NCBI GenBank assembly: GCA_965262425.1
Contig: OZ253536.1
Coordinates: 4,944,412-5,008,411 of the forward strand
Source: Terriglobia bacterium
Lineage (GTDB): Bacteria > Acidobacteriota > Terriglobia > 20CM-2-55-15
Reading direction: 5' to 3'
Length of the DNA: 64,000 bases
In this document: piece by piece, positions 1 to 64,000 of the stretch
Layout: each line of letters starts with the position of its first letter
Numbering within the stretch: position 1 is the first letter of the stretch
Program-made: the position numbers and the translations under genes
The notes under the pieces: model-generated
The model's input: only the letters and a program-made list of their open reading frames with translations
Told to the model about the DNA's origin: nothing
Database searches by the model: none

Positions 1-2059
1 CGGTAGTGTACGAAATGGTCACCGGGAAGAAGGCATTTGAGGGTGCGAGTCAGGCGAGTCTGGTCGGGGCGATCATGAACTCGCAGCCGCAGTCGATGTC
101 AGCTCTGGAGGCGATGACACCCCCCGCGTTCGACTATTTGGTACGGACTGCTCTGGCGAAAGACCCGGACGACCGCTGGCAGACAGCACATGACCTCATG
201 GGGCAGATCAAGTGGATCGTTGAAGGAGGCACGCAGGTCGGCATTCCAGCCCCCGTTTCAGTTCAGCGGCGCAAGAAGGACAGGCTGGCTTGGAGTATGA
301 CGGCCTTGTTGGCTCTCTCGACGCTCGGCTTCGGAATCTTGAGCCTCGCACTCCTGAATGTCGAACCTCCATCAACGACCCGCCTCTCCGTCACAGTGCC
401 CGAAGAGTTTCCGCTAGCCATTGGGGGCACTCCCAAACAGAGCTTAGCAATATCGCCGGACGGCCAGCGTATCGTCTACAAGGGCCGAAACCCGGACGGT
501 CAGAACCAACTCTACAGTCGATTCTTGGACCAATTGGTGGTCGAGGCACTGCCCGGCACAGAGGGCGCTTCTCAGCTCTTCTTCTCGCCCGGTGGGGACT
601 GGGTGGCTTTCTTTACCAGAACCGGGGAGCTCAAGAAACTGCGGCTGGATGGCGGTAGTCCCGTGACGATAGCCGCCGGGATTCCAAACAGTTTATTTAG
701 TTTCGGCAGTTGGTACAAAGACGAGACGATTGTCTTTGCCGGAGGCCGCGGTCCACTTCAGCAAGTGTCAGCGGAAGGCGGTTCGCCGCCCACTCCACTG
801 TCAACGCTGGATGCGACGGAGGGTGAAACCAGGCATTCGTATCCGATGTTCATCCGTGAAACCGGAGACGTTCTCTTCACTGTTATTTCTTCCGATCGCG
901 CAGACCGAGTCGAGGTCATAAGGCGGGACACCCTGGAACGTTTCTATATGGTCGATGGCCGGGCCGCGACGGTTACGGAATCGGGACATCTCTTGTTCAA
1001 CAACAGAGAAAGCGCCCTGATGGCCGTACCGTTTGACGCTGCGGGCCGGCGTGTCACGGGTCCTGTGCAACCGCTCCCAGAGTCTGTAGCAGTAGACGGC
1101 CTCCGAGGGGTTTTCCAATTGGCGGCATCGGAGTCGGGAACGATCGCCTACGTCCCTGCCTTTGACCTTCCCCGCACACTTGGATGGGTGGATCGAACCG
1201 GAGTCTTTGCTGAACTCGGTCCTGTTCCACCGAAGTCCCTCCTATCCGGGCTCTCACCGGAAGGTGACACAGCACTGATCGATGTGTTGGGAAGAAACGA
1301 GATCCTCTTGTTTGATCTGCTGCGCGGCATCCCAACCCCAATACACGCGCGGGAAACGGGTATGAACCGACCCCGGTGGCATCCTGACGGGCAACAGATC
1401 ACGCTTGGCGGACGGCGTATTTCCCTCTGGGACATCGACAGCGGTACGGAGAGTGATCTGATCGAGGAGGGGAACGTTGGGAAGCGTCTGGGCTCCTGGT
1501 CTTCCGATGGTGGCACCCTGGCGTATACGTCCTTTAGCCCTCAAGAGAACATTTATGCCGTGACACCGGGTGAGGGAGAACCGCAGCCTGTCGTGGCTAC
1601 TGATGCCCGCGAGTTCAGCCCGGTGATATCACCTGACGGAGAGTGGATAGCTTACGTATCTGATCAGACGGGGCTGGTAGAAGTGTGGGTGGCCCGGTTC
1701 CCTGACGGAACTGGTCAAACGCTGATTTCCGATGGTGGCGGTGACGGTCCCTCTGGAGCCGGGACGGGCGGGAATCGTTCTTTAAGGACAGAGCCGAGGA
1801 ACCCCACAGCTTGATGGTTGTGACGATTTCAGTGGCCGATGGACTCAGAATCGGAGAGCCTCAAGTGCTATTCCCAGTGGATAATCCTTCCGAGAACGAG
1901 AGATTCATAATTGGGGGAAACCAAGGGCCTAATTACGATACTTCACCAGACGGCAGCCGCTTCCTCATGATCAAAGTGCCCTTTCCGGCACTGACTGAAA
2001 TCATCGTTGTCCAAAACTGGTTTGAAGAGTTGAAACGTCTGGTCCCGGCTGACAACTAA
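1..2059 (+). pseudogene. Ser/Thr protein kinase with TolB-like beta-propeller C-terminal region; paralog 1, 5'-partial, apparent frameshift
   Basis: ORF 6..1814 carries the end of a kinase domain, a TM segment and propeller repeats. The frame switches near 1738-1745 (WSRDG continues in frame 2). The C-terminus continues in ORF 1811..2059 and ends with NWFEELKRLVP, as does the intact paralog at 8867..11500. Confidence 0.6.
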
Positions 2060-2061
2060 CA

Positions 2062-4743
2062 ATGACCCCTGGCACCCAACTCGGCAGCTACGAGATCCTC
2101 TCACCGCTCGGTAAGGGTGGGATGGGCGAAGTCTGGCGTGCGAAGGACTCCAAGCTCGGGCGTGAAGTCGCCATCAAGACCCTCCCTTGAGGAGTTCGCA
2201 CAGGACGAAGAACGCCTTGCCCGGTTTGGGCGTGAAGCCAAGCTGCTGGCGTCGTTGAACCATCCGAACATCGCTGCCATCTACGGCCTCGAAGAAGACG
2301 ACGGCACACGGTTCCTCGTCCTCGAACTCGTCGAGGGCGACACGTTGGCTGAGCGGCTGAAGCGCGGGGCCATCCCGGTTGAAGAATCCCTCACACTCGC
2401 ACTCCAGATCGCCGAAGCCCTCGAAGCCGCGCATGAGAAAGGTGTGATTCACCGGGACCTCAAGCCCCTGAACATCAAGATCACGCCCGAGGGCAAGGTG
2501 AAGGTGCTGGACTTCGGGTTGGCGAAGGCGTTCGCGGGTGATGGGTCGGATGTGAACCTGTCGCAGTCGCCTACGTTGAGCATGGCGGCCACCGAGCAGG
2601 GAGTGATTCTGGGGACTGCGGCGTACATGAGCCCCGAACAGGCCCGTGGCGTCACGGTAGACAAACGCGCCGACATCTGGACGTTCGGGTGTGTTCTGTA
2701 CGAGATGCTCACGGGCCGCCAGGTGTTCAAGGGCGAGTTGATGTCGGACGTGATGGCGTCCGTATTGAAGTCGGACCCCGACTACAAGGGTTTGCCGCCG
2801 ACTATTCATCCGCAACTACGAGCGGTCTTGCGTCGATGTCTGGAGAAGGAGCCGAAGCAGCGGTGGCATGACGTTGGTGACGTGCGGGTGGAGTTGGAGC
2901 AGGTATCAGCGGACCCGAGCGGGACGTTGGTCTTGCCGGTCGCTGATGTTGCTCATGCTGCACCGCAATCGAAACTACGCTGGGTCGCTGCGATGGTTGT
3001 AGTGGCGTTCATCGCCAGCGTTGCCGCCTGGACCCTGAAACCAGTCCCACCCCGTCCGGTGAGTCGCCACAGGCATGATCTCCCCGAGGGGATCGCCTTC
3101 AGAAATTCCGGTGTGAACGCCATCGCCGTGTCACCGGATGGCCAATACTATGTCTACAACGGCACCGGTGGACTCTATCTGCGATCCAGGAACGAACTGG
3201 AAGCCAGCTTGATCGCAGGAACCGAAGGCGATGTGACCAACCCGTTGTTCTCCCGCGACAGCGAGTGGGTGGGTTTCTGGAACCGGGAAGGCCGGATCGA
3301 AAAGATCGCCATCAATGGCGGCACGCCGATTCCAATCGGTCCTGCCCCCGATAATCCAAACGGAATTAGCTGGGGGGCGGACGACATCGTTCTCTTTTCC
3401 CAATCCGACGGGATCTATAGCGTCTCGGCCAACGGCGGCACGCCGGAACTTGTCATTGAGGCCCGGGACGGTGAACTGTTGGGCAAACCCACGTTCCTGC
3501 CCAGCGGGCGGGAAATCCTGTTCACCGCAGGTCCCGGACGTGGTCAGTGGGACGACGGCGAAATCGTCGTCGCGTCGTTGGACGCACCCGAGGATCGAAC
3601 GGTGGTGTGGAACGGAAGCGCGGCCAGCTACGCACCGACCGGACATTTGATCTACGCTCTGGCCAATGACCTGTTTGCGATCGCATTTGATCCAGACACG
3701 CTGGAAACCTCCGGGACAGCGGTGTCATTAGAACAGGGACTGGCGAGGGCGGGATTCACTGTTATTAATGATACTGCGAACTACGGGATGTCTGAGGACG
3801 GTTCACTGGTGTACCGGGTGGGCCGTGGGTCAATTCGCCAGCGAATCCTGGTATGGGGGACTCCGAAGGCAACGAGACGCCGGTGGGCGCGCCGATTGAT
3901 GATTACCGTTGGACCTCGGTTTCCCCGGACGGGAGTCGCGTGGCTCTGACGATCTCCGATGGCACACAGATTGACATCTATATTTGGAACTTCGCCCGCC
4001 AGACCATGACCCGGTTGACGTTCGATGAAGCAAACGACGGCAGTCCGATTTGGACGCCGAACGGTGAACAGATCATCTTCCGATCTCTGCGGGACGGTTC
4101 GGGCAACATTTACCGCAGACGCGCCGACGGAACCGGAACCGTGGAACAACTCACCGAAGGCACCGGCAATAGGTTTCCTCAATCCTTGTCGTCGGACGGG
4201 GCGACTCTGGCGTTCGCCCAAACCGGCGGGACCACCGGGAATGACATTCTTATGCTGGACCTCGGCTCAGGCACGTCTGGTGAAGCAAACCGGGAACCTG
4301 TGATGTGGTTGCAGACGGAGTTCAACGAGGGGTTTCCGATGATTTCTCCCGATGGACAATGGGTCGCCTACTTTTCCAATGAGTCGGGACGCGCCGAGAT
4401 CCATGTACGGCCGTTTGCCGATGCGGGTCAATGGCAGGTGTCGAGGGACAGGGGCAGCAACCCCCTGTGGTCGCCCGACGGCCAGTGGCTGTACTACCGT
4501 CTCGCTGGTCCGGGAGTCGTCAACCCCCAGATGATGCGGGTCGCCATTGACGCGGATACGGCGTTTCGGTTCGGCAACCCGGAACCCCTGCTTGACTATC
4601 CCATCACTGGTGCGGGGATCTCACCCGATGGCCGCTTCCTGCTGATTAGGGATGTCGAAGTCGAAACCGAACCCTTCCGCCCCCACATCATCACCGTCCT
4701 GAACTGGTTCGAAGAACTGAAAGAACGGGTGCCGGTCCCGTAA
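2062..4743 (+). pseudogene. Ser/Thr protein kinase with TolB-like beta-propeller; paralog 2 with two frame disruptions
   Basis: ATG at 2062 gives [29 protein letters not shown], then an in-frame TGA at 2188. The kinase domain (HRDLKPLN, DFG, APE) continues in ORF 2117..3949. A second shift sits at the G5 run 3855-3859, and ORF 3853..4743 ends in NWFEELKERVPVP. It is collinear with the intact 877-aa paralog. Confidence 0.65.
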
Positions 4744-4820
4744 GCGGCCCGGATCTGCACTCCAACTCCCGATAACTCGCTGACACGGACAAGTGGCTGA
4801 TCTTCGATTAAACTGTTTTT

Positions 4821-5033
4821 ATGCGTGATGCGTACACGGCTGTCGTCAAGCATTCCGGTTCCTGGTGGGTCGGATGGATCGAGGAAGTTCCAGGAGTGAA
4901 CTGTCAAGAGTCGACGAAGCCGGAACTGATGGAGTCATTGAGAATGACGCTTCGTGAAGCTCTTGACTTCAACCGCCGTGAGGCACACGAAGCGGCTGGC
5001 GAGGACTTCGAGGAAGCACCGATCGACGTGTGA
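4821..5033 (+). CDS. hicB: HicB-family antitoxin
   Basis: The 70-aa protein YTAVVKHSGSWWVGWIEEVPGVNCQESTKPELMESLRMTLREALDF is a typical HicB/UPF0150 fold. Its stop overlaps the start of the downstream hicA-like ORF (GTGTGA). Confidence 0.75.
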   Translation: MRDAYTAVVKHSGSWWVGWIEEVPGVNCQESTKPELMESLRMTLREALDFNRREAHEAAGEDFEEAPIDV

Positions 5034-5219
5034 AGCGCCGGGCGCTGGTCGGTCATCTTCGTCGCCACGGATGCGAATTGCTTCGTGAGGGAGCACGGCA
5101 TTCCTGGTGGCATCACACAGTCAAGAACACTCGGTCCCGCTGTTCCCCGTCACAACGAAATCGACGACGGCTTGGCTCGTAAGATCTGCAAGGATCTCGG
5201 CATCCCACCTCTCAAATAG
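5030..5219 (+). pseudogene. hicA: HicA-family toxin, frameshifted
   Basis: A GTG start overlaps the hicB stop. The N-terminus VKRRALVGHLRRHGCELLREGARHSWW is in one frame. The C-terminus TLGPAVPRHNEIDDGLARKICKDLGIPPLK is in the +1 frame, ending with TAG at 5217. The shift lies near 5110-5125. Confidence 0.6.
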
Positions 5220-5277
5220 CCGGCGCCATTTGGCCACATGCCCGGGTCGCCGTCACGGAAGAGTGAATCGACCAGGG

Positions 5278-5559
5278 CTAGCGATACGCTTCTCGCCGAT
5301 GTCTGATCGCAACAATGTCGACGACTCGTTCTTGATCGTGGAGGGCGTACAAGACCCGATAATCACCAGAGCGCATCCGCCATAGATCCGTTGCTCCCTT
5401 GAGTTTCCGGACGCCCCGTGGGTGGGGATTCTTTGCCAACTTCTCGATTTTCGTGAGGATTCGCTCGCGGAGCGAGCAAAGACAAACCGCCCTGTCAGCC
5501 ACGTGATCGCCGACTGGTTCGCTTGGATAGGCGTTTCTTGACGGATTCCAAGGATTCAC
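5278..5559 (-). CDS. RelE/ParE-family toxin (N-terminal region uncertain)
   Basis: The C-terminal two-thirds, RERILTKIEKLAKNPHPRGVRKLKGATDLWRMRSGDYRVLYALHDQERVVDIVAIRHRREAY, matches the RelE/ParE core. The N-terminal ~35 residues of the ORF do not look RelE-like. An alternative frame upstream (5480-5630) encodes ...ESLESVKKRLSK, so there is either a frameshift or a small upstream antitoxin ORF. Confidence 0.5.
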   Translation of the reverse strand: MNPWNPSRNAYPSEPVGDHVADRAVCLCSLRERILTKIEKLAKNPHPRGVRKLKGATDLWRMRSGDYRVLYALHDQERVVDIVAIRHRREAYR

Positions 5560-5687
5560 GAGGTTCGTGTCGTCGTGACTCCGCTACGGCACGATCATAG
5601 AAGTCTTCCCACAAATCCGATGCGTAGTCAAAGAAGGTCACGGTTTCAATGCTGGAGATCCTTGCCTACAACACGTAGAGTAGAGTA

Positions 5688-5978
5688 ATGCCGAGCCGAG
5701 AAGATATTCTGGCCACCCTGCGGGAGCAGCGCGAGATCCTCAGCCGCCGTTATCCTATCCAGCGCCTGGCCCTGTTCGGCTCTTGGGCACGTCGAGAAGC
5801 CGACGAGAATTCTGACGTCGATGTTCTGGTTGAGGTCGATCCTTCCATAGGATTGCGTTTCGTGGAGCTGGCCGAGGAGCTTGAACGAGCGTTGGGGCAA
5901 CCCGTCGATCTGGTTTCTCGTAGGGCGATCAAGCCTTCCTATTGGGCAAAGATCGAGCCTGAACTGATTGATGCCTAA
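5688..5978 (+). CDS. mntA: MntA-type minimal nucleotidyltransferase (antitoxin of HEPN/MNT pair)
   Basis: It has the GS-X9-DxD nucleotidyltransferase motif (LFGSWARREADENSDVDVLVE). It overlaps the downstream HEPN gene by 11 nt. Confidence 0.85.
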   Translation: MPSREDILATLREQREILSRRYPIQRLALFGSWARREADENSDVDVLVEVDPSIGLRFVELAEELERALGQPVDLVSRRAIKPSYWAKIEPELIDA

Positions 5979-6303
5979 ACGCCACCCGGATCTGCTCGTC
6001 TCGGATATTCTCGAGGCGATCCGAAAGATCGAACGGTATCTTGCCGGTATCGATCGGATATCGTTTCTTCAGGATGAGAAGACTGTTGATGCCGTTGTCC
6101 GCAATCTGGAGGTGATCGGAGAAGCGTCGCGGAAATTGCCAGACGACTTCACTTCCCGCCATCGCGAGGTGCCGTGGCGACAGATTGCCGGGCTTCGAAA
6201 CCGAATCGTTCACGACTATTTCGGCTTGGATTTGGAAATCATCTGGCAGGTCGTCAAAGATGATCTTCCGTCCTTCAAGAAACAGCTGGAAACTCTGGAG
6301 TGA
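5968..6303 (+). CDS. hepT: HepT-type HEPN (DUF86) toxin
   Basis: It carries the R-X4-HXY HEPN motif (RNRIVHDY). The size is 111 aa and it is paired with mntA. Confidence 0.85.
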   Translation: MMPKRHPDLLVSDILEAIRKIERYLAGIDRISFLQDEKTVDAVVRNLEVIGEASRKLPDDFTSRHREVPWRQIAGLRNRIVHDYFGLDLEIIWQVVKDDLPSFKKQLETLE

Positions 6304-6622
6304 GCTTGCATGGATGTTGCCAATCCAATGAAGATTGCGAGATTCACGTATGGTCTCACAGGCCTCGAATCCACCCGGACCGTATGGTCGCTAACCGGAC
6401 AAGTCAAAACTGCCGCCTGAGGATCTGGCAGATGTACGAGTACGTTTACCAACCGAGTGGCCATGCGACAGCCGTTTCGGAAGAGCAGGTCGGTCGATGT
6501 TGAATGAGGCCCGGCCAGTGGGCATTTGAGTCGAATTCAACCCCATTGTTAAGCAAGTTCTATTTTCGCATTGTTGAAATTGGCGAGGTGTTGACGGTGT
6601 CTTGTGGTATATATACCGTCAG

Positions 6623-7009
6623 ATGAAGAAGAAAAAGATATGGCTTGAGTTGAATCAGGTAAAGGGAGCCGCTGCTTCGCGACTGCGAAGGCGGAAGTAC
6701 AGCCTGATCGAGCGCCATGAGATACCCGACGGTTTGCTGCCTGGCTCGGTGTCGATTAGTTACACCCGGTGCGGTAAGCCGACGTGCCGGTGTGTGTCGG
6801 GTGAAGGCCACCCATCCTGGTCCTGGACATTCATGATGGACGGGAAGAAGCATGTCGAACACGTTCCAGCCGCCATGGTTGAGGAGATTCAGAAGCGTGT
6901 CGGAGCGGGACGGGAGTTTCAGGATGCGATCCGGGAGGTGCTGACAGCGAACGCGAAGTTGGTGGTGTTGGAGCGCCAGCAACAACGTGAGAAGCGGAAG
7001 CGACGGTGA
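6623..7009 (+). CDS. IS-associated small basic zinc-ribbon protein (CGKPxCxC motif, DUF6788-like)
   Basis: It has the motif YTRCGKPTCRCVSGEGHPSWSWTFMMDGKK. It is 4 nt-overlapped with the downstream transposase. A homologous small ORF sits at 22008..22392 in front of a second transposase. Confidence 0.6.
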   Translation: MKKKKIWLELNQVKGAAASRLRRRKYSLIERHEIPDGLLPGSVSISYTRCGKPTCRCVSGEGHPSWSWTFMMDGKKHVEHVPAAMVEEIQKRVGAGREFQDAIREVLTANAKLVVLERQQQREKRKRR

Positions 7010-8199
7010 GAGGTCCGTCGGCCGGAGGGATTCGACGGTATGCGCGAAAGTGTTTGCGGCTGAAGGGGTATTTGAATCAACCCGGAGATGGACGGGTGCG
7101 ACCGCAGATCGGAAGCGGGCATCTGATCTGGTCTCTAGTGATCGGGTATCTGCTACGGGAGTCGAGCTTCCTGGCCATCGAGTCGCTCGCACGATCCTCG
7201 GCGTGTAGGGCCTTGGGAATCGGACGCCGCTTTAGCGACGACACGCTGGGCTATTTCACCGAGAAGCTGGATCCGGAATTCACGCGCGGCGCTTTGATCA
7301 CCGCCATCAAGCAGGCCAAGCGCAATAAAGCGTTCGACGATTGCCGCTTCATCGGCCTGGCGCTGGACGGGACGACCGTGGGGCGTGTCCGTGAGGCCGG
7401 GTGTCGTTGGTGTCGTCCCCACCGCAACGCCGAGGGGGAGGTGACCACCTACTTGCACCACGTCGTGATGGCCACCATCGTGGGTACCGGGCTGACTCTA
7501 CCGGTCGATGTGGAACCCTACGGCAGTGGGGATAGCGAATGGGCCGGGGGTAAACGACTGCTACGTCGGGTAGTGGGGCAGTTGGGGCCGCGGTTTGCCG
7601 ATTATGTTGTTGTCGATGGCGGATATGCGGCCGCGCCGTTCCTGCACCTGGCCGACGAGTTGGGATTGAAGACCATCGTCCGGCTCAAAGCCAATCTTCC
7701 GAGCTTGTTCAACGCCGCCAAAAGTCGGTTCGCTTGTCGGCCGCCGTCCCGGGTCTTCAAGGATGGAGCCGATCGGGTGGAAATCTGGGACGCGGACGAC
7801 TTCGATCCCTGGGACCGACTGAACTGGTCGACCGTGCGCGTGATCCGCTACCGGCAAGAGAAACCCAATGGATCGGTGGTCGAAGCCTACTGGCTGACCA
7901 ATTTCTCGATGAACCAAGTGGGAGCGCCCACTTTATTTCGCATGGCCAAGAGTCGTTGGGAAGTCGAAAACCAAGGTTTCAACGATGCCAAGAATCGTTA
8001 TGGGATGGCCCACATCCCCCATCACCACGCCAACAGCTTACTTCTGCACTGGCTCCTCATAATCCTGGCCCTCACGATCGAACGTCTGTATCGATTGCGC
8101 CATTTGCATCGGGGGCGCCATCACCCCCGTACCTCCATCGAGCTCCTTCGTTTGCTTCGCCTCGCTCTGCCTGCTCCAACCCCAGCCGACTCCAGCTGA
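7006..8199 (+). CDS. DDE transposase, IS4 superfamily (DDE_Tnp_1-like)
   Basis: The 397-aa protein has the C-terminal SRWEVENQGFNDAKNRYGMAH signature typical of IS4/IS5-type DDE transposases. Confidence 0.8.
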   Translation: MRGPSAGGIRRYARKCLRLKGYLNQPGDGRVRPQIGSGHLIWSLVIGYLLRESSFLAIESLARSSACRALGIGRRFSDDTLGYFTEKLDPEFTRGALITAIKQAKRNKAFDDCRFIGLALDGTTVGRVREAGCRWCRPHRNAEGEVTTYLHHVVMATIVGTGLTLPVDVEPYGSGDSEWAGGKRLLRRVVGQLGPRFADYVVVDGGYAAAPFLHLADELGLKTIVRLKANLPSLFNAAKSRFACRPPSRVFKDGADRVEIWDADDFDPWDRLNWSTVRVIRYRQEKPNGSVVEAYWLTNFSMNQVGAPTLFRMAKSRWEVENQGFNDAKNRYGMAHIPHHHANSLLLHWLLIILALTIERLYRLRHLHRGRHHPRTSIELLRLLRLALPAPTPADSS

Positions 8200-8390
8200 A
8201 CCGCCTCGATTCCCCGGTCTCCACGCGCCTGCCTGACCCAAATCACCGGGCTGGACCCGCTACGGTTACCTGTCGCTCGAAATAAGCCGCACTTCAAATT
8301 CGTCTCCCTCGCCAACCTTTTCCCTTCCAGAGCCCCTTCCATACACTCCGCCCTCCCTGACTTCCGAAATGGCTGGCAGAGTGAGTGGAT

Positions 8391-8433
8391 GATTGCATCC
8401 AACTCCCTCCTTTCGTATCCTTTACGGAGTTCT
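8391..8433. repeat. 44-bp direct repeat copy A (gattgcatccaactccctcctttcgtatcctttacggagttct)
   Basis: It is ~85% identical to 8794..8837. Confidence 0.7.
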
Positions 8434-8793
8434 GGCCGGCGCTTGTTGGTGTCTGTTACACCAGGGTATTTCTCCGACCCGGAAACCGACGAGTACCGCC
8501 GCATCAACGTCATCCTGAACACGGAGCCATCATGGCGGCAAACGTTCTCAGTAGTTCGACCGCAGTCCAGGTGAGCGTCAGCAATGCGGGGAATGTTATC
8601 GGTCCACAAAGACCTTGCAGGGAAGATTAACGCCTTACGAGAGCAGTATCGGGAACATGACGAGATCATCAACGAGATACTCGCGGCCATCAGCGAACTG
8701 GCCAGACCACCGGGAGTGCAATCCGGCCAGCAGATCGGATTCGTTTCACCCGATTGAGTTCATCCATCCCCGAGGGGCCCCGAGGGGTTGTTT

Positions 8794-8837
8794 GATTGAC
8801 CCCAACTCCCGCCTTTCGTATCATCTACGGAGTTTTT
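8794..8837. repeat. 44-bp direct repeat copy B, 30 nt upstream of kinase paralog 3 start codon
   Basis: The sequence is gattgaccccaactcccgcctttcgtatcatctacggagttttt. It is preceded by a tandem CGAGGGG CCCGAGGGG duplication. Confidence 0.7.
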
Positions 8838-8866
8838 CGGGGGTCGCCCCAAGAGACACCTAAACG

Positions 8867-11500
8867 ATGCAACCTGGCACGCAGCTTGGCCACTACGAGA
8901 TCGTCTCCGCCCTCGGCAAGGGTGGGATGGGTGAGGTGTGGCGTGCACGGGATCAGAAACTCGGACGCGAGGTTGCCATCAAGACCCTGCCGGAGGAGTT
9001 TGCCAAGGACGAAGAACGGCTGGCTCGGTTTGAGCGTGAAGCCAAGCTGCTGGCATCGCTCAACCACCCGAACATTGCCACGATTCACGGGCTGGAAGAA
9101 GACAGCGGCACACGCTTCCTCGTCCTCGAACTCGTTGAAGGCGACACGCTCGCGGACCGACTGAAGCGTGGCGCGATCCCCGTCGAAGAATCCCTCAAAC
9201 TCGCCCTCCAGATCGCCGAGGCCCTCGAAGCAGCGCACGAAAAGGGTGTCGTTCATCGGGACCTGAAACCCGCGAACGTCAAGGTCACACCCGACGGTAA
9301 GGTCAAGGTGCTGGATTTCGGACTGGCGAAGGCGCTCATGGGTGACGGGGCGGATGCGAACCTGTCGCACTCCCCGACCCTGAGCATGGCGGCCACGCAG
9401 CAGGGCGTGATTCTCGGGACCGCGGCCTACATGTCACCGGAGCAGGCCCGTGGTGAGTCCGCCGACAAGAGATCCGACGTCTGGGCGTTCGGCGTCGTCC
9501 TGTTCGAGATGCTCACCGGAACGGGCACCTTCGAGGGGCACACCGTCTCCGACGTTCTTGCCGGTGTGCTGGCGAGGCACCCGAACTGGGACAGCCTGCC
9601 GCACAACCTCCATCCCCGGATCCGATTGCTTCTCGAACGTTGTCTGGAGAAGGAAGCCAAGAACCGCTATCACGATATCGCCGACGTGCGGGTGGACCTC
9701 GAGACCGTTCTGGCCGATCCCGACGGCGTGATCATCCAACCGGTTGGTGAGATCGTTCAAGCGGCCCCGCGATCCCGACTGCCGTGGGTCGCCGCCATCG
9801 TTCTCAGCATCGTTGTCGCCGGCGCGGCTGGCTGGTACATCCGACCTGCCGAGCAGCGTCTTGTCGGTCGCTTTCGCTACGAGTTGCCGGCGGACCAGTC
9901 GTTCCGATCCGGACAGATCAGTCTGGCCATCGCACCCGACGGTCGTCATTTCGTCTACGTCACGCTTGACGGGCTCTATCTGCGATCCCTGGACGAACTC
10001 GAAGCTCGGCTCATCCTTGAAGCCGACGATGGGCTGTCCTACCCCTTCTTCTCACCCGACGGTCAGTGGATCGCTTTCTATTCCGAAGGCGCCCGGCTGA
10101 AGAAGATTCCGATCACGGGGGGGCCACCGGTGACGATATCCGATGTCGATGTCTTTCAAGGGGGCACGTGGGGTGAGGACGATACGATCTGGTTCTATCA
10201 GCCCGCCGAGGGATTAATGCGGGTGTCGGCGAACGGAGGCATTCCGGAGCTTGCGCTCGCTGGGCAATTTGCCGTGCCACGTATTCTGCCGAACGGAAGG
10301 GCATTCCTGTTCTTTAACCAGGAAGGCGTCGCGGTCCAATCGCTGGACTCGCCCGAGGCCAAAGTCCTGTTCCCGGGCCAACTTCCCCGATATGCCGCGA
10401 GCGGGCACATCACCTACCACCTCGACGGCGTGCTGTTTGCTGTCGGGTTCGATCCCGACGCGTTGGAAGTCACGGGCGGCCCCGTCGCGATACTGGATGA
10501 TTTCCAGCCGCCGAACTACGACCTTTCCTCGACCGGAACGCTGGTTTATCAACCGGCGGGTGTGGTGACTCCGGACCGGGTCCTGGCTTTCATCGGCAGC
10601 GGAGGCGGCATCGAGCCCATCGGCGTGCCACCCGCCGAGTACCTGCACCCCCGCCTGTCGCCCGACGGCACGACGCTCGCCGTTGGGTCGTTGGAAGACG
10701 ACGGAGGCGTGATCTGGACCTACGACCTGTCGGATGAGCGACAGATCCAGCAACTGACTTTCGACGGCGGCAATTTCCGGCCCATCTGGACACCCGATGG
10801 GGAACGCATCACGTTCACTTCCGATCGCGATGGAACGGCAAGCCTGTACTGGCAGCCTGCCGACGGAAGCGCGGAGGCCGAGCGTTTGACGACGGCGGAA
10901 CAAGGAACCGGGCATCTGCCCGGGTCGTGGTCTCCCGACGGGCAGGTCCTCGCCTTCACGGTTCGGACCGGCCCGGTGGACTTCGAGATATGGACGCTAT
11001 CTGTCGTCGAGGGGGAATACCAGACCGAACCTCTCTACGACGGGGAAGGACGCGTCTACATGTCTCCCGAATTCTCCCCCGACGGGAAGTGGCTGGCGTA
11101 CGCTTCGGGGCCGCTGGTGACCGACCAGGACATCTACGTCGAACCATTTCCCCCGACCGGACGCCGGGAGCGGATCTCTCAGGACGGCGGGTACTGGATG
11201 TTCTGGTCCCGGGATGGAAACACGCTGTTTTATCGGTCTGTCAGCAATGCGGCGGGAAACCGGCTGCGGTCGGTCGATATCGACACCGAGCCGGATTTCA
11301 GTTTCACCAACGAACAGGTCCTCCCGCCGGAGGGTTTCACCGTCGTGGCCTACAACCGGGACTACGACATCACGCCGGACGGTGAACGAATCCTCATGGT
11401 CTTCCCGGCGGACCGGTCGGTAGACGCATCCCGGAACACCGTTTTTAACATCGTCCTGAATTGGTTTGAAGAGTTGGCCGAACGGGTGCCGGTGCCGTGA
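8867..11500 (+). CDS. Ser/Thr protein kinase with TM segment and TolB-like beta-propeller domain (intact paralog 3)
   Basis: The 877-aa protein has [25 protein letters not shown] and APE. It also has a TM helix (WVAAIVLSIVVAGAAGW), repeated SPDG propeller blades and a C-terminal NWFEELAERVPVP. Confidence 0.9.
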   Translation: MQPGTQLGHYEIVSALGKGGMGEVWRARDQKLGREVAIKTLPEEFAKDEERLARFEREAKLLASLNHPNIATIHGLEEDSGTRFLVLELVEGDTLADRLKRGAIPVEESLKLALQIAEALEAAHEKGVVHRDLKPANVKVTPDGKVKVLDFGLAKALMGDGADANLSHSPTLSMAATQQGVILGTAAYMSPEQARGESADKRSDVWAFGVVLFEMLTGTGTFEGHTVSDVLAGVLARHPNWDSLPHNLHPRIRLLLERCLEKEAKNRYHDIADVRVDLETVLADPDGVIIQPVGEIVQAAPRSRLPWVAAIVLSIVVAGAAGWYIRPAEQRLVGRFRYELPADQSFRSGQISLAIAPDGRHFVYVTLDGLYLRSLDELEARLILEADDGLSYPFFSPDGQWIAFYSEGARLKKIPITGGPPVTISDVDVFQGGTWGEDDTIWFYQPAEGLMRVSANGGIPELALAGQFAVPRILPNGRAFLFFNQEGVAVQSLDSPEAKVLFPGQLPRYAASGHITYHLDGVLFAVGFDPDALEVTGGPVAILDDFQPPNYDLSSTGTLVYQPAGVVTPDRVLAFIGSGGGIEPIGVPPAEYLHPRLSPDGTTLAVGSLEDDGGVIWTYDLSDERQIQQLTFDGGNFRPIWTPDGERITFTSDRDGTASLYWQPADGSAEAERLTTAEQGTGHLPGSWSPDGQVLAFTVRTGPVDFEIWTLSVVEGEYQTEPLYDGEGRVYMSPEFSPDGKWLAYASGPLVTDQDIYVEPFPPTGRRERISQDGGYWMFWSRDGNTLFYRSVSNAAGNRLRSVDIDTEPDFSFTNEQVLPPEGFTVVAYNRDYDITPDGERILMVFPADRSVDASRNTVFNIVLNWFEELAERVPVP

Positions 11501-11585
11501 GGGGGAATTCTTCTGTAGGTGCGGTCTATGACCGCACAAATTGTTCCGGGCTAGAAGATGTGCGCTCATAGAGAATCATAACCCT

Positions 11586-11912
11586 ATGGTCAGAGACAGT
11601 CGCCTCGTTTACTCGACTGGAGTCGGTCGTATCCGTTCCGACCAGACCCAGCGCGCCACGTCCGCCCCTGCCGACGGTTTTGTCCGGGTCCGTCGCGAGA
11701 AGAAGGGGCGCGGTGGCAAGACCGTAACCACCGTGTCCGGTGTGGCCATGGGCAACAAGGAGCTCAAGGCCCTGGCATCAGAGCTCAAACGCAAATGCGG
11801 CAGTGGCGGCTCAGTAAGCGACGGAGTCATCGAGATTCAAGGGGACCACGTCGATCATGTGATGGCAGAGTTAGTCGCGAAGGGCCTCAAAGTGAAACGC
11901 AGCGGAGGCTAA
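11586..11912 (+). CDS. yciH: SUI1/YciH-family translation initiation factor
   Basis: The sequence VRVRREKKGRGGKTVTTVSGV...ELKRKCGSGGSV...IEIQGDH is the classic SUI1 fold. The start is chosen at MVRDSRLVY. Confidence 0.8.
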   Translation: MVRDSRLVYSTGVGRIRSDQTQRATSAPADGFVRVRREKKGRGGKTVTTVSGVAMGNKELKALASELKRKCGSGGSVSDGVIEIQGDHVDHVMAELVAKGLKVKRSGG

Positions 11913-11946
11913 CGATGGTAATTCACCCCGCCAAACAGCTCTGGCA

Positions 11947-12438
11947 TCAGGCCGGGCCACTCGGGGGTGCGCGGCGGATGGTCTGGATTGCCTCGTCGAG
12001 GAGCTGCAGGAATCTTGACCTATCCTGCTGCCTCAGGGGGGGCGGGCCGCCGGTGAGCTCTCCCGCATTTCGCAGATCAGTCATGAGATTTCGCGTGGCC
12101 AGCGCCTGCCCGACGTTGTCGTCATTCCAGCGCTTTCCCGAGTTGCTGATCACCCAGGCGCCGGCTTTCACCGAGCGACTGGCCAGGGGGATGTCGGAGG
12201 TGATCACGATATCATGGGGTTCGACGTGCCCCACGATCCAGTCGTCAGCCGCGTCGGCCTCTGCCCCCACCACTTCGAGTGTGATCCACGAGTCATCCGG
12301 AGTTCGCATCCAGGAGTTGACTACCAGCGTGACCTGTAGCTGGTAGCGCCCCGCGACCCGAAAGATCTCCGGTTTCACCGGGCAGGCATCAGCGTCGACA
12401 TAAACATGCAGCACAGAACGTCTCTCTTTGAAATTCAA
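11947..12438 (-). CDS. YaiI/YqgE family protein (DUF188)
   Basis: It has VYVDADACPVK and ITSDIPLA motifs, and is 163 aa. Confidence 0.8.
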   Translation of the reverse strand: MNFKERRSVLHVYVDADACPVKPEIFRVAGRYQLQVTLVVNSWMRTPDDSWITLEVVGAEADAADDWIVGHVEPHDIVITSDIPLASRSVKAGAWVISNSGKRWNDDNVGQALATRNLMTDLRNAGELTGGPPPLRQQDRSRFLQLLDEAIQTIRRAPPSGPA

Positions 12439-12523
12439 TCAACATGGTCGACTGATCTCAGGACAACAGGGGTATTGAGGGCTCTGCCCCCTAATTAATC
12501 TTGTCTGGTCCTAGTGGTCCCCG

Positions 12524-12925
12524 TCAAACAGACTGTAACTTATCGGGCTTCTTTCGGGCACGTTGAACTTTTTCAAGAATATCGGAAGCCGTTGCAGTCC
12601 AGATGAACGGCTTGGGGTTCTGATTGTGACCTGCGACATACTTCTCCACGGCCTGGATTAGCTCAGGAACCGAGTGGAAAACCCCGCGCCGAAGCCGTTG
12701 TTCGGAAAGATCCCGGAAGAAGCGTTCGACCATGTTCAGCCAGGATGCACTGGTCGGTGTGAAGTGCACATGAAAGCGCGTGTTGCGCTTCAACCAGTTG
12801 ACGATTTTCTGATGTTTGTGCGTGGCGTAGTTGTCGCAAATGATATGGATCTGTTTGTCTTTCGGCACGGAGCGTTTGATCTGATTGAGAAACCGGATCC
12901 ATTCCTGACGACGGTGCTTCGGCAT
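12524..12925 (-). pseudogene. IS630-family transposase, C-terminal fragment (split by IS21 insertion)
   Basis: 133 aa are nearly identical to residues ~229-361 of the intact 361-aa transposases at 52129..53214 and 55908..56993. Confidence 0.85.
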
Positions 12926-13155
12926 ACAGGTCCCGATAATCGAGCCGTCCAGCGTATTGAGTGCGTATTCCGGACGATCGTGATCACTGATTCCGATTTA
13001 ACGTGATCACCGATTCCGGGATCATGATCAGTGATTCCGGGCATCGTGATCACTGATTCCGGGATCATGATCAGTGATTCCGGGCATCATGATCACCGAT
13101 TCCGGCGATCATGATCACCCGTCGGTAGCGAAGTTTAGACCTGTTAGGTTCTTCC

Positions 13156-14859
13156 TTGAAAAAGGAGAACTTGATGGGAACAAGACGGCTATCGATGAGA
13201 CAGTTACGCGAGATTCTACGACTCAAACACGAACAGAAACTCAGCCACCGGGCCATCGCCCGAGCCTGCCGAGTGGGAGTAGGGACGGTTTCGGAGTACG
13301 TCCGACGGGCGGCACGTGCAGGGTTGGAATGGCCGCTGCCTGAGGAACTGGACGAGGCCGCGCTTGAAGCGCGGCTGTTTTCCAGCGCGGGACCGGGCTC
13401 CCGGGAACGGGTGGTTCCAGATGTCGAGCGGATCCACCAGGAGTTGAAGCGTGTTGGAGTCACCCTCCACCTGCTCTGGGAAGAGTACCGGGAAGCGAAT
13501 CCAAAGGGATATGCCTACAGCCAGTTCTGTGTGATCTACGGGCGGTGGGCCCAGAAACTGAAGCCCTCGATGCGGCAGGTGCACCGCGCCGGCGAGAAGA
13601 CCTTCATCGACTTTTCCGGCAAACGGCCAGAACTGACGGATCCGCGGACGGGCACAACTAAACCAGTCGAGTTGTTCGTGGCCGCGCTGGGCGCCAGCGG
13701 TTATACCTACGCCGAAGCGACACCGAGCCAGAAACTCGCCGACTGGATCGGCGTACATATTCGCATGGTGGAGTTCTTCGGCGGATCGAGCCGGATCTGG
13801 GTTCCCGATCAACTCAAGAGTGCCATTACCCTGTCCTGCCGCTACGAAGCAGGAGTGAATCGCACCTACCAGGATGAGGCAGAACATTACGGCGCCGTTG
13901 TCATTCCGGCCCGGCCTCGGAAACCCAAAGACAAAGCAAAAATCGAAGCCACGGTCCTTCTGGCACAGCGTTGGCTCCTGGCCAGAATCCGGAATCACAC
14001 GTTCTTCAGTCTGGCGGACTTGAACGGGGCGATTCGAAAGTTGCTGTTGGAACTGAACCAGCGGCCGATGCAGAAGCTTCGCGTGTCCCGCCTGGAACTC
14101 TACGAAAGGCTGGATCGACCGGCCCTACAGCCACTACCGACCGATCGGTATGAACAGGCCGAGTGGAAGGGCTGTCGTGCCAATATCGACTACCACGTGA
14201 CCGTGGATCACCATCCCTACAGCGTGCCCTACCAGTTGATCCAGGAAACCCTGGAAGCGCGTTACACCGCCTCGATTGTCGAGGTCTACCACAAAGGCCG
14301 GCGCGTCGCCTCTCATCCTCGCCGCTACGATCACCAACCGTCGACTCTGTCGGAACATATGCCCAGTTCCCATCGAGCCCATGCGGCATGGACACCATCC
14401 CGGCTGATCCGTTGGGCGGAGAAAACCGGCTCTCAGACCGGCCGACTGGCCGAGGAGATGATAAAACGGTGGCCCCATCCTGAGCAGGGGTACCGCTCCT
14501 GCCTGGGATTGATGAGCCTGGGACGCCGCTACGGCGCCCAGCGGCTCGAAGCCGCCAGTGCCCGAGCACTTCGCTTACAGTCCTATAGCTACCGAACCGT
14601 CAAAAACATCCTGTCCTCGGCCCAGGACCGTTTGCCGTTCGAGGATTCCGAAACCCTACCCACGCCCCATCACGACAACATTCGCGGCGCCGCCTATTAT
14701 GCGGAGCCAGAGGAGAGCACACATGCTAATGGAACAAACCCTGGAGAAGATGAACCAGATGAAGCTATCGGCCATGGTCGAAGCCCTCGAGCAGCAACGC
14801 CGCTCGAATCAGTACACGGATCTGAGTTTCGAGGAGCGTCTGGGCCTTCTAGTGGATGA
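13156..14859 (+). CDS. istA: IS21-family transposase IstA
   Basis: It has an N-terminal HTH (LSHRAIARACRVGVGTVSEYVRR) and a DDE core. The 3' end overlaps istB, and the C-terminal extension may reflect a lost or late stop. Confidence 0.8.
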   Translation: MKKENLMGTRRLSMRQLREILRLKHEQKLSHRAIARACRVGVGTVSEYVRRAARAGLEWPLPEELDEAALEARLFSSAGPGSRERVVPDVERIHQELKRVGVTLHLLWEEYREANPKGYAYSQFCVIYGRWAQKLKPSMRQVHRAGEKTFIDFSGKRPELTDPRTGTTKPVELFVAALGASGYTYAEATPSQKLADWIGVHIRMVEFFGGSSRIWVPDQLKSAITLSCRYEAGVNRTYQDEAEHYGAVVIPARPRKPKDKAKIEATVLLAQRWLLARIRNHTFFSLADLNGAIRKLLLELNQRPMQKLRVSRLELYERLDRPALQPLPTDRYEQAEWKGCRANIDYHVTVDHHPYSVPYQLIQETLEARYTASIVEVYHKGRRVASHPRRYDHQPSTLSEHMPSSHRAHAAWTPSRLIRWAEKTGSQTGRLAEEMIKRWPHPEQGYRSCLGLMSLGRRYGAQRLEAASARALRLQSYSYRTVKNILSSAQDRLPFEDSETLPTPHHDNIRGAAYYAEPEESTHANGTNPGEDEPDEAIGHGRSPRAATPLESVHGSEFRGASGPSSG

Positions 14860-15484
14860 AGAATGGACGGCCCGGGAGCACCGTAAGCTCACCCGGCGTC
14901 TGCGCGTGGCCAAGCTGCGCTACAGCTCTGCATCGCTGGAAAACGTCGACTTCAAACATCGTCGCAGTCTGGACCGTTCCCAAGTCCTCGCTCTGGGCTC
15001 CTGCGGGTGGATCCGGGACCGGCACAATCTGATCATTTCCGGTCCGACCGGCATCGGGAAAAGTTTTCTGGCTTCGGCTTTCGTCGAACGAGCCTGCCGG
15101 CGCGGTTTCAATGCCGCCTACGTCCGAATGCCCCGGCTCTTGCACCAACTGGCGGTCGGCCGTGGCGACGGCTCCTACGCTCGTGTTCTGGCACGGCTGG
15201 CCAAGACCGATCTGCTGGCCATCGACGACTGGCTCCTGGCCCCGCTACGCGATGCCGAACGCCGGGACTTGATCGAAGTCGTCGAGGAACGGAGCGAACG
15301 CTCCGCCATCTTGATCGCCAGCCAGCTCCCGGTCGCCGACTGGCACGGCGTCATCGGCGACCCGAACCAGGCCGACGCCATCTGCGATCGCCTCCTCCAC
15401 AACGCGCATCGCATCGAACTGAAGGGACGATCCATGAGACAAACCAAGGCTGCCCCGAAACCCTCTTCCAAGGAGCCGGCATGA
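14723..15484 (+). CDS. istB: IS21-family helper ATPase IstB
   Basis: It has Walker A GPTGIGKS and Walker B LLAIDDW. The start is chosen at MLMEQTLEKMNQ inside the longer ORF 14558..15484. Confidence 0.85.
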   Translation: MLMEQTLEKMNQMKLSAMVEALEQQRRSNQYTDLSFEERLGLLVDEEWTAREHRKLTRRLRVAKLRYSSASLENVDFKHRRSLDRSQVLALGSCGWIRDRHNLIISGPTGIGKSFLASAFVERACRRGFNAAYVRMPRLLHQLAVGRGDGSYARVLARLAKTDLLAIDDWLLAPLRDAERRDLIEVVEERSERSAILIASQLPVADWHGVIGDPNQADAICDRLLHNAHRIELKGRSMRQTKAAPKPSSKEPA

Positions 15485-15883
15485 ACCCCACCTGGCGACG
15501 AGGTAGTCCAACTCGGACTGGCGTCCGATCGTCGCGGATACGCGATCCTGGCGCGAAGGATTTTCAGGAATTCAGTAAGGACGGGACGAAGAATGAGAAA
15601 GAACCTAAAAAACAAACCAGTGGCCTGTGGAAAATGATGGGCTATGGAAATCCACAAAAAACGTGGATTCCCACAGCCCTGGAAAAGCCTGCGGCTTTCC
15701 CACATTTACACACAGGCCCGGCGATGAATATCAAGATTATGGAAGCATTCAAAACAAGAATCGTGGACTTCGGGAGGTCTAAACTGAGATCCTAACCCTC
15801 ACTTCGCTACGGCGGGTGATCACGATGCCCGGAATCACTGATCATGATCCCGGAACTGGTGATCACGATCAGCGGAATACGCA

Positions 15884-16537
15884 ATTGAGCGCGGCGAACA
15901 TCGTGGTCGTCCCGTTGCGTTTGTAGTCGTGGGTGAGGGTGCCGCACCGCCCCTTCTTCAGAGGTAACCCAGGTTGCGTGCGGTCCAGGGCCTGCATCTG
16001 GCTCTTCTCATCGCAGGACAAAACAATGGCGTTGTCCGGAGGGTTCAGATACAAACCGACCACATCCTCCAACTTCTCGACAAATTGTTTGTCGTTGGAC
16101 AGTTTGAAGGTGCATGCCAGATGAGGCTTCAAGCCATGAGCCCGCCAGATTCTCCCTACCGTGGACTCGCTGACGCCGGTTGCCCTGGCCATCAAGGACC
16201 GGCTCCAGTGCGTGGCGTTCGGAGGCTTCCCTTCGACCGTTTTCTTCACGATCCGGGCCCGCTTCCGGCGGCCGGTCGAGGGAATCCGTCCACTGCGGGA
16301 AGCGTCCTTTTCGATTCCCCCGAGGCCATCTTCAACGAAACGATCGCGCCAACGTCCGGCCTTTTGACGAGTGATGTCCAACTTGGCGCCGATCTCCTGA
16401 TTGTCGAGACCCCCGGCGGCCAGCAAGACAATTCGAGATCGTTCCGCCAACCGGACCGCCACACTGCGGCTTCGGCTCAGCCGCTCCAGTTCCTTCCGCA
16501 CAGGAATGTCCAATTTAATCGTCGGTGCTTTCCTCAT
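15884..16537 (-). pseudogene. IS630-family transposase, N-terminal fragment (split by IS21 insertion)
   Basis: ~214 aa are near-identical to the N-terminus of the intact copies. The ORF reading continues artificially into the IS21 end. Confidence 0.85.
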
Positions 16538-16595
16538 ATATACTCAGACGTAGGAAAGCTAAATAAGTTACGTTAATTGAGACGGACTACACTAG

Positions 16596-16760
16596 GGGCC
16601 TGCGCGGCAGAAGAGATCTACTGCGAAAGCAGTAGAATCGGTCCATATTTCCCCGATTTTTCGTTGAATAGAACCACTATTCGCCTCAAAATCGAGAAAA
16701 TCTGTCCTCGATTCCCTGCTTTCTCGCTACGATCCCTTCTGCCGCGCAGGCTCCTAGCGA
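16596..16760. repeat. MITE/REP-like element with 25-bp terminal inverted repeats GG(G/A)GCCTGCGCGGCAGAAG(A/G)GATC
   Basis: Left TIR is 16596-16620 and right TIR is 16736-16760 (22/25 match). The first ~85 bp recur at 26866..26950. The right TIR abuts the stop codon of the SBBP gene. Confidence 0.65.
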
Positions 16761-19114
16761 CGTCGAACAACGAAGAATACGATTGTCCCGACCAGCAGGA
16801 CCGTTATGCCGATCCCGACCGGCAGAACCATACGACTCCCAGGGGGCGGTGGTTCTGTCGTGTCAGCTGTTGTATCAGACGCGGCAGGCTCTCCGACTGT
16901 GGGGAAGGGTACGGGTTGGTCCGGGGTGATTCTGACTATGAAAGCGTCGGAGGAGCCCCCTATCCCGCCGGGTTGGATAGGGTTCGGAAAAGGCACCATG
17001 TCGAAATCGTCGGAATAGGTTCGTCCGGTCACGTAGAGGTCACCGCGTCTGTCCCCAGCGATACTTTGACCACGATCTTCTTGACTGCCGCCAAAGTACA
17101 TAGAAAAGACAAGCTGTGGGAAGCCGGCTATACCGAAATCCAACTGTGCGACGAAGGCAAACGGAAGGTCCTCGTCGTTCAGGGCGTTGTTCTCCCCCGG
17201 AAAGCCGCCCCAGCTTTCCCCAGTAATGTAGGGGTTTCCGGCGGTGTCTACGACAATCCCGCTGACGGATTCCTCGAAAAGGCCACCGAGATAGGTAGAG
17301 TTGACCAGCGAGGCCATGCCGACTAGGTTCGGATCGATCTTCGCCACAAAGACGTCTCGACCTCCCCCCCCGAAACCTCCCTGAAAGGCCCGTACTGTGG
17401 GGAAGCCCTCGTTGACGTTCAACGTTTCGATGTCGTCTAGAGAACTAGTGTTCCCCGTCACGTAAGCGTTGTCTCGATCGTCCACGTCAATACACCGGGG
17501 GCAGCCCCAGCTTCCGTATAGCTCCGGACCAGTGCCGCCGAGGTAGGTGGAGTAACGGGGCTCACCGGACGCACTCAACTTCGTCACGAAGGCGTCGTAG
17601 GTGTTGCTCGCGTTCTCTCTTTGAAAAGCATTCTCGGTCGTGGGGAAGCCTTCATCCTCCGGCGTGTTCGTAACATCTGCCGAATTGGTCGTACCGGTCA
17701 CGTAGGCTTCGCCCAGTGCGTTCACGGCAATGGCGCTTGCAACCTCGTCTTCGCGGCCGCCCAGGTATGTGGAATAGATGAGACGTCTTCCATCGGCATC
17801 GAGCCTCGCCACGAACGCGTCGAAACGGCCAGCGTTGGCATCCTGGAAGGCATTTTGTGTTGGAAACGCCTCGTCCCCTGGGATACCGGGATCGTTCCGG
17901 GACAGAGTTTGGCCCACCACGAAGGCATCGCCTTGAAACACAGCGATGCTCAGGGCCCGGTCCCTGGCGAGTCCGCCCAGATATGTAGAGTAGACGAGCT
18001 GGTCGCCGTTGACACTCAACTTGGTCACAAAGGCGTCGTTGGCGCCTGCGCGGTTGGGCTGAAAGGCATTATCTCCGGGATCGGGATTACCGATCGGAAA
18101 GGTCGGGAAGTTGTCTGAAGCGGTGAAGCCCGTCACGTAGGCATTGCCTTCAGCGTCCAAATCGATGCTCAAGCCAAAATCGCCAGCCCCTCCACCGAGG
18201 TATGTTAGGTAGACGAGCCCGTTGCCCGCAGCATTCACCTTCGTTACGAAAGCATCGGATGAGGGTACGTCTGGGTCACCTCCACGCGCGCCCTGAAACG
18301 GGTTCAGACCAGGCGGGGCTAACGTAGGGAGATCCACTGCCTGGGTTTCCCCGACTACATAGGCGTTGCGGTTCGCGTCTACAGCGATGTCATTGCCACG
18401 GTCATTCCCGGTGCCGCCGAGGAAGGTGGAATAGGTCATCACCGGATCGATCACCAAGCGCTGGCTGACATCATAGTCGGCCACCTCAAAGCCGACCTGA
18501 CGGGCTCCTTTGAGCACATAGCCGGCCGGAATGATCCGACGGGTGCCGCTGTGCTCCTGGTAAACCAGAGGCTGCCGGAAGCGGATCTCGTCACTGCCCA
18601 TCCCGACCCTCAGATCCCCGCCGTCGTCCACCTCCACGCGCTCGACACCCTCAAAAATCAGCGCGATGGCCTCGTGGTCCGCTCCCGGCGCCACCACAAA
18701 GTCGTACTCCAACTCGCGCCGGGTCGTGCCGTAATAGACCACATCCACTCCGGGATAGACATCCCGATATCGAACCCTGGCATAGTGAGGAATGTTCGTC
18801 CGCCACTTCTCGGCATCGCTGCCGATTAAGTAGTTGATCTTGCCGGGAAGTTCCTCCAGCCCCTCCGCCTGTGACGATGGAGCAGCACCCGCCAGTCGCA
18901 CCCGCAGTACGGATGGCTCGGCCGGCGGATGGCCTGCAACCTCCGTCCGGTTGTCTACATCCCCCCCGGGACGAGACGGCCCTGAGACGGGAGGATGAGT
19001 GAAGACAAGCGTCACCTCCGTGGCAGTCAAGAACAGGGTGTACCCCCTACCCCGAGAAAGGAATTGGACGCGGGCATCGGTCTGTGAACCGCCCCGGGTT
19101 TCCCGGAGACCGTT

Positions 19115-20355
<1,241 letters not shown>

Positions 20356-21181
20356 CTTCTCAAGTAATGGAGTCTCCGGGAAACCCGGGGCGGTTCACTG
20401 ACCCCGGTTCGCTTCAAAGCTCAAGGGAAGCTTGCCGTAGGGTTGGTTGACCCATGCCGGGGTGCCGGCCTCGGGTGTGGCTTGGGCCGCAGATATGGCC
20501 TCCAGTGAAGAGGAAACGCACAATGCGAGTGCAGTCATCAGGAGTCGTTTCATGGTTGCTAACCCTCCCTCATCCCCGCTCAACTAACTGGCCCGGACCA
20601 CGAACAACGCCACCCGCTGTCCCTGCCTCATACTGCGACAAATTCAACCAACCCAACGACGCTCATCATAGCGTACGGTTGAGCGTCTGGACATGATGCA
20701 CTGGCCGCTAGATTTGTCCCGTATGGTCGCGAGTTGATCAGGCTTCCGTCACCGCTTCCCAAGTCGTAAGAGAACGCGCCCCCAACATGCGGTGGTGAAC
20801 TGCTTTTAGTCTGTGCCTGGCCAGTCGAAAAAGATAAGTCCTCCGAAATCGCATTCTGTGGAGCCAGGGAATGGTGCTCAAAGGATTACCCGCGACAGCG
20901 GCTTCGTTCAAACGCCGTAGTGTTTACATATTTGAATCCACATGCCTAGATGAGCCGCCAAACCGTAGAAGTGACGAACCCGTCACGGAGTCTAACGGGC
21001 GAGGCTCAATGCCAGGGTGGCTCTTCGAGGGCGCTGTCGGCAAAGGAGCTAACTGTCCGTCGTCGGTAACGAGGTAACGAGACATGCCAGAGCAGAAACT
21101 AAGTCTGCTCCGACTCGTCTCCCGCAACATGGGCTGACAAGAGTCATTGAACTCCTGTCAGCTGCTGACTAAACTTGGGGT

Positions 21182-21472
21182 ATGGACACGGCTGACATCC
21201 TGAGGGAAAAGCGCGAACAGGTGCTTGACCTTGCCCACCAACATGGAGCACGGCAGGTCCGGATCTTCGGATCGGTAGCACGCGGTGATGCGGGCCCTTC
21301 GAGCGACATCGACTTCCTTGTAGAAATGGAGCCGGGACGAAGCTTACTCGATCTTGGTGGGCTGGTAGCGGAACTCCAGCAACTCCTTGGTCGTAGCGTT
21401 GATGTCGTGACGGAGCGCGGACTCAAGGCGCGTATTCGTGCGCGTGTCCTCGAAGAGGCGATCCGTTTGTGA
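21182..21472 (+). CDS. MntA-type nucleotidyltransferase (second copy)
   Basis: It has the motif [21 protein letters not shown], is 96 aa, and is a paralog of 5688..5978. Confidence 0.8.
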
Positions 21473-21552
21473 GAGATCCTCTCGAACGACTCCAAGACAT
21501 CCTTGATGTGACGCTCGTCGTTGGTGGTTGTTCGAAGCAGGGTCGAGGGTGA
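21469..21552 (+). pseudogene. HepT-type HEPN toxin remnant (only ~14 N-terminal residues conserved)
   Basis: A GTG overlaps the mntA stop. [13 protein letters not shown] matches the HepT N-terminus (HPDLLVSDILEAI), then diverges after ~21510 and stops. Confidence 0.45.
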
Positions 21553-22007
21553 GGATCAGCCCGGTTGTTGGCACACGGCTTCGGCCGAAGGCCCACGTTT
21601 ACTCTATCCCCCCTCGCACGGCCTGGAAAAGCAATAGCCCTCGAGGCTCAGACAGAACTATGGGCGGCTTATCATGCCCGTCGCGCTTTTCAGTTTCTTC
21701 AACGACACGCCACGTTGTGATGAGTGAATCGATTCTCGGAACATCGGATCTACAGGGTGTCTCAACGGAGTAGGGGCTGGTTGCCAAGAGACCTGTTACG
21801 TCCCGGTAGCCCGCCGGCGGGGAGATGTTTCTCTTGACAACCCCTCTCATAGAACCAACCGGGTGGCTGCAGTTCAGACAGTAGAGTGAGCCAGCAACGT
21901 TAAGCCGTCCCACCGGGGTCTGGAAGAATCCCAAAACGACAATTTGTGGAAAGATGTAGATTTTTGGGGTTGAAGCGTCGGTATCTGTATGTGATAATTA
22001 TATACGA

Positions 22008-22392
22008 CATGCAGTCTAAGAACAAACTGGCGCGATTGAGCCGGTACCGGGCCGCTTTGCGGGAAGCGATCGATGAGTTAGCCGAGTTGATCGAGGTGGG
22101 CTATGAACGCAAGCCGATGGTGAAGGGGACCGTGTACGAGTTGGCGCGCAAGTGCGGCAAGGCTGGCTGTGCGTGTACGCGGGGACAGTTGCACCGCTCG
22201 ATGGTGTTGAGCTGGAGCGAGGAGGGCCGGACCCGGTTGTTGTCGATTCCTGCTGAGCGAGTGAAGGGGTTGCGAGAGAAGAGTGAACGGTATACCCAGT
22301 ATCGCGCGGCCCGGGCCGAGGTCACCCGAGTACAACGGAGGATTCTGAAGCTGCTGGATCAAATCGAGAAGCTGCGGCGGGAGAAACCCTGA
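22008..22392 (+). CDS. IS-associated small zinc-ribbon protein (CGKxxCxC motif), homolog of 6623..7009
   Basis: It has the motif LARKCGKAGCACTRGQLHRSMVLSWSEEGRTR. It is followed 14 nt later by a transposase. Both copies are preceded by a TATATAC motif 5-7 nt upstream of the ATG. Confidence 0.6.
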
Positions 22393-22405
22393 TGGGGAGT
22401 CCGGC

Positions 22406-24062
22406 ATGACCGTGTTTGAACGCAACGACCGGTTGGTGTGCGACGCGTTCCGGGACGGGGAGTTTGACTCGATCGAGGCGGCCGGAGAGGTCTCCGAGAC
22501 GGACTTCTTTCGAGCCATCGCGGGCAAGAAGATTCTCGAGAAGTTGGCGGGGAGCTACCCGACCCCATTGAAGAAGCACGACGTACCGGTGTGGGTCTAT
22601 ATCGCCAGCAATGTGGCGATGCGCTTCCACGGGGTGCATCAGTTTCATGCCTATCCCTATGTCGTGCGCAGCGGGGGGATGGTCCAGGCCTTCGGCCCCC
22701 AGATGGGGCATCGGGCCATCCACCCGGAGACCGGCGATGTGACCTTGGAGTGTGGGGGGTTCAACGACAAGAACAGCTACGACCGGCAGACCCCCTGTGA
22801 TCAGGACTATCTGCGGAAGATGGCGCGCAAGACCGACGCGGATCGCCTCCAGGATTGGTTCAACCGCGACGTGGTGGGCATCTTCCGACAGCATCGGGCC
22901 TTTGATCGGGAAGGGCTGTTCATCGGGGATGCGACCTATCTGTTCCTACCTGACAACCCGGCCTATGAACACGCCTCCTTGATGCTATTCAACGAGCACA
23001 ACAAGCCGGTCGACGGTCTAAAACTGACCTCCAAACAGAAACTCCGGTGTCAGTGGCGCCGGTGCTACAAACTGGTGACCCTGATCCACACCAATCGCGC
23101 CGGGGACTTCTTCCTATGGGCCGGACTGCGAGTCAGTCAGGGTAAAGATAACGAACTTGCCGATACTGTACCGCATGGTCGACGAGTTTGTGGCCTATCA
23201 TGGCACGGGAATCATCAAGCGGTTGATCCTGGACCGGGGGTTTCTCGATGGCCCCTCCATTGGTCGTTGCAAACAGGATTATGGGATCGACATCCTGATT
23301 CCGGCCCGTCGCAACATGGAGATCACCCGCGACGCGATCGATCTGGCTGACGCCCAACCCGGGACGTTCCAATCTTGGACGCCTCCTGCACCGCCGGAGA
23401 AACCGGCTCCCCTTCATCGGCCCGCCGCGATTCGCAAACGTGAGCAGGCCCGGCAACGCACCTTAGAGAAACGCCCCGTCGAAAATCCGCCCGATCCGGC
23501 CACCACGCGCGTGGGTTCGGAACTGGCCGTGGTCCGGGACCTGGAGTCCTATTCCAACTGTCCGGTCCCGCTCCATGCGGTGATCAACCGTGAACGCTAT
23601 GCCGATGGGCACACCGATCAGTGGGTGCTCTTGGATACCAAACGCATTGCGGATCCCGCCCAAACCCGCACCGAGTATGCGCTGCGCACCGTGGTTGAAG
23701 CGGGCTACCGGCAAACCAAGTGTTTCTCCGGCCTCGCCGAGTTCTCTTCCCGCGCATTCAGTCTCGTGGTCAACCAGGTCGTCTTTGTCCTGCTCACCTA
23801 CAGCCTGCTGCAGTGGTATCTGCGGCGCATCGAACGCCGGAACATGAATCGGAAGACTCGCCCCCGCATCCTCGATGTGCTCCAGCCGACCTTTACCGTC
23901 ATTCTGATTTACTACCAAAACTACGTCGCCTTCCTCTCTCCGCTCGAGCATCAGGAAATGGTGCTCACACTCTGCGAAACGGCTCGCAAGAAGATTCTTG
24001 CCAAGACCCGCCGGCTCCGTCGCGCCCTGGCAAATCAACTGCAGAATCCTCGGCCTCCATAG
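22406..24062 (+). pseudogene. IS4-superfamily DDE transposase (~550 aa if joined), frameshift near 23140
   Basis: ORF 22406..23350 and ORF 23157..24062 overlap in different frames. The sense switches between ...RVSQGKDNE and ITNLPILYRMVDEF... The C-terminal YRQTKCFSGL region is typical of DDE_Tnp_1. Confidence 0.65.
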
Positions 24063-24356
24063 CGCACCGGGCCCTCGTCATGGATTTCTATCGACCCTGT
24101 TTGCCGCATCATCCGGCGGTCGTCGCACTCGTGTCGCTTCTCGAGCCACACCCATCCCTTTCACCATCCTGCAACTCCCTGTTTCCCACGCAAAACTCCT
24201 ATCGCCCGAAAAACCACACGATATCGATCGGATAGCCTCAAGGAAATCGCCGCAGTGTCTGAATCGCAGGACGCTTGACAGTCTGTTAGAATTAGTGCGA
24301 TAAGTTTCGTAGACTCCGAACAACCTCAGGTATCGAACACCGACCCGGAGGGACTC

Positions 24357-24653
24357 TTGGAACTGGATGACAATCTCAAGAAACTGATGAAGGATCTCGG
24401 CGCGGCGGTAAACGACGCGCTGTCCGATTCAGAAGAGATCAGCGAAGCCATTCAAAACGTGCGCAACTCTGGATATGATGTTTTCCTCGTTCTCGAAGCC
24501 ACTATCGGTTTCAACCGACGGTCAAAAACCCAGTCGACCGAAGAAATAGAGGACTCCGTGATCCGGAGCGAGATCGACTTGAAAGTGAATGCCCAGGACA
24601 TGAAGTTTCTGAAATCCCTCAAGATCAAAGTCGACGATCTGGACCCGCAGTAG
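24357..24653 (+). CDS. hypothetical acidic 98-aa protein
   Basis: The ORF has lower GC than its surroundings and no recognisable motif. It overlaps the convergent GT9 3' end by 29 nt. Confidence 0.35.
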   Translation: MELDDNLKKLMKDLGAAVNDALSDSEEISEAIQNVRNSGYDVFLVLEATIGFNRRSKTQSTEEIEDSVIRSEIDLKVNAQDMKFLKSLKIKVDDLDPQ

Positions 24654-25650
24654 CTCGCATCTCTTCGAGGACCTCGACGACTTCCAAAACTGAAACCTCC
24701 CCTACGGAATCTTTCTTAATGTAGCGATCCGAACTTCCGACTGGCCGGTAGTGCTCCGGTAGGCTCCGGCTGAAAATGCCGAGGGTCGGAACTCCGACGG
24801 CTGACCCGATGTGCATGGGGCCGCTGTCGTTGCTGATCAACATCTCGGCCGAACTAAACAGCGCGGCCAGATCCGCGATGCCGAGACCCGTCAAAACCGT
24901 TACGTTCTCTATCTCTCGGACAGCCGCTTTTGTCTCCTCGGCAATGGCCACTTCCCGGTCTGATGCTCCTGAAACGATCAGAACCGAAGCAGACCACGTC
25001 CGTATCACGTAATCGGCAACCGCGGCAAACCTCCTGGAGGGCCATCGACGGTCGCTGACGGAGGCCCCGACGTACAAGACGATTACGGGAGGAGATGGCA
25101 ATAGTTCCCGGGCTCGCGCCGCCTCGTCGGGGGGGATCTCAATCAACCTGGTTCGCGGAGCGATTTCGGGAGGAGCCGTGTGAACGTTCTCGGCAACCAT
25201 ACGAAACATGTCGGCCACGTGCACGCCTTTGTCCTCCAAGACCGGCTTCAGGTTGAAACAAAACGGAAGGTATGCGCGATCGGATCGCTTCATACCCACG
25301 CGGTATCTGGCGCCCGACACCCAGGTCAGCAAGTTCGTCTCGCGAAAACTGTGGAAGTCCACGACGAGGTCAAAGTTCCTCGATCGAATGTCGGCAACCA
25401 GCCGGCGAATCTGAACCAGCGCCCCCCACTTCGGTCCATCTCGCATTGCCAGCCTGTCCACCGCCAGGACTTCATCCAGATCGGGACAAAGTCTGGCCAG
25501 CGGTGCGCAGCGGCTCCCTGTCAACAGGGAAAGGCGCGCGGTGGGAAAAGAGGCCTTCAGGTACGCCAACGATGGCAGAAGCAAGGCGACATCTCCCAGC
25601 CGCGCAAAACGTATAGCCAGGACGTTGGAAATACCATGGAGCTCCCTCAC
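24625..25650 (-). CDS. glycosyltransferase family 9 (ADP-heptose:LPS heptosyltransferase-like)
   Basis: The sequences VLAIRFARLGDVALLLPS and ISNDSGPMHIGSAVGVPTLGIF are GT9 signatures. Confidence 0.8.
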   Translation of the reverse strand: MRELHGISNVLAIRFARLGDVALLLPSLAYLKASFPTARLSLLTGSRCAPLARLCPDLDEVLAVDRLAMRDGPKWGALVQIRRLVADIRSRNFDLVVDFHSFRETNLLTWVSGARYRVGMKRSDRAYLPFCFNLKPVLEDKGVHVADMFRMVAENVHTAPPEIAPRTRLIEIPPDEAARARELLPSPPVIVLYVGASVSDRRWPSRRFAAVADYVIRTWSASVLIVSGASDREVAIAEETKAAVREIENVTVLTGLGIADLAALFSSAEMLISNDSGPMHIGSAVGVPTLGIFSRSLPEHYRPVGSSDRYIKKDSVGEVSVLEVVEVLEEMRATAGPDRRL

Positions 25651-26285
25651 GGAACGATCAGTCGACTCTGGTCTTGTTCGGCCTCTTCGGGCACCATCGT
25701 TCTCAGCCAGTCGAGGTATTGGCGGCTCTTTGGACGGCCGTTGGAGTGGAAATCGGACGTCTGAATCATGAAGTCGAGGACCTCCTGGGCTTCGGAAACA
25801 CGCAGCGCCCGGCGGTCCGGCTCGAGCGGCGGCTCCATCAGGTCGTCCAACAGCGATTTCATCCGCCGGAACAGGGCGGTTGCCACAGGACCTTCTGGAA
25901 GGGTCTCGTAATACAGTCCCGTCGAGAGGGTCTTCAAAGTAGCGACCAGGGCGGCAAAGGCATCGCTCGCGTCTCCGTCGACCATAGAGGGGGTGTCGGC
26001 ACGCTCTTCCAGGACGGATTCGGCAAACGTCGCGATGAGTGGTGCGTTCTGGTAGAAGAACCGCTCATCAAATCGACGATTCGACGGCACGGGTCCCTGC
26101 GGGGTTCCTCGTTCAGCCTCGTAGGAACGGCCCTTGCGAAGGTGGACACAATCGCTTGGACAGTCAATCTCAACTTCCCTCTTTGTACCGCAACACACCG
26201 AACAAATCGTGGCCGACTTTGCTGGACAATGACGCTTCCCTGTCCTGGCGTCACAGAGAGGACACCTCTTCTTTCGAGTGGCCAT
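25647..26285 (-). CDS. Cys-rich zinc-ribbon protein, hypothetical
   Basis: The start is at MATRKKRCPLCDARTGKRHCPAKSATICSVCCGTKREVEIDCPSDCVH (8 Cys in 45 aa). It shares an ATGA 4-nt overlap with the downstream GT9 gene, so they are likely co-transcribed. Confidence 0.55.
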   Translation of the reverse strand: MATRKKRCPLCDARTGKRHCPAKSATICSVCCGTKREVEIDCPSDCVHLRKGRSYEAERGTPQGPVPSNRRFDERFFYQNAPLIATFAESVLEERADTPSMVDGDASDAFAALVATLKTLSTGLYYETLPEGPVATALFRRMKSLLDDLMEPPLEPDRRALRVSEAQEVLDFMIQTSDFHSNGRPKSRQYLDWLRTMVPEEAEQDQSRLIVP

Positions 26286-26659
26286 ACCAACGCGAATTAT
26301 AGCACAGCAATTCGATCCGAAACGGAGGCCGAAATGGCGTCGGATGCCTTTGAAATAAGGCTTTCGGGTGATTTCCCGGACACGGGGCAGCGGGAAATGG
26401 GGCCCCGGAATGGGCGCCGGGACTTCGGTCAGATTGGGGTACGGCCGATTCAGCCGAACAGGAGGTGTTTCGAGGAACTGCCGGGAACGAGCGGTCCGAG
26501 GATGGCTGAAGATTCGGGCCGGGTTGCGAAGTGATTTCTCCAAATGGAAGGCGTCGGCCCGAACGTAGGGCTCGCGGGCACACGTCAGGTTGACTTTTGA
26601 TGGCAAGCTTCGCGATAATGGGTGGCTATGTCTTGGACCAGATTGGGGGTGTGTACTAC

Positions 26660-26866
26660 GTGGCCGAAATAAGAATCCAGGAGGGCGAGTCGATTGAGAA
26701 CGCTCTCCGACGTTTCAAGAGAAAAGTCCAGCAGGAGGACATCATCAAAGAGGTGAAGAGACACTCTTACTACTTGAAGCCTGGCGAAAAGAAAAGGATC
26801 AAGCAGGCGCTGGCGCGAAAGCGCAGCCGAAAGAAGATTCGACGACGACGTCCCGAGCCGAGCTAG
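26660..26866 (+). CDS. rpsU: 30S ribosomal protein S21
   Basis: The sequence VAEIRIQEGESIENALRRFKRKVQQEDIIKEVKRHSYYLKPGEKKRIK gives a GTG start at 26660. Confidence 0.85.
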   Translation: MAEIRIQEGESIENALRRFKRKVQQEDIIKEVKRHSYYLKPGEKKRIKQALARKRSRKKIRRRRPEPS

Positions 26867-26950
26867 GAGCCTGCGCGGCAGAAGAGATCTACTGTGAAAG
26901 CGGTATAATCGGTCCAGATTTCCCCGATTTTTCGTTAAATAGAACCACAG
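26866..26950. repeat. Second copy of the 85-bp REP/MITE-like element (left TIR + internal part)
   Basis: GGAGCCTGCGCGGCAGAAGAGATCTACTGTGAAAGCGGTATAATCGGTCCAGATTTCCCCGATTTTTCGTTAAATAGAACCAC is ~90% identical to 16596..16680. It begins at the last base of the rpsU stop codon. Confidence 0.7.
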
Positions 26951-26960
26951 GTTTCTGGAA

Positions 26961-26992
26961 TTTTTCAAAAGCCCCCTGATAGGGGGCTTTTG
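26961..26992. terminator. bidirectional rho-independent terminator hairpin
   Basis: The hairpin GCCCCCTgatAGGGGGC is flanked by T/A runs. It lies between the convergent rpsU and pta-like genes. Confidence 0.7.
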
Positions 26993-26995
26993 CTG

Positions 26996-28045
26996 TTATT
27001 GAGCTTCGATGGCTGTTATTGCGGTGAGATCGACGACGTCCTCAACCGAGTAACGGGATGGGAGGTGATTGGCGGGCCGGGCGAGGCCTTGGAAAATCGG
27101 CCCGAGGACCCGGGCGCCTTCCACACGCTGTGCAAGTCTGTGTCCTAGGTTTCCCGCTTCAGTGTCCGGGAAAACCAAAGTGTTTGCCCCGCAAGAGGTC
27201 GGTGTTCCCGTTGTCCCATCCTCGGTAAAAGCGACATTCGTTTGGAGCTTTTCATCTACGATCAATCCGGATCCACGCACGCGAAGAGTCTTCGAAGCCT
27301 GCATAACACGATCGTGAAGCTCAGATTCCGCACTCTTGAAACGGTTCTTGAAGTCCAGAGAAGCAACAGGTGTAAAAGAGAGGAAAGCCACTCGCGGCTC
27401 ACACTTGAGCAACCGCCGGGCGTTGGCTGCAGCGGCCAGGGCGATAGCGGCCAGCTGGGCTCCCGTGGGTGGCCCGGAGTCTCCGCTGTCTGCGAACACT
27501 ACCGCATCTCGGTGACCATCTCGATGGGACGGCAACGCCATCAGAAAGTATCGGGTAACGGTCAACGACCCAGGTTCGAAACCGACCGAAAGGATGGCGG
27601 CGCGTTTGAAGGCCAGGTACGGGCCACTTCCTACGAGTCCGTCGGCGTCGCCTGCACGAACCATCGCAGCCGCGAAATAAACCGGATCTTCCAGCCGGCC
27701 CCGGGCTTCAATGACGGTGGTCCCTTGAGATCGCCAGCTCTCGAGCTGCTGGGCCGCGTAACGCGCTGTCGCGGCAGGGTCGGTTTCGAGAATCTCGATC
27801 CCGGACAGCGACAAACCTATCGAGCGGGCGCTCGCCTGGACTTTCTTCGGATTGCCCACCAGCACAGGGCTGGCAATCGCTTCCCTCGATATGATGTCCG
27901 CCGCCTGGAGAATCCGAGGATCGTACGATTCCGAGAAAACGATGCGCTTGCGCTTCTTGGCGGCACGTTTGCGAATGTCATCGATGATTCCGTAATTCGA
28001 CACTTCTGAATGCTCCGTGGCAGGGCGGACCCCGCTCGGAAGCAT
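26996..28045 (-). CDS. pta: phosphate acetyl/butyryl-transferase family protein
   Basis: It has the PTA_PTB fold (KRIVFSESYDPRILQAA...GANTLVFPDTEAGN). The probable true start is the GTG at 28003. Confidence 0.8.
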   Translation of the reverse strand: MLPSGVRPATEHSEVSNYGIIDDIRKRAAKKRKRIVFSESYDPRILQAADIISREAIASPVLVGNPKKVQASARSIGLSLSGIEILETDPAATARYAAQQLESWRSQGTTVIEARGRLEDPVYFAAAMVRAGDADGLVGSGPYLAFKRAAILSVGFEPGSLTVTRYFLMALPSHRDGHRDAVVFADSGDSGPPTGAQLAAIALAAAANARRLLKCEPRVAFLSFTPVASLDFKNRFKSAESELHDRVMQASKTLRVRGSGLIVDEKLQTNVAFTEDGTTGTPTSCGANTLVFPDTEAGNLGHRLAQRVEGARVLGPIFQGLARPANHLPSRYSVEDVVDLTAITAIEAQ

Positions 28046-28131
28046 AGCAGCACATCGTCGGAATCAACCAGGTTGGAAGCAGACGATAGACGATGAGAAC
28101 GGCAGACCGAGAGCCGCGGAACGTCGCCTGC

Positions 28132-29553
28132 CTACTTACTCGACGATAGTATCGCCCGCTCACGTCTCTTCTTGCTATTGATTCCGTGGCGCTTGATTTT
28201 TTGATTCAGCGTCGACAGCGGGATGTGAAAGGTGTCGGCCGCCTCGGTCTGGCTCCAGCCAGTTTGTTCGAGTCGCTCGAGAATGACCCGGCGTTCGAAG
28301 GCGTCCAGGATGTCGAACAACGAACTCTCCCTGTCCATTTCGAGCGATGTCAACGTCGCGAATCGTGGAGACGGATTCGTAACCGTCTCGGGCAACAGGT
28401 CGCGCCCGATCAAGTCGGAATGGGAAAGGACGACGGCACGTTCGACGACATTCTCCAGTTCCCTTACGTTGCCCGGCCAGGGGTAGTCCATCATGATCTT
28501 CATCGCTTCGGAACTGAAACGATAGATTGACTTGTCGTTTTCTTCGCAGTACTTCCGGACAAAGAACTCGAGGAGAAGCGGGATGTCTTCGCGACGGTCC
28601 CGAAGCTGTGGAACTTCCAGAGTAATGACGTTCAGGCGGTAGTAGAGATCGTCGCGGAACCTGCCTTCATCGACCAGCTTCTTCAGGTCCACATTCGTTG
28701 CGGCGATGATACGGACGTCCACCTTGATGGTGTCGACGCCTCCCAGGCGCATGAACTCACGCTCCTGGATCACGCGCAGCAACTTGGCCTGAGTCTCCGG
28801 ACTTATGGTTCCGATTTCATCAAAAAATATCGTCCCCTGGTCGGCGATTTCGAACAAACCCTTCTTGGTTGCAACGGCGCTGGTGAATGCCCCGCGAACG
28901 TGGCCGAACAACGTGCTCTCCAGGAGATCGACCGGCATGCTCCCGCTGTTGACAGGAACGAACGGCTTGTCGGATCGCGGACTCTTCAAGTGAATGGCCT
29001 TCGCGACCAGCTCTTTTCCCGTTCCGCTCTCTCCTTGAATCAGGACGGTGCTCCGACTGGCGGCAACCTGGGTCACAAGGTCGAGCAGACCCAACATCCT
29101 GTCGCTCTTGCCGATGATGTTGCTGTAGCCGAAACGCTCTTTGAGCGCTCGCCTCAGTTGCAGGTTCTCGCTGTATAGCTTCCGCTGTTTGATAGCATTC
29201 CTGATGATGGCGATCAGCTTTTCGTTGTTCCACGGCTTGGTGACGTAGTCGTGGGCGCCGGCTCGAATGGCCTCGACGGCTGTTTCCAGAGCAGCCATGG
29301 CCGTAAGGATGACAACAGGCAGTGTCGGGTCGACGCTCTTGAGCTCTTTCTGAATTTCCAGTCCGGAACGTCCTGGCAGCATCACATCCAACAACACGAC
29401 GTCATACAGGTTGGCCTGGATCGCATCGATCCCCTCTTCGCCGGAGGTCGCCGTGTCGACGGCCAACCCTTCCGAGTTCAGGAGCATTTCGAGACTATCC
29501 CGGATCTCCTTTTCGTCGTCGACTATCAAGACTCTTGCTTTTGCTTTAGACAT
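28132..29553 (-). CDS. sigma-54-dependent response regulator (REC + AAA+ sigma54 activator + Fis HTH)
   Basis: It has a phospho-acceptor Asp in VLLDVMLPG, plus [14 protein letters not shown] and ESTLFGH motifs, and a C-terminal HTH. Confidence 0.9.
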
Positions 29554-32296
29554 TTGCAGGCTTCCTTGCGAGCGGTAATTCCAATCGGAACGAGGTTCCC
29601 TGACCAGGTTGGCTTTCGACGGAAATGTCGCCTCCGTGTTCCTGGACTATCCCGTATGTCACAGAAAGACCCAGTCCGGTACCTTTGCCGATCTCTTTCG
29701 TCGTGAAAAATGGGTCGTAAATCTTCTTGATGTCCGCCGCATTGATACCGACTCCCGTGTCCTCAATCCAAAGCCTAAGTTTCGCCTCGCTCGTGTCGGT
29801 GCGGATTCGAAGTGTTCCTCCGTTGGGCATGGCGTCCTTGGAATTCAGAATCAAATTCAGGAAAACCTGCTGCAGCTTACCGGCGTTGCCGAAAGCCATC
29901 GGAGCGTCGGCGGCAAACTCTCGTTCAATCCGGATCCCGGCGCTTTTCAATTGGTGGTCGAGCAAAGAGACCGTTTCGGCGATGACCTGATGCACGTCGA
30001 GCTCCACAAACTCGGTCGCGTTGGTCCGCGAAAAACTCAGCAGATTATTAACGATTTCAGAGGCACGGAACGTTTGATTGATGATCTTGTCCATCAACTT
30101 GATCCGTTCGTCATCGGAGCCGATCTGTTTACGCAGTAGTTGCGAATAACTGGAAATGACCGCCAGGGGGGTATTGACCTCGTGGGCCACACCGGCAGCC
30201 AAAAGTCCGACCGAGGTCAGTTTGTCGTTCTCGACCAATTGATCCTCGAGTCGAACTCGTTCTGTAATGTCGTCAACAATTATCAACCGACCCGTCGTGC
30301 GGTTTTCTTTGTCCAGAAGCGGAGTGACGGAGAAGTTGACCACGAGATCGCCCCAACGATGTTTGTAAAGATTCCGTTCGTCTCGCAGACGGTCCAGCGA
30401 CTGCTCGGGAATGACGTCCGCGGTCGCCTTGCCTATCATCTCTGCCTGATTCTTGCCTGTCAGCTTTTCAAGCGCCCGGTTCCAGCCAACGATTCGCTCC
30501 CCGATCTCCACCATCACGCCAACGCTGATCGACTCGATGATGTTCTCGTTGAAGTCTTTCAGGATTTCATACTGGGTGGCCTTGTCCTCCAGTGATTCGT
30601 ATAATGTCGCGTTTTCGACGGCGATGCCGACGTAGTCGGAAACTCCCTCGAGCAGATCGATGTCCTCACTGGTCAGATAGTCGCCGTTCTCGGTCCGGCC
30701 TAGACCCAGATAGGCAATCACACGGTCCTTTGCACGGCACGGGATGAAGTAATTCAGTCCATTTTCCTCGTCCTCGAAGAAAATGTAGGGCTGATCCAGA
30801 TCCTTCTTCAGAAATGGGTAGGTTGTCCCTGCCGGCATCTCCAGGCCGTGAGCCCGAGCCAGAACAAACTGATCGGGTTCCTCCGGATCTTCGAGAAGGA
30901 CAGCCATACGGTCCACGAACAGCGAGCCGGACAAACGGTCCACGATGCGATCCAGCACTGTCCCGAGATCCACCTCGGAGCCCAGGTTCCTGCCGAAATC
31001 GGTGACCGTGAGCCGGAGATTGTACCGATCTTTGTAGAAGAACTTGTCCAGCCAGACCTGTATGTGATCCTTGATCGGGGCCAGGAGCAGGGCGGCGACG
31101 ATCGTCGCCACGATATTGGCAACAACACCGAGTTGCGGCAGATCGCCGAACAGAGCCCCGACCAGCACGACGATCGTAATGTAAAGACCCACCACGGTCG
31201 CGGTCGCCAGGGTGTAAGCCATCCCACGTTTGAACAGGATGTCCACGTCCATCAAACGGTATCGATGGATTGCGTAACCGAACGAAATCGGTATCAGAGC
31301 AAACGGCAACACCGCAAGATCGGCATATTCGAGCGGAACGGCACCAAACAGGCGTGGCAGAGACTGAAACAGAAAGTACGGAATCACCGCAACGGCCGTA
31401 CCTCGCGTCACCCACTTCAACTGTTGACGCAACTCCCGCTCTTCAACGGTTCGATACGTGTGGGTCAGGATCGCAGCGCTGAGTACAAACAACAGTCCGA
31501 AATGAAAGTCGTTGATGCTGTCGAGAAGACTCCGCAACGCGAGCGGGGATGGATAGAAGGCGAGGATGCCCGTCACATACGAGATCCACGTCATCATCAG
31601 GAGACTACCCGGAAGATATATCAACGGGGCCACGAATCGGTACTTCTGGATCCAGCGATGCTTAACCGGAAATTCCAGGCAAAAATGGACAAATAGTGGG
31701 GGCAGGAAGACATATGCGGCAAGGTCCGACCAGAAGATGGTCCAGTCGAAGTCGTTAAACTTGCCCGTGAAGCGAAAGACGTAAAGAACGAACGAGATCA
31801 GACATACGAAATAGAAGTGGAGGGCGTGGGGGGCACGCCAGCGGTTCGTGATGACAAAAATCCCCACCAGCAGGTGCAGGATTCCGATAATCTCGAGGTA
31901 CGTCAACTGGCTCTGAACCCGCTCTGGCTGTGGGGCCACCACAAGAGTCAACTCGATCGGAGCTCCTTCACGCTCAATGTGATAGGTCACTCTCGTCCAC
32001 TCACCGAGTTCGTAGAGAACCCGCGTCACGTGCCGCTCGTTCTCGATCTCCAGGTCGTCGATCGCCACCAGGGTGTCGCCGCGGCGTATGCCTGCGCGCT
32101 CGCCCGGCCCACCTCCGGCTACCAGGGACGCCTGGACGCCACCATGGCCGTCGACCTGACTCTCGATCCACAATACACCGTCATCAGGAGCGACCCAGAG
32201 TCGCTTCTGCTGGACGTTCAACCCACCCAGGATGATCATCCCCAGAGTGAAGATGAATGTTGCGATAATGCGGAACGATAGGATTTTTCTCGTCAT
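29546..32296 (-). CDS. sensor histidine kinase with N-terminal PDZ-like domain, polytopic membrane region, GAF/PAS and HisKA-HATPase
   Basis: It has an H-box HEVNTPLAVISSYSQLL and a G-box GTGLGLSV. It overlaps the response-regulator gene by 8 nt. Confidence 0.85.
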   Translation of the reverse strand: MTRKILSFRIIATFIFTLGMIILGGLNVQQKRLWVAPDDGVLWIESQVDGHGGVQASLVAGGGPGERAGIRRGDTLVAIDDLEIENERHVTRVLYELGEWTRVTYHIEREGAPIELTLVVAPQPERVQSQLTYLEIIGILHLLVGIFVITNRWRAPHALHFYFVCLISFVLYVFRFTGKFNDFDWTIFWSDLAAYVFLPPLFVHFCLEFPVKHRWIQKYRFVAPLIYLPGSLLMMTWISYVTGILAFYPSPLALRSLLDSINDFHFGLLFVLSAAILTHTYRTVEERELRQQLKWVTRGTAVAVIPYFLFQSLPRLFGAVPLEYADLAVLPFALIPISFGYAIHRYRLMDVDILFKRGMAYTLATATVVGLYITIVVLVGALFGDLPQLGVVANIVATIVAALLLAPIKDHIQVWLDKFFYKDRYNLRLTVTDFGRNLGSEVDLGTVLDRIVDRLSGSLFVDRMAVLLEDPEEPDQFVLARAHGLEMPAGTTYPFLKKDLDQPYIFFEDEENGLNYFIPCRAKDRVIAYLGLGRTENGDYLTSEDIDLLEGVSDYVGIAVENATLYESLEDKATQYEILKDFNENIIESISVGVMVEIGERIVGWNRALEKLTGKNQAEMIGKATADVIPEQSLDRLRDERNLYKHRWGDLVVNFSVTPLLDKENRTTGRLIIVDDITERVRLEDQLVENDKLTSVGLLAAGVAHEVNTPLAVISSYSQLLRKQIGSDDERIKLMDKIINQTFRASEIVNNLLSFSRTNATEFVELDVHQVIAETVSLLDHQLKSAGIRIEREFAADAPMAFGNAGKLQQVFLNLILNSKDAMPNGGTLRIRTDTSEAKLRLWIEDTGVGINAADIKKIYDPFFTTKEIGKGTGLGLSVTYGIVQEHGGDISVESQPGQGTSFRLELPLARKPANV

Positions 32297-32448
32297 GTCA
32301 TCAGAGTCTTTGGGACACAGGTATCCTTAAAGATCGCTGCAATCCGACCTCCAAACAAATCCCTGCATTTACATGCACTTAACTCAATGGAGACTCTAAA
32401 ATACCATTTTTGGAAGAGCGAATACAAAAAACTGTATTCCTGGAGGGC

Positions 32449-34095
32449 TCAGAACTTGATGTGTATGCCACCCTTAAACAGCCTGGGGTACTGGGCATGG
32501 ATAGTCCGGCGGGAACCGAAGGAGGGCTCAAACAGATTCCGGGCATCGACGACAGCCTGGAGTTTCCCCGGGAAGATTTTCCAGTTTGGCAGATCCTGCG
32601 CGATCGTGATGCTCAGGGTTGGATCGTTATATTCGACAAAGCGCTGGTAGGGGTCGATCGCGGCTAGTGAAAAGCCGGAATTCCAGCGGTAGACCGCCGT
32701 CACTGCGGTTTGAGTCAGGTCTATGTCGGTTGTGACCCGGGCGGTGACCACGTGGAAGTTCCGGCGTTCAGCCTCGCGGCGCAGTTCAGCGGGAGAAATT
32801 ACGTTCGGGTCGAAGCCAATCGCGCTGGCATAGGTATAGCCCACGCCTGCTTCGAACCCTCTGAACGACCGGTCCGCGTGCACTCGCACTCCGGTAGTCG
32901 TCGCTCCCTTTCCGTCGAAAATCATGATCGCCCGACGACCGTTATCGGCATTCACGAGAAACGCCTGAGTCCCCAGTTCGTCCCGGAATGCCGCGGCCGA
33001 AACCAGGAGAAATTCGGACAAAACGTGGGTAGCACCTATTTCGGTGTGTGAATAACGCTCCAACTCGGGAGGGATGTAGACAGTCCGATCGAAATATTCC
33101 CGCCCCCGAATGGGATCGTCCGTGTCCGCCGGCGCCCGGCGCGAATAGGATACCTTGAGCGTTGTCCTGGCCTCAGGTACCCATGCGGCGCCAAACTCCG
33201 GCCTCAGGTAATTGTGGCTGGTAATACCGTCGGCTCGACCGATGTCCGCCCCATACGAGAACACGAGGTGATCGGACCACTGCAACTGCTCGCCGTACTG
33301 CACCTTGATCTCACGAGATTCCGAACCGTTCGCACCCGCGTTATAAGAAGCTCCCTGGCGCATCTTGACGGCCAGCGACGATTTGTGGTGGGCGCCGGGT
33401 GAAAACTGATACGTGGCTCCAAACCCTCGTGGCTGTCCCGCCGATTCGGTGTACTGGCCCGAAAACGTGACCTGGGACCCGACGGCGAGGGGGAGGCTGA
33501 AGGCGAATTGGGAACCAACGGAATCGGTGGGTCCGTCCGGAGTATCGATCGACCTGGAGTAGAGTTGGAGATAGCCGGACGTTTCAGAAGCCACCAGAGT
33601 CGTCGTCACATCGACTTCGTCCGTGTCATCCTCGACCATGCGGAGAATCGGGCGAGTGGATGCAGCGCTCCGCAACACCCATTTCATTTCTTCCAGGCTG
33701 CCGCGGCGAACACCTCGACGAATGATTTCCATCGCGGTCTGCAGGCTGATCGTCAGGACCGCATTGGTGCCCTCGGTGAGATTTATACCGGCTGCCACGG
33801 CAGGGAGAAAGCGAGGCTTGGTGACCTTGAGGGAATAGTTGCCGGCAAGCAGGTTGGGGATCGAGAAAACCCCGGACCGATCACTGAAAACCAGTCGCTC
33901 TCGGAAAAGCGCATCGTTATCCTGGACCGCGATCAGGGCACCGATCAGGGGCGCACCCGTGCTGTCCTGAACTCGACCACGAACGCTCGCCAGCCCATCC
34001 GACGCGGTCGCAGTACCCAGAGAAAGCATGCCACAAACACAGAACGACGCAAGTGTCCGCAGTGCCCGTGAAACGGATGGTACGGCTAAGCGCAT
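32449..34095 (-). CDS. outer-membrane beta-barrel protein with carboxypeptidase-regulatory-like domain
   Basis: It has a signal peptide, a CarbopepD_reg-like segment (GRVQDSTGAPLIGALIAV) and a C-terminal ...GGIHIKF (terminal Phe). Confidence 0.7.
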   Translation of the reverse strand: MRLAVPSVSRALRTLASFCVCGMLSLGTATASDGLASVRGRVQDSTGAPLIGALIAVQDNDALFRERLVFSDRSGVFSIPNLLAGNYSLKVTKPRFLPAVAAGINLTEGTNAVLTISLQTAMEIIRRGVRRGSLEEMKWVLRSAASTRPILRMVEDDTDEVDVTTTLVASETSGYLQLYSRSIDTPDGPTDSVGSQFAFSLPLAVGSQVTFSGQYTESAGQPRGFGATYQFSPGAHHKSSLAVKMRQGASYNAGANGSESREIKVQYGEQLQWSDHLVFSYGADIGRADGITSHNYLRPEFGAAWVPEARTTLKVSYSRRAPADTDDPIRGREYFDRTVYIPPELERYSHTEIGATHVLSEFLLVSAAAFRDELGTQAFLVNADNGRRAIMIFDGKGATTTGVRVHADRSFRGFEAGVGYTYASAIGFDPNVISPAELRREAERRNFHVVTARVTTDIDLTQTAVTAVYRWNSGFSLAAIDPYQRFVEYNDPTLSITIAQDLPNWKIFPGKLQAVVDARNLFEPSFGSRRTIHAQYPRLFKGGIHIKF

Positions 34096-34104
34096 AGAAC
34101 GTCT

Positions 34105-35721
34105 CTACCGACGACTACCGTCGGTGGCGTCCGCGGACTCCTGAACGACGAACTTGCTGGTCTGGGTAATGATCTCTCCCGACAGGTTGTCGGTGATTCG
34201 CACCCGGATCGAATACTCGCCCGGCTCGAAGTCGGCCAGAGCGAGACTTTTCTTGATCGTCATCTGTTGAGCGGCGCCCGAAAGCTCGTCGGTGCTTTCT
34301 ACGAGTTTCCGAACTTCCTGGCCGTCTCGTGTGATCAAGGTTTCAACTGTTGCGGACGGCTTCAAAAGGTTTTCGTCAATCTGCAGATTGTAGATCTGGA
34401 TCCAGTAGTTCAGATCGCGGTCCTGCCTGAAGTTCTGCTTGACGCTGGGCCTCACCTTCGAACTTCCCAACACGAACGCCCCGGATCCAACCTGCCTCGG
34501 AGGCAGAGGCTCGATGAGGTCGGCCAGGATCAGGGAGCTGGCAGCCAACTGCTCCTCCGGAAAACGGGGAACCGCCAGCCGCTGATTGATAGTACCCACA
34601 TTGTCGCTGTGAAGGTCTTTCAATACGAGATCGATCTTGTACAGACCGGGACGCAACGGGATGATTTTCTGCCACACCGAATACCTGGTCAGAAACTCGG
34701 CAAACAGTGCGTCGGGAATATCCAACCGGATCGTGTCTTCAAACGTGGTTGCAACGCGGCCGTTAATTCCGGTCACACGACCGAACACATTGATCAGAGA
34801 TCGATGAATGCCCTGTTCCTGCTGGAAAGCGATGTCTTCATTCTGGATCTGCAATGTCACCGGAGCCAACACACTTTCCTCGGTTACCCGAACGAAATCG
34901 GTACGGACTTCAAACGGCAGCAGATTGTATGAAATGTTGGTCGTGACGATCGTTTCAAGATCCTTGAACTTGATCTCCGGCGGCTTGAAGGCCTTCGCAT
35001 AAAGGTCGAGTCGCTCAAACTGGCTGAATCTTTGCAACCCCCCGGACATCTGATTGAGGCCGCGATTCGCCTTGGCCTCGGCCGGGTCGTCCGACATTTC
35101 TTCTTCCAGCGTCAGACCGCCGGTGGGTGTGTTGGCCAGGGCGTCCTTTTCGAAGGGATTCAGCGACAATCGGTACTCACCGGTCATCGTGGGGTCGACG
35201 AACTCGAAATTGACGTCGTTTCCGATCCCATCTATGTAGCGATAAGTCCAGATCTCGAAAGGGTAGGTCGTCGTCGTGCCTCCACCCTCATAGAACGGCC
35301 GGTCGTAGGTGCCGCCTGACGGGTGGGATTCTTTGCCGTCGGGCTTTCCATGGATGATATAGATCCTCCCACGGTCTGTCTTCCAGCCTGGCTTACCCGA
35401 GGCGAAACGCTCGTTCGCATACGCGATTCTCACGTAGTGGTCTTCGCGGTATTCGTTCCCTATCGTATCGGGCGTCGGGTCGCGGCGAAGCCAGAACTGC
35501 TCGATGAACTGCTCCCGTTCTTCGTCGGTTTGCAACGCCTTGAACGCGGCTTTTTCTTCATCCGTTATGATGAAGGCAACGTCCTGGTCCAGCCACCGGG
35601 CCAACGCCCGATTCGCACGCTCGGCGCGTGCGCTGGCGCTCATGCGGCGCTGGGCTTCACCCGGAAGAGATAGGGCCAGAAATGCGAGCACAACAGCCCC
35701 TACGACGACTTTGCGATTCAT
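34105..35721 (-). CDS. GWxTD domain-containing protein
   Basis: It has a signal peptide and the motif GKPGWKTDRGRIYIIHGKPD. Confidence 0.85.
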   Translation of the reverse strand: MNRKVVVGAVVLAFLALSLPGEAQRRMSASARAERANRALARWLDQDVAFIITDEEKAAFKALQTDEEREQFIEQFWLRRDPTPDTIGNEYREDHYVRIAYANERFASGKPGWKTDRGRIYIIHGKPDGKESHPSGGTYDRPFYEGGGTTTTYPFEIWTYRYIDGIGNDVNFEFVDPTMTGEYRLSLNPFEKDALANTPTGGLTLEEEMSDDPAEAKANRGLNQMSGGLQRFSQFERLDLYAKAFKPPEIKFKDLETIVTTNISYNLLPFEVRTDFVRVTEESVLAPVTLQIQNEDIAFQQEQGIHRSLINVFGRVTGINGRVATTFEDTIRLDIPDALFAEFLTRYSVWQKIIPLRPGLYKIDLVLKDLHSDNVGTINQRLAVPRFPEEQLAASSLILADLIEPLPPRQVGSGAFVLGSSKVRPSVKQNFRQDRDLNYWIQIYNLQIDENLLKPSATVETLITRDGQEVRKLVESTDELSGAAQQMTIKKSLALADFEPGEYSIRVRITDNLSGEIITQTSKFVVQESADATDGSRR

Positions 35722-35935
35722 AACTCACCTCAGATACGCGGATAGAAACCTGTCACTATTAGTAATCAGTTTATGATAGCACTAGCAAGCTAACAGTCAA
35801 GGTATTCAATAGTTTTCGGATCGCCACCGGCTGCTAAAATACCTCCGGGCCGCGTCGTCCGATAATAGCGAATCTCCGGACCGCGGTCCGTGAGCCAGAC
35901 TACGGAATATAGACGGGCGGACCAAGCAAACGATT

Positions 35936-36403
35936 ATGGAAAAACGAAGCAATCCAGTGTTGCTGGGCGGAGACACGATTTCCGACAGGGTTCTGCTTTC
36001 AGCGGTGGCCGCCTGGTGCGGGGCGATCATCGCCGCTCCGTTATTTGATTCAGGGTTGCTTTACGGTCTCTTCTCTTCCATCTGTCACCAATACCCGGAA
36101 CGCAGCTGGTTCTTGTCTGGACAGCCCCTTGCCGTGTGTATCCGGTGTACTTCCATCTATGTTGGCTTTCTGGTTGCGCTCGCTCTTCGGTTACCACCGC
36201 GCACCGGATTTCTACGATTCGCGGTTGTTCTGACGGGGGTCGAGGTCGTGGTTGCGCACATGGTCATCGACATGGAGGTCGTACGCTCGCTCTCGGGCCT
36301 GTTGCTGGGGCTGTCGGCGGGGGGATTCGTCGCCCAGGGTGTTCGCGAACTGGTCGGTCTGCTGGGCCGGATTTCCCGGAGGGATTCGTTTGAAAACGTG
36401 TAA
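35936..36403 (+). CDS. DUF2085 membrane protein
   Basis: It has the motif ICHQYPERSWFLSGQPLAVCIRCTSIY. Confidence 0.75.
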   Translation: MEKRSNPVLLGGDTISDRVLLSAVAAWCGAIIAAPLFDSGLLYGLFSSICHQYPERSWFLSGQPLAVCIRCTSIYVGFLVALALRLPPRTGFLRFAVVLTGVEVVVAHMVIDMEVVRSLSGLLLGLSAGGFVAQGVRELVGLLGRISRRDSFENV

Positions 36404-37019
36404 GCAATGCAGCGTCACGCTCGCCGACCAGGCCCAGTACTGCATGCAGTGCGGCACGCCGGTCGAACCGGAAGTTCCAGTACAGGTTGGAGAAACGGCG
36501 ACGGATTTCATCCAACCGGCTTTGGTCGGCGGGGCTGCTCTGGGCATCCTTTCCTCCCTTCCGATGGTGAACATCGGTAACTGTATTTGTTGCATGTGGG
36601 TTGTAGGAGGCGGGGCGCTCGCCGCGTGGATGCTGACCAAGCAGCGTCCCGAAGGCACAACGGTAGTGAGTTACGGGGACGGCGCCTTTGTAGGAGTGCT
36701 CAGCGGGTTGTTCGGCGCGATCATCGCAACCATCGTCTCGCTACCCCTTCGACTGATCGCTCGAGAGGCACTGGGTTCCCAGCGGGCGGAGTTTGAAGAA
36801 CTGCTGAACGAATTCCCGGAATTGACAGGCTTTATGCGGGACTTGCTGCTTCGCCTCGTCTCGCCTGAGATCTCCTTCGTCACCGTTCTGGCGACGTTCT
36901 TCGTGAACCTGATCACGTTCTCGCTGTTCGCGATGATTGGCGGGATCCTTTTCGTTGCGATTACCGGTCGAAAAGGGCAAGCCCCGGCGGGAGCCACATC
37001 TCAGGGTCCGCAGGGTTGA
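36390..37019 (+). CDS. zinc-ribbon domain membrane protein
   Basis: The N-terminus has CKQC...CMQCG followed by 4 TM helices. The TTG start is chosen at 36390, since the first ATG lies after the first CxxC. Confidence 0.5.
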   Translation: MKTCKQCSVTLADQAQYCMQCGTPVEPEVPVQVGETATDFIQPALVGGAALGILSSLPMVNIGNCICCMWVVGGGALAAWMLTKQRPEGTTVVSYGDGAFVGVLSGLFGAIIATIVSLPLRLIAREALGSQRAEFEELLNEFPELTGFMRDLLLRLVSPEISFVTVLATFFVNLITFSLFAMIGGILFVAITGRKGQAPAGATSQGPQG

Positions 37020-37088
37020 GCCAGCAGCTTGGAGCCTGCGCGGCAAGGGCCCGGGTTGCCTCACGCTGATCGCTCAACCCCGGTCGGG

Positions 37089-38782
<1,694 letters not shown>

Positions 38783-38848
38783 TCTTACCGGAACGTTGAG
38801 GAAGTGGCCAGTGGTCAGTTTGGGGGCAACCCAACGCAACGTCTTGCC

Positions 38849-41416
38849 CTATGGAACGACCGGCAGGTTGCTGAAAACCAGTTCGTGCGAGGGGCCGGCG
38901 TCGGCGACAACATGAGCTCCTGCCACAATTTCGGACCGCAGTAGTTTCAGGGCGAGGGGGTCGGACACCAGGCGCTGGATGGCTCTCTTCAGCGGCCGGG
39001 CGCCGAAAGCGGGGTCATAGCCCTCGCGGAAGAGAAGTTCCCGCGCTTCGGGCGTGAGTTCGAGCGTGACTTTTCGCCCTTCCAGATGCGCCCGCAACAC
39101 GGCCAGTTGAATGTCGATGATCTGAACGATCTCGTCGCTGCCCAGGCTGTGAAAACGGATAATGTCGTCGATCCTGTTCAGGAATTCCGGCTTGAACTGG
39201 GCCTGGAGAGCCTGTCTGACTTCAGAATCGTCGCCGGCGGTAGCGAGGTTGGAGGTCATGATCAGGACCGTGTTCTTGAAATCCACCGTGCGGCCTTTGC
39301 CGTCGGTCAGACGTCCGTCATCGAATATCTGCAACAGGATGTTCCAGACCTCGGAATGCGCTTTTTCGATCTCGTCGAAAAGGACGACCGAATATGGCCG
39401 GCGCCGCACGTTCTCTGTCAGGTAGCCACCTTCCTCGTATCCAACATAGCCCGGAGGGGCGCCAATCAACCGCGACACTGAATGCTTTTCCATGTATTCA
39501 GACATGTCGACGCGGACGATGTTGCGCTCGTCGTCAAAAAGAAATTCAGCCAACGCCCGCGCGGTCTCGGTCTTTCCGACTCCGGTCGGTCCGAGAAACA
39601 GAAACACGCCGATCGGTCGATCCGAATCCTGTAAGCCGGCTCGAGACCGGCGAATCGCGTTCGAGACGGCAGCCAGACCCTCTCGTTGCCCCACAACGCG
39701 CCGGGCGAGCAGATCTTCCATATGGATCAATTTTTCGATGTCGCTTTCCAGCATCTTGCTGACCGGGATACCCGTCCACTTTGCAACGATGCGGGCGACG
39801 TCTTCCTCGTCCACCTCTTCTTTGAGCATCCGATGGGCCTGCTCGTGACGCTCGAGATGGAGGTTCGCATCCTCAAGCTGCTGCTCGAGTTCACGCAACC
39901 GTCCGTATCGAATCTCGGCCACCTTCGTCAAATCCCCATCCCGCTCGGCATGGTGTTCCTCGATGCGGGCTCGTTCCATCTGCTCTTTGAGGGATCGGAT
40001 GGCCTGGATGCCCTCCTTCTCCGACTGCCAGCCTATCTTCATCCGGCCGGATTGCTCGCGGAGGTCGCCGAGTTCTCGTTCGAGCTCGGTCAGACGATCC
40101 AGGGAGGCGGTGTCATCTTCCTTTGCGAGGGCCTGTCGCTCAATTTCGAGCTGAACGATCGACCGCTCGACCTGGTCGATTTCAACGGGCATCGAGTCGA
40201 TCTGCATTCGGAGGCTCGCCGCGGCTTCGTCGATCAGGTCGATCGCTTTGTCGGGCAGGAACCGATCGCTGATGTACCTGTGGGATAGCAGGGCCGCCGC
40301 CAGGATGGCGGAGTCCTTGATCCGGACGCCGTGGTGGACTTCATAACGTTCCTTGAGGCCACGGAGAATGGAGATGGCGTCTTCCGGGTTGGGCTCCACT
40401 ACAAGAACCTTCTGGAAACGGCGCTCCAAGGCCTTGTCCTTCTCGATGTACTTCTGAAATTCGTTCAGCGTCGTGGCGCCAATGCAACGCAGGTCTCCAC
40501 GTGCAAGGGCGGGTTTCAGCATGTTCGACGCATCCATCGACCCTTCGCCCCCGCCGGCGCCGACCAGTGTGTGGAGTTCGTCAATGAAAAGGACAATCTC
40601 TCCGTTCGATTCTTCGATTTCTTTCAGAAATGCTTTCAGCCGGTCTTCAAACTCCCCGCGATACTTCGCCCCGGCGATCATCGTTCCCAGGTCGAGCGAA
40701 ACGATGCGCTTGTTCCGAAGCGATTCAGGGACGTCTCCGGCAACCACCCGCTGGGCCAGGCCTTCGACGATAGCCGTCTTGCCCACGCCGGGCTCGCCAA
40801 TCAAAACCGGGTTGTTTTTTGTTCGGCGGGACAGGACCTGAATGACGCGGCGGACCTCTTCATCGCGGCCGATCACCGGATCGAGCTTACTCATGCGAGC
40901 AAGCTCGGTCAGGTCCTGGGAGTATCGCTCCAGCGCCTGGTACTTCTCTTCGGGACTTTGATCCGTGACTTTCTGGGTGCCCCGGATGGACACGAGCACC
41001 GTGAGGACGGCGTCCTTGTTCACGCCGTGTGCGGATAACAATCGGGCAACTTCTTCGCCCTTGGCGACACTCATCGCGATCAGGATGTGCTCGGTGCTGA
41101 CGTATTGATCCTTGAACTGGGCCGCTTCGGTCAGGGAAGCGTCGAGGATGCGGACCAGCGGATCGGAAAGCTGGGCTTCGGCCCGAGATTCGAGTTTGGG
41201 TAAATTTCCGATCAAAGTCGCCAGGCTTTCGGCAAGGGTTGGAATGTCCGCGCCAAGCTTCTGCAGAATGGGCAACACGACCCCGTCCTTCTGTTTGACC
41301 AGGGCCCACAGCAGGTGTTCGGGCTGCACCTGGGAGTTCTGACGTTCCTCCGCATGCGTCCGGGCGGCCTGGAGGGCCTCCTGGGCTTTCAAAGTGAATT
41401 TGTCAAAACGAATCAT
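38849..41416 (-). CDS. clpB: ATP-dependent chaperone ClpB
   Basis: The 855-aa protein has two AAA+ modules ([16 protein letters not shown]) and a coiled-coil M-domain. Confidence 0.95.
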
Positions 41417-41427
41417 CTGTTCGCTGG

Positions 41428-41874
41428 TTACTCACTCGTGATGTTGATCTGCTTGGCGCGGGCCTTTTCCTTTTTCGGCAGGATGATGGCCAGAACGCCT
41501 TCCTTGTAGTCGGCCTGGATCTTCTTCTCGTCGACCATTGCCGGTATGGAAAACGCCCTGCTGAAACTTCCGTAGGACCGCTCGATGCGATGGTAGTTTT
41601 CGTCCTTTCCTTCCTTTTCGAAACGGCGCTCTCCCTTTAGAGTCAGCACGTTGTTCTCCAGGGTCAACTCGATATCCTTCCGCTCCATGCCCGGCACTTC
41701 CGCCTGCACGATGATCTCACTCTCGGTTTCGTATATGTCGACAGCCGGGCTCCAGGAAGTCGTGGCGGAAGGCTCGTCGGCTCGCCAACCCCGATTCGCG
41801 TCCTCGAACAGCCGATTCATGCGCTCCTGGAGCGAGTTCAGGTCTCGGAAGGGATCCCATCGATTGACAGCCAT
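41428..41874 (-). CDS. Hsp20/alpha-crystallin small heat-shock protein
   Basis: It has an alpha-crystallin domain ([18 protein letters not shown]...GVLAIILPK). Confidence 0.9.
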
Positions 41875-42135
41875 CGCTAACCTCCATAACTTAGTCAGTA
41901 TTCATAATAAAACGTTGTCAATATTGCGCGTCGCCTTATCGATCATCGGCAATGGTTCCCGCTTTCATTGGGTCGTGTAATAACTAACGGATGCTTGCAA
42001 TCCGTTTCCGTTCCCCACGCGAGCCCGTCCTGACGCCTGGCGATCCCGGGGCCGACGTGAGGGTCCTCTCAACCTGCTATCATTCCCCGCGTGGGCGAGA
42101 CGTCTGACGAACAGGTTGTGGAGAGGCCGAAACCG

Positions 42136-43182
42136 GTGAGTTTTGCACTTTCCGACTTCGATTATGACCTGCCGCCCGATCGCATCGCCACCGAACCGGT
42201 CCGTCCGCGGGACAGGTCCCGCCTCCTGCTTGTCGATCGGCGAGACGGACGATTGACGGATTCGACCTTCCGGCATCTTCCGAGTCACCTTTCCGAATCC
42301 GATCTTCTCGTCGTCAACAACACACGCGTCATGAAGGCCAGGGTTTACGGGACTCTTGAGAGATCCGGCCGGAACGTCGAGGTCCTGTTTTCGAACCCGA
42401 AGTCGGACACGGCCTGGGAAGCGATGCTGCGCCCGGGCAAACGGGTTCGAGACGGCGATCGCATTCTTGTCGGCGAAGGTACCCGGTTGTCGGTCGGCGA
42501 ACGGCGTGACCACGGCCTTCGATTGATTGAGATAGAACAATCGCCATCTTGTAATACGACCGTGCCCGAGTTGCTCGCCTGCCACGGTCATATACCACTG
42601 CCGCCATACATCGATCGGAAGGACCAGGAGTCCGACGAGACGGACTACCAGACGGTCTACGGAACGCGCCCGGGAGCGATAGCCGCCCCAACCGCCGGCC
42701 TTCATTTCACTCCCGAAGTGCTGGCATCACTTGAGGAACGTGGTATTGAGCTTTGCGAACTGACGCTTCACGTGGGGATCGGGACGTTTCTTCCGGTCCG
42801 AACTTCGGATCCAACACAGCATCATTTGAAACCAGAACAGTACGTTATCACTCCTGAAACGGCCGACGCTCTGAATCGAGCTCAGGGGGCCCGACGCCGG
42901 ATCATCGCGGTGGGCACAACGACAACGCGCACGCTTGAATATGCTTTCGGTCGGCACGGAAAATTCGTCCCCGAAACCGGCGAAGCGGACCTCTACATCC
43001 TTCCTGGATTCCGGTTCGGGGTTGTCGATGGACTCCTGACGAACTTCCATTTGCCACGCTCGACCCTGCTGTTGCTTGTTTCCGCTTTTGCCTCGCGCCG
43101 AGTCGTTCTGGATGCCTACAACCACGCCCTCGATAACGACTATCGTTTCTACAGTTACGGCGACTGTACGCTCTTCATTTAG
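42136..43182 (+). CDS. queA: tRNA preQ1(34) S-adenosylmethionine ribosyltransferase-isomerase
   Basis: It runs from VSFALSDFDYDLPPDRIA to LVVNNTRV. The GTG start is at 42136, and the ORF extends to 42091. Confidence 0.9.
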   Translation: MSFALSDFDYDLPPDRIATEPVRPRDRSRLLLVDRRDGRLTDSTFRHLPSHLSESDLLVVNNTRVMKARVYGTLERSGRNVEVLFSNPKSDTAWEAMLRPGKRVRDGDRILVGEGTRLSVGERRDHGLRLIEIEQSPSCNTTVPELLACHGHIPLPPYIDRKDQESDETDYQTVYGTRPGAIAAPTAGLHFTPEVLASLEERGIELCELTLHVGIGTFLPVRTSDPTQHHLKPEQYVITPETADALNRAQGARRRIIAVGTTTTRTLEYAFGRHGKFVPETGEADLYILPGFRFGVVDGLLTNFHLPRSTLLLLVSAFASRRVVLDAYNHALDNDYRFYSYGDCTLFI

Positions 43183-43196
43183 GGCCTCGCAGAAAG

Positions 43197-43227
43197 TTGA
43201 CACGGTAGGGGTTTGCGACGATATAAT
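43197..43227 (+). promoter_or_regulatory. putative sigma70 promoter for cspA-like gene (TTGACA-N19-TATAAT) giving ~140-nt 5'UTR
   Basis: The sequence is ttgacacggtaggggtttgcgacgatataat. The long 5'UTR is typical of cold-shock mRNAs. Confidence 0.45.
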
Positions 43228-43369
43228 GCCGCCGTTCAAAACGTTTTCAGCATAAGCACTGGCAGTAGAAAAGAGCGACCCGATTGCAGGCCTGAATCCC
43301 GTCGACGGTCCCCTTTTCTTGCTGGAAAGCTGACGAACAGTTATTGAAGTAAAAGGAGTATGGAGAAAC

Positions 43370-43579
43370 ATGTCTAAAGAAACAGGCAAGGTAAAGTGGT
43401 TCAACAACAAAAAGGGTTTCGGTTTCATCGAGCGGGCCAGCGGTGGAGATGTGTTCGTCCACTACTCGGCTATTGAAACCGACGGCTACAGAACCTTGAA
43501 AGAGGGGGAAGACGTCGAGTTCACCATCACCGAAGGACCAAAAGGGTTTCAGGCTGAAAATGTCGCGCGAGTAGAATAG
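43370..43579 (+). CDS. cspA: cold-shock protein, CspA family
   Basis: The sequence [15 protein letters not shown]...VFVHYSAI carries RNP1 and RNP2 motifs. Confidence 0.9.
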
Positions 43580-43600
43580 CGGGACGTTCAAGACATTCGA

Positions 43601-43636
43601 AAAGACCCTGCGGAGCGCTCCGCAGGGTCTTTTTCA
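43601..43636 (+). terminator. rho-independent terminator
   Basis: The hairpin GACCCTGCGGAGCGCTCCGCAGGGTC is followed by TTTTT. Confidence 0.8.
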
Positions 43637-43703
43637 TTTGTGGCCGATCACTTACTATGCCTGTTCATAGGCCGCGATCGACTGGCAATTGTTCAAATCC
43701 TAG

Positions 43704-44507
43704 TCAGCGTCCACCGGCGGCCCTACGCCCGATCGCAATCACTTCAGCGTCGCCGATGATAAGCCGGAAGCCCTGCTCCAGCTTCTGCTTCACATCGTCG
43801 ACGTTCGACAATGCGGAACAGGAGACTGAGTGACGCTCGCAACCCTCGACCACCGTCTGGATCGCAGCCCGGAGCGCTTGCGGATCTCCACCAAGGGACG
43901 ACGACAAGCTGCCGCGACCGACCGATGCAATACTGACTCCCGGGGTCCCGATGATTTCCGATGCCAGTTCAACAGCATCTTTGTCTTCGATCATCACGTA
44001 CAGCAGAAAGTTTCCGTTTGGATCCGCGGGCCACAATGAGGCGGATGTCTCGCCGATCCAGGCGACGACCTGGCGGACTTGTTCGGGGTTCAGGACGTGC
44101 GGGATGATCACACCGTCGGCTCCGGCTTCAACGATCTGTCGAATCCGCGTTCTGGCATCGTCCTCGCCGTCCCCTACCGGCGCGACGCGGACCAGCATCG
44201 TCGGCGGATCCGGGTGCTCCCGGAGCGCATCGATGAATCGACCCACGGCCACGGCATCGAACCGGCGCTGGGCGTCATGGAACACAAAGTCGAGTTGGTC
44301 ATTTCGGGCCATCCGAGCGGCCCCTTCGGCAGAACGGTCGCTGGCGAACGAACCAAAGGCGCTTTCTCCGCGCTCGAGCAGGCGGATGACCTTGTTCCCC
44401 GGGGTAACCTGACGGGTGAATGCCCTTGGCGCAAACAGCAGGGGCACGGCAATCAATGCGGCCATTGAGAGATTGTAATTTCGAGTGCGCATATGTCTTG
44501 ATCGCAA
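43704..44507 (-). CDS. HpcH/HpaI aldolase/citrate-lyase family protein
   Basis: It has a TIM-barrel aldolase signature (MIEDKDAVE...). The N-terminal hydrophobic stretch may be a signal peptide. Confidence 0.75.
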   Translation of the reverse strand: MRSRHMRTRNYNLSMAALIAVPLLFAPRAFTRQVTPGNKVIRLLERGESAFGSFASDRSAEGAARMARNDQLDFVFHDAQRRFDAVAVGRFIDALREHPDPPTMLVRVAPVGDGEDDARTRIRQIVEAGADGVIIPHVLNPEQVRQVVAWIGETSASLWPADPNGNFLLYVMIEDKDAVELASEIIGTPGVSIASVGRGSLSSSLGGDPQALRAAIQTVVEGCERHSVSCSALSNVDDVKQKLEQGFRLIIGDAEVIAIGRRAAGGR

Positions 44508-44941
44508 CGCTATCCTACCAACATTGTCTATACATCCTGAACTCGCGAATTGGGCTACCAGTTTAGCTCACGGGATCTCCCGCCAGATGATCTGAACCCG
44601 GAATCGTGCCGGTTAGATGGGAACGGTGGGCGGTTGGGATGGCGGACTGTCGGTTGTGCCCACCTGTTTGTCCTCGGACTCCGCGGCACCGATAATTCCA
44701 CGTAAGGGTCAGCTCAAGAATAACTTCACAGAATTGGCGCCCAGATTTGCGTCAGATTCGGCGATTGAGCAGAACCGGAGGAATAGCCCTGCTACTTCGA
44801 GGAATCTGCGATTGAGGAGCGGCCGAAGATGGCGCGAAGATGGCGCGAAGATGGAATGCCAAAACGTGAAGTTGTTCTTGAGCGGGCCCTAAGTCCTTGA
44901 ACAGAAAGAACGAGTCATGACAGTCGCGTTATAAAGGTGCG

Positions 44942-47281
44942 ATGTCGCGGCTCTACAGCCTTCGGCCCGAGCTCGAGTTCTCCACACAGACCTACCAGGG
45001 CAAACCCTACACCGTCGTCAAGGATCCGGTGACGACACGCTATTTCCGGTTCAGTGCGACACAGGCCGCCATCATGGAGCTGGCCCGGGAGCCGATCGAC
45101 ATCGAGTCTCTGGGGAGCGCGATCTCGGCTCAACTGGGCGGGTCGGTCCCGCAGGCCACGCTCGAGGGGTTTCTGGAATCGCTTGAGGAAAAGCACCTCC
45201 TCGATACCGCGGACGTCAAAGAAAAAATCGCCGACTACCTTGAGCGTAAGCCCAAGGAGGATCGGAACATTCTGTATCTCCGCCTTTTCTCTATGGATCC
45301 GGAGAAGGTGTTTGATTTCCTGCTGCCCAAAATCGCCTGGTGCTTTACGCCCGGGTTCCACGTCTTCGCGATCCTGTCGATCATCACGGGTTTCACGTTG
45401 ACCTATCTGCACGGAAACGAGTTGACCGGCCATGTTCTGAAGCTGCTGAACCTGTACGGCCTGCTATTGATCTGGCTGGTCGTGGCCTCGGTCGTCATGA
45501 TGCACGAGTTCGCGCACGGCTTGACCTGCCGTCACTTCGGGGGGGAGGTCCACGAGCTGGGTTTCATGCTGCTCTACTTCCAGCCGGCATTCTATTGCGA
45601 TGTGAGCGATGCCTGGATGTTTCCGACCCGACGCGAGCGGATGTGGGTGACTTTCGCCGGAGGATATTTTCAGCTCGTGCTGTGGGGCGTGGGGACCGTC
45701 GTCTGGAGGATCACGGCGCCGGACACCCTGATCAACCAGGTCGCGTTGATCGTCATCCTTTTTGCGGGACTGCAGACACTGTTCAACTTCAACCCACTGA
45801 TCAAACTCGACGGCTACTACATGCTCAGCGATTACCTGGAGATTCCCAATCTCCGGGCTAAATCGTTCAAGGCCCTTCGGGCGTGGATCGCGGGGAAGAA
45901 AGACGAGCCGCTGCTCGCATCGGCCCAAAAGCGGGCGTTGCTGACGTTCGGTACAATTTCGCTGACCTTTTCGACAATGCTGCTGTCTTTGATTTACGCT
46001 AACATCTATATTCTTCTGACGTACTACTTCGCCTTCGCAGGCTTTGTCGGATTCTTGGTGTTCGCGCGTTTTACGATGAATAAGACAGCATCCGAGCCGG
46101 TTGCCGGAATCAAGTCGATGATTTCGCGCGCCACGTTAAAGAAGTACCGGAACCTGGGCATCGGGTTGGCCCTGGTGCTCATCTCGATCCTGTTCCACTG
46201 GGAACTCAAGATCACAGCCGATCTGCGCGTCCTTCCCCGGCAGGAATCGATCGTCCGATCCGAGACGGCAGGTACGATAGCCGAGGTCCTGGTTCGCGAA
46301 GGTAGCCACGTGAAGAAGGGCGACGTTGTCGCGCGGCTGTACGACTTCGACAAGGAGAGGACACTGTCGGCTATAAAGGGTGAACTGGGTCAGCTGCGCG
46401 TCGGCCCTCGCCCCGAAGAGGTGGACAGCGCAGAACAACTCGTCGGTACAAAGCGCGTGGAACTGTCCAACGTCCGCCGGAACATCCAATACCGGAACCA
46501 ACTCTAGCAAACCCTGGCGCGAAGGCGGACCGAGTTGCAGCTTTCTGAAATCGAATTCAGGCGAACAAGGGACCTGTTCGAAGAAGACCTCGGTGCCCGG
46601 ATTGACATGGAGAAAGCGGAAACCACGGTGGAGATTTATCGGAATGCGGTAGGTGAAACCGAGGCTTCCATCCAGATGCTCGCCGAGCAGAACGACCGCG
46701 AAGAAGATTTGAAGGAGCAGGAGCTTGCAGAAGCCGAAAGCGCACTCACGCTTGTGCTGGCCGGCTTCAGGACGGAAGACATCCAGCAGAGGGAAGCCGA
46801 GGTCGACATGCTGGAGGAACAGCAGCGGATTCTGGAGAAGGAACTCGCCAAGGCCGACATCCGGGCGCCGATTACCGGGACTGTCGTGACGCCTTTCGTT
46901 CAGAGAATCCTGAACCAATACCTGGTGGCAGGCGACGAAGTCTGCAGGATCGTGGACATGGACACGGTGCAGATTGAAATGATGGTCCCGGAAAAGGAAA
47001 TGGCCGACGTCAAACCGGCTTACCCCATCTTGATGAAGGTCCGCAGCTACCCCACCGATGAATTCGAAGGCCGGGTCGACTTTATCGCACCCGTTGCGGA
47101 AACGGTCTTCAATCAGCGCTTCATAAAAATCCGGACCGAAGTTTCGAATGAGGAGGGAATGCTGAAACCCGAAATGACCGGTGTGGCTAAAATTCACGCT
47201 GGACAACGCCGGATCATCTCCCTGATGACCCGCCGCATCATCCGATGGGTGCGAATCGAATACTGGGATCTTCTGCCGTAG
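44942..47281 (+). pseudogene. peptidase M50-like membrane domain fused to HlyD-family periplasmic adaptor; single frame interrupted by in-frame TAG at 46505
   Basis: HEFAHGLTCRHFGG (HExxH) sits in a polytopic region, followed by biotin-lipoyl and coiled-coil HlyD-like domains. ORF 44942..46507 and ORF 46535..47281 are in the same frame, separated only by an amber codon. Confidence 0.55.
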
Positions 47282-47439
47282 AGTCCACGTCGGCGAACCG
47301 CACTCGCGGGCGACCCTCTTCACGCCAAATCACAGACCGCAAGAATTCATGATTACCGCACCGAGCGCGATTCGCGTAATTAGTGTATTTTTTGTAATCC
47401 TGTGCTGCTCTTGCTGTATTGAAGGCTAAGCAACGCCGT

Positions 47440-47540
47440 TGTAAGGGGCAAATCCGTCGAAAGGCGGAGACGCAAAGCCACAAGACTACGGCTCCGGATC
47501 GAACCCGGAGTCATGTCGGTTGGGCTGCCAATGGATTAGG
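47440..47540 (+). ncRNA. c-di-GMP-I (GEMM) riboswitch-like element, copy 1
   Basis: GGGCAAATCCGTCGAAAGGCGGAGACGCAAAGCCAC...CTCCGGATCGAACCCGGAG...GGGCTGCC carries the GGCAAA-GNRA hairpin-GACGCAAAGCC core conserved in GEMM aptamers (cf. V. cholerae Vc2). Confidence 0.7.
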
Positions 47541-47599
47541 ACGTGGCAGCAATCACGGCATGGAAGCCTTCTGCCCTCCTTGACCGAATACAGTTCCTT

Positions 47600-47715
47600 T
47601 GACAAAAGCAAACCCGCCGAAAGGCGGAGACGCAAAGCTTCGAGACTAACGCTTCAGGCTCGTTCCCGAACGTCCTGGGAGCTACGTTCGTCGGGCTGCC
47701 AAGAGGTTCAACTGG
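47600..47715 (+). ncRNA. c-di-GMP-I (GEMM) riboswitch-like element, copy 2 (tandem)
   Basis: AGCAAACCCGCCGAAAGGCGGAGACGCAAAGCTTCGAGACTAACG...GGGCTGCC. The P1 stem shows a compensatory T>C change relative to copy 1 (CCGTC/GGCGG vs CCGCC/GGCGG). Confidence 0.7.
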
Positions 47716-47878
47716 CCTCGGGCAGCCTTTGTTGGTTCTGCAACGAAAAACGAACTGGAGGTAGCCACATGTACGGTGTGATCTGGGTGTAAGCCCGCGC
47801 TGAATTTCGCGACGAACTTGCGCGGCGGCGCCTGTCGTTCCGCAAAATCAAACTCCTTAACCCCTGGAGAATGAGAAA

Positions 47879-47998
47879 TGACTGAGAACAATGTTGTCCT
47901 GACTGAACTGGAAATCGAGGTTGAAGAACTGGAACAGAAGATTGCTCCGAGTGGTTCACTGGCCGTTGACAAGTAGGCCGCCAATCAATCGAAAGTAG
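47879..47998 (+). CDS. small ORF (39 aa) between riboswitches and HD-GYP gene
   Basis: The protein MTENNVVLTELEIEVEELEQKLLRVVHWPLTSRPPINRK is preceded by GGAGAATGAGAA and lies in an AT-richer region. It is speculative. Confidence 0.25.
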
Positions 47999-48054
47999 TA
48001 GACTGCAGGCTTGAGGGCGGGGGGAAGGAAAAACCTCCCGCTCTGACGCCGTCT

Positions 48055-50526
48055 TTGGAGGTCTTTTCGGTGAACTGGCACCAGCTTCATTTTCGGGCAA
48101 AGGCGTATCTCATCGGTTCCTACGTCTTCGGTGCTGTCTTCGCCTTCGTCTCCCTTACAGCAGCTCACAATCGCTTTGTCTATCCGTGGGTCCTGCTGAC
48201 TCTGGCATCTATTGTTGTAGCCACAATCAACGTTCGTCTCCCGATGACCGGACATCGGGTCGTTATTTCAATGGGGGATGTATTCACGATCCTCGCGCTT
48301 CTTCAGTTCGGTCCCGGACCCGCCCTGGTAATGTATTGGGGCAACCTCGTCAGTGCCCATACGACCGACCAGATCAAGAAATACGGTTGGGACTTCCTCC
48401 GACAAACATCACCCTACAAATACGCTTTCAATTTCGCTATCTGCGCCTCGTCGATCTGGGCAATGAATCTGGCGCTTGTTCTTGTGGATCGCCTGGGTTT
48501 GTCCGAATCGGTAACGTTGGCTACGAGCCTCGCGGCTCTTGCAGGGACATGGTTCATTGTGAACACGGTCCCTCTGTCTCTCACGATCGCGCTTCTGAAT
48601 CACCAGTCTTTCTGGAAGACCTGGTCCGACGGTCTCGTCCTGTACCTGCTCAATTTTTTCGGTTCCGCAGCAGCAGCGGGACTGATGTTCAAGTTCTACG
48701 AAGAGGCCGGGTCTTCAGTCTTTCTATTCGCACTGCCGATCGTCGCGGTCATCTATCAGCTCTACCTGTTTTACATCGACAAGTTCGAGCATGCGCAGGC
48801 CCACATCGCGGAGTTGAACAAGCTCTACCTTCAAACCGTCGAGGCCCTCGCGTCGGCCGTCGATGCCAAGGACCGCTACACCCACGGTCACGTCCGTCGG
48901 GTCCAGGTGTACGCGGTCGAGTTGGCAAAGCGGATGGGTATCGAAGACGCCAACGAGTTGATGGCGATTCGCTCCGGCGCCCTGCTGCACGACATCGGAA
49001 AGATCGCGATACCTGAATACATTCTGAACAAGCCAACAGTCCTCACCGAATCTGAATTCGAGAAGATGAAGAGCCATCCTGCAGTCGGCGCCGTCATGCT
49101 GCAAGGCATCGAGTTTCCATTTCCGGTGGAGCCACTCGTGAAGTCCCACCACGAACGCTGGGACGGAAGGGGCTATCCGGAGGGTTTGAAGGGTGATGAG
49201 ATCCCGCTGAGTGCGCGTATTCTGTCGCTCGTCGATTGCTATGACGCTATGACGACGGACCGACCGTACAGGTCGCCGATGGCTCGTGATCAATTGATCG
49301 AATTCTTCCTGCGGGAGTCGGGCGGGGCTTACGACCCGGCCGTGGTCGATGCGTTCGTCGAACACATAGAACTGCTCGAAGCGGAAGGGGCCAAAATAGA
49401 AGTCGCGCCGTCTGACATTTGGGGTGGCGAAACCGCAGGCTCTGCGGGAACGGAAAACGTCCGTCCACTTGAAAAGGTTCAACCCACGCTGACCTACAGC
49501 AAAGCCATGGACGTGAACGCGCTCGCGCAGGCGGAGTTGTATTCTCTGTTCGAATTCGTGCGTGCTGCGAACTGCCTGCGAGTCGACGACGTTCTCGCTT
49601 TCGTCGGCATCAAGCTGGAAAGGCTGATTCGCTTCGATGCCGCGGTCTTCTACCTCGCGGACCTCGATCGCGGGATCGTGACACCGGGCCATGTTCTGGG
49701 TAAGGGAAAGCGGGTGATCAAGAATGTGACATTGCCCCTGGATCAGAAACTAAGCGGTTGGGTGGCTGCTAACAACCAGGCCCTGAGCAACCTGCCACCC
49801 TTTCCCGACTTCCTGAATGTCGAAGATCCCAAGCCGGCATTCGAGATCTCGAGTATCGTGCCAATGAATCATCGCGGCGTCGTTATCGGCTCTCTCGCTT
49901 TGTATCGCGAAGAAAAGACGAAGTTCACCGACCTGGAATTCCGTCATCTTGAAATCGTTGCAGGCCAGACGGCTGCCGCGCTGAACCGGGCGCGTGAGCA
50001 GGAGAGTTCGCAGACAGCCCTTTTTGACGAACTGACCCAACTGCCGAACGGTTATCAGCTCTACCTGATGTTTGACCAGGTTGCCATGGACGCCCAACGT
50101 TACGACTACCCGCTCTCGCTCTTGGCCTTCCGGTTGGAAAGTCTGGAGGACGTCACTCGTCGATACGGGCACCTGAGCGCTGCTGAGATGGTCCGGTTCA
50201 TCGCACGATATCTAAAGGACGAGGTTCGTGACACGGACATTCTGGTCCGTTATTCAAATGACCAGTTTCTAACGCTACATCCAAAGATGAGCCGGGATCA
50301 GGCCGAAGTGTTGAAGTCACGTATCCAGAATGAATTGGACCAGCACCGATTTCCGATCCGGCACGGTGTGGACGTATCCCCGCGGTTGTCCATTGGCATA
50401 GCTGAATTTCACGAAGAAGGCTCAAAACTGGAAGACCTGTTGTCGATTGCAGAATGGCGGCTGACCGAAGACGAAAAGTCGCGCTCCGTCGCACGCCGAA
50501 CCCTTCCATTTCCCTCCCAGCATTAA
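48055..50526 (+). CDS. 7TM receptor-HD-GYP phosphodiesterase-GAF-degenerate GGDEF protein
   Basis: It has an HD motif (HGHVRRV...LLHDIGK) and a GYP motif (HHERWDGRGYP). The C-terminal GGDEF-like domain has SNDQF in place of GGDEF, but an intact RxxD I-site (RDTD) 5 residues upstream. The start is uncertain (TTG 48055 or GTG 48070). Confidence 0.85.
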   Translation: MEVFSVNWHQLHFRAKAYLIGSYVFGAVFAFVSLTAAHNRFVYPWVLLTLASIVVATINVRLPMTGHRVVISMGDVFTILALLQFGPGPALVMYWGNLVSAHTTDQIKKYGWDFLRQTSPYKYAFNFAICASSIWAMNLALVLVDRLGLSESVTLATSLAALAGTWFIVNTVPLSLTIALLNHQSFWKTWSDGLVLYLLNFFGSAAAAGLMFKFYEEAGSSVFLFALPIVAVIYQLYLFYIDKFEHAQAHIAELNKLYLQTVEALASAVDAKDRYTHGHVRRVQVYAVELAKRMGIEDANELMAIRSGALLHDIGKIAIPEYILNKPTVLTESEFEKMKSHPAVGAVMLQGIEFPFPVEPLVKSHHERWDGRGYPEGLKGDEIPLSARILSLVDCYDAMTTDRPYRSPMARDQLIEFFLRESGGAYDPAVVDAFVEHIELLEAEGAKIEVAPSDIWGGETAGSAGTENVRPLEKVQPTLTYSKAMDVNALAQAELYSLFEFVRAANCLRVDDVLAFVGIKLERLIRFDAAVFYLADLDRGIVTPGHVLGKGKRVIKNVTLPLDQKLSGWVAANNQALSNLPPFPDFLNVEDPKPAFEISSIVPMNHRGVVIGSLALYREEKTKFTDLEFRHLEIVAGQTAAALNRAREQESSQTALFDELTQLPNGYQLYLMFDQVAMDAQRYDYPLSLLAFRLESLEDVTRRYGHLSAAEMVRFIARYLKDEVRDTDILVRYSNDQFLTLHPKMSRDQAEVLKSRIQNELDQHRFPIRHGVDVSPRLSIGIAEFHEEGSKLEDLLSIAEWRLTEDEKSRSVARRTLPFPSQH

Positions 50527-50717
50527 GAGAAAAGTCGCGGTTTTTGCGTTCTTTTGTGTTGCTCAGAATGCGATAATTGCGCCCCATTACATGCTAAGAA
50601 ACTGATTCCCCAGTGCTTGAGACTGGCAATTAAAATGCGCGACTTATATCGCAGTGTTTTGAGAATCCTAGCGTCCGTAAGACAATTCCGGCGCAAACAA
50701 CCACCGGAGGTCACTCG

Positions 50718-52116
50718 ATGCAGCGGTTTCTGACGAGACGTTTCGAAATAGAGCGAGTCTTGCGGCGGTCGAAATACGTCACCTCGTTTGTGGGTCACGA
50801 CCGCTGGACCGACCGCCGTGAAGTATTCGTCAAGTGCATTCCAGGCAGGGTCTGTCAGATATCGGCGGGATTTGAGAAGCGGCTCGCATGGTATCGAAGC
50901 ATTGCACATCCTCGGATGGGAAATGTTGTTGAAGCCGGATTCACGCCGGGAAAGGACTTCTACTACGTCCGGGACTACTATCCTGCATCGGCAAAAGGTT
51001 TTCTCGACGGGGCGGACCCAAGCACAATCGCCTCAAGATTGGTTGGGGCCTGCCTGTTGCTACAGACCCACGGAATCGTTCACGGAAGGATCAAACCCTC
51101 AAACGTTCTGAACCAGGACGATGGATCGCTTCGACTGGTCGACGGCGGTCTTCCCGGACGGCCTGTCGAAACCTTCAGCGTCGAGGATGTAAGGTCGAAT
51201 GCGCCTGAGATACTTGCAGGTGGGCGACCGTCGCTGGAGGCCGATCTCTACTCGCTCGGCGCCGTGCTGTACCGTCTGTTCGCTAGACGGGATTTGTTTG
51301 AAGATTCCAACCTGGAACTCCTCAAACACAAATATCTCCATGCGTTGCCAGTGCCTCTGTCCGAATTGTGCGATGAATCTCGTGCGCTATCGGAGATCGT
51401 TTCGGGTCTGCTCGACAAAGAGCCCGCTTCTCGATTGGCAGCGTTCCCATCTCTGAGCGACCTTCTCAACGTCCGTTACTCTGCCCCGACGCAAGCACCA
51501 TTTATCGGTCGAGTGTCGGAATTCCAAAAGGCACTGGACATCCTGTCGGTGAAAGGCAACAGAACGCAGGTCGTGTCTGTGGAAGGAGAGGCGGGAATTG
51601 GGAAGACGCGCTTCGTTGCCGAGTTGGCCTTCCTTCACCAATTGACCGCTGGTCGGTTTCTGGTGGGACGATGTTATGAACGTGAGAACCGCGCATACGA
51701 ACCAATCCTGCAGTTGGTTGGCCAACGGCTGAAATGGCGAGACCAGAAGCTCGACAATTGGATCAGGAATGACGGGGGTCGCTTTGGACCTTCCTTGAAA
51801 CGCCTCTTCCCCGACTTTGACGATGTCCTGTCCGACGTCCCGCATGAAGACCGCCCCATCAGTGCCGGGAAAATGGTTTCAGACCTGGCAGGGACCGTGA
51901 TCTCACTTGCCGACCTGTCGCCTACCACGATCGTTCTTGAGGACGTGCACTGGATCGATGAGGGAAGCCTTCGGATCCTGGAACAGATCTATTTTAGGGC
52001 GGGAGAGTCCAGGCTCAGCCTGGTATTGACTTTGAGGAGGGGGATGGCCCAACCAGCAATGCTCCGCTTTCTGGAGGAACCGACCCACCCAGGAATTGAT
52101 CTTCATCGAATCCCTC
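50718..52116 (+). pseudogene. giant regulator fragment 1: Ser/Thr pseudokinase domain + STAND/AAA NTPase N-terminal part (interrupted by IS630 copy A)
   Basis: It has a kinase-like fold with VFVKCIP, HGRIKPSN (catalytic Asp missing), DGG (for DFG) and APE. The NTPase motif GEAGIGKTRFV ... LEDVHWID follows. The frame continues across the IS excision. Confidence 0.8.
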
Positions 52117-53271
52117 TAGTGGTCCCCGTCAAACAGACTGTAACTTATCGAGCTTCTTTCGGGCACGTTGAACTTTTTCAAGAATATCGGAAGCCGTTGC
52201 GGTCCAAATGAAGGGCTTCGGGTTCTGATTGTGACCCCCGACATATTCCTCCACGGCCTGGATTAGCTCAGGAACCGAATGGAAAACCCCGCGCCGAAGC
52301 AGTTGTTCGGAAAGATCCCGGAAGAAGCGTTCGACCATGTTCAGCCAGGATGCACTGGTCGGTGTGAAGTGCACATGAAAGCGCGTGTTGCGCTTCAACC
52401 AGTTGACGACTTTCTGATGTTTGTGCGTGGCGTAGTTGTCGCAAATGATATGGATCTGTTTGTCTTTCGGCACGGAACGTTTGATCTGATTGAGAAACCG
52501 GATCCATTCCTGATGACGATGCTTCGGCATACAGGTCCCGATAATCGAGCCGTCCAGCGTATTGAGCGCGGCGAACATCGTGGTCGTCCCGTTGCGTTTG
52601 TAGTCGTGGGTGAGGGTGCCGCACCGCCCCTTCTTCAGAGGTAACCCGGGTTGCGTGCGGTCCAGGGCCTGCATCTGGCTCTTCTCATCGCAGGACAAAA
52701 CAATGGCGTTTTCCGGAGGGTTCAGATACAAACCGACCACATCCTCCAACTTCTCGACAAATTGTTTGTCGTTGGAAAGTTTGAAGGTGCGTGCCAGATG
52801 AGGCTTCAAGCCATGAGCCCGCCAGATTCTCCCTACCGTGGACTCGCTGACGCCGGTTGCCCTGGCCATCAAGGACCGGCTCCAGTGCGTGGCGTTCGGA
52901 GGCTTCCCTTCGACCGTCTTCTTCACGATCCGGGCCCGCTTCCGGCGGCCGATCGAGGGAATCCGTCCACTGCGGGAAGCGTCCTTTTCGATTCCCCCGA
53001 GGCCATCTTCAACGAAACGATCGCGCCAACGTCCGGCCTTTTGACGAGTGATGTCCAACTTGGCAGCGATCTCCTGATTGTCCAGACCCCCGGCGGCCAG
53101 CAAGACAATTCGAGATCGTTCCGCCAACCGGACCGCCACACTGCGGCTTCGGCTCAGTCGCTCCAGTTCCTTCCGCACAGGAATGTCCAATTTAATCGTC
53201 GGTGCTCTCCTCATATATACTCAGACGTAGGAAATCTGAATAAGTTACATTAACTGTGACGGATTACACTA
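52117..53271 (-). mobile_element. IS630-family element copy A (1155 bp, TA target duplication)
   Basis: It has imperfect ~32-bp TIRs, TAGTGGTCCCCGTCA... and ...TGACGGATTACACTA. It encodes the 361-aa DDE transposase 52129..53214. Confidence 0.9.
52129..53214 (-). CDS. IS630-family transposase
   Basis: The 361-aa protein has an N-terminal HTH and a C-terminal DDE domain. It is identical in length to copy B. Confidence 0.9.
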   Translation of the reverse strand: MRRAPTIKLDIPVRKELERLSRSRSVAVRLAERSRIVLLAAGGLDNQEIAAKLDITRQKAGRWRDRFVEDGLGGIEKDASRSGRIPSIGRRKRARIVKKTVEGKPPNATHWSRSLMARATGVSESTVGRIWRAHGLKPHLARTFKLSNDKQFVEKLEDVVGLYLNPPENAIVLSCDEKSQMQALDRTQPGLPLKKGRCGTLTHDYKRNGTTTMFAALNTLDGSIIGTCMPKHRHQEWIRFLNQIKRSVPKDKQIHIICDNYATHKHQKVVNWLKRNTRFHVHFTPTSASWLNMVERFFRDLSEQLLRRGVFHSVPELIQAVEEYVGGHNQNPKPFIWTATASDILEKVQRARKKLDKLQSV

Positions 53272-55895
53272 GCGGCTCTGGACGACACATCCACCTTCGA
53301 CCTCGCACAGAAGCTTACGGACGACGGTCGGCGGGTTCCCTGGATTACTGCCAACGCAGGCGGAAACCCTCTTTTTCTTGAAAAATGTGCCCGGTATCAG
53401 GCTAGGAATCTCAGTAGCCTGCCGGGGCGGGTGGAGGACATTCTCCTTCAAAAGGTTGGAAGCCTCAAGTCTGCAGACAAGCAGGTCGCGGAATTCCTTT
53501 CCTTGTTCCCAAAGCCGTTACCTGCTGCTCTCGGGAAGAAGGTGCTCGCCTCATTACCCGGTCAAGCGGTCGAGAGCTTGGATCGACTCATCGAGTCGAG
53601 TATTCTCTGCGGAAACCACGACGAGATAGCGTTTCGACACGACGGTATTCGTGAAGCAATCTATCGCAACTTGACTCGGAACCGGCGGAAGCACTACCAC
53701 CGAATTGTTTTCGATTTGCTGTCGAAAGAAGGCTCGGACAAGGAAGCCGCCGGATACCACGCGGCGGGCGCCGGAATGACAGAGGAGGCCGCGAGAGCCT
53801 ACGAGCATGCGGCGTTCGGGAACAGGTACTTGACTAACTATCGAACCGGCGCAGAGCTCTTCGAACTTTCTCGAAATCTATGGACTCAGCTGAGGAAACG
53901 GGTCGCCCCAAAGTCACAGATCGAACATGCACGGTGCCTGCTCGGGGTCGGTAGATACAGGAAGGCACGCAATCTGCTCGACGAGCTACTCTCTGATCCG
54001 GTCGGACTTGAACCTCAAGACCGCTCACGAATATACACGCTGCTGGCAAATCTCGCAGAGTCTGCATTGGAGTCGATCGCATTGCTTCAAAAGGCGCTTG
54101 ACAGTTGCCCTCCGACTGCCGGGGTTTCTGGTAGAGAGGGATTGGTCCCTCTCGCTCAAGCGTATGCGATCGCCGGAAAGGTGCAGGAGGCCTACAGTCA
54201 CTTGAGGTTGGTTGAACGAAACCTCCAAGAGACACCACCGGAACCGGTTCATGCCGTGTGGCTGTCTGCGATCAAAGGAAACATATTTATTTCGCTATGT
54301 GCCTATAAGAAGGCACTCAAGGTCCTACACTCCGGTGTCGAACGGAGCGACCTGGAACCGATCGTGCTCAATAACGTGGCCGTGTGCCTGGAGCACGTGG
54401 GCAAACTAAGCGAGGCCTGTGTTCATCAAGCAAAGGTTCTTGAGATTGTTCGTAGCACGGGTCTCATGGCAGCCGAGCTTCAGTCACTGGCGAATCTGGG
54501 GGCGTTTGAAACAAAAAGCGGGAATCTCCAGGAAGCCGCCAAATGGTTCCGAGAAGCTGGGGATTTCTGTAATGCGATGAATTTCTATCGCGAGGGTGAT
54601 CGGACCAACCTGCCATTGCTGGACGCCGATCAAGCTTTCCTGTGCATGGAAATCGGGGAGTACGCCAGAGCACGAAGACTCTTAGGTTCCGCCGGGAGAA
54701 TGCTCAAACGGGATACGGCAAGTCAGAAGGCCATTTGGGTGGCGCTTCGAAAATGCGAGATCTACGAACGAACTGGCGAGTCGACGCTGGCGAAACGAGC
54801 CTGGGCGTCGGTTCGAAACGCGGAACTTTTCGGCACGGACTTCTTCAGTGTGGAACGGACACTTCTGGCATCGAGTAACGGAAAGGATTCACTAAACGAT
54901 CGCGTCGGTGGCCTCCTCGACGCTCTCACCTTAACGGAGTCCACAGGAACCACCTATCAACGTTGCCGGGTCCTCATGGAACTGGCAACTAACTTGCTCC
55001 TTGTAGGCAAGACTGACGACGCCGGAAAGCGGCTTGCAGAGGCGGACAGGCTTAGTCGAAAGTATGGATACCAGCCATTCAGAGCGAAGATCCTGCTCAT
55101 GCGAGGGATGTTAACGAGCGGCGCCCAGAAGAAGGAGGCCTATTTCACGGAATCCTATCAGCTCGCGTCGGAGATGGGCTTACGTGAGATCTCTGCTGAG
55201 TCTGCGTTTCGACTCGGCGAACACCAACTGGGGTTAGCGAATCTGTTGAACGCACGCGAGTACCTGTCACGAAGCGTGGATACCATAAACAATCTGGCCA
55301 CCGAAATACCGCTCCGGAACCGAAACCGCTATCTCAATGTGACGTGGAGAAGGCAAGTGATCTCGATTCTCGCCGACGTTGATCTGAAACTTCCTGGGTC
55401 CAACGTGACGCTCGACAACCGGGCCCCGGACCGTCGAGATGACAATCCTTTCTTCAAGGCCATCTACGAGACCACGATTTCCCTGGGCGCCGCCGCAACT
55501 ACCGACGACTGTGTTCGGACGTTGCACCTGGCAATTCGGCGAACTCTGAAATGCAAGGTCGTTCTGATGCTTACCGCGGACGGGAAGGTCGAGTTATACC
55601 CCGTGGGCCTTGACGACAATCTTTCCGGGAAGATTTCAAGACTGTACGCGAACGAGAAAAACCAACCGTTCTTCGGTAATCAGGAGGTCGAAGGAGCCGC
55701 AGGACAGCAAAATCATACGACCGCCTGGATTCCTCTCTCGTCGTCTGGAAGCCAATTCGGTGGCATTTACGTCGACCTCGGCCAACGAAAATTTCGTGAA
55801 GTTGAAATTGAGTTTCTGACGATGCTCGGTGTTATTGGCGGCAATGCCCTGTACGCAATCATTCATGCCGAACAAAAGCCGCAACGGACTCGAGC
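53272..55895 (+). pseudogene. giant regulator fragment 2: remainder of STAND NTPase, TPR/helical array, GAF-like domain
   Basis: It continues in frame from fragment 1 (…HRIPL-AALDDTSTFDLAQKL…). It has TPR-like repeats and a GAF-like C-terminal part, then is cut by IS630 copy B at 55896. Confidence 0.8.
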
Positions 55896-57050
55896 TAGTG
55901 GTCCCCGTCAAACAGACTGTAACTTATCGAGCTTCTTTCGGGCACGTTGAACTTTTTCAAGAATATCGGAAGCCGTTGCGGTCCAAATGAAGGGCTTCGG
56001 GTTCTGATTGTGACCCCCGACATATTCCTCCACGGCCTGGATTAGCTCAGGAACCGAATGGAAAACCCCGCGCCGAAGCCGTTGTTCGGAAAGATCCCGG
56101 AAGAAGCGTTCGACCATGTTCAGCCAGGATGCACTGGTCGGTGTGAAGTGCACATGAAAGCGCGTGTTGCGCTTCAACCAGTTGACGACTTTCTGATGTT
56201 TGTGCGTGGCGTAGTTGTCGCAAATGATATGGATCTGTTTGTCTTTCGGCACGGAACGTTTGATCTGATTGAGAAACCGGATCCATTCCTGATGACGATG
56301 CTTCGGCATACAGGTCCCGATAATCGAGCCGTCCAGCGTATTGAGCGCGGCGAACATCGTGGTCGTCCCGTTGCGTTTGTAGTCGTGGGTGAGGGTGCCG
56401 CACCGCCCCTTCTTCAGAGGTAACCCGGGTTGCGTGCGGTCCAGGGCCTGCATCTGGCTCTTCTCATCGCAGGACAAAACAATGGCGTTTTCCGGAGGGT
56501 TCAGATACAAACCGACCACATCCTCCAACTTCTCGACAAATTGTTTGTCGTTGGAAAGTTTGAAGGTGCGTGCCAGATGAGGCTTCAAGCCATGAGCCCG
56601 CCAGATTCTCCCTACCGTGGACTCGCTGACGCCGGTTGCCCTGGCCATCAAGGACCGGCTCCAGTGCGTGGCGTTCGGAGGCTTCCCTTCGACCGTCTTC
56701 TTCACGATCCGGGCCCGCTTCCGGCGGCCGATCGAGGGAATCCGTCCACTGCGGGAAGCGTCCTTTTCGATTCCCCCGAGGCCATCTTCAACGAAACGAT
56801 CGCGCCAACGTCCGGCCTTTTGACGAGTGATGTCCAACTTGGCAGCGATCTCCTGATTGTCCAGACCCCCGGCGGCCAGCAAGACAATTCGAGATCGTTC
56901 CGCCAACCGGACCGCCACACTGCGGCTTCGGCTCAGTCGCTCCAGTTCCTTCCGCACAGGAATGTCCAATTTAATCGTCGGTGCTCTCCTCATATATACT
57001 CAGACGTAGGAAAGCTGAATAAGTTACATTAACTGTGACGGACTACACTA
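55896..57050 (-). mobile_element. IS630-family element copy B (1155 bp, TA target duplication)
   Basis: It is near-identical to copy A and encodes transposase 55908..56993. Confidence 0.9.
55908..56993 (-). CDS. IS630-family transposase
   Basis: It is identical or near-identical to the copy A transposase. Confidence 0.9.
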   Translation of the reverse strand: MRRAPTIKLDIPVRKELERLSRSRSVAVRLAERSRIVLLAAGGLDNQEIAAKLDITRQKAGRWRDRFVEDGLGGIEKDASRSGRIPSIGRRKRARIVKKTVEGKPPNATHWSRSLMARATGVSESTVGRIWRAHGLKPHLARTFKLSNDKQFVEKLEDVVGLYLNPPENAIVLSCDEKSQMQALDRTQPGLPLKKGRCGTLTHDYKRNGTTTMFAALNTLDGSIIGTCMPKHRHQEWIRFLNQIKRSVPKDKQIHIICDNYATHKHQKVVNWLKRNTRFHVHFTPTSASWLNMVERFFRDLSEQRLRRGVFHSVPELIQAVEEYVGGHNQNPKPFIWTATASDILEKVQRARKKLDKLQSV

Positions 57051-58096
57051 GAACGTCTTATTCGGGCATCGTCGGTCGTTCCCGCGAAATCGAAGAGGTG
57101 TGCGCTCAGATTGAGATTGCGGCGGGAAGTCCCGCGACGGTCCTCATTGAGGGGGAGAGCGGAACGGGCAAGGAGCTCGTGGCCCGGGCGATTCATCAGA
57201 ACAGCGATCGTCGCGGCGCGCCGTTCGTCACGGTGGATTGTGGCGCCATTCCGGAGACTCTGATCGAAAGCGAACTCTTCGGCATTCGGCGAGGATCGTT
57301 CACCGGGGCGACGGCGGATCGGGCCGGGCTCATAGAATCCGCCAACCGGGGAACGTTGTTTCTGGACGAAATTTCCAACACGAGCCCGGCATTGCAGGCG
57401 AAGCTTCTCCGGGTTCTGCAGGAAAGAGAGGTCCGCAGGGTAGGGGACACAAAAGGCCGCACTGTGGACATTCGGCTAATCGCCGCCACGAACGCCAACC
57501 TCGACACCCTTGTCGAGACAGGTACCTTCCGGCAGGATCTACTCTTCCGCCTCAAGGTCCTGCACATTCAGGTTCCTCCCCTCCGCAGCCGAAAACAGGA
57601 CATCCCGGACATCGCCCTCTCGTTTCTGGAGCGGCTCAACGAGACCAACAAGACCAAGAAGCGATTTGGGCGGGGGATCCTGGACACTTTGGCGAGGGGG
57701 AACTACGCTGGTAATATTCGAGAGCTCCAGAATCTGATCGAAAGGGCATATTTCTCGACAACAGTCGGGAACGTGATTAAGACGGTCGAGGTTGAATCCG
57801 GAGCCAGGCACTGGCAAAGCTCCGACGAGGTGCAATCCTGGTTCAAAGACCTGACCGCAGGTCGAAAGGATTTCTGGACTCTGATACACGCACGCTACAA
57901 GAAACGAGACATATCGCGCGAAAATGTCATCGCCCTGATGGACCTGGGCTTGAGAGCGACTCGTGGATCCTACATGTCCGTCGCCTCGCTGTTTCACCTT
58001 GATCGCCGCGAGTATCGCCGTTTCATGGACTTCCTCAGGCGGAATGGGTGTCAGCCAGACTTTCGGGAATACCGTGGGCGGGGTGGGTTAGAGTAG
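57051..58096 (+). pseudogene. giant regulator fragment 3: sigma54-interaction AAA+ domain and C-terminal HTH
   Basis: It has [21 protein letters not shown] and GSFTGA motifs. It continues in frame from fragment 2 after copy B is removed (…EQKPQRTRA-RTSYSGIVGRSREIEEV…). Confidence 0.8.
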
Positions 58097-58318
58097 CTTA
58101 CTATGATAGTCTGTAGCCTATAAAGTCACATTACATGAATGTATTCGTCGGTGATTCGAGAAGGATGGACAAGATGACCCGCTACCAAGCCAAATCTCCT
58201 CACAGTTTGTGGTAGCTTAATCTATACATAATACATTCACTTCGTGGCCTGGGATGGCCACACACACAAGCGGTTCTTGCATTGGTGGCTTGGAGTGTCG
58301 TTATGGTCGAGTCAGTAG

Positions 58319-59479
58319 GTGGTGGGTTTGTCCCAGGGTGAGGCGACAACCAGGATGTCTGGGGCCTCGGTTCGCACGATAGAAGGTCGTTGGGCTTTCG
58401 TTCCGGACCCGCTGCCCCCGTCCGGGCTTGAGTACGGCTTGATGCTCGATGCTATTTCGGACGCGGAACATGCGCTGGGCAAGTTGGCAGGGGTGGGTCG
58501 GACGCTCGCGAATCCCTATCTCGTTGCGGGGCCGCTGCTGTTGGGAGAGGCCATCGCATCGAGCCGGCTGGATGGATTCTCCGCACCCACACAAGATGCC
58601 GTGATTCAAGGAGTGACTCGAAAGAGACCACCTGCGGGTGAGGTGGCAGCACGGGACGTCGTGAATTATGCAAAGGCCATGGCGCAGGGTCTCGGGCGCC
58701 TGGAGGGTTCACACGTAGATATGAGGTTCATCTCGGAACTCCATTCCACCTTGCTGGAGGGAAACGGGCCGCGAAGCGAATCCGGCAAGTTCCGCAGCGG
58801 CCCCGGGAAAGATCCAAATCCTGGCCAAGGCCCTTTACACCAACGGTTTGGTCCTCCGTCCGGGCCGGAAATGAAGGACTGCCTGAGGCGGCTGGAGCAT
58901 TTCATCCGAACAGGCCCGGTTCCACTCCTCGTCAAGATTGCCCTCATTCACTATCAGTTTGAAACTATCCATCCGTTCGCGGTGGGAAGCGGCCGCATAG
59001 GACGGATGTTGATCCCTTTGCTTCTGGGCAAAGCCGGCAGGCAACCCCAACCCATGTACTATATGAGTAGTTATTTGATGCGTCATCAGTCCCAGTATGC
59101 CAATCTGCTCCTTCAAGTGAGGCTCCGGGGGGCTTGGCGGGATTGGATCACGTTCTTCCTGCGAGGCATCGAACGGCAGTCCGCCGAAACCCTGATTCGG
59201 ATCGACAAGCTCCTGGCCCTTCGAAACGATTGGCTCGTGCGTGCAAAGCCAGGGCGATCATCGGCCTCACCACATAAGCTCATTGACGCTCTTTTCAGGT
59301 TTCCGGCGACCACCATCGGCCAGGCCGGGAGGCTCCTTGGCGTCACGCCGCGGGGCGCGAAGCTGAACATCGAAAAACTCGTCGAGCAGGGTATACTGCA
59401 CGAAGCGACCGGACGACGTCGCAACCGGGTCTTCACAGCCACAGAGATTCTCGACATCATCGAGCCTGCCGGCCCATGA
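58319..59479 (+). CDS. Fic/DOC family protein with non-canonical active-site motif
   Basis: HPFAVGSGRIGR replaces the canonical HPFx(D/E)GNGRxxR. It has a C-terminal winged-HTH-like tail. The likely start is the ATG near 58355. Confidence 0.75.
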   Translation: MVGLSQGEATTRMSGASVRTIEGRWAFVPDPLPPSGLEYGLMLDAISDAEHALGKLAGVGRTLANPYLVAGPLLLGEAIASSRLDGFSAPTQDAVIQGVTRKRPPAGEVAARDVVNYAKAMAQGLGRLEGSHVDMRFISELHSTLLEGNGPRSESGKFRSGPGKDPNPGQGPLHQRFGPPSGPEMKDCLRRLEHFIRTGPVPLLVKIALIHYQFETIHPFAVGSGRIGRMLIPLLLGKAGRQPQPMYYMSSYLMRHQSQYANLLLQVRLRGAWRDWITFFLRGIERQSAETLIRIDKLLALRNDWLVRAKPGRSSASPHKLIDALFRFPATTIGQAGRLLGVTPRGAKLNIEKLVEQGILHEATGRRRNRVFTATEILDIIEPAGP

Positions 59480-60144
59480 ACCAGTTGGTCAGAATCAATC
59501 ACGTCAGAAAGGTCTATGAGTCCGCGAGCGAGCCTGTCGTTGCGCTCAAAGACGTTTCGCTTGAGATCGAGAGGGGCCGGTTTGTCACGCTCATGGGTCC
59601 CAGCGGATGTGGCAAGTCCACTCTGCTGCACATCATCGGCGCCATGGACAGACCGACCGAGGGTGAAGCCTGGCTCGAAGGCCATGCCGTCCACAGCCTC
59701 GGTGAGGAAGAGTTGACCGCGATTCGCCGGACACGGGTGGGCTTCGTTTTTCAATTCTTCTATCTGCTCCCCACACTCACCCTCGAAGAAAACGTCGCGC
59801 TCCCGCTGCTGCTTGCCCATGGCAGGAAGGTGGATCACGAACGGGTGCGGTCGTTGATCGAGTCCGTCGGCCTATCGGGCCGGCGAGACGCCTTGCCGAC
59901 ACAGCTTTCGGGTGGGGAGCTGCAACGGGGAGCGCTGGCAAGGGCCATCGTTCACGCCCCGCCGCTCGTCGTCGCCGACGAGCCCACCGGCAACCTGGAT
60001 TCCGACAACGGCAAGATCATCCTGGAACTGCTTCAGAAACTGACGGCCACCGGGACGGCCGTGGTCATGGCGACCCACAGCGATGCGGCCGCCGCGTACT
60101 CGGATCGAACGCTCCGCCTGAGAGACGGCGGACTGGTCGGATGA
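59476..60144 (+). CDS. ABC transporter ATP-binding protein (LolD/MacB/AttE-like)
   Basis: It has Walker A GPSGCGKST, the signature LSGGELQR and Walker B VVADEPT. Confidence 0.9.
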   Translation: MNQLVRINHVRKVYESASEPVVALKDVSLEIERGRFVTLMGPSGCGKSTLLHIIGAMDRPTEGEAWLEGHAVHSLGEEELTAIRRTRVGFVFQFFYLLPTLTLEENVALPLLLAHGRKVDHERVRSLIESVGLSGRRDALPTQLSGGELQRGALARAIVHAPPLVVADEPTGNLDSDNGKIILELLQKLTATGTAVVMATHSDAAAAYSDRTLRLRDGGLVG

Positions 60145-62747
60145 GAGGCTTCGGTCTACTCTTCCATCGCTACATCCTTCGCGACCTGGCGCGAAACCCG
60201 ATCCGAACGTTGCTGACGATAACCGGCGTATCTTTGGGCATTGCAGTCGTCGTGGGGGTCCAACTGGCAAACGACCGCGCGATCGGCTCGTTTAACGATA
60301 GCCTGAGGATTCTAGGCGGAGGGGCCGACCTCCAGATCACGGCCAACGGGCTGCAACTCGACGAACAATTGATCGGCGAGCTCGACTGGGTCTGGGATAT
60401 CGGCGCATTGACCGCCATCGTCGAAGGGCGCGTCGACCTGGACGACTTGCCAAACCCACTGGGAAGGGAATCCATTCAAATCTTCGGTGTCGATCTGCTA
60501 TCGGATGCACCGTTCCGTCGATACATGACCGCCGAAGGGGGCAACCTCGGTCTGGACATCACACGTGAAGAATACTTGGATCTGCTGATCCGCCCGGACA
60601 CGATCATCATCCCATCCAGCCTGGCCGAAGACCTGGGAGTGGGCATTGGCGACACCGCCCGCTTCCTCGTGTCCAACCGCTGGCGGGAGCTTGTCGTCGG
60701 GGCGATCCTGGCCGACGAAGGCGTGGCGCGCGCGTTCGGGGGCAAAATCGCATTCATGGACATCGCGGCCGCCCAACTCACGCTGAACAAGATCGGATGG
60801 ATCGACCGCATCGAAGTCCTGCTCGACGACCCGAACTTGGTGGATGCGGTCGCCGAGCGCATTCGCGTCCAGCTTCCCGAATCCGTGATCGTCTATCGGC
60901 CCGAGGACACAGCCGAGGACAATGAAAAGATGATTCGGGCGTTCCGGTACAACCTGACGGCGTTGAGCTACATCTCGCTCATCGTCGGCATGATCTTGAT
61001 CTACAACACGCTGAACATCGCCGTGGTCCGAAGACGAACTGAAATCGGCGCTCTTCGCACACTGGGAACCTCGCGTAGAACGATCAGGTGGATGTTCCTG
61101 ATCGAGGCGACGGCGTTCGGCGTCGTCGGTGCGGCGCTTGGTATATGGCTCGGTGAACTTCTGGCGACGGCTTCCGGCGCGCTTGTCTCCCGAACGATAG
61201 CGGCACTCTACACCGGCGCCGCGGGGGGAGGGACGGTAGATTCACAGGCCGACCCTGTCCTCTACCTGGAGATGCTTTTGCTGGGTGGCGTTCTGGCCGG
61301 CGTTTCCGGAACCGGGCCGGCCTTGAGGGCCACCCAGGTCTCGCCGGTCGAGGCTCTCCGGGAAAACGTCATGGGCAGGGCCAGCGGACGGAAGCTGCGC
61401 TTTCAGGTTGCCGGCGGTGGAGCGACAATACTGCTGGGCGCCATCCTCAGCTTCGGTCCCGCAATCGACGGGTTTCCGTTCCTGGGCTACGCAGCCGGCG
61501 TTTCGTTCATCGCAGGATTCGGGTTGCTTTCGCCCCTGCTGGTTCGCGGCCTGCTCAAGCTGATTCGGATACCGTTCATCCGGCTGCTTCCGGTCGAGGG
61601 CCGGCTCGCCATTCAAACGATCGAAGGAAGTCTCGGCCGGGTCGTCGTCGCCGTGATGTCGCTGGCGATAGCCGTCGCCATGCTGATCAGCGTGGCCATC
61701 ATGGTGGCCAGCTTTCGCGACACGGTTATCGTCTGGATCGACCAGACACTCAAAGGGGATCTTTATCTGCGACCCGCTTCGTTCGGAAGCAACGGCGGAA
61801 GCAACGTCCTGGAGGGAAAGACGCTGGAGGTGCTCGATACGATTCCTGCCATTGCCGCCATCGATCGTTTTCGAGCGATGGTAATCGACTATGACGGCTT
61901 TCCGGCATTTCTGGCCGCCGGGGAATTCCGAACCGTCGCCACGCACAGCAGTTTGCTCTTCATGGATGGCCGGACGACACCCGACGTGGCTGCCGGACTG
62001 ATCGGCGCGAATCGCGTCGTTGTTTCAGAGCCTTTCGCGGTCCGCCACAGCATCGGGTCCGGCGACACAGTCCGGCTCCCCACGCCGGCCGGCATGGAAC
62101 CCTTCGTGGTCGAGGCGGTCTTCTACGACTATTCCAGCGAAGGTGGCTTGATCGTAATGGACCGCGGAACCTACCTGGAGAAGTTCAAGGACCCCGACGT
62201 GAGCAACGTGGCCATATACCTCCAACCGGGCGCCGACCCAGCGGCAACCCGGGCCAGAATCGCCGAACTGCTTCCAGACACCGAGCTTCGAATCGCGACC
62301 AACGGCGAGTTACGTGCCCAGGTTCTCCGTGTGTTCGATCAGACGTTCGAGATTACGTATGCACTCGAGGTGATCGCGATGGCGGTGGCGGTTCTTGGGA
62401 TCGCGAACACACTGGCGGCGCTGGTCATCGAGCGCCGGCCCGAAATAGCGATGCTGCGTTTTGTCGGCGCGGCGCGCACACAAATCCGTCGCGTCGTGAT
62501 GTTGGAGTCGGGTTTGATCGGAATGCTGGGCGGTGCAATCGGTCTCGCACTAGGCATTCTCCTGTCCGTGCTTCTGATCTACGTAATCAACTATCAGTCG
62601 TTCGGGTGGACGATCCAGTTTACGATGCCCTTCGGATTCCTCGTGCAGTCCCTGTTGTTCATCCTGATCTCGACGATCGTCGCAGGACTTTATCCTGCGT
62701 CGCTCGCTCTCAGGATGGATCCGATTCAGGGCATTCGGGCAGAGTGA
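60141..62747 (+). CDS. ABC transporter permease with two FtsX-like modules (MacB/AttFG-like)
   Basis: The 868-aa protein has two 4-TM FtsX repeats with large periplasmic domains. It overlaps the ATPase gene by 4 nt. Confidence 0.9.
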   Translation: MRGFGLLFHRYILRDLARNPIRTLLTITGVSLGIAVVVGVQLANDRAIGSFNDSLRILGGGADLQITANGLQLDEQLIGELDWVWDIGALTAIVEGRVDLDDLPNPLGRESIQIFGVDLLSDAPFRRYMTAEGGNLGLDITREEYLDLLIRPDTIIIPSSLAEDLGVGIGDTARFLVSNRWRELVVGAILADEGVARAFGGKIAFMDIAAAQLTLNKIGWIDRIEVLLDDPNLVDAVAERIRVQLPESVIVYRPEDTAEDNEKMIRAFRYNLTALSYISLIVGMILIYNTLNIAVVRRRTEIGALRTLGTSRRTIRWMFLIEATAFGVVGAALGIWLGELLATASGALVSRTIAALYTGAAGGGTVDSQADPVLYLEMLLLGGVLAGVSGTGPALRATQVSPVEALRENVMGRASGRKLRFQVAGGGATILLGAILSFGPAIDGFPFLGYAAGVSFIAGFGLLSPLLVRGLLKLIRIPFIRLLPVEGRLAIQTIEGSLGRVVVAVMSLAIAVAMLISVAIMVASFRDTVIVWIDQTLKGDLYLRPASFGSNGGSNVLEGKTLEVLDTIPAIAAIDRFRAMVIDYDGFPAFLAAGEFRTVATHSSLLFMDGRTTPDVAAGLIGANRVVVSEPFAVRHSIGSGDTVRLPTPAGMEPFVVEAVFYDYSSEGGLIVMDRGTYLEKFKDPDVSNVAIYLQPGADPAATRARIAELLPDTELRIATNGELRAQVLRVFDQTFEITYALEVIAMAVAVLGIANTLAALVIERRPEIAMLRFVGAARTQIRRVVMLESGLIGMLGGAIGLALGILLSVLLIYVINYQSFGWTIQFTMPFGFLVQSLLFILISTIVAGLYPASLALRMDPIQGIRAE

Positions 62748-62750
62748 AAT

Positions 62751-63869
62751 ATGGAGCCTCTTAAACAGGCGTTGGTGGCCGCGCTGCTGCTGGTCGTACC
62801 GACCTCTGGCCAACAACCTGGACCCGTGCGGTTGTTCGAGCCGGAGTATCGCCTGGCTGTGCCCGGCTATGAATACGAATTCCCACGCGACCATGGTTCG
62901 CACCCCGACTACAAGTTGGAGTGGTGGTACTACACGGGGCACCTCGATGCGGTGGACGGACGCCGATTCGGCTACGAGCTCACGTTCTTCCGCTTGGGGA
63001 TGGACACTCGAGCCGAAAACCCGTCGAGCTGGAATATTCACGACCTGCACGTGACGCACTTTGCCCTGAGTGACTTGTCCGAGGGGACGTTCCGGTTCTA
63101 CGAACGGCTGAACCGGGAAGGACCCGGAATCGCAAGATCTTCGACCCGGACGCTCGACGTCAAGAACGGAAGCTGGTCGGCCACACTCGAAGATGACGTC
63201 ATGAAACTGCGCGCATACGCCGGCGGAATCCTGCTTGAACTGGCCTTGACATCGAGCAAACGACCGACCGTGCATGGCCTGAACGGGGTCAGTCAGAAAG
63301 GCGAGGGGGTCGGTCAAGCTTCTCACTACTACTCGATGACCCGAATGGCCACGACGGGACTGTTATCGATCGATGGTGTCGCGGTCGACGTGTCCGGCGA
63401 AAGCTGGATGGACCACGAATTCGGAACGAATCAACTGGCCCCCGAGCAGATTGGCTGGGACTGGTTCAGCGTCCAACTGGATAACGGCGAGGAGTTGATG
63501 CTGTATCAACTGCGTCACCGCGACGGGTCGATCGATGGGAACTCCAGTGGGACCGTGATTGCCGAAGACGGTGGAACCCGACATCTGAGGGCTGACGACT
63601 TTGACATCTCGACGCTGAGAGACTGGGCAAGCCCGAAGAGCGAGGCCGTCTACCGCCTCGACTGGCAGATCGACATTCCATCCGATGACACATCTCTACG
63701 GGTCATCCCCCTGTTGGACGATCAGGAGTTGGTGACAACACGAACCACCGGGATCGCCTATTGGGAAGGAGCGGTCCGGATCGAAGGAACATGGAAGGGG
63801 CAGCGAATCTCGGGTAAGGGCTACGTCGAACTAACCGGGTATTCCGATAAGTATCGCCCAAGCGTTTAA
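62751..63869 (+). CDS. CrtC/AttH-like lipocalin-domain protein
   Basis: It has a signal peptide and is a carotenoid-1,2-hydratase/AttH-family beta-barrel (HPDYKLEWWYYTGHL). It is the third component of attEFGH-like modules. Confidence 0.75.
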   Translation: MEPLKQALVAALLLVVPTSGQQPGPVRLFEPEYRLAVPGYEYEFPRDHGSHPDYKLEWWYYTGHLDAVDGRRFGYELTFFRLGMDTRAENPSSWNIHDLHVTHFALSDLSEGTFRFYERLNREGPGIARSSTRTLDVKNGSWSATLEDDVMKLRAYAGGILLELALTSSKRPTVHGLNGVSQKGEGVGQASHYYSMTRMATTGLLSIDGVAVDVSGESWMDHEFGTNQLAPEQIGWDWFSVQLDNGEELMLYQLRHRDGSIDGNSSGTVIAEDGGTRHLRADDFDISTLRDWASPKSEAVYRLDWQIDIPSDDTSLRVIPLLDDQELVTTRTTGIAYWEGAVRIEGTWKGQRISGKGYVELTGYSDKYRPSV

Positions 63870-63904
63870 TGCCGAACGGCACTGTACCGGAACGGATTTC
63901 GCTA

Positions 63905-64000
63905 ATGGATCTCCACCCGCAAACCAACCTTGTCCCCATCACCGTTGTCGCGGCCGTTATCCACCAAGAGGGCAGGGTCCTGGTTACCCGTCGCTTCGAA
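63905..64000 (+). CDS. NUDIX hydrolase, 3'-truncated by window end
   Basis: MDLHPQTNLVPITVVAAVIHQEGRVLVTRRFE resembles MutT-type N-termini. Confidence 0.45.
   Translation, partial: MDLHPQTNLVPITVVAAVIHQEGRVLVTRRFE

Follow-up and report, generated by a model that had tools for sequence, protein, structure and literature searches.

Two IS630-family insertions split the gene for a 1690-residue sigma54 activator in a Terriglobia bacterium

Three consecutive open reading frames in a 64,000-nt stretch of Terriglobia DNA (the window) belong to a single gene that two IS630-family insertions at TA dinucleotides have interrupted. The region is very probably a recently inactivated gene, the intact form of which encodes a 1690-aa one-component sigma54 activator from a conserved acidobacterial family. 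In silico removal of 52119..53271 and 55898..57050 (1153 nt each, i.e. the IS plus one TA) yields a 5073-nt ORF of 1690 codons with a single terminal stop, whereas the frame is lost if 1155 nt, the IS length given in an initial annotation of this DNA, are excised instead. The in-frame join of the three ORFs into 5073 nt proposed in that annotation was confirmed computationally and agrees with intact conspecific alleles. Codon 467 is the last complete codon before junction 1, which lies directly behind it, and junction 2 falls within codon 1343. Segment A (50718..52118, plus strand; codons 1-467) encodes a pseudokinase and the P-loop core of a STAND NTPase; as it now stands, the corresponding ORF (50718..52211) reads 30 codons into IS copy 1. 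Segment B (53272..55897, plus strand; codons 468-1342 and base 1 of codon 1343) encodes the remaining STAND module, a helical/TPR array and a GAF domain. Segment C (57051..58096, plus strand) runs from the remainder of codon 1343 to codon 1690 and the stop, and encodes a sigma54 AAA+ module and a conserved C-terminal helical domain. The present ORF here (57035..58096) begins at a GTG 16 nt within the IS end and has a 353-aa product. The 497-, 839- and 353-aa products are likewise recorded from other large contigs. Orthologues, which the initial annotation had suggested inspecting, are uninterrupted across both IS sites, and site 1 is flanked in them by L467 and L470, both of which are invariant.

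Each IS copy lies within its own copy of a shared 1157-nt block (52116..53272 and 55895..57051) in the order C-TA-[1151-bp IS]-TA-G. Copy 1 (52119..53269, minus strand), the younger insertion, is bordered by TA at 52117-52118 and 53270-53271. Copy 2 (55898..57048, minus strand), the older insertion, is located in the GAF/AAA+ linker and bordered by TA at 55896-55897 and 57049-57050; both sit within CTAG targets. The respective transposase genes lie at 52129..53214 and 55908..56993, each on the minus strand. Comparison of empty sites (CTAG in contigs L001, L027 and L030) with occupied sites (C-TA-[IS]-TA-G) reveals duplication of TA in both cases. An earlier description as two identical 1155-bp IS630 copies at TA is correct regarding family and target, but each copy is 1151 bp long and the two are not identical, since three bases differ (52301/56080, 53235/57014 and 53264/57043), one of these mismatches altering the transposase (L305R). 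An NCBIfam profile search assigned the transposase to NF033545 (IS630; 270.5 bits versus a cutoff of 100), and Pfam identified DDE_3 together with N-terminal HTH_32, HTH_29 and HTH_23 domains. The single DDE_3 transposase with N-terminal HTHs, the size of ~1.15 kb, the TA duplication (at CTAG for both window insertions) and the imperfect terminal inverted repeats (GTGGTCCCCGTCA... and GTGTAATCCGTCA..., 25 of the first 40 positions matching) are all shared with IS630 of the IS630/Tc1/mariner superfamily. The element is an ordinary member of this family, with no difference that matters, and occurs in three copies inside the 64-kb window. Only four CTAG targets exist in the 1690-codon gene, two of them occupied.

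In four public assemblies from this species (L027, L028, L029 and L030) the 5073-nt gene is uninterrupted, and the proteins P0269 and P0278 from intact loci are 1690 aa long. Both target sites are empty in these loci (...CCCTCTAGCGGC... and ...CTCGAGCTAGAACG...), and the intact alleles match the reconstruction in all but 5-7 of 5073 nt. A fifth contig of the species, L001, has an empty site 1 and carries only IS copy 2, identical in sequence to copy 2 of the window, which indicates that site 2 was hit first and site 1 later. Copy 2 is missing from L027-L030. The insertions are polymorphic within the population, supporting the earlier proposal of recent inactivation, and most assemblies of the species recovered in this analysis keep the intact gene.

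The previously proposed domain order, i.e. pseudokinase, STAND NTPase, TPR, GAF, sigma54 AAA+ and C-terminal domain, was borne out, with the GAF recognised by predicted fold, and the motifs quoted alongside it are present in the reconstructed protein. Pfam matches comprise Pkinase (aa 92-242), AAA_16 (aa 261-425), TPR_12, Sigma54_activat (aa 1349-1516) and AAA_lid_14. The pseudokinase (~ aa 9-250) is devoid of the HRD catalytic Asp (HGRIKPSN in the window; 13/13 family members have R, H, A or S at position 124) and of the GxGxxG Gly-rich loop (LRRSKYVTSFVG in the window; the motif occurs in no family member). A catalytically active Hanks-type Ser/Thr kinase was rejected on account of these two losses. 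Both had been listed in the initial annotation; a third, that of the DFG motif, does not hold for its Asp, which is kept as D142. Under the catalytic-triad definition of a bacterial kinase atlas preprint (10.1101/2025.01.12.632604), the domain counts as a pseudokinase. The VAIK lysine (K39) is kept and nearly invariant, and the family shows no variation at N129, at D142 (as DGG) or at A162-P163-E164; conservation of K39, N129, D142 and APE implies that the kinase fold and probably nucleotide binding are retained.

The STAND core scores 84.2 bits with AAA_16 (cutoff 32.6) and contains Walker A (GEAGIGKT) and Walker B (VLEDVHW) motifs; family members share GxxGxGK[TS]R, and most of them also retain hhhh[ED]D-HW. 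It is followed by GGNPLF (aa 497-502, G498 and P500 invariant), which we take to be the STAND GxP motif. TPR_12 reaches 34.5 bits (cutoff 30.1), with TPR_MalT sub-threshold (16.5 versus 45). The domain preceding the AAA+ module (aa ~1193-1335, nt 55447-55875) is supported as a GAF by its predicted fold: the AlphaFold2 model has a pLDDT of 87.7, and each of the 28 best PDB matches in Foldseek is a GAF domain (E down to 2e-5, TM 0.6-0.7), including the activator GAFs of NifA (8jrc) and Nlh1 (4g3k). A profile match to the GAF of 4mcw was obtained at E=0.048. The Pfam models GAF, GAF_2 and GAF_3 gave no match at E<=0.01 in the window protein; the closest homologues likewise have no Pfam GAF matches, but more distant homologues do. 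The sigma54 AAA+ module (aa 1349-1600, nt 57068-57823) matches PF00158 with 232.8 bits, and nifA is the best-scoring model for its core. GESGTGKE, LFLDE and residues G1424, T1427, G1428 and A1429 of the GAFTGA loop (GSFTGA in the window, G[SA][FY]TGA in the family) do not vary within the family. The C-terminal helical domain (aa 1600-1686, nt 57821-58081) is conserved, unannotated and has no Pfam model; a Fis-type HTH (HTH_8) was rejected here, and the "terminal HTH" of the initial annotation is thus a different domain.

A single search yielded 13 intact homologues of full length (1626-1711 aa; 33-52% identity). When genomes were scanned, the family turned up in 25 GTDB species representatives, of which 24 belong to Acidobacteriota. 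All 13 homologues keep the sigma54 AAA+ Walker A/B, the G[SA][FY]TGA loop, the STAND Walker A and GGNPL, suggesting that the family is under selection in other genomes; the STAND Walker B is degenerate in the family members that are most distant. Approximately 45 more distant proteins from several phyla combine Pkinase with Sigma54_activat; AAA_16 is also listed for almost all of them, and GAF and HTH_8 for the majority. Some are named 'sigma 54-interacting transcriptional regulator' by NCBI, e.g. P0020 (Candidatus Polarisedimenticolia), P0029 (Kofleriaceae) and P0070 (Gemmatimonadales), and others 'transcriptional regulator with GAF, ATPase, and Fis domain' by JGI. Relatives of the former type share the order kinase, AAA_16 (STAND), TPR, GAF, Sigma54_activat and AAA lid within 1600-1850 aa. 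Most of them keep the HxD Asp, DFG and Gly loop and end in a Fis-type HTH_8, whereas the window family has HG[RAHS] for HRD, no Gly loop and the different, unannotated C-terminal helical domain. We found no paper in the literature describing a pseudokinase-STAND-TPR-GAF-sigma54 architecture. The proposal that it represents a new architecture and signalling logic nevertheless fails, as intact homologues are common in Acidobacteriota and relatives occur in other phyla. The intact sister copies and the frequency of the family in soil Acidobacteria together point to a recently killed gene rather than a new design.

Parts of the architecture recur in known systems. MalT, AfsR and PknK share the AAA_16/STAND P-loop NTPase with Walker A/B and a GxP-type motif, as well as the helical/TPR sensor arm, and those of the PknK type additionally carry a Hanks-type kinase at the N-terminus. 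The output of these proteins is a LuxR- or SARP-type DNA-binding domain working with sigma70 polymerase, whereas that of the window protein is a second ATPase, the sigma54 AAA+ ring. NifA, NorR, FhlA and Aquifex Nlh1 similarly have a GAF directly before the sigma54 AAA+ module, but are ~500-700 aa long, end in HTH_8 and lack the ~1180-aa pseudokinase-STAND-TPR front end. TOMM-system kinase/cyclase fusions (TIGR03903) resemble the kinase-AAA_16-TPR front end, with a partial match over aa 257-441; their output is a nucleotide cyclase, and the window score of 55 versus 706 bits is far under the family cutoff.

The IS-bearing lineages have accumulated 7 nonsynonymous or nonsense changes versus 3 synonymous ones. 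E505K is common to the window and L001; L964I, L1070F and A1163V are replacements unique to the window, and S883N, A1123T and W1618* are confined to L001. E505K adjoins the nearly invariant E504 (the EE pair is kept in 10/12 full-length homologues), A1163 is nearly invariant in the family, and W1618*, in the L001 3' fragment, hits a family-invariant Trp and removes the C-terminal domain, although it could be a sequencing error given the 4x coverage of the L001 contig. Flanking genes show 10 nonsynonymous versus 12 synonymous changes, which is not statistically distinguishable from the 10 substitutions in the split gene. Insertion sequences abound in the window, and another nonsense-mutated gene lies nearby, indicating that pseudogenes are still forming in this region.

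It is improbable that the second IS created a useful, constitutively active free-standing activator from 57035..58096, with the AAA+ and C-terminal domains translated from the GTG in the IS. In the window, the 3' fragment has kept its ORF intact, with a complete AAA+ core and whole Sigma54_activat, AAA_lid_14 and C-terminal domains, and the interruption falls precisely within the GAF/AAA+ linker; this position is nonetheless one of just four CTAG sites that the gene offers, two of which are used, so that target scarcity largely dictates it. The same C-terminal domain is found in short natural activators (~360-540 aa), and loss of regulatory domains frees some activators of this class; according to PMC2941729, the NorR GAF domain represses the NorR AAA+ domain. 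Read-through of the IS from the gene's own promoter could supply a transcript, but the IS end has no outward sigma70-like promoter and no Shine-Dalgarno precedes the GTG. Furthermore, the lineage with the insertion shares E505K and each branch has gained more replacements, L001 carries the same insertion with a stop at the invariant W1618 that deletes the C-terminal domain, and the gene is intact in most recovered assemblies of the species. The substitution pattern, including W1618*, favours pseudogene decay, and the "IS-mediated modular decoupling" of the initial annotation is weak in view of the four CTAG targets, the promoter-less IS end and W1618*.

A still smaller likelihood attaches to an assembly artefact, in which repeated IS copies were misplaced into a gene intact in the organism. 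The element is multicopy, metagenome assemblies may misplace repeats, and other assemblies do hold intact alleles, but misassembly would not yield an exact TA duplication at CTAG with the frame restored to the base. The independent contig L001 shows the site-2 insertion with identical IS sequence, the three split products recur in other large contigs, and the window allele has private substitutions.

In the recently inactivated gene, an IS630-family element first entered a CTAG in the GAF/AAA+ linker, duplicating TA; a second, slightly different copy later entered another CTAG in the STAND NTPase module, again duplicating TA, and the three leftover ORFs are now decaying. Judging from its domains, the intact protein would take in a signal through the N-terminal pseudokinase and TPR array, the STAND NTPase switching from monomer to oligomer upon nucleotide exchange. 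Together with the GAF, this switch may release or assemble the AAA+ ring, which would remodel sigma54-RNA polymerase at promoters recognised via the C-terminal helical domain.

Newly recognised in this analysis are a conserved gene neighbourhood and, in front of the gene, a sigma54-type promoter whose upstream boxes are conserved as well. A sigma54-type -24/-12 element (50624..50638, plus strand; TGGCAATTAAAATGC, GG-N10-GC) lies 94 nt 5' of the ATG and is followed by a GCGA-N6-TCGC palindrome (50637-50652). It occupies the same alignment columns in L002, L004, L006, L007 and L022 and a similar distance in L011 and L012; 5 high-scoring sigma54-type matches were observed 5' of family genes versus 0.105 expected. 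Two conserved boxes further upstream (50530..50582, plus strand), AAAAGTCGCGGTTTTTGCG at 50530-50548 and GCGATAATTGCGC at 50570-50582, are in register in six orthologous loci (proteins 42-89% identical) and are candidate enhancer (UAS) sites, where binding would be predicted. Directly upstream, an HD-GYP + GAF + GGDEF protein for cyclic-di-GMP turnover (48055..50526, plus strand) is encoded; such a gene holds this position on the same strand in 13 of 26 loci (25 related and the window). Downstream lie an ABC ATPase (59476-60144), a MacB/FtsX-type permease (60141-62747) and an AttH/CrtC-like lipocalin (62751-63869), all on the plus strand and, like the HD-GYP protein, assigned from Pfam domains. 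Permease and lipocalin are downstream on the same strand in 10 of the 26 loci, 9 of which also have the ABC ATPase just upstream of them. A Fic gene (58319-59479) separates the regulator from the ABC genes, an arrangement confined to the closest relatives. The region ahead of the ABC operon yielded no strong sigma54 promoter. The gene's own sigma54-type promoter and conserved upstream boxes suggest that the regulator may be autoregulated, and we infer from the conserved neighbourhood that the cyclic-di-GMP enzyme and the MacB-type ABC transporter with its AttH-like lipocalin are its likeliest functional partners or targets.

Three forward-strand open reading frames (50718..52211, 497 aa; 53431..55950, 839 aa; 57035..58096, 353 aa) are separated by two 361-aa ORFs on the minus strand. 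The intervening blocks are direct repeats with a common stretch of 1157 nt (52116..53272 and 55895..57051) and CTAG at both ends. This corresponds to a C-TA-(1151-bp element)-TA-G layout, i.e. TA duplication within a CTAG target, with imperfect terminal inverted repeats (GTGGTCCCCGTCA... versus GTGTAATCCGTCA...). The transposase carries DDE_3 and HTH domains (Pfam) and scores 270 bits against the NCBIfam IS630-family model (cutoff 100). The two copies had been described in the initial annotation as identical and 1155 bp long. However, they mismatch at three positions (52301/56080, 53235/57014 and 53264/57043), one of which alters the transposase (L305R), and excision of 1155 nt per copy breaks the frame. 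Removal of 1153 nt each (52119..53271 and 55898..57050) keeps it, yielding a 5073-nt gene of 1690 codons whose sole stop is terminal.

The protein cluster containing the window's fragments also includes three uninterrupted 1690-aa proteins. The uninterrupted 5073-nt gene, with a plain CTAG at both sites, was found in four loci: L027 (a circular 5.84-Mb contig, 22x coverage), L028 (GCA_047514405.1), L029 (a Logan assembly) and L030 (a 6.35-Mb contig). Flanking genes are the same in all four, and they differ from the reconstruction by merely 5-7 nucleotides. Together with the in-frame join, these alleles uphold the proposal that a single gene can be recovered by IS removal, and annotation of the region should show a single pseudogene disrupted by IS copies rather than three genes. 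L001, a sister contig matching window positions 40720..64000 at 99.8% identity, contains a sequence-identical IS at the second site, with the first site empty. The insertion in the linker preceding the AAA+ module therefore occurred earlier, and that in the NTPase later. Three allelic states (intact, one IS, two IS) thus coexist in public data, and these intermediates date the inactivation, which had correctly been suspected to be recent. Cluster members of 436, 585, 690 and 843 aa, which might have been taken for additional independent disruptions, were not counted, because they end at what appear to be frameshifts in low-coverage contigs.

The domain order of the restored protein is that originally proposed. 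Pfam identifies Pkinase (aa 92-242), AAA_16 (261-425), TPR_12 (831-896), Sigma54_activat (1349-1516) and AAA_lid_14 (1521-1600). An alignment of the reconstruction with 12 full-length homologues reveals that the HRD catalytic Asp is missing in every member (HG[RHAS]), as is the Gly-rich loop. The beta-3 Lys (K39), the catalytic-loop Asn (N129), the APE motif and the DFG Asp (D142) are retained. The DFG motif, previously reported as lost, does read DGG, but its Asp is kept. The kinase-like domain is thus a pseudokinase throughout the family, one that probably still folds and may bind nucleotide. The STAND part contains Walker A, Walker B and an invariant GGNPL motif, with the first IS copy located between the P-loop core and GGNPL. 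Residues 1188-1342 have no GAF match in Pfam; an AlphaFold2 model based on 11 family sequences (pLDDT 87.7) has GAF domains as all of its best PDB matches, including those of the sigma54 activators NifA and Nlh1. The last GAF helix ends at about aa 1335 and the AAA+ domain begins at 1349, placing the second IS copy in the linker. Within the AAA+ module, the Walker motifs are invariant and the loop reads G[SA][FY]TGA.

The last 87 residues (aa 1600-1686, window 57821-58081), with a mean column identity of 76%, are better conserved than any other part of the protein except the AAA+ core. No HTH_8 or other Pfam match was found for this region, and Pfam and PDB sequence searches yielded noise alone. 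Structure prediction gives a helical bundle at high confidence (pLDDT 94), for which fold searches returned no significant structural relative; the DNA-binding domains of NtrC1, NtrC4 and Fis turn up only weakly. Searching with a profile of the domain gives matches in 998 cluster representatives (clustering at 50% identity), long proteins as well as short ones. In all 10 short members scanned with Pfam the domain is C-terminal, directly following Sigma54_activat and AAA_lid_14. On the basis of this position, it is probably the DNA-binding output, and is likely to be a previously undescribed domain.

The architecture had been regarded as unrecognised, which the sequence databases contradict. 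A first homologue search recovered 13 intact, full-length proteins (1626-1711 aa) sharing 33-52% identity with the query across 98-100% of its length. Roughly 45 remoter proteins annotated with both Pkinase and Sigma54_activat also came up; AAA_16 is present in nearly all of these, and GAF and HTH_8 in most. Sources of this remoter group include Candidatus Polarisedimenticolia, Kofleriaceae and Gemmatimonadales, and several of its members were already labelled 'sigma 54-interacting transcriptional regulator' or 'transcriptional regulator with GAF, ATPase, and Fis domain'. Versions without the kinase (AAA_16-TPR-Sigma54_activat-HTH_8) also occur, one of them from Candidatus Binatia. The HxD catalytic-loop Asp, DFG and Gly-rich loop are retained in six of eight distant relatives inspected, the exceptions being P0016 (HGK, no Gly-rich loop) and the partly degenerate P0029. 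As most of these relatives keep the catalytic motifs, the acidobacterial clade looks like a derived pseudokinase branch. When the C-terminal domain was used to scan GTDB, with each species represented by a single genome, 25 loci were identified: 24 from Acidobacteriota (Terriglobia, Solibacteraceae and Candidatus Sulfopaludibacter) and one weak Verrucomicrobiae match, with a single-frame regulator gene in at least nine. Myxobacterial genome papers reportedly mention kinase-activator fusions. Our literature survey, of incomplete coverage (kinase-sigma54 fusions, the Sorangium/myxobacterial kinome, pseudokinase atlases, STAND with sigma54), did not find a description of the architecture. A bacterial kinase atlas preprint (10.1101/2025.01.12.632604) describes pseudokinase families and no sigma54 fusion. 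The family is thus known, though uncharacterised, and the window holds a broken copy of it; the family appears experimentally untouched and is apparently a large, widespread and unstudied class of sigma54 activators.

Clustering of neighbouring genes across 25 loci and the window revealed a recurrent array on one strand, comprising M50/HlyD-like, HD-GYP-GAF-GGDEF, regulator, ABC ATPase, MacB/FtsX permease, AttH/CrtC-like lipocalin and small protein genes; insertion of a Fic gene into this array is confined to the closest relatives of the window. The interval separating the regulator from the GGDEF gene contains a sigma54-type element (TGGCAATTAAAATGC, 50624..50638), which aligns with TGGCACCGGYAGTGC, AGGCAACTCGATTGC and similar elements at orthologous loci. 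Upstream boxes at 50530..50548 and 50570..50582 are also conserved, as is a GCGA-N6-TCGC palindrome just past the -12 element. Within 150 nt upstream of family genes, five strong sigma54-type matches occur compared with 0.105 expected, and they represent three independent lineages. This conservation and enrichment suggest that sigma54 polymerase transcribes the regulator gene, which is probably autoregulated. No comparable element was found ahead of the transporter genes, nor a convincing one before the Fic or ABC genes, and a window-wide search for TGGCAC-N5-TTGC gave six one-mismatch matches (3.3 expected), none tellingly placed. Upstream of the Fic gene, a palindrome (GTGGCC-TGGGAT-GGCCAC, 58244-58261) has the counterpart GTGGTC...GACCAC in the related Terriglobia chromosome OZ252023.1, with both arms altered and symmetry retained; the palindrome may act as a binding site for a protein or form a hairpin.

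OZ252023.1 also carries a syntenic regulator orthologue (85-89% aa identity, no IS) with a 1-nt deletion (GAGAAC to GAAAC, near position 6165 of the compared locus, L002) that moves the frame at about aa 325. This is either another, separate inactivation of the gene or an error in the long-read assembly. At L002 1-2500, a homologue of window 6458-8375, which contains a transposase gene, directly adjoins the counterpart of the window sequence that starts at 47463. Some 39 kb (window 8375-47463) is therefore missing at that position, either through rearrangement or because it is an IS-bounded island. This interval includes an ORF (8867-11500) encoding a canonical-looking Ser/Thr kinase (Pkinase E=1e-50) joined to PD40/beta-propeller repeats, unrelated to the regulator.

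The region is dense with insertion sequences. A third IS630-type copy (12511-12965 and 15884-16595, about 97% identical) is split by an IS21-family element (12966-15883) encoding an IstA-like protein (13156-14859) and IstB (14558-15484), and a DDE_Tnp_1 transposase gene (7006-8199) and an rve one (19115-20026) are also present. The conserved M50/HlyD-like neighbour (44942-47281), a single 779-aa gene in intact sister genomes, is interrupted in the window by a premature TAG at 46505-46507, where L001 has GAG; the L001 copy carries a +1 frameshift near window 45691 instead.

The third IS630-type copy, the two other transposase genes and the nonsense-mutated neighbour suggest that ongoing IS expansion and pseudogene formation in the window's strain would be the simplest reading of the disruption. 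The pattern of two insertions, one of them at the GAF/AAA+ boundary, had also prompted the idea of a functional truncated activator (57035..58096), which we consider improbable. A sigma70 promoter scan found none directed outward at the IS right end, and the GTG at 57035 has no ribosome-binding site. CTAG is under-represented eight-fold in the window and the regulator gene contains just four such sites, two of them IS-occupied, so the linker position is less remarkable than it seems.

Substitutions polarised with the intact alleles are suggestive of decay, albeit with small numbers and L001 at merely 4x coverage. Both IS-bearing lineages share E505K, affecting the second Glu of an EE pair (adjoining the nearly invariant E504) kept in 10 of 12 full-length homologues. 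The window has in addition L964I, L1070F and A1163V, the last at a nearly invariant residue, while L001 has S883N, A1123T and a stop at the invariant W1618. Overall, the IS-bearing lineages show seven replacement or nonsense changes versus three synonymous ones; a selection test of the window versus L001 against flanking genes was not significant.

The locus thus provides a dated, polymorphic series within one acidobacterial species, from the intact allele to one and then two IS copies. For the intact family, we tentatively propose an unstudied signalling logic, in which a STAND switch and a sigma54 AAA+ ring, two distinct oligomerising ATPases, would be combined in one polypeptide. The kinase would now serve as a non-catalytic sensor or scaffold, and the customary Fis-type DNA-binding domain would be replaced by an undescribed domain present in about 1000 protein clusters. 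The regulator would activate itself from its own sigma54 promoter and function alongside a MacB-type transporter and a cyclic-di-GMP enzyme. The pseudokinase, the C-terminal output domain, the neighbouring genes and the putative self-activating promoter offer handles for studying how STAND gating might control sigma54 transcription. The appropriate material for this is the intact alleles, e.g. that of GCA_047514405.1 or of the circular 5.84-Mb genome in ERZ25074053.
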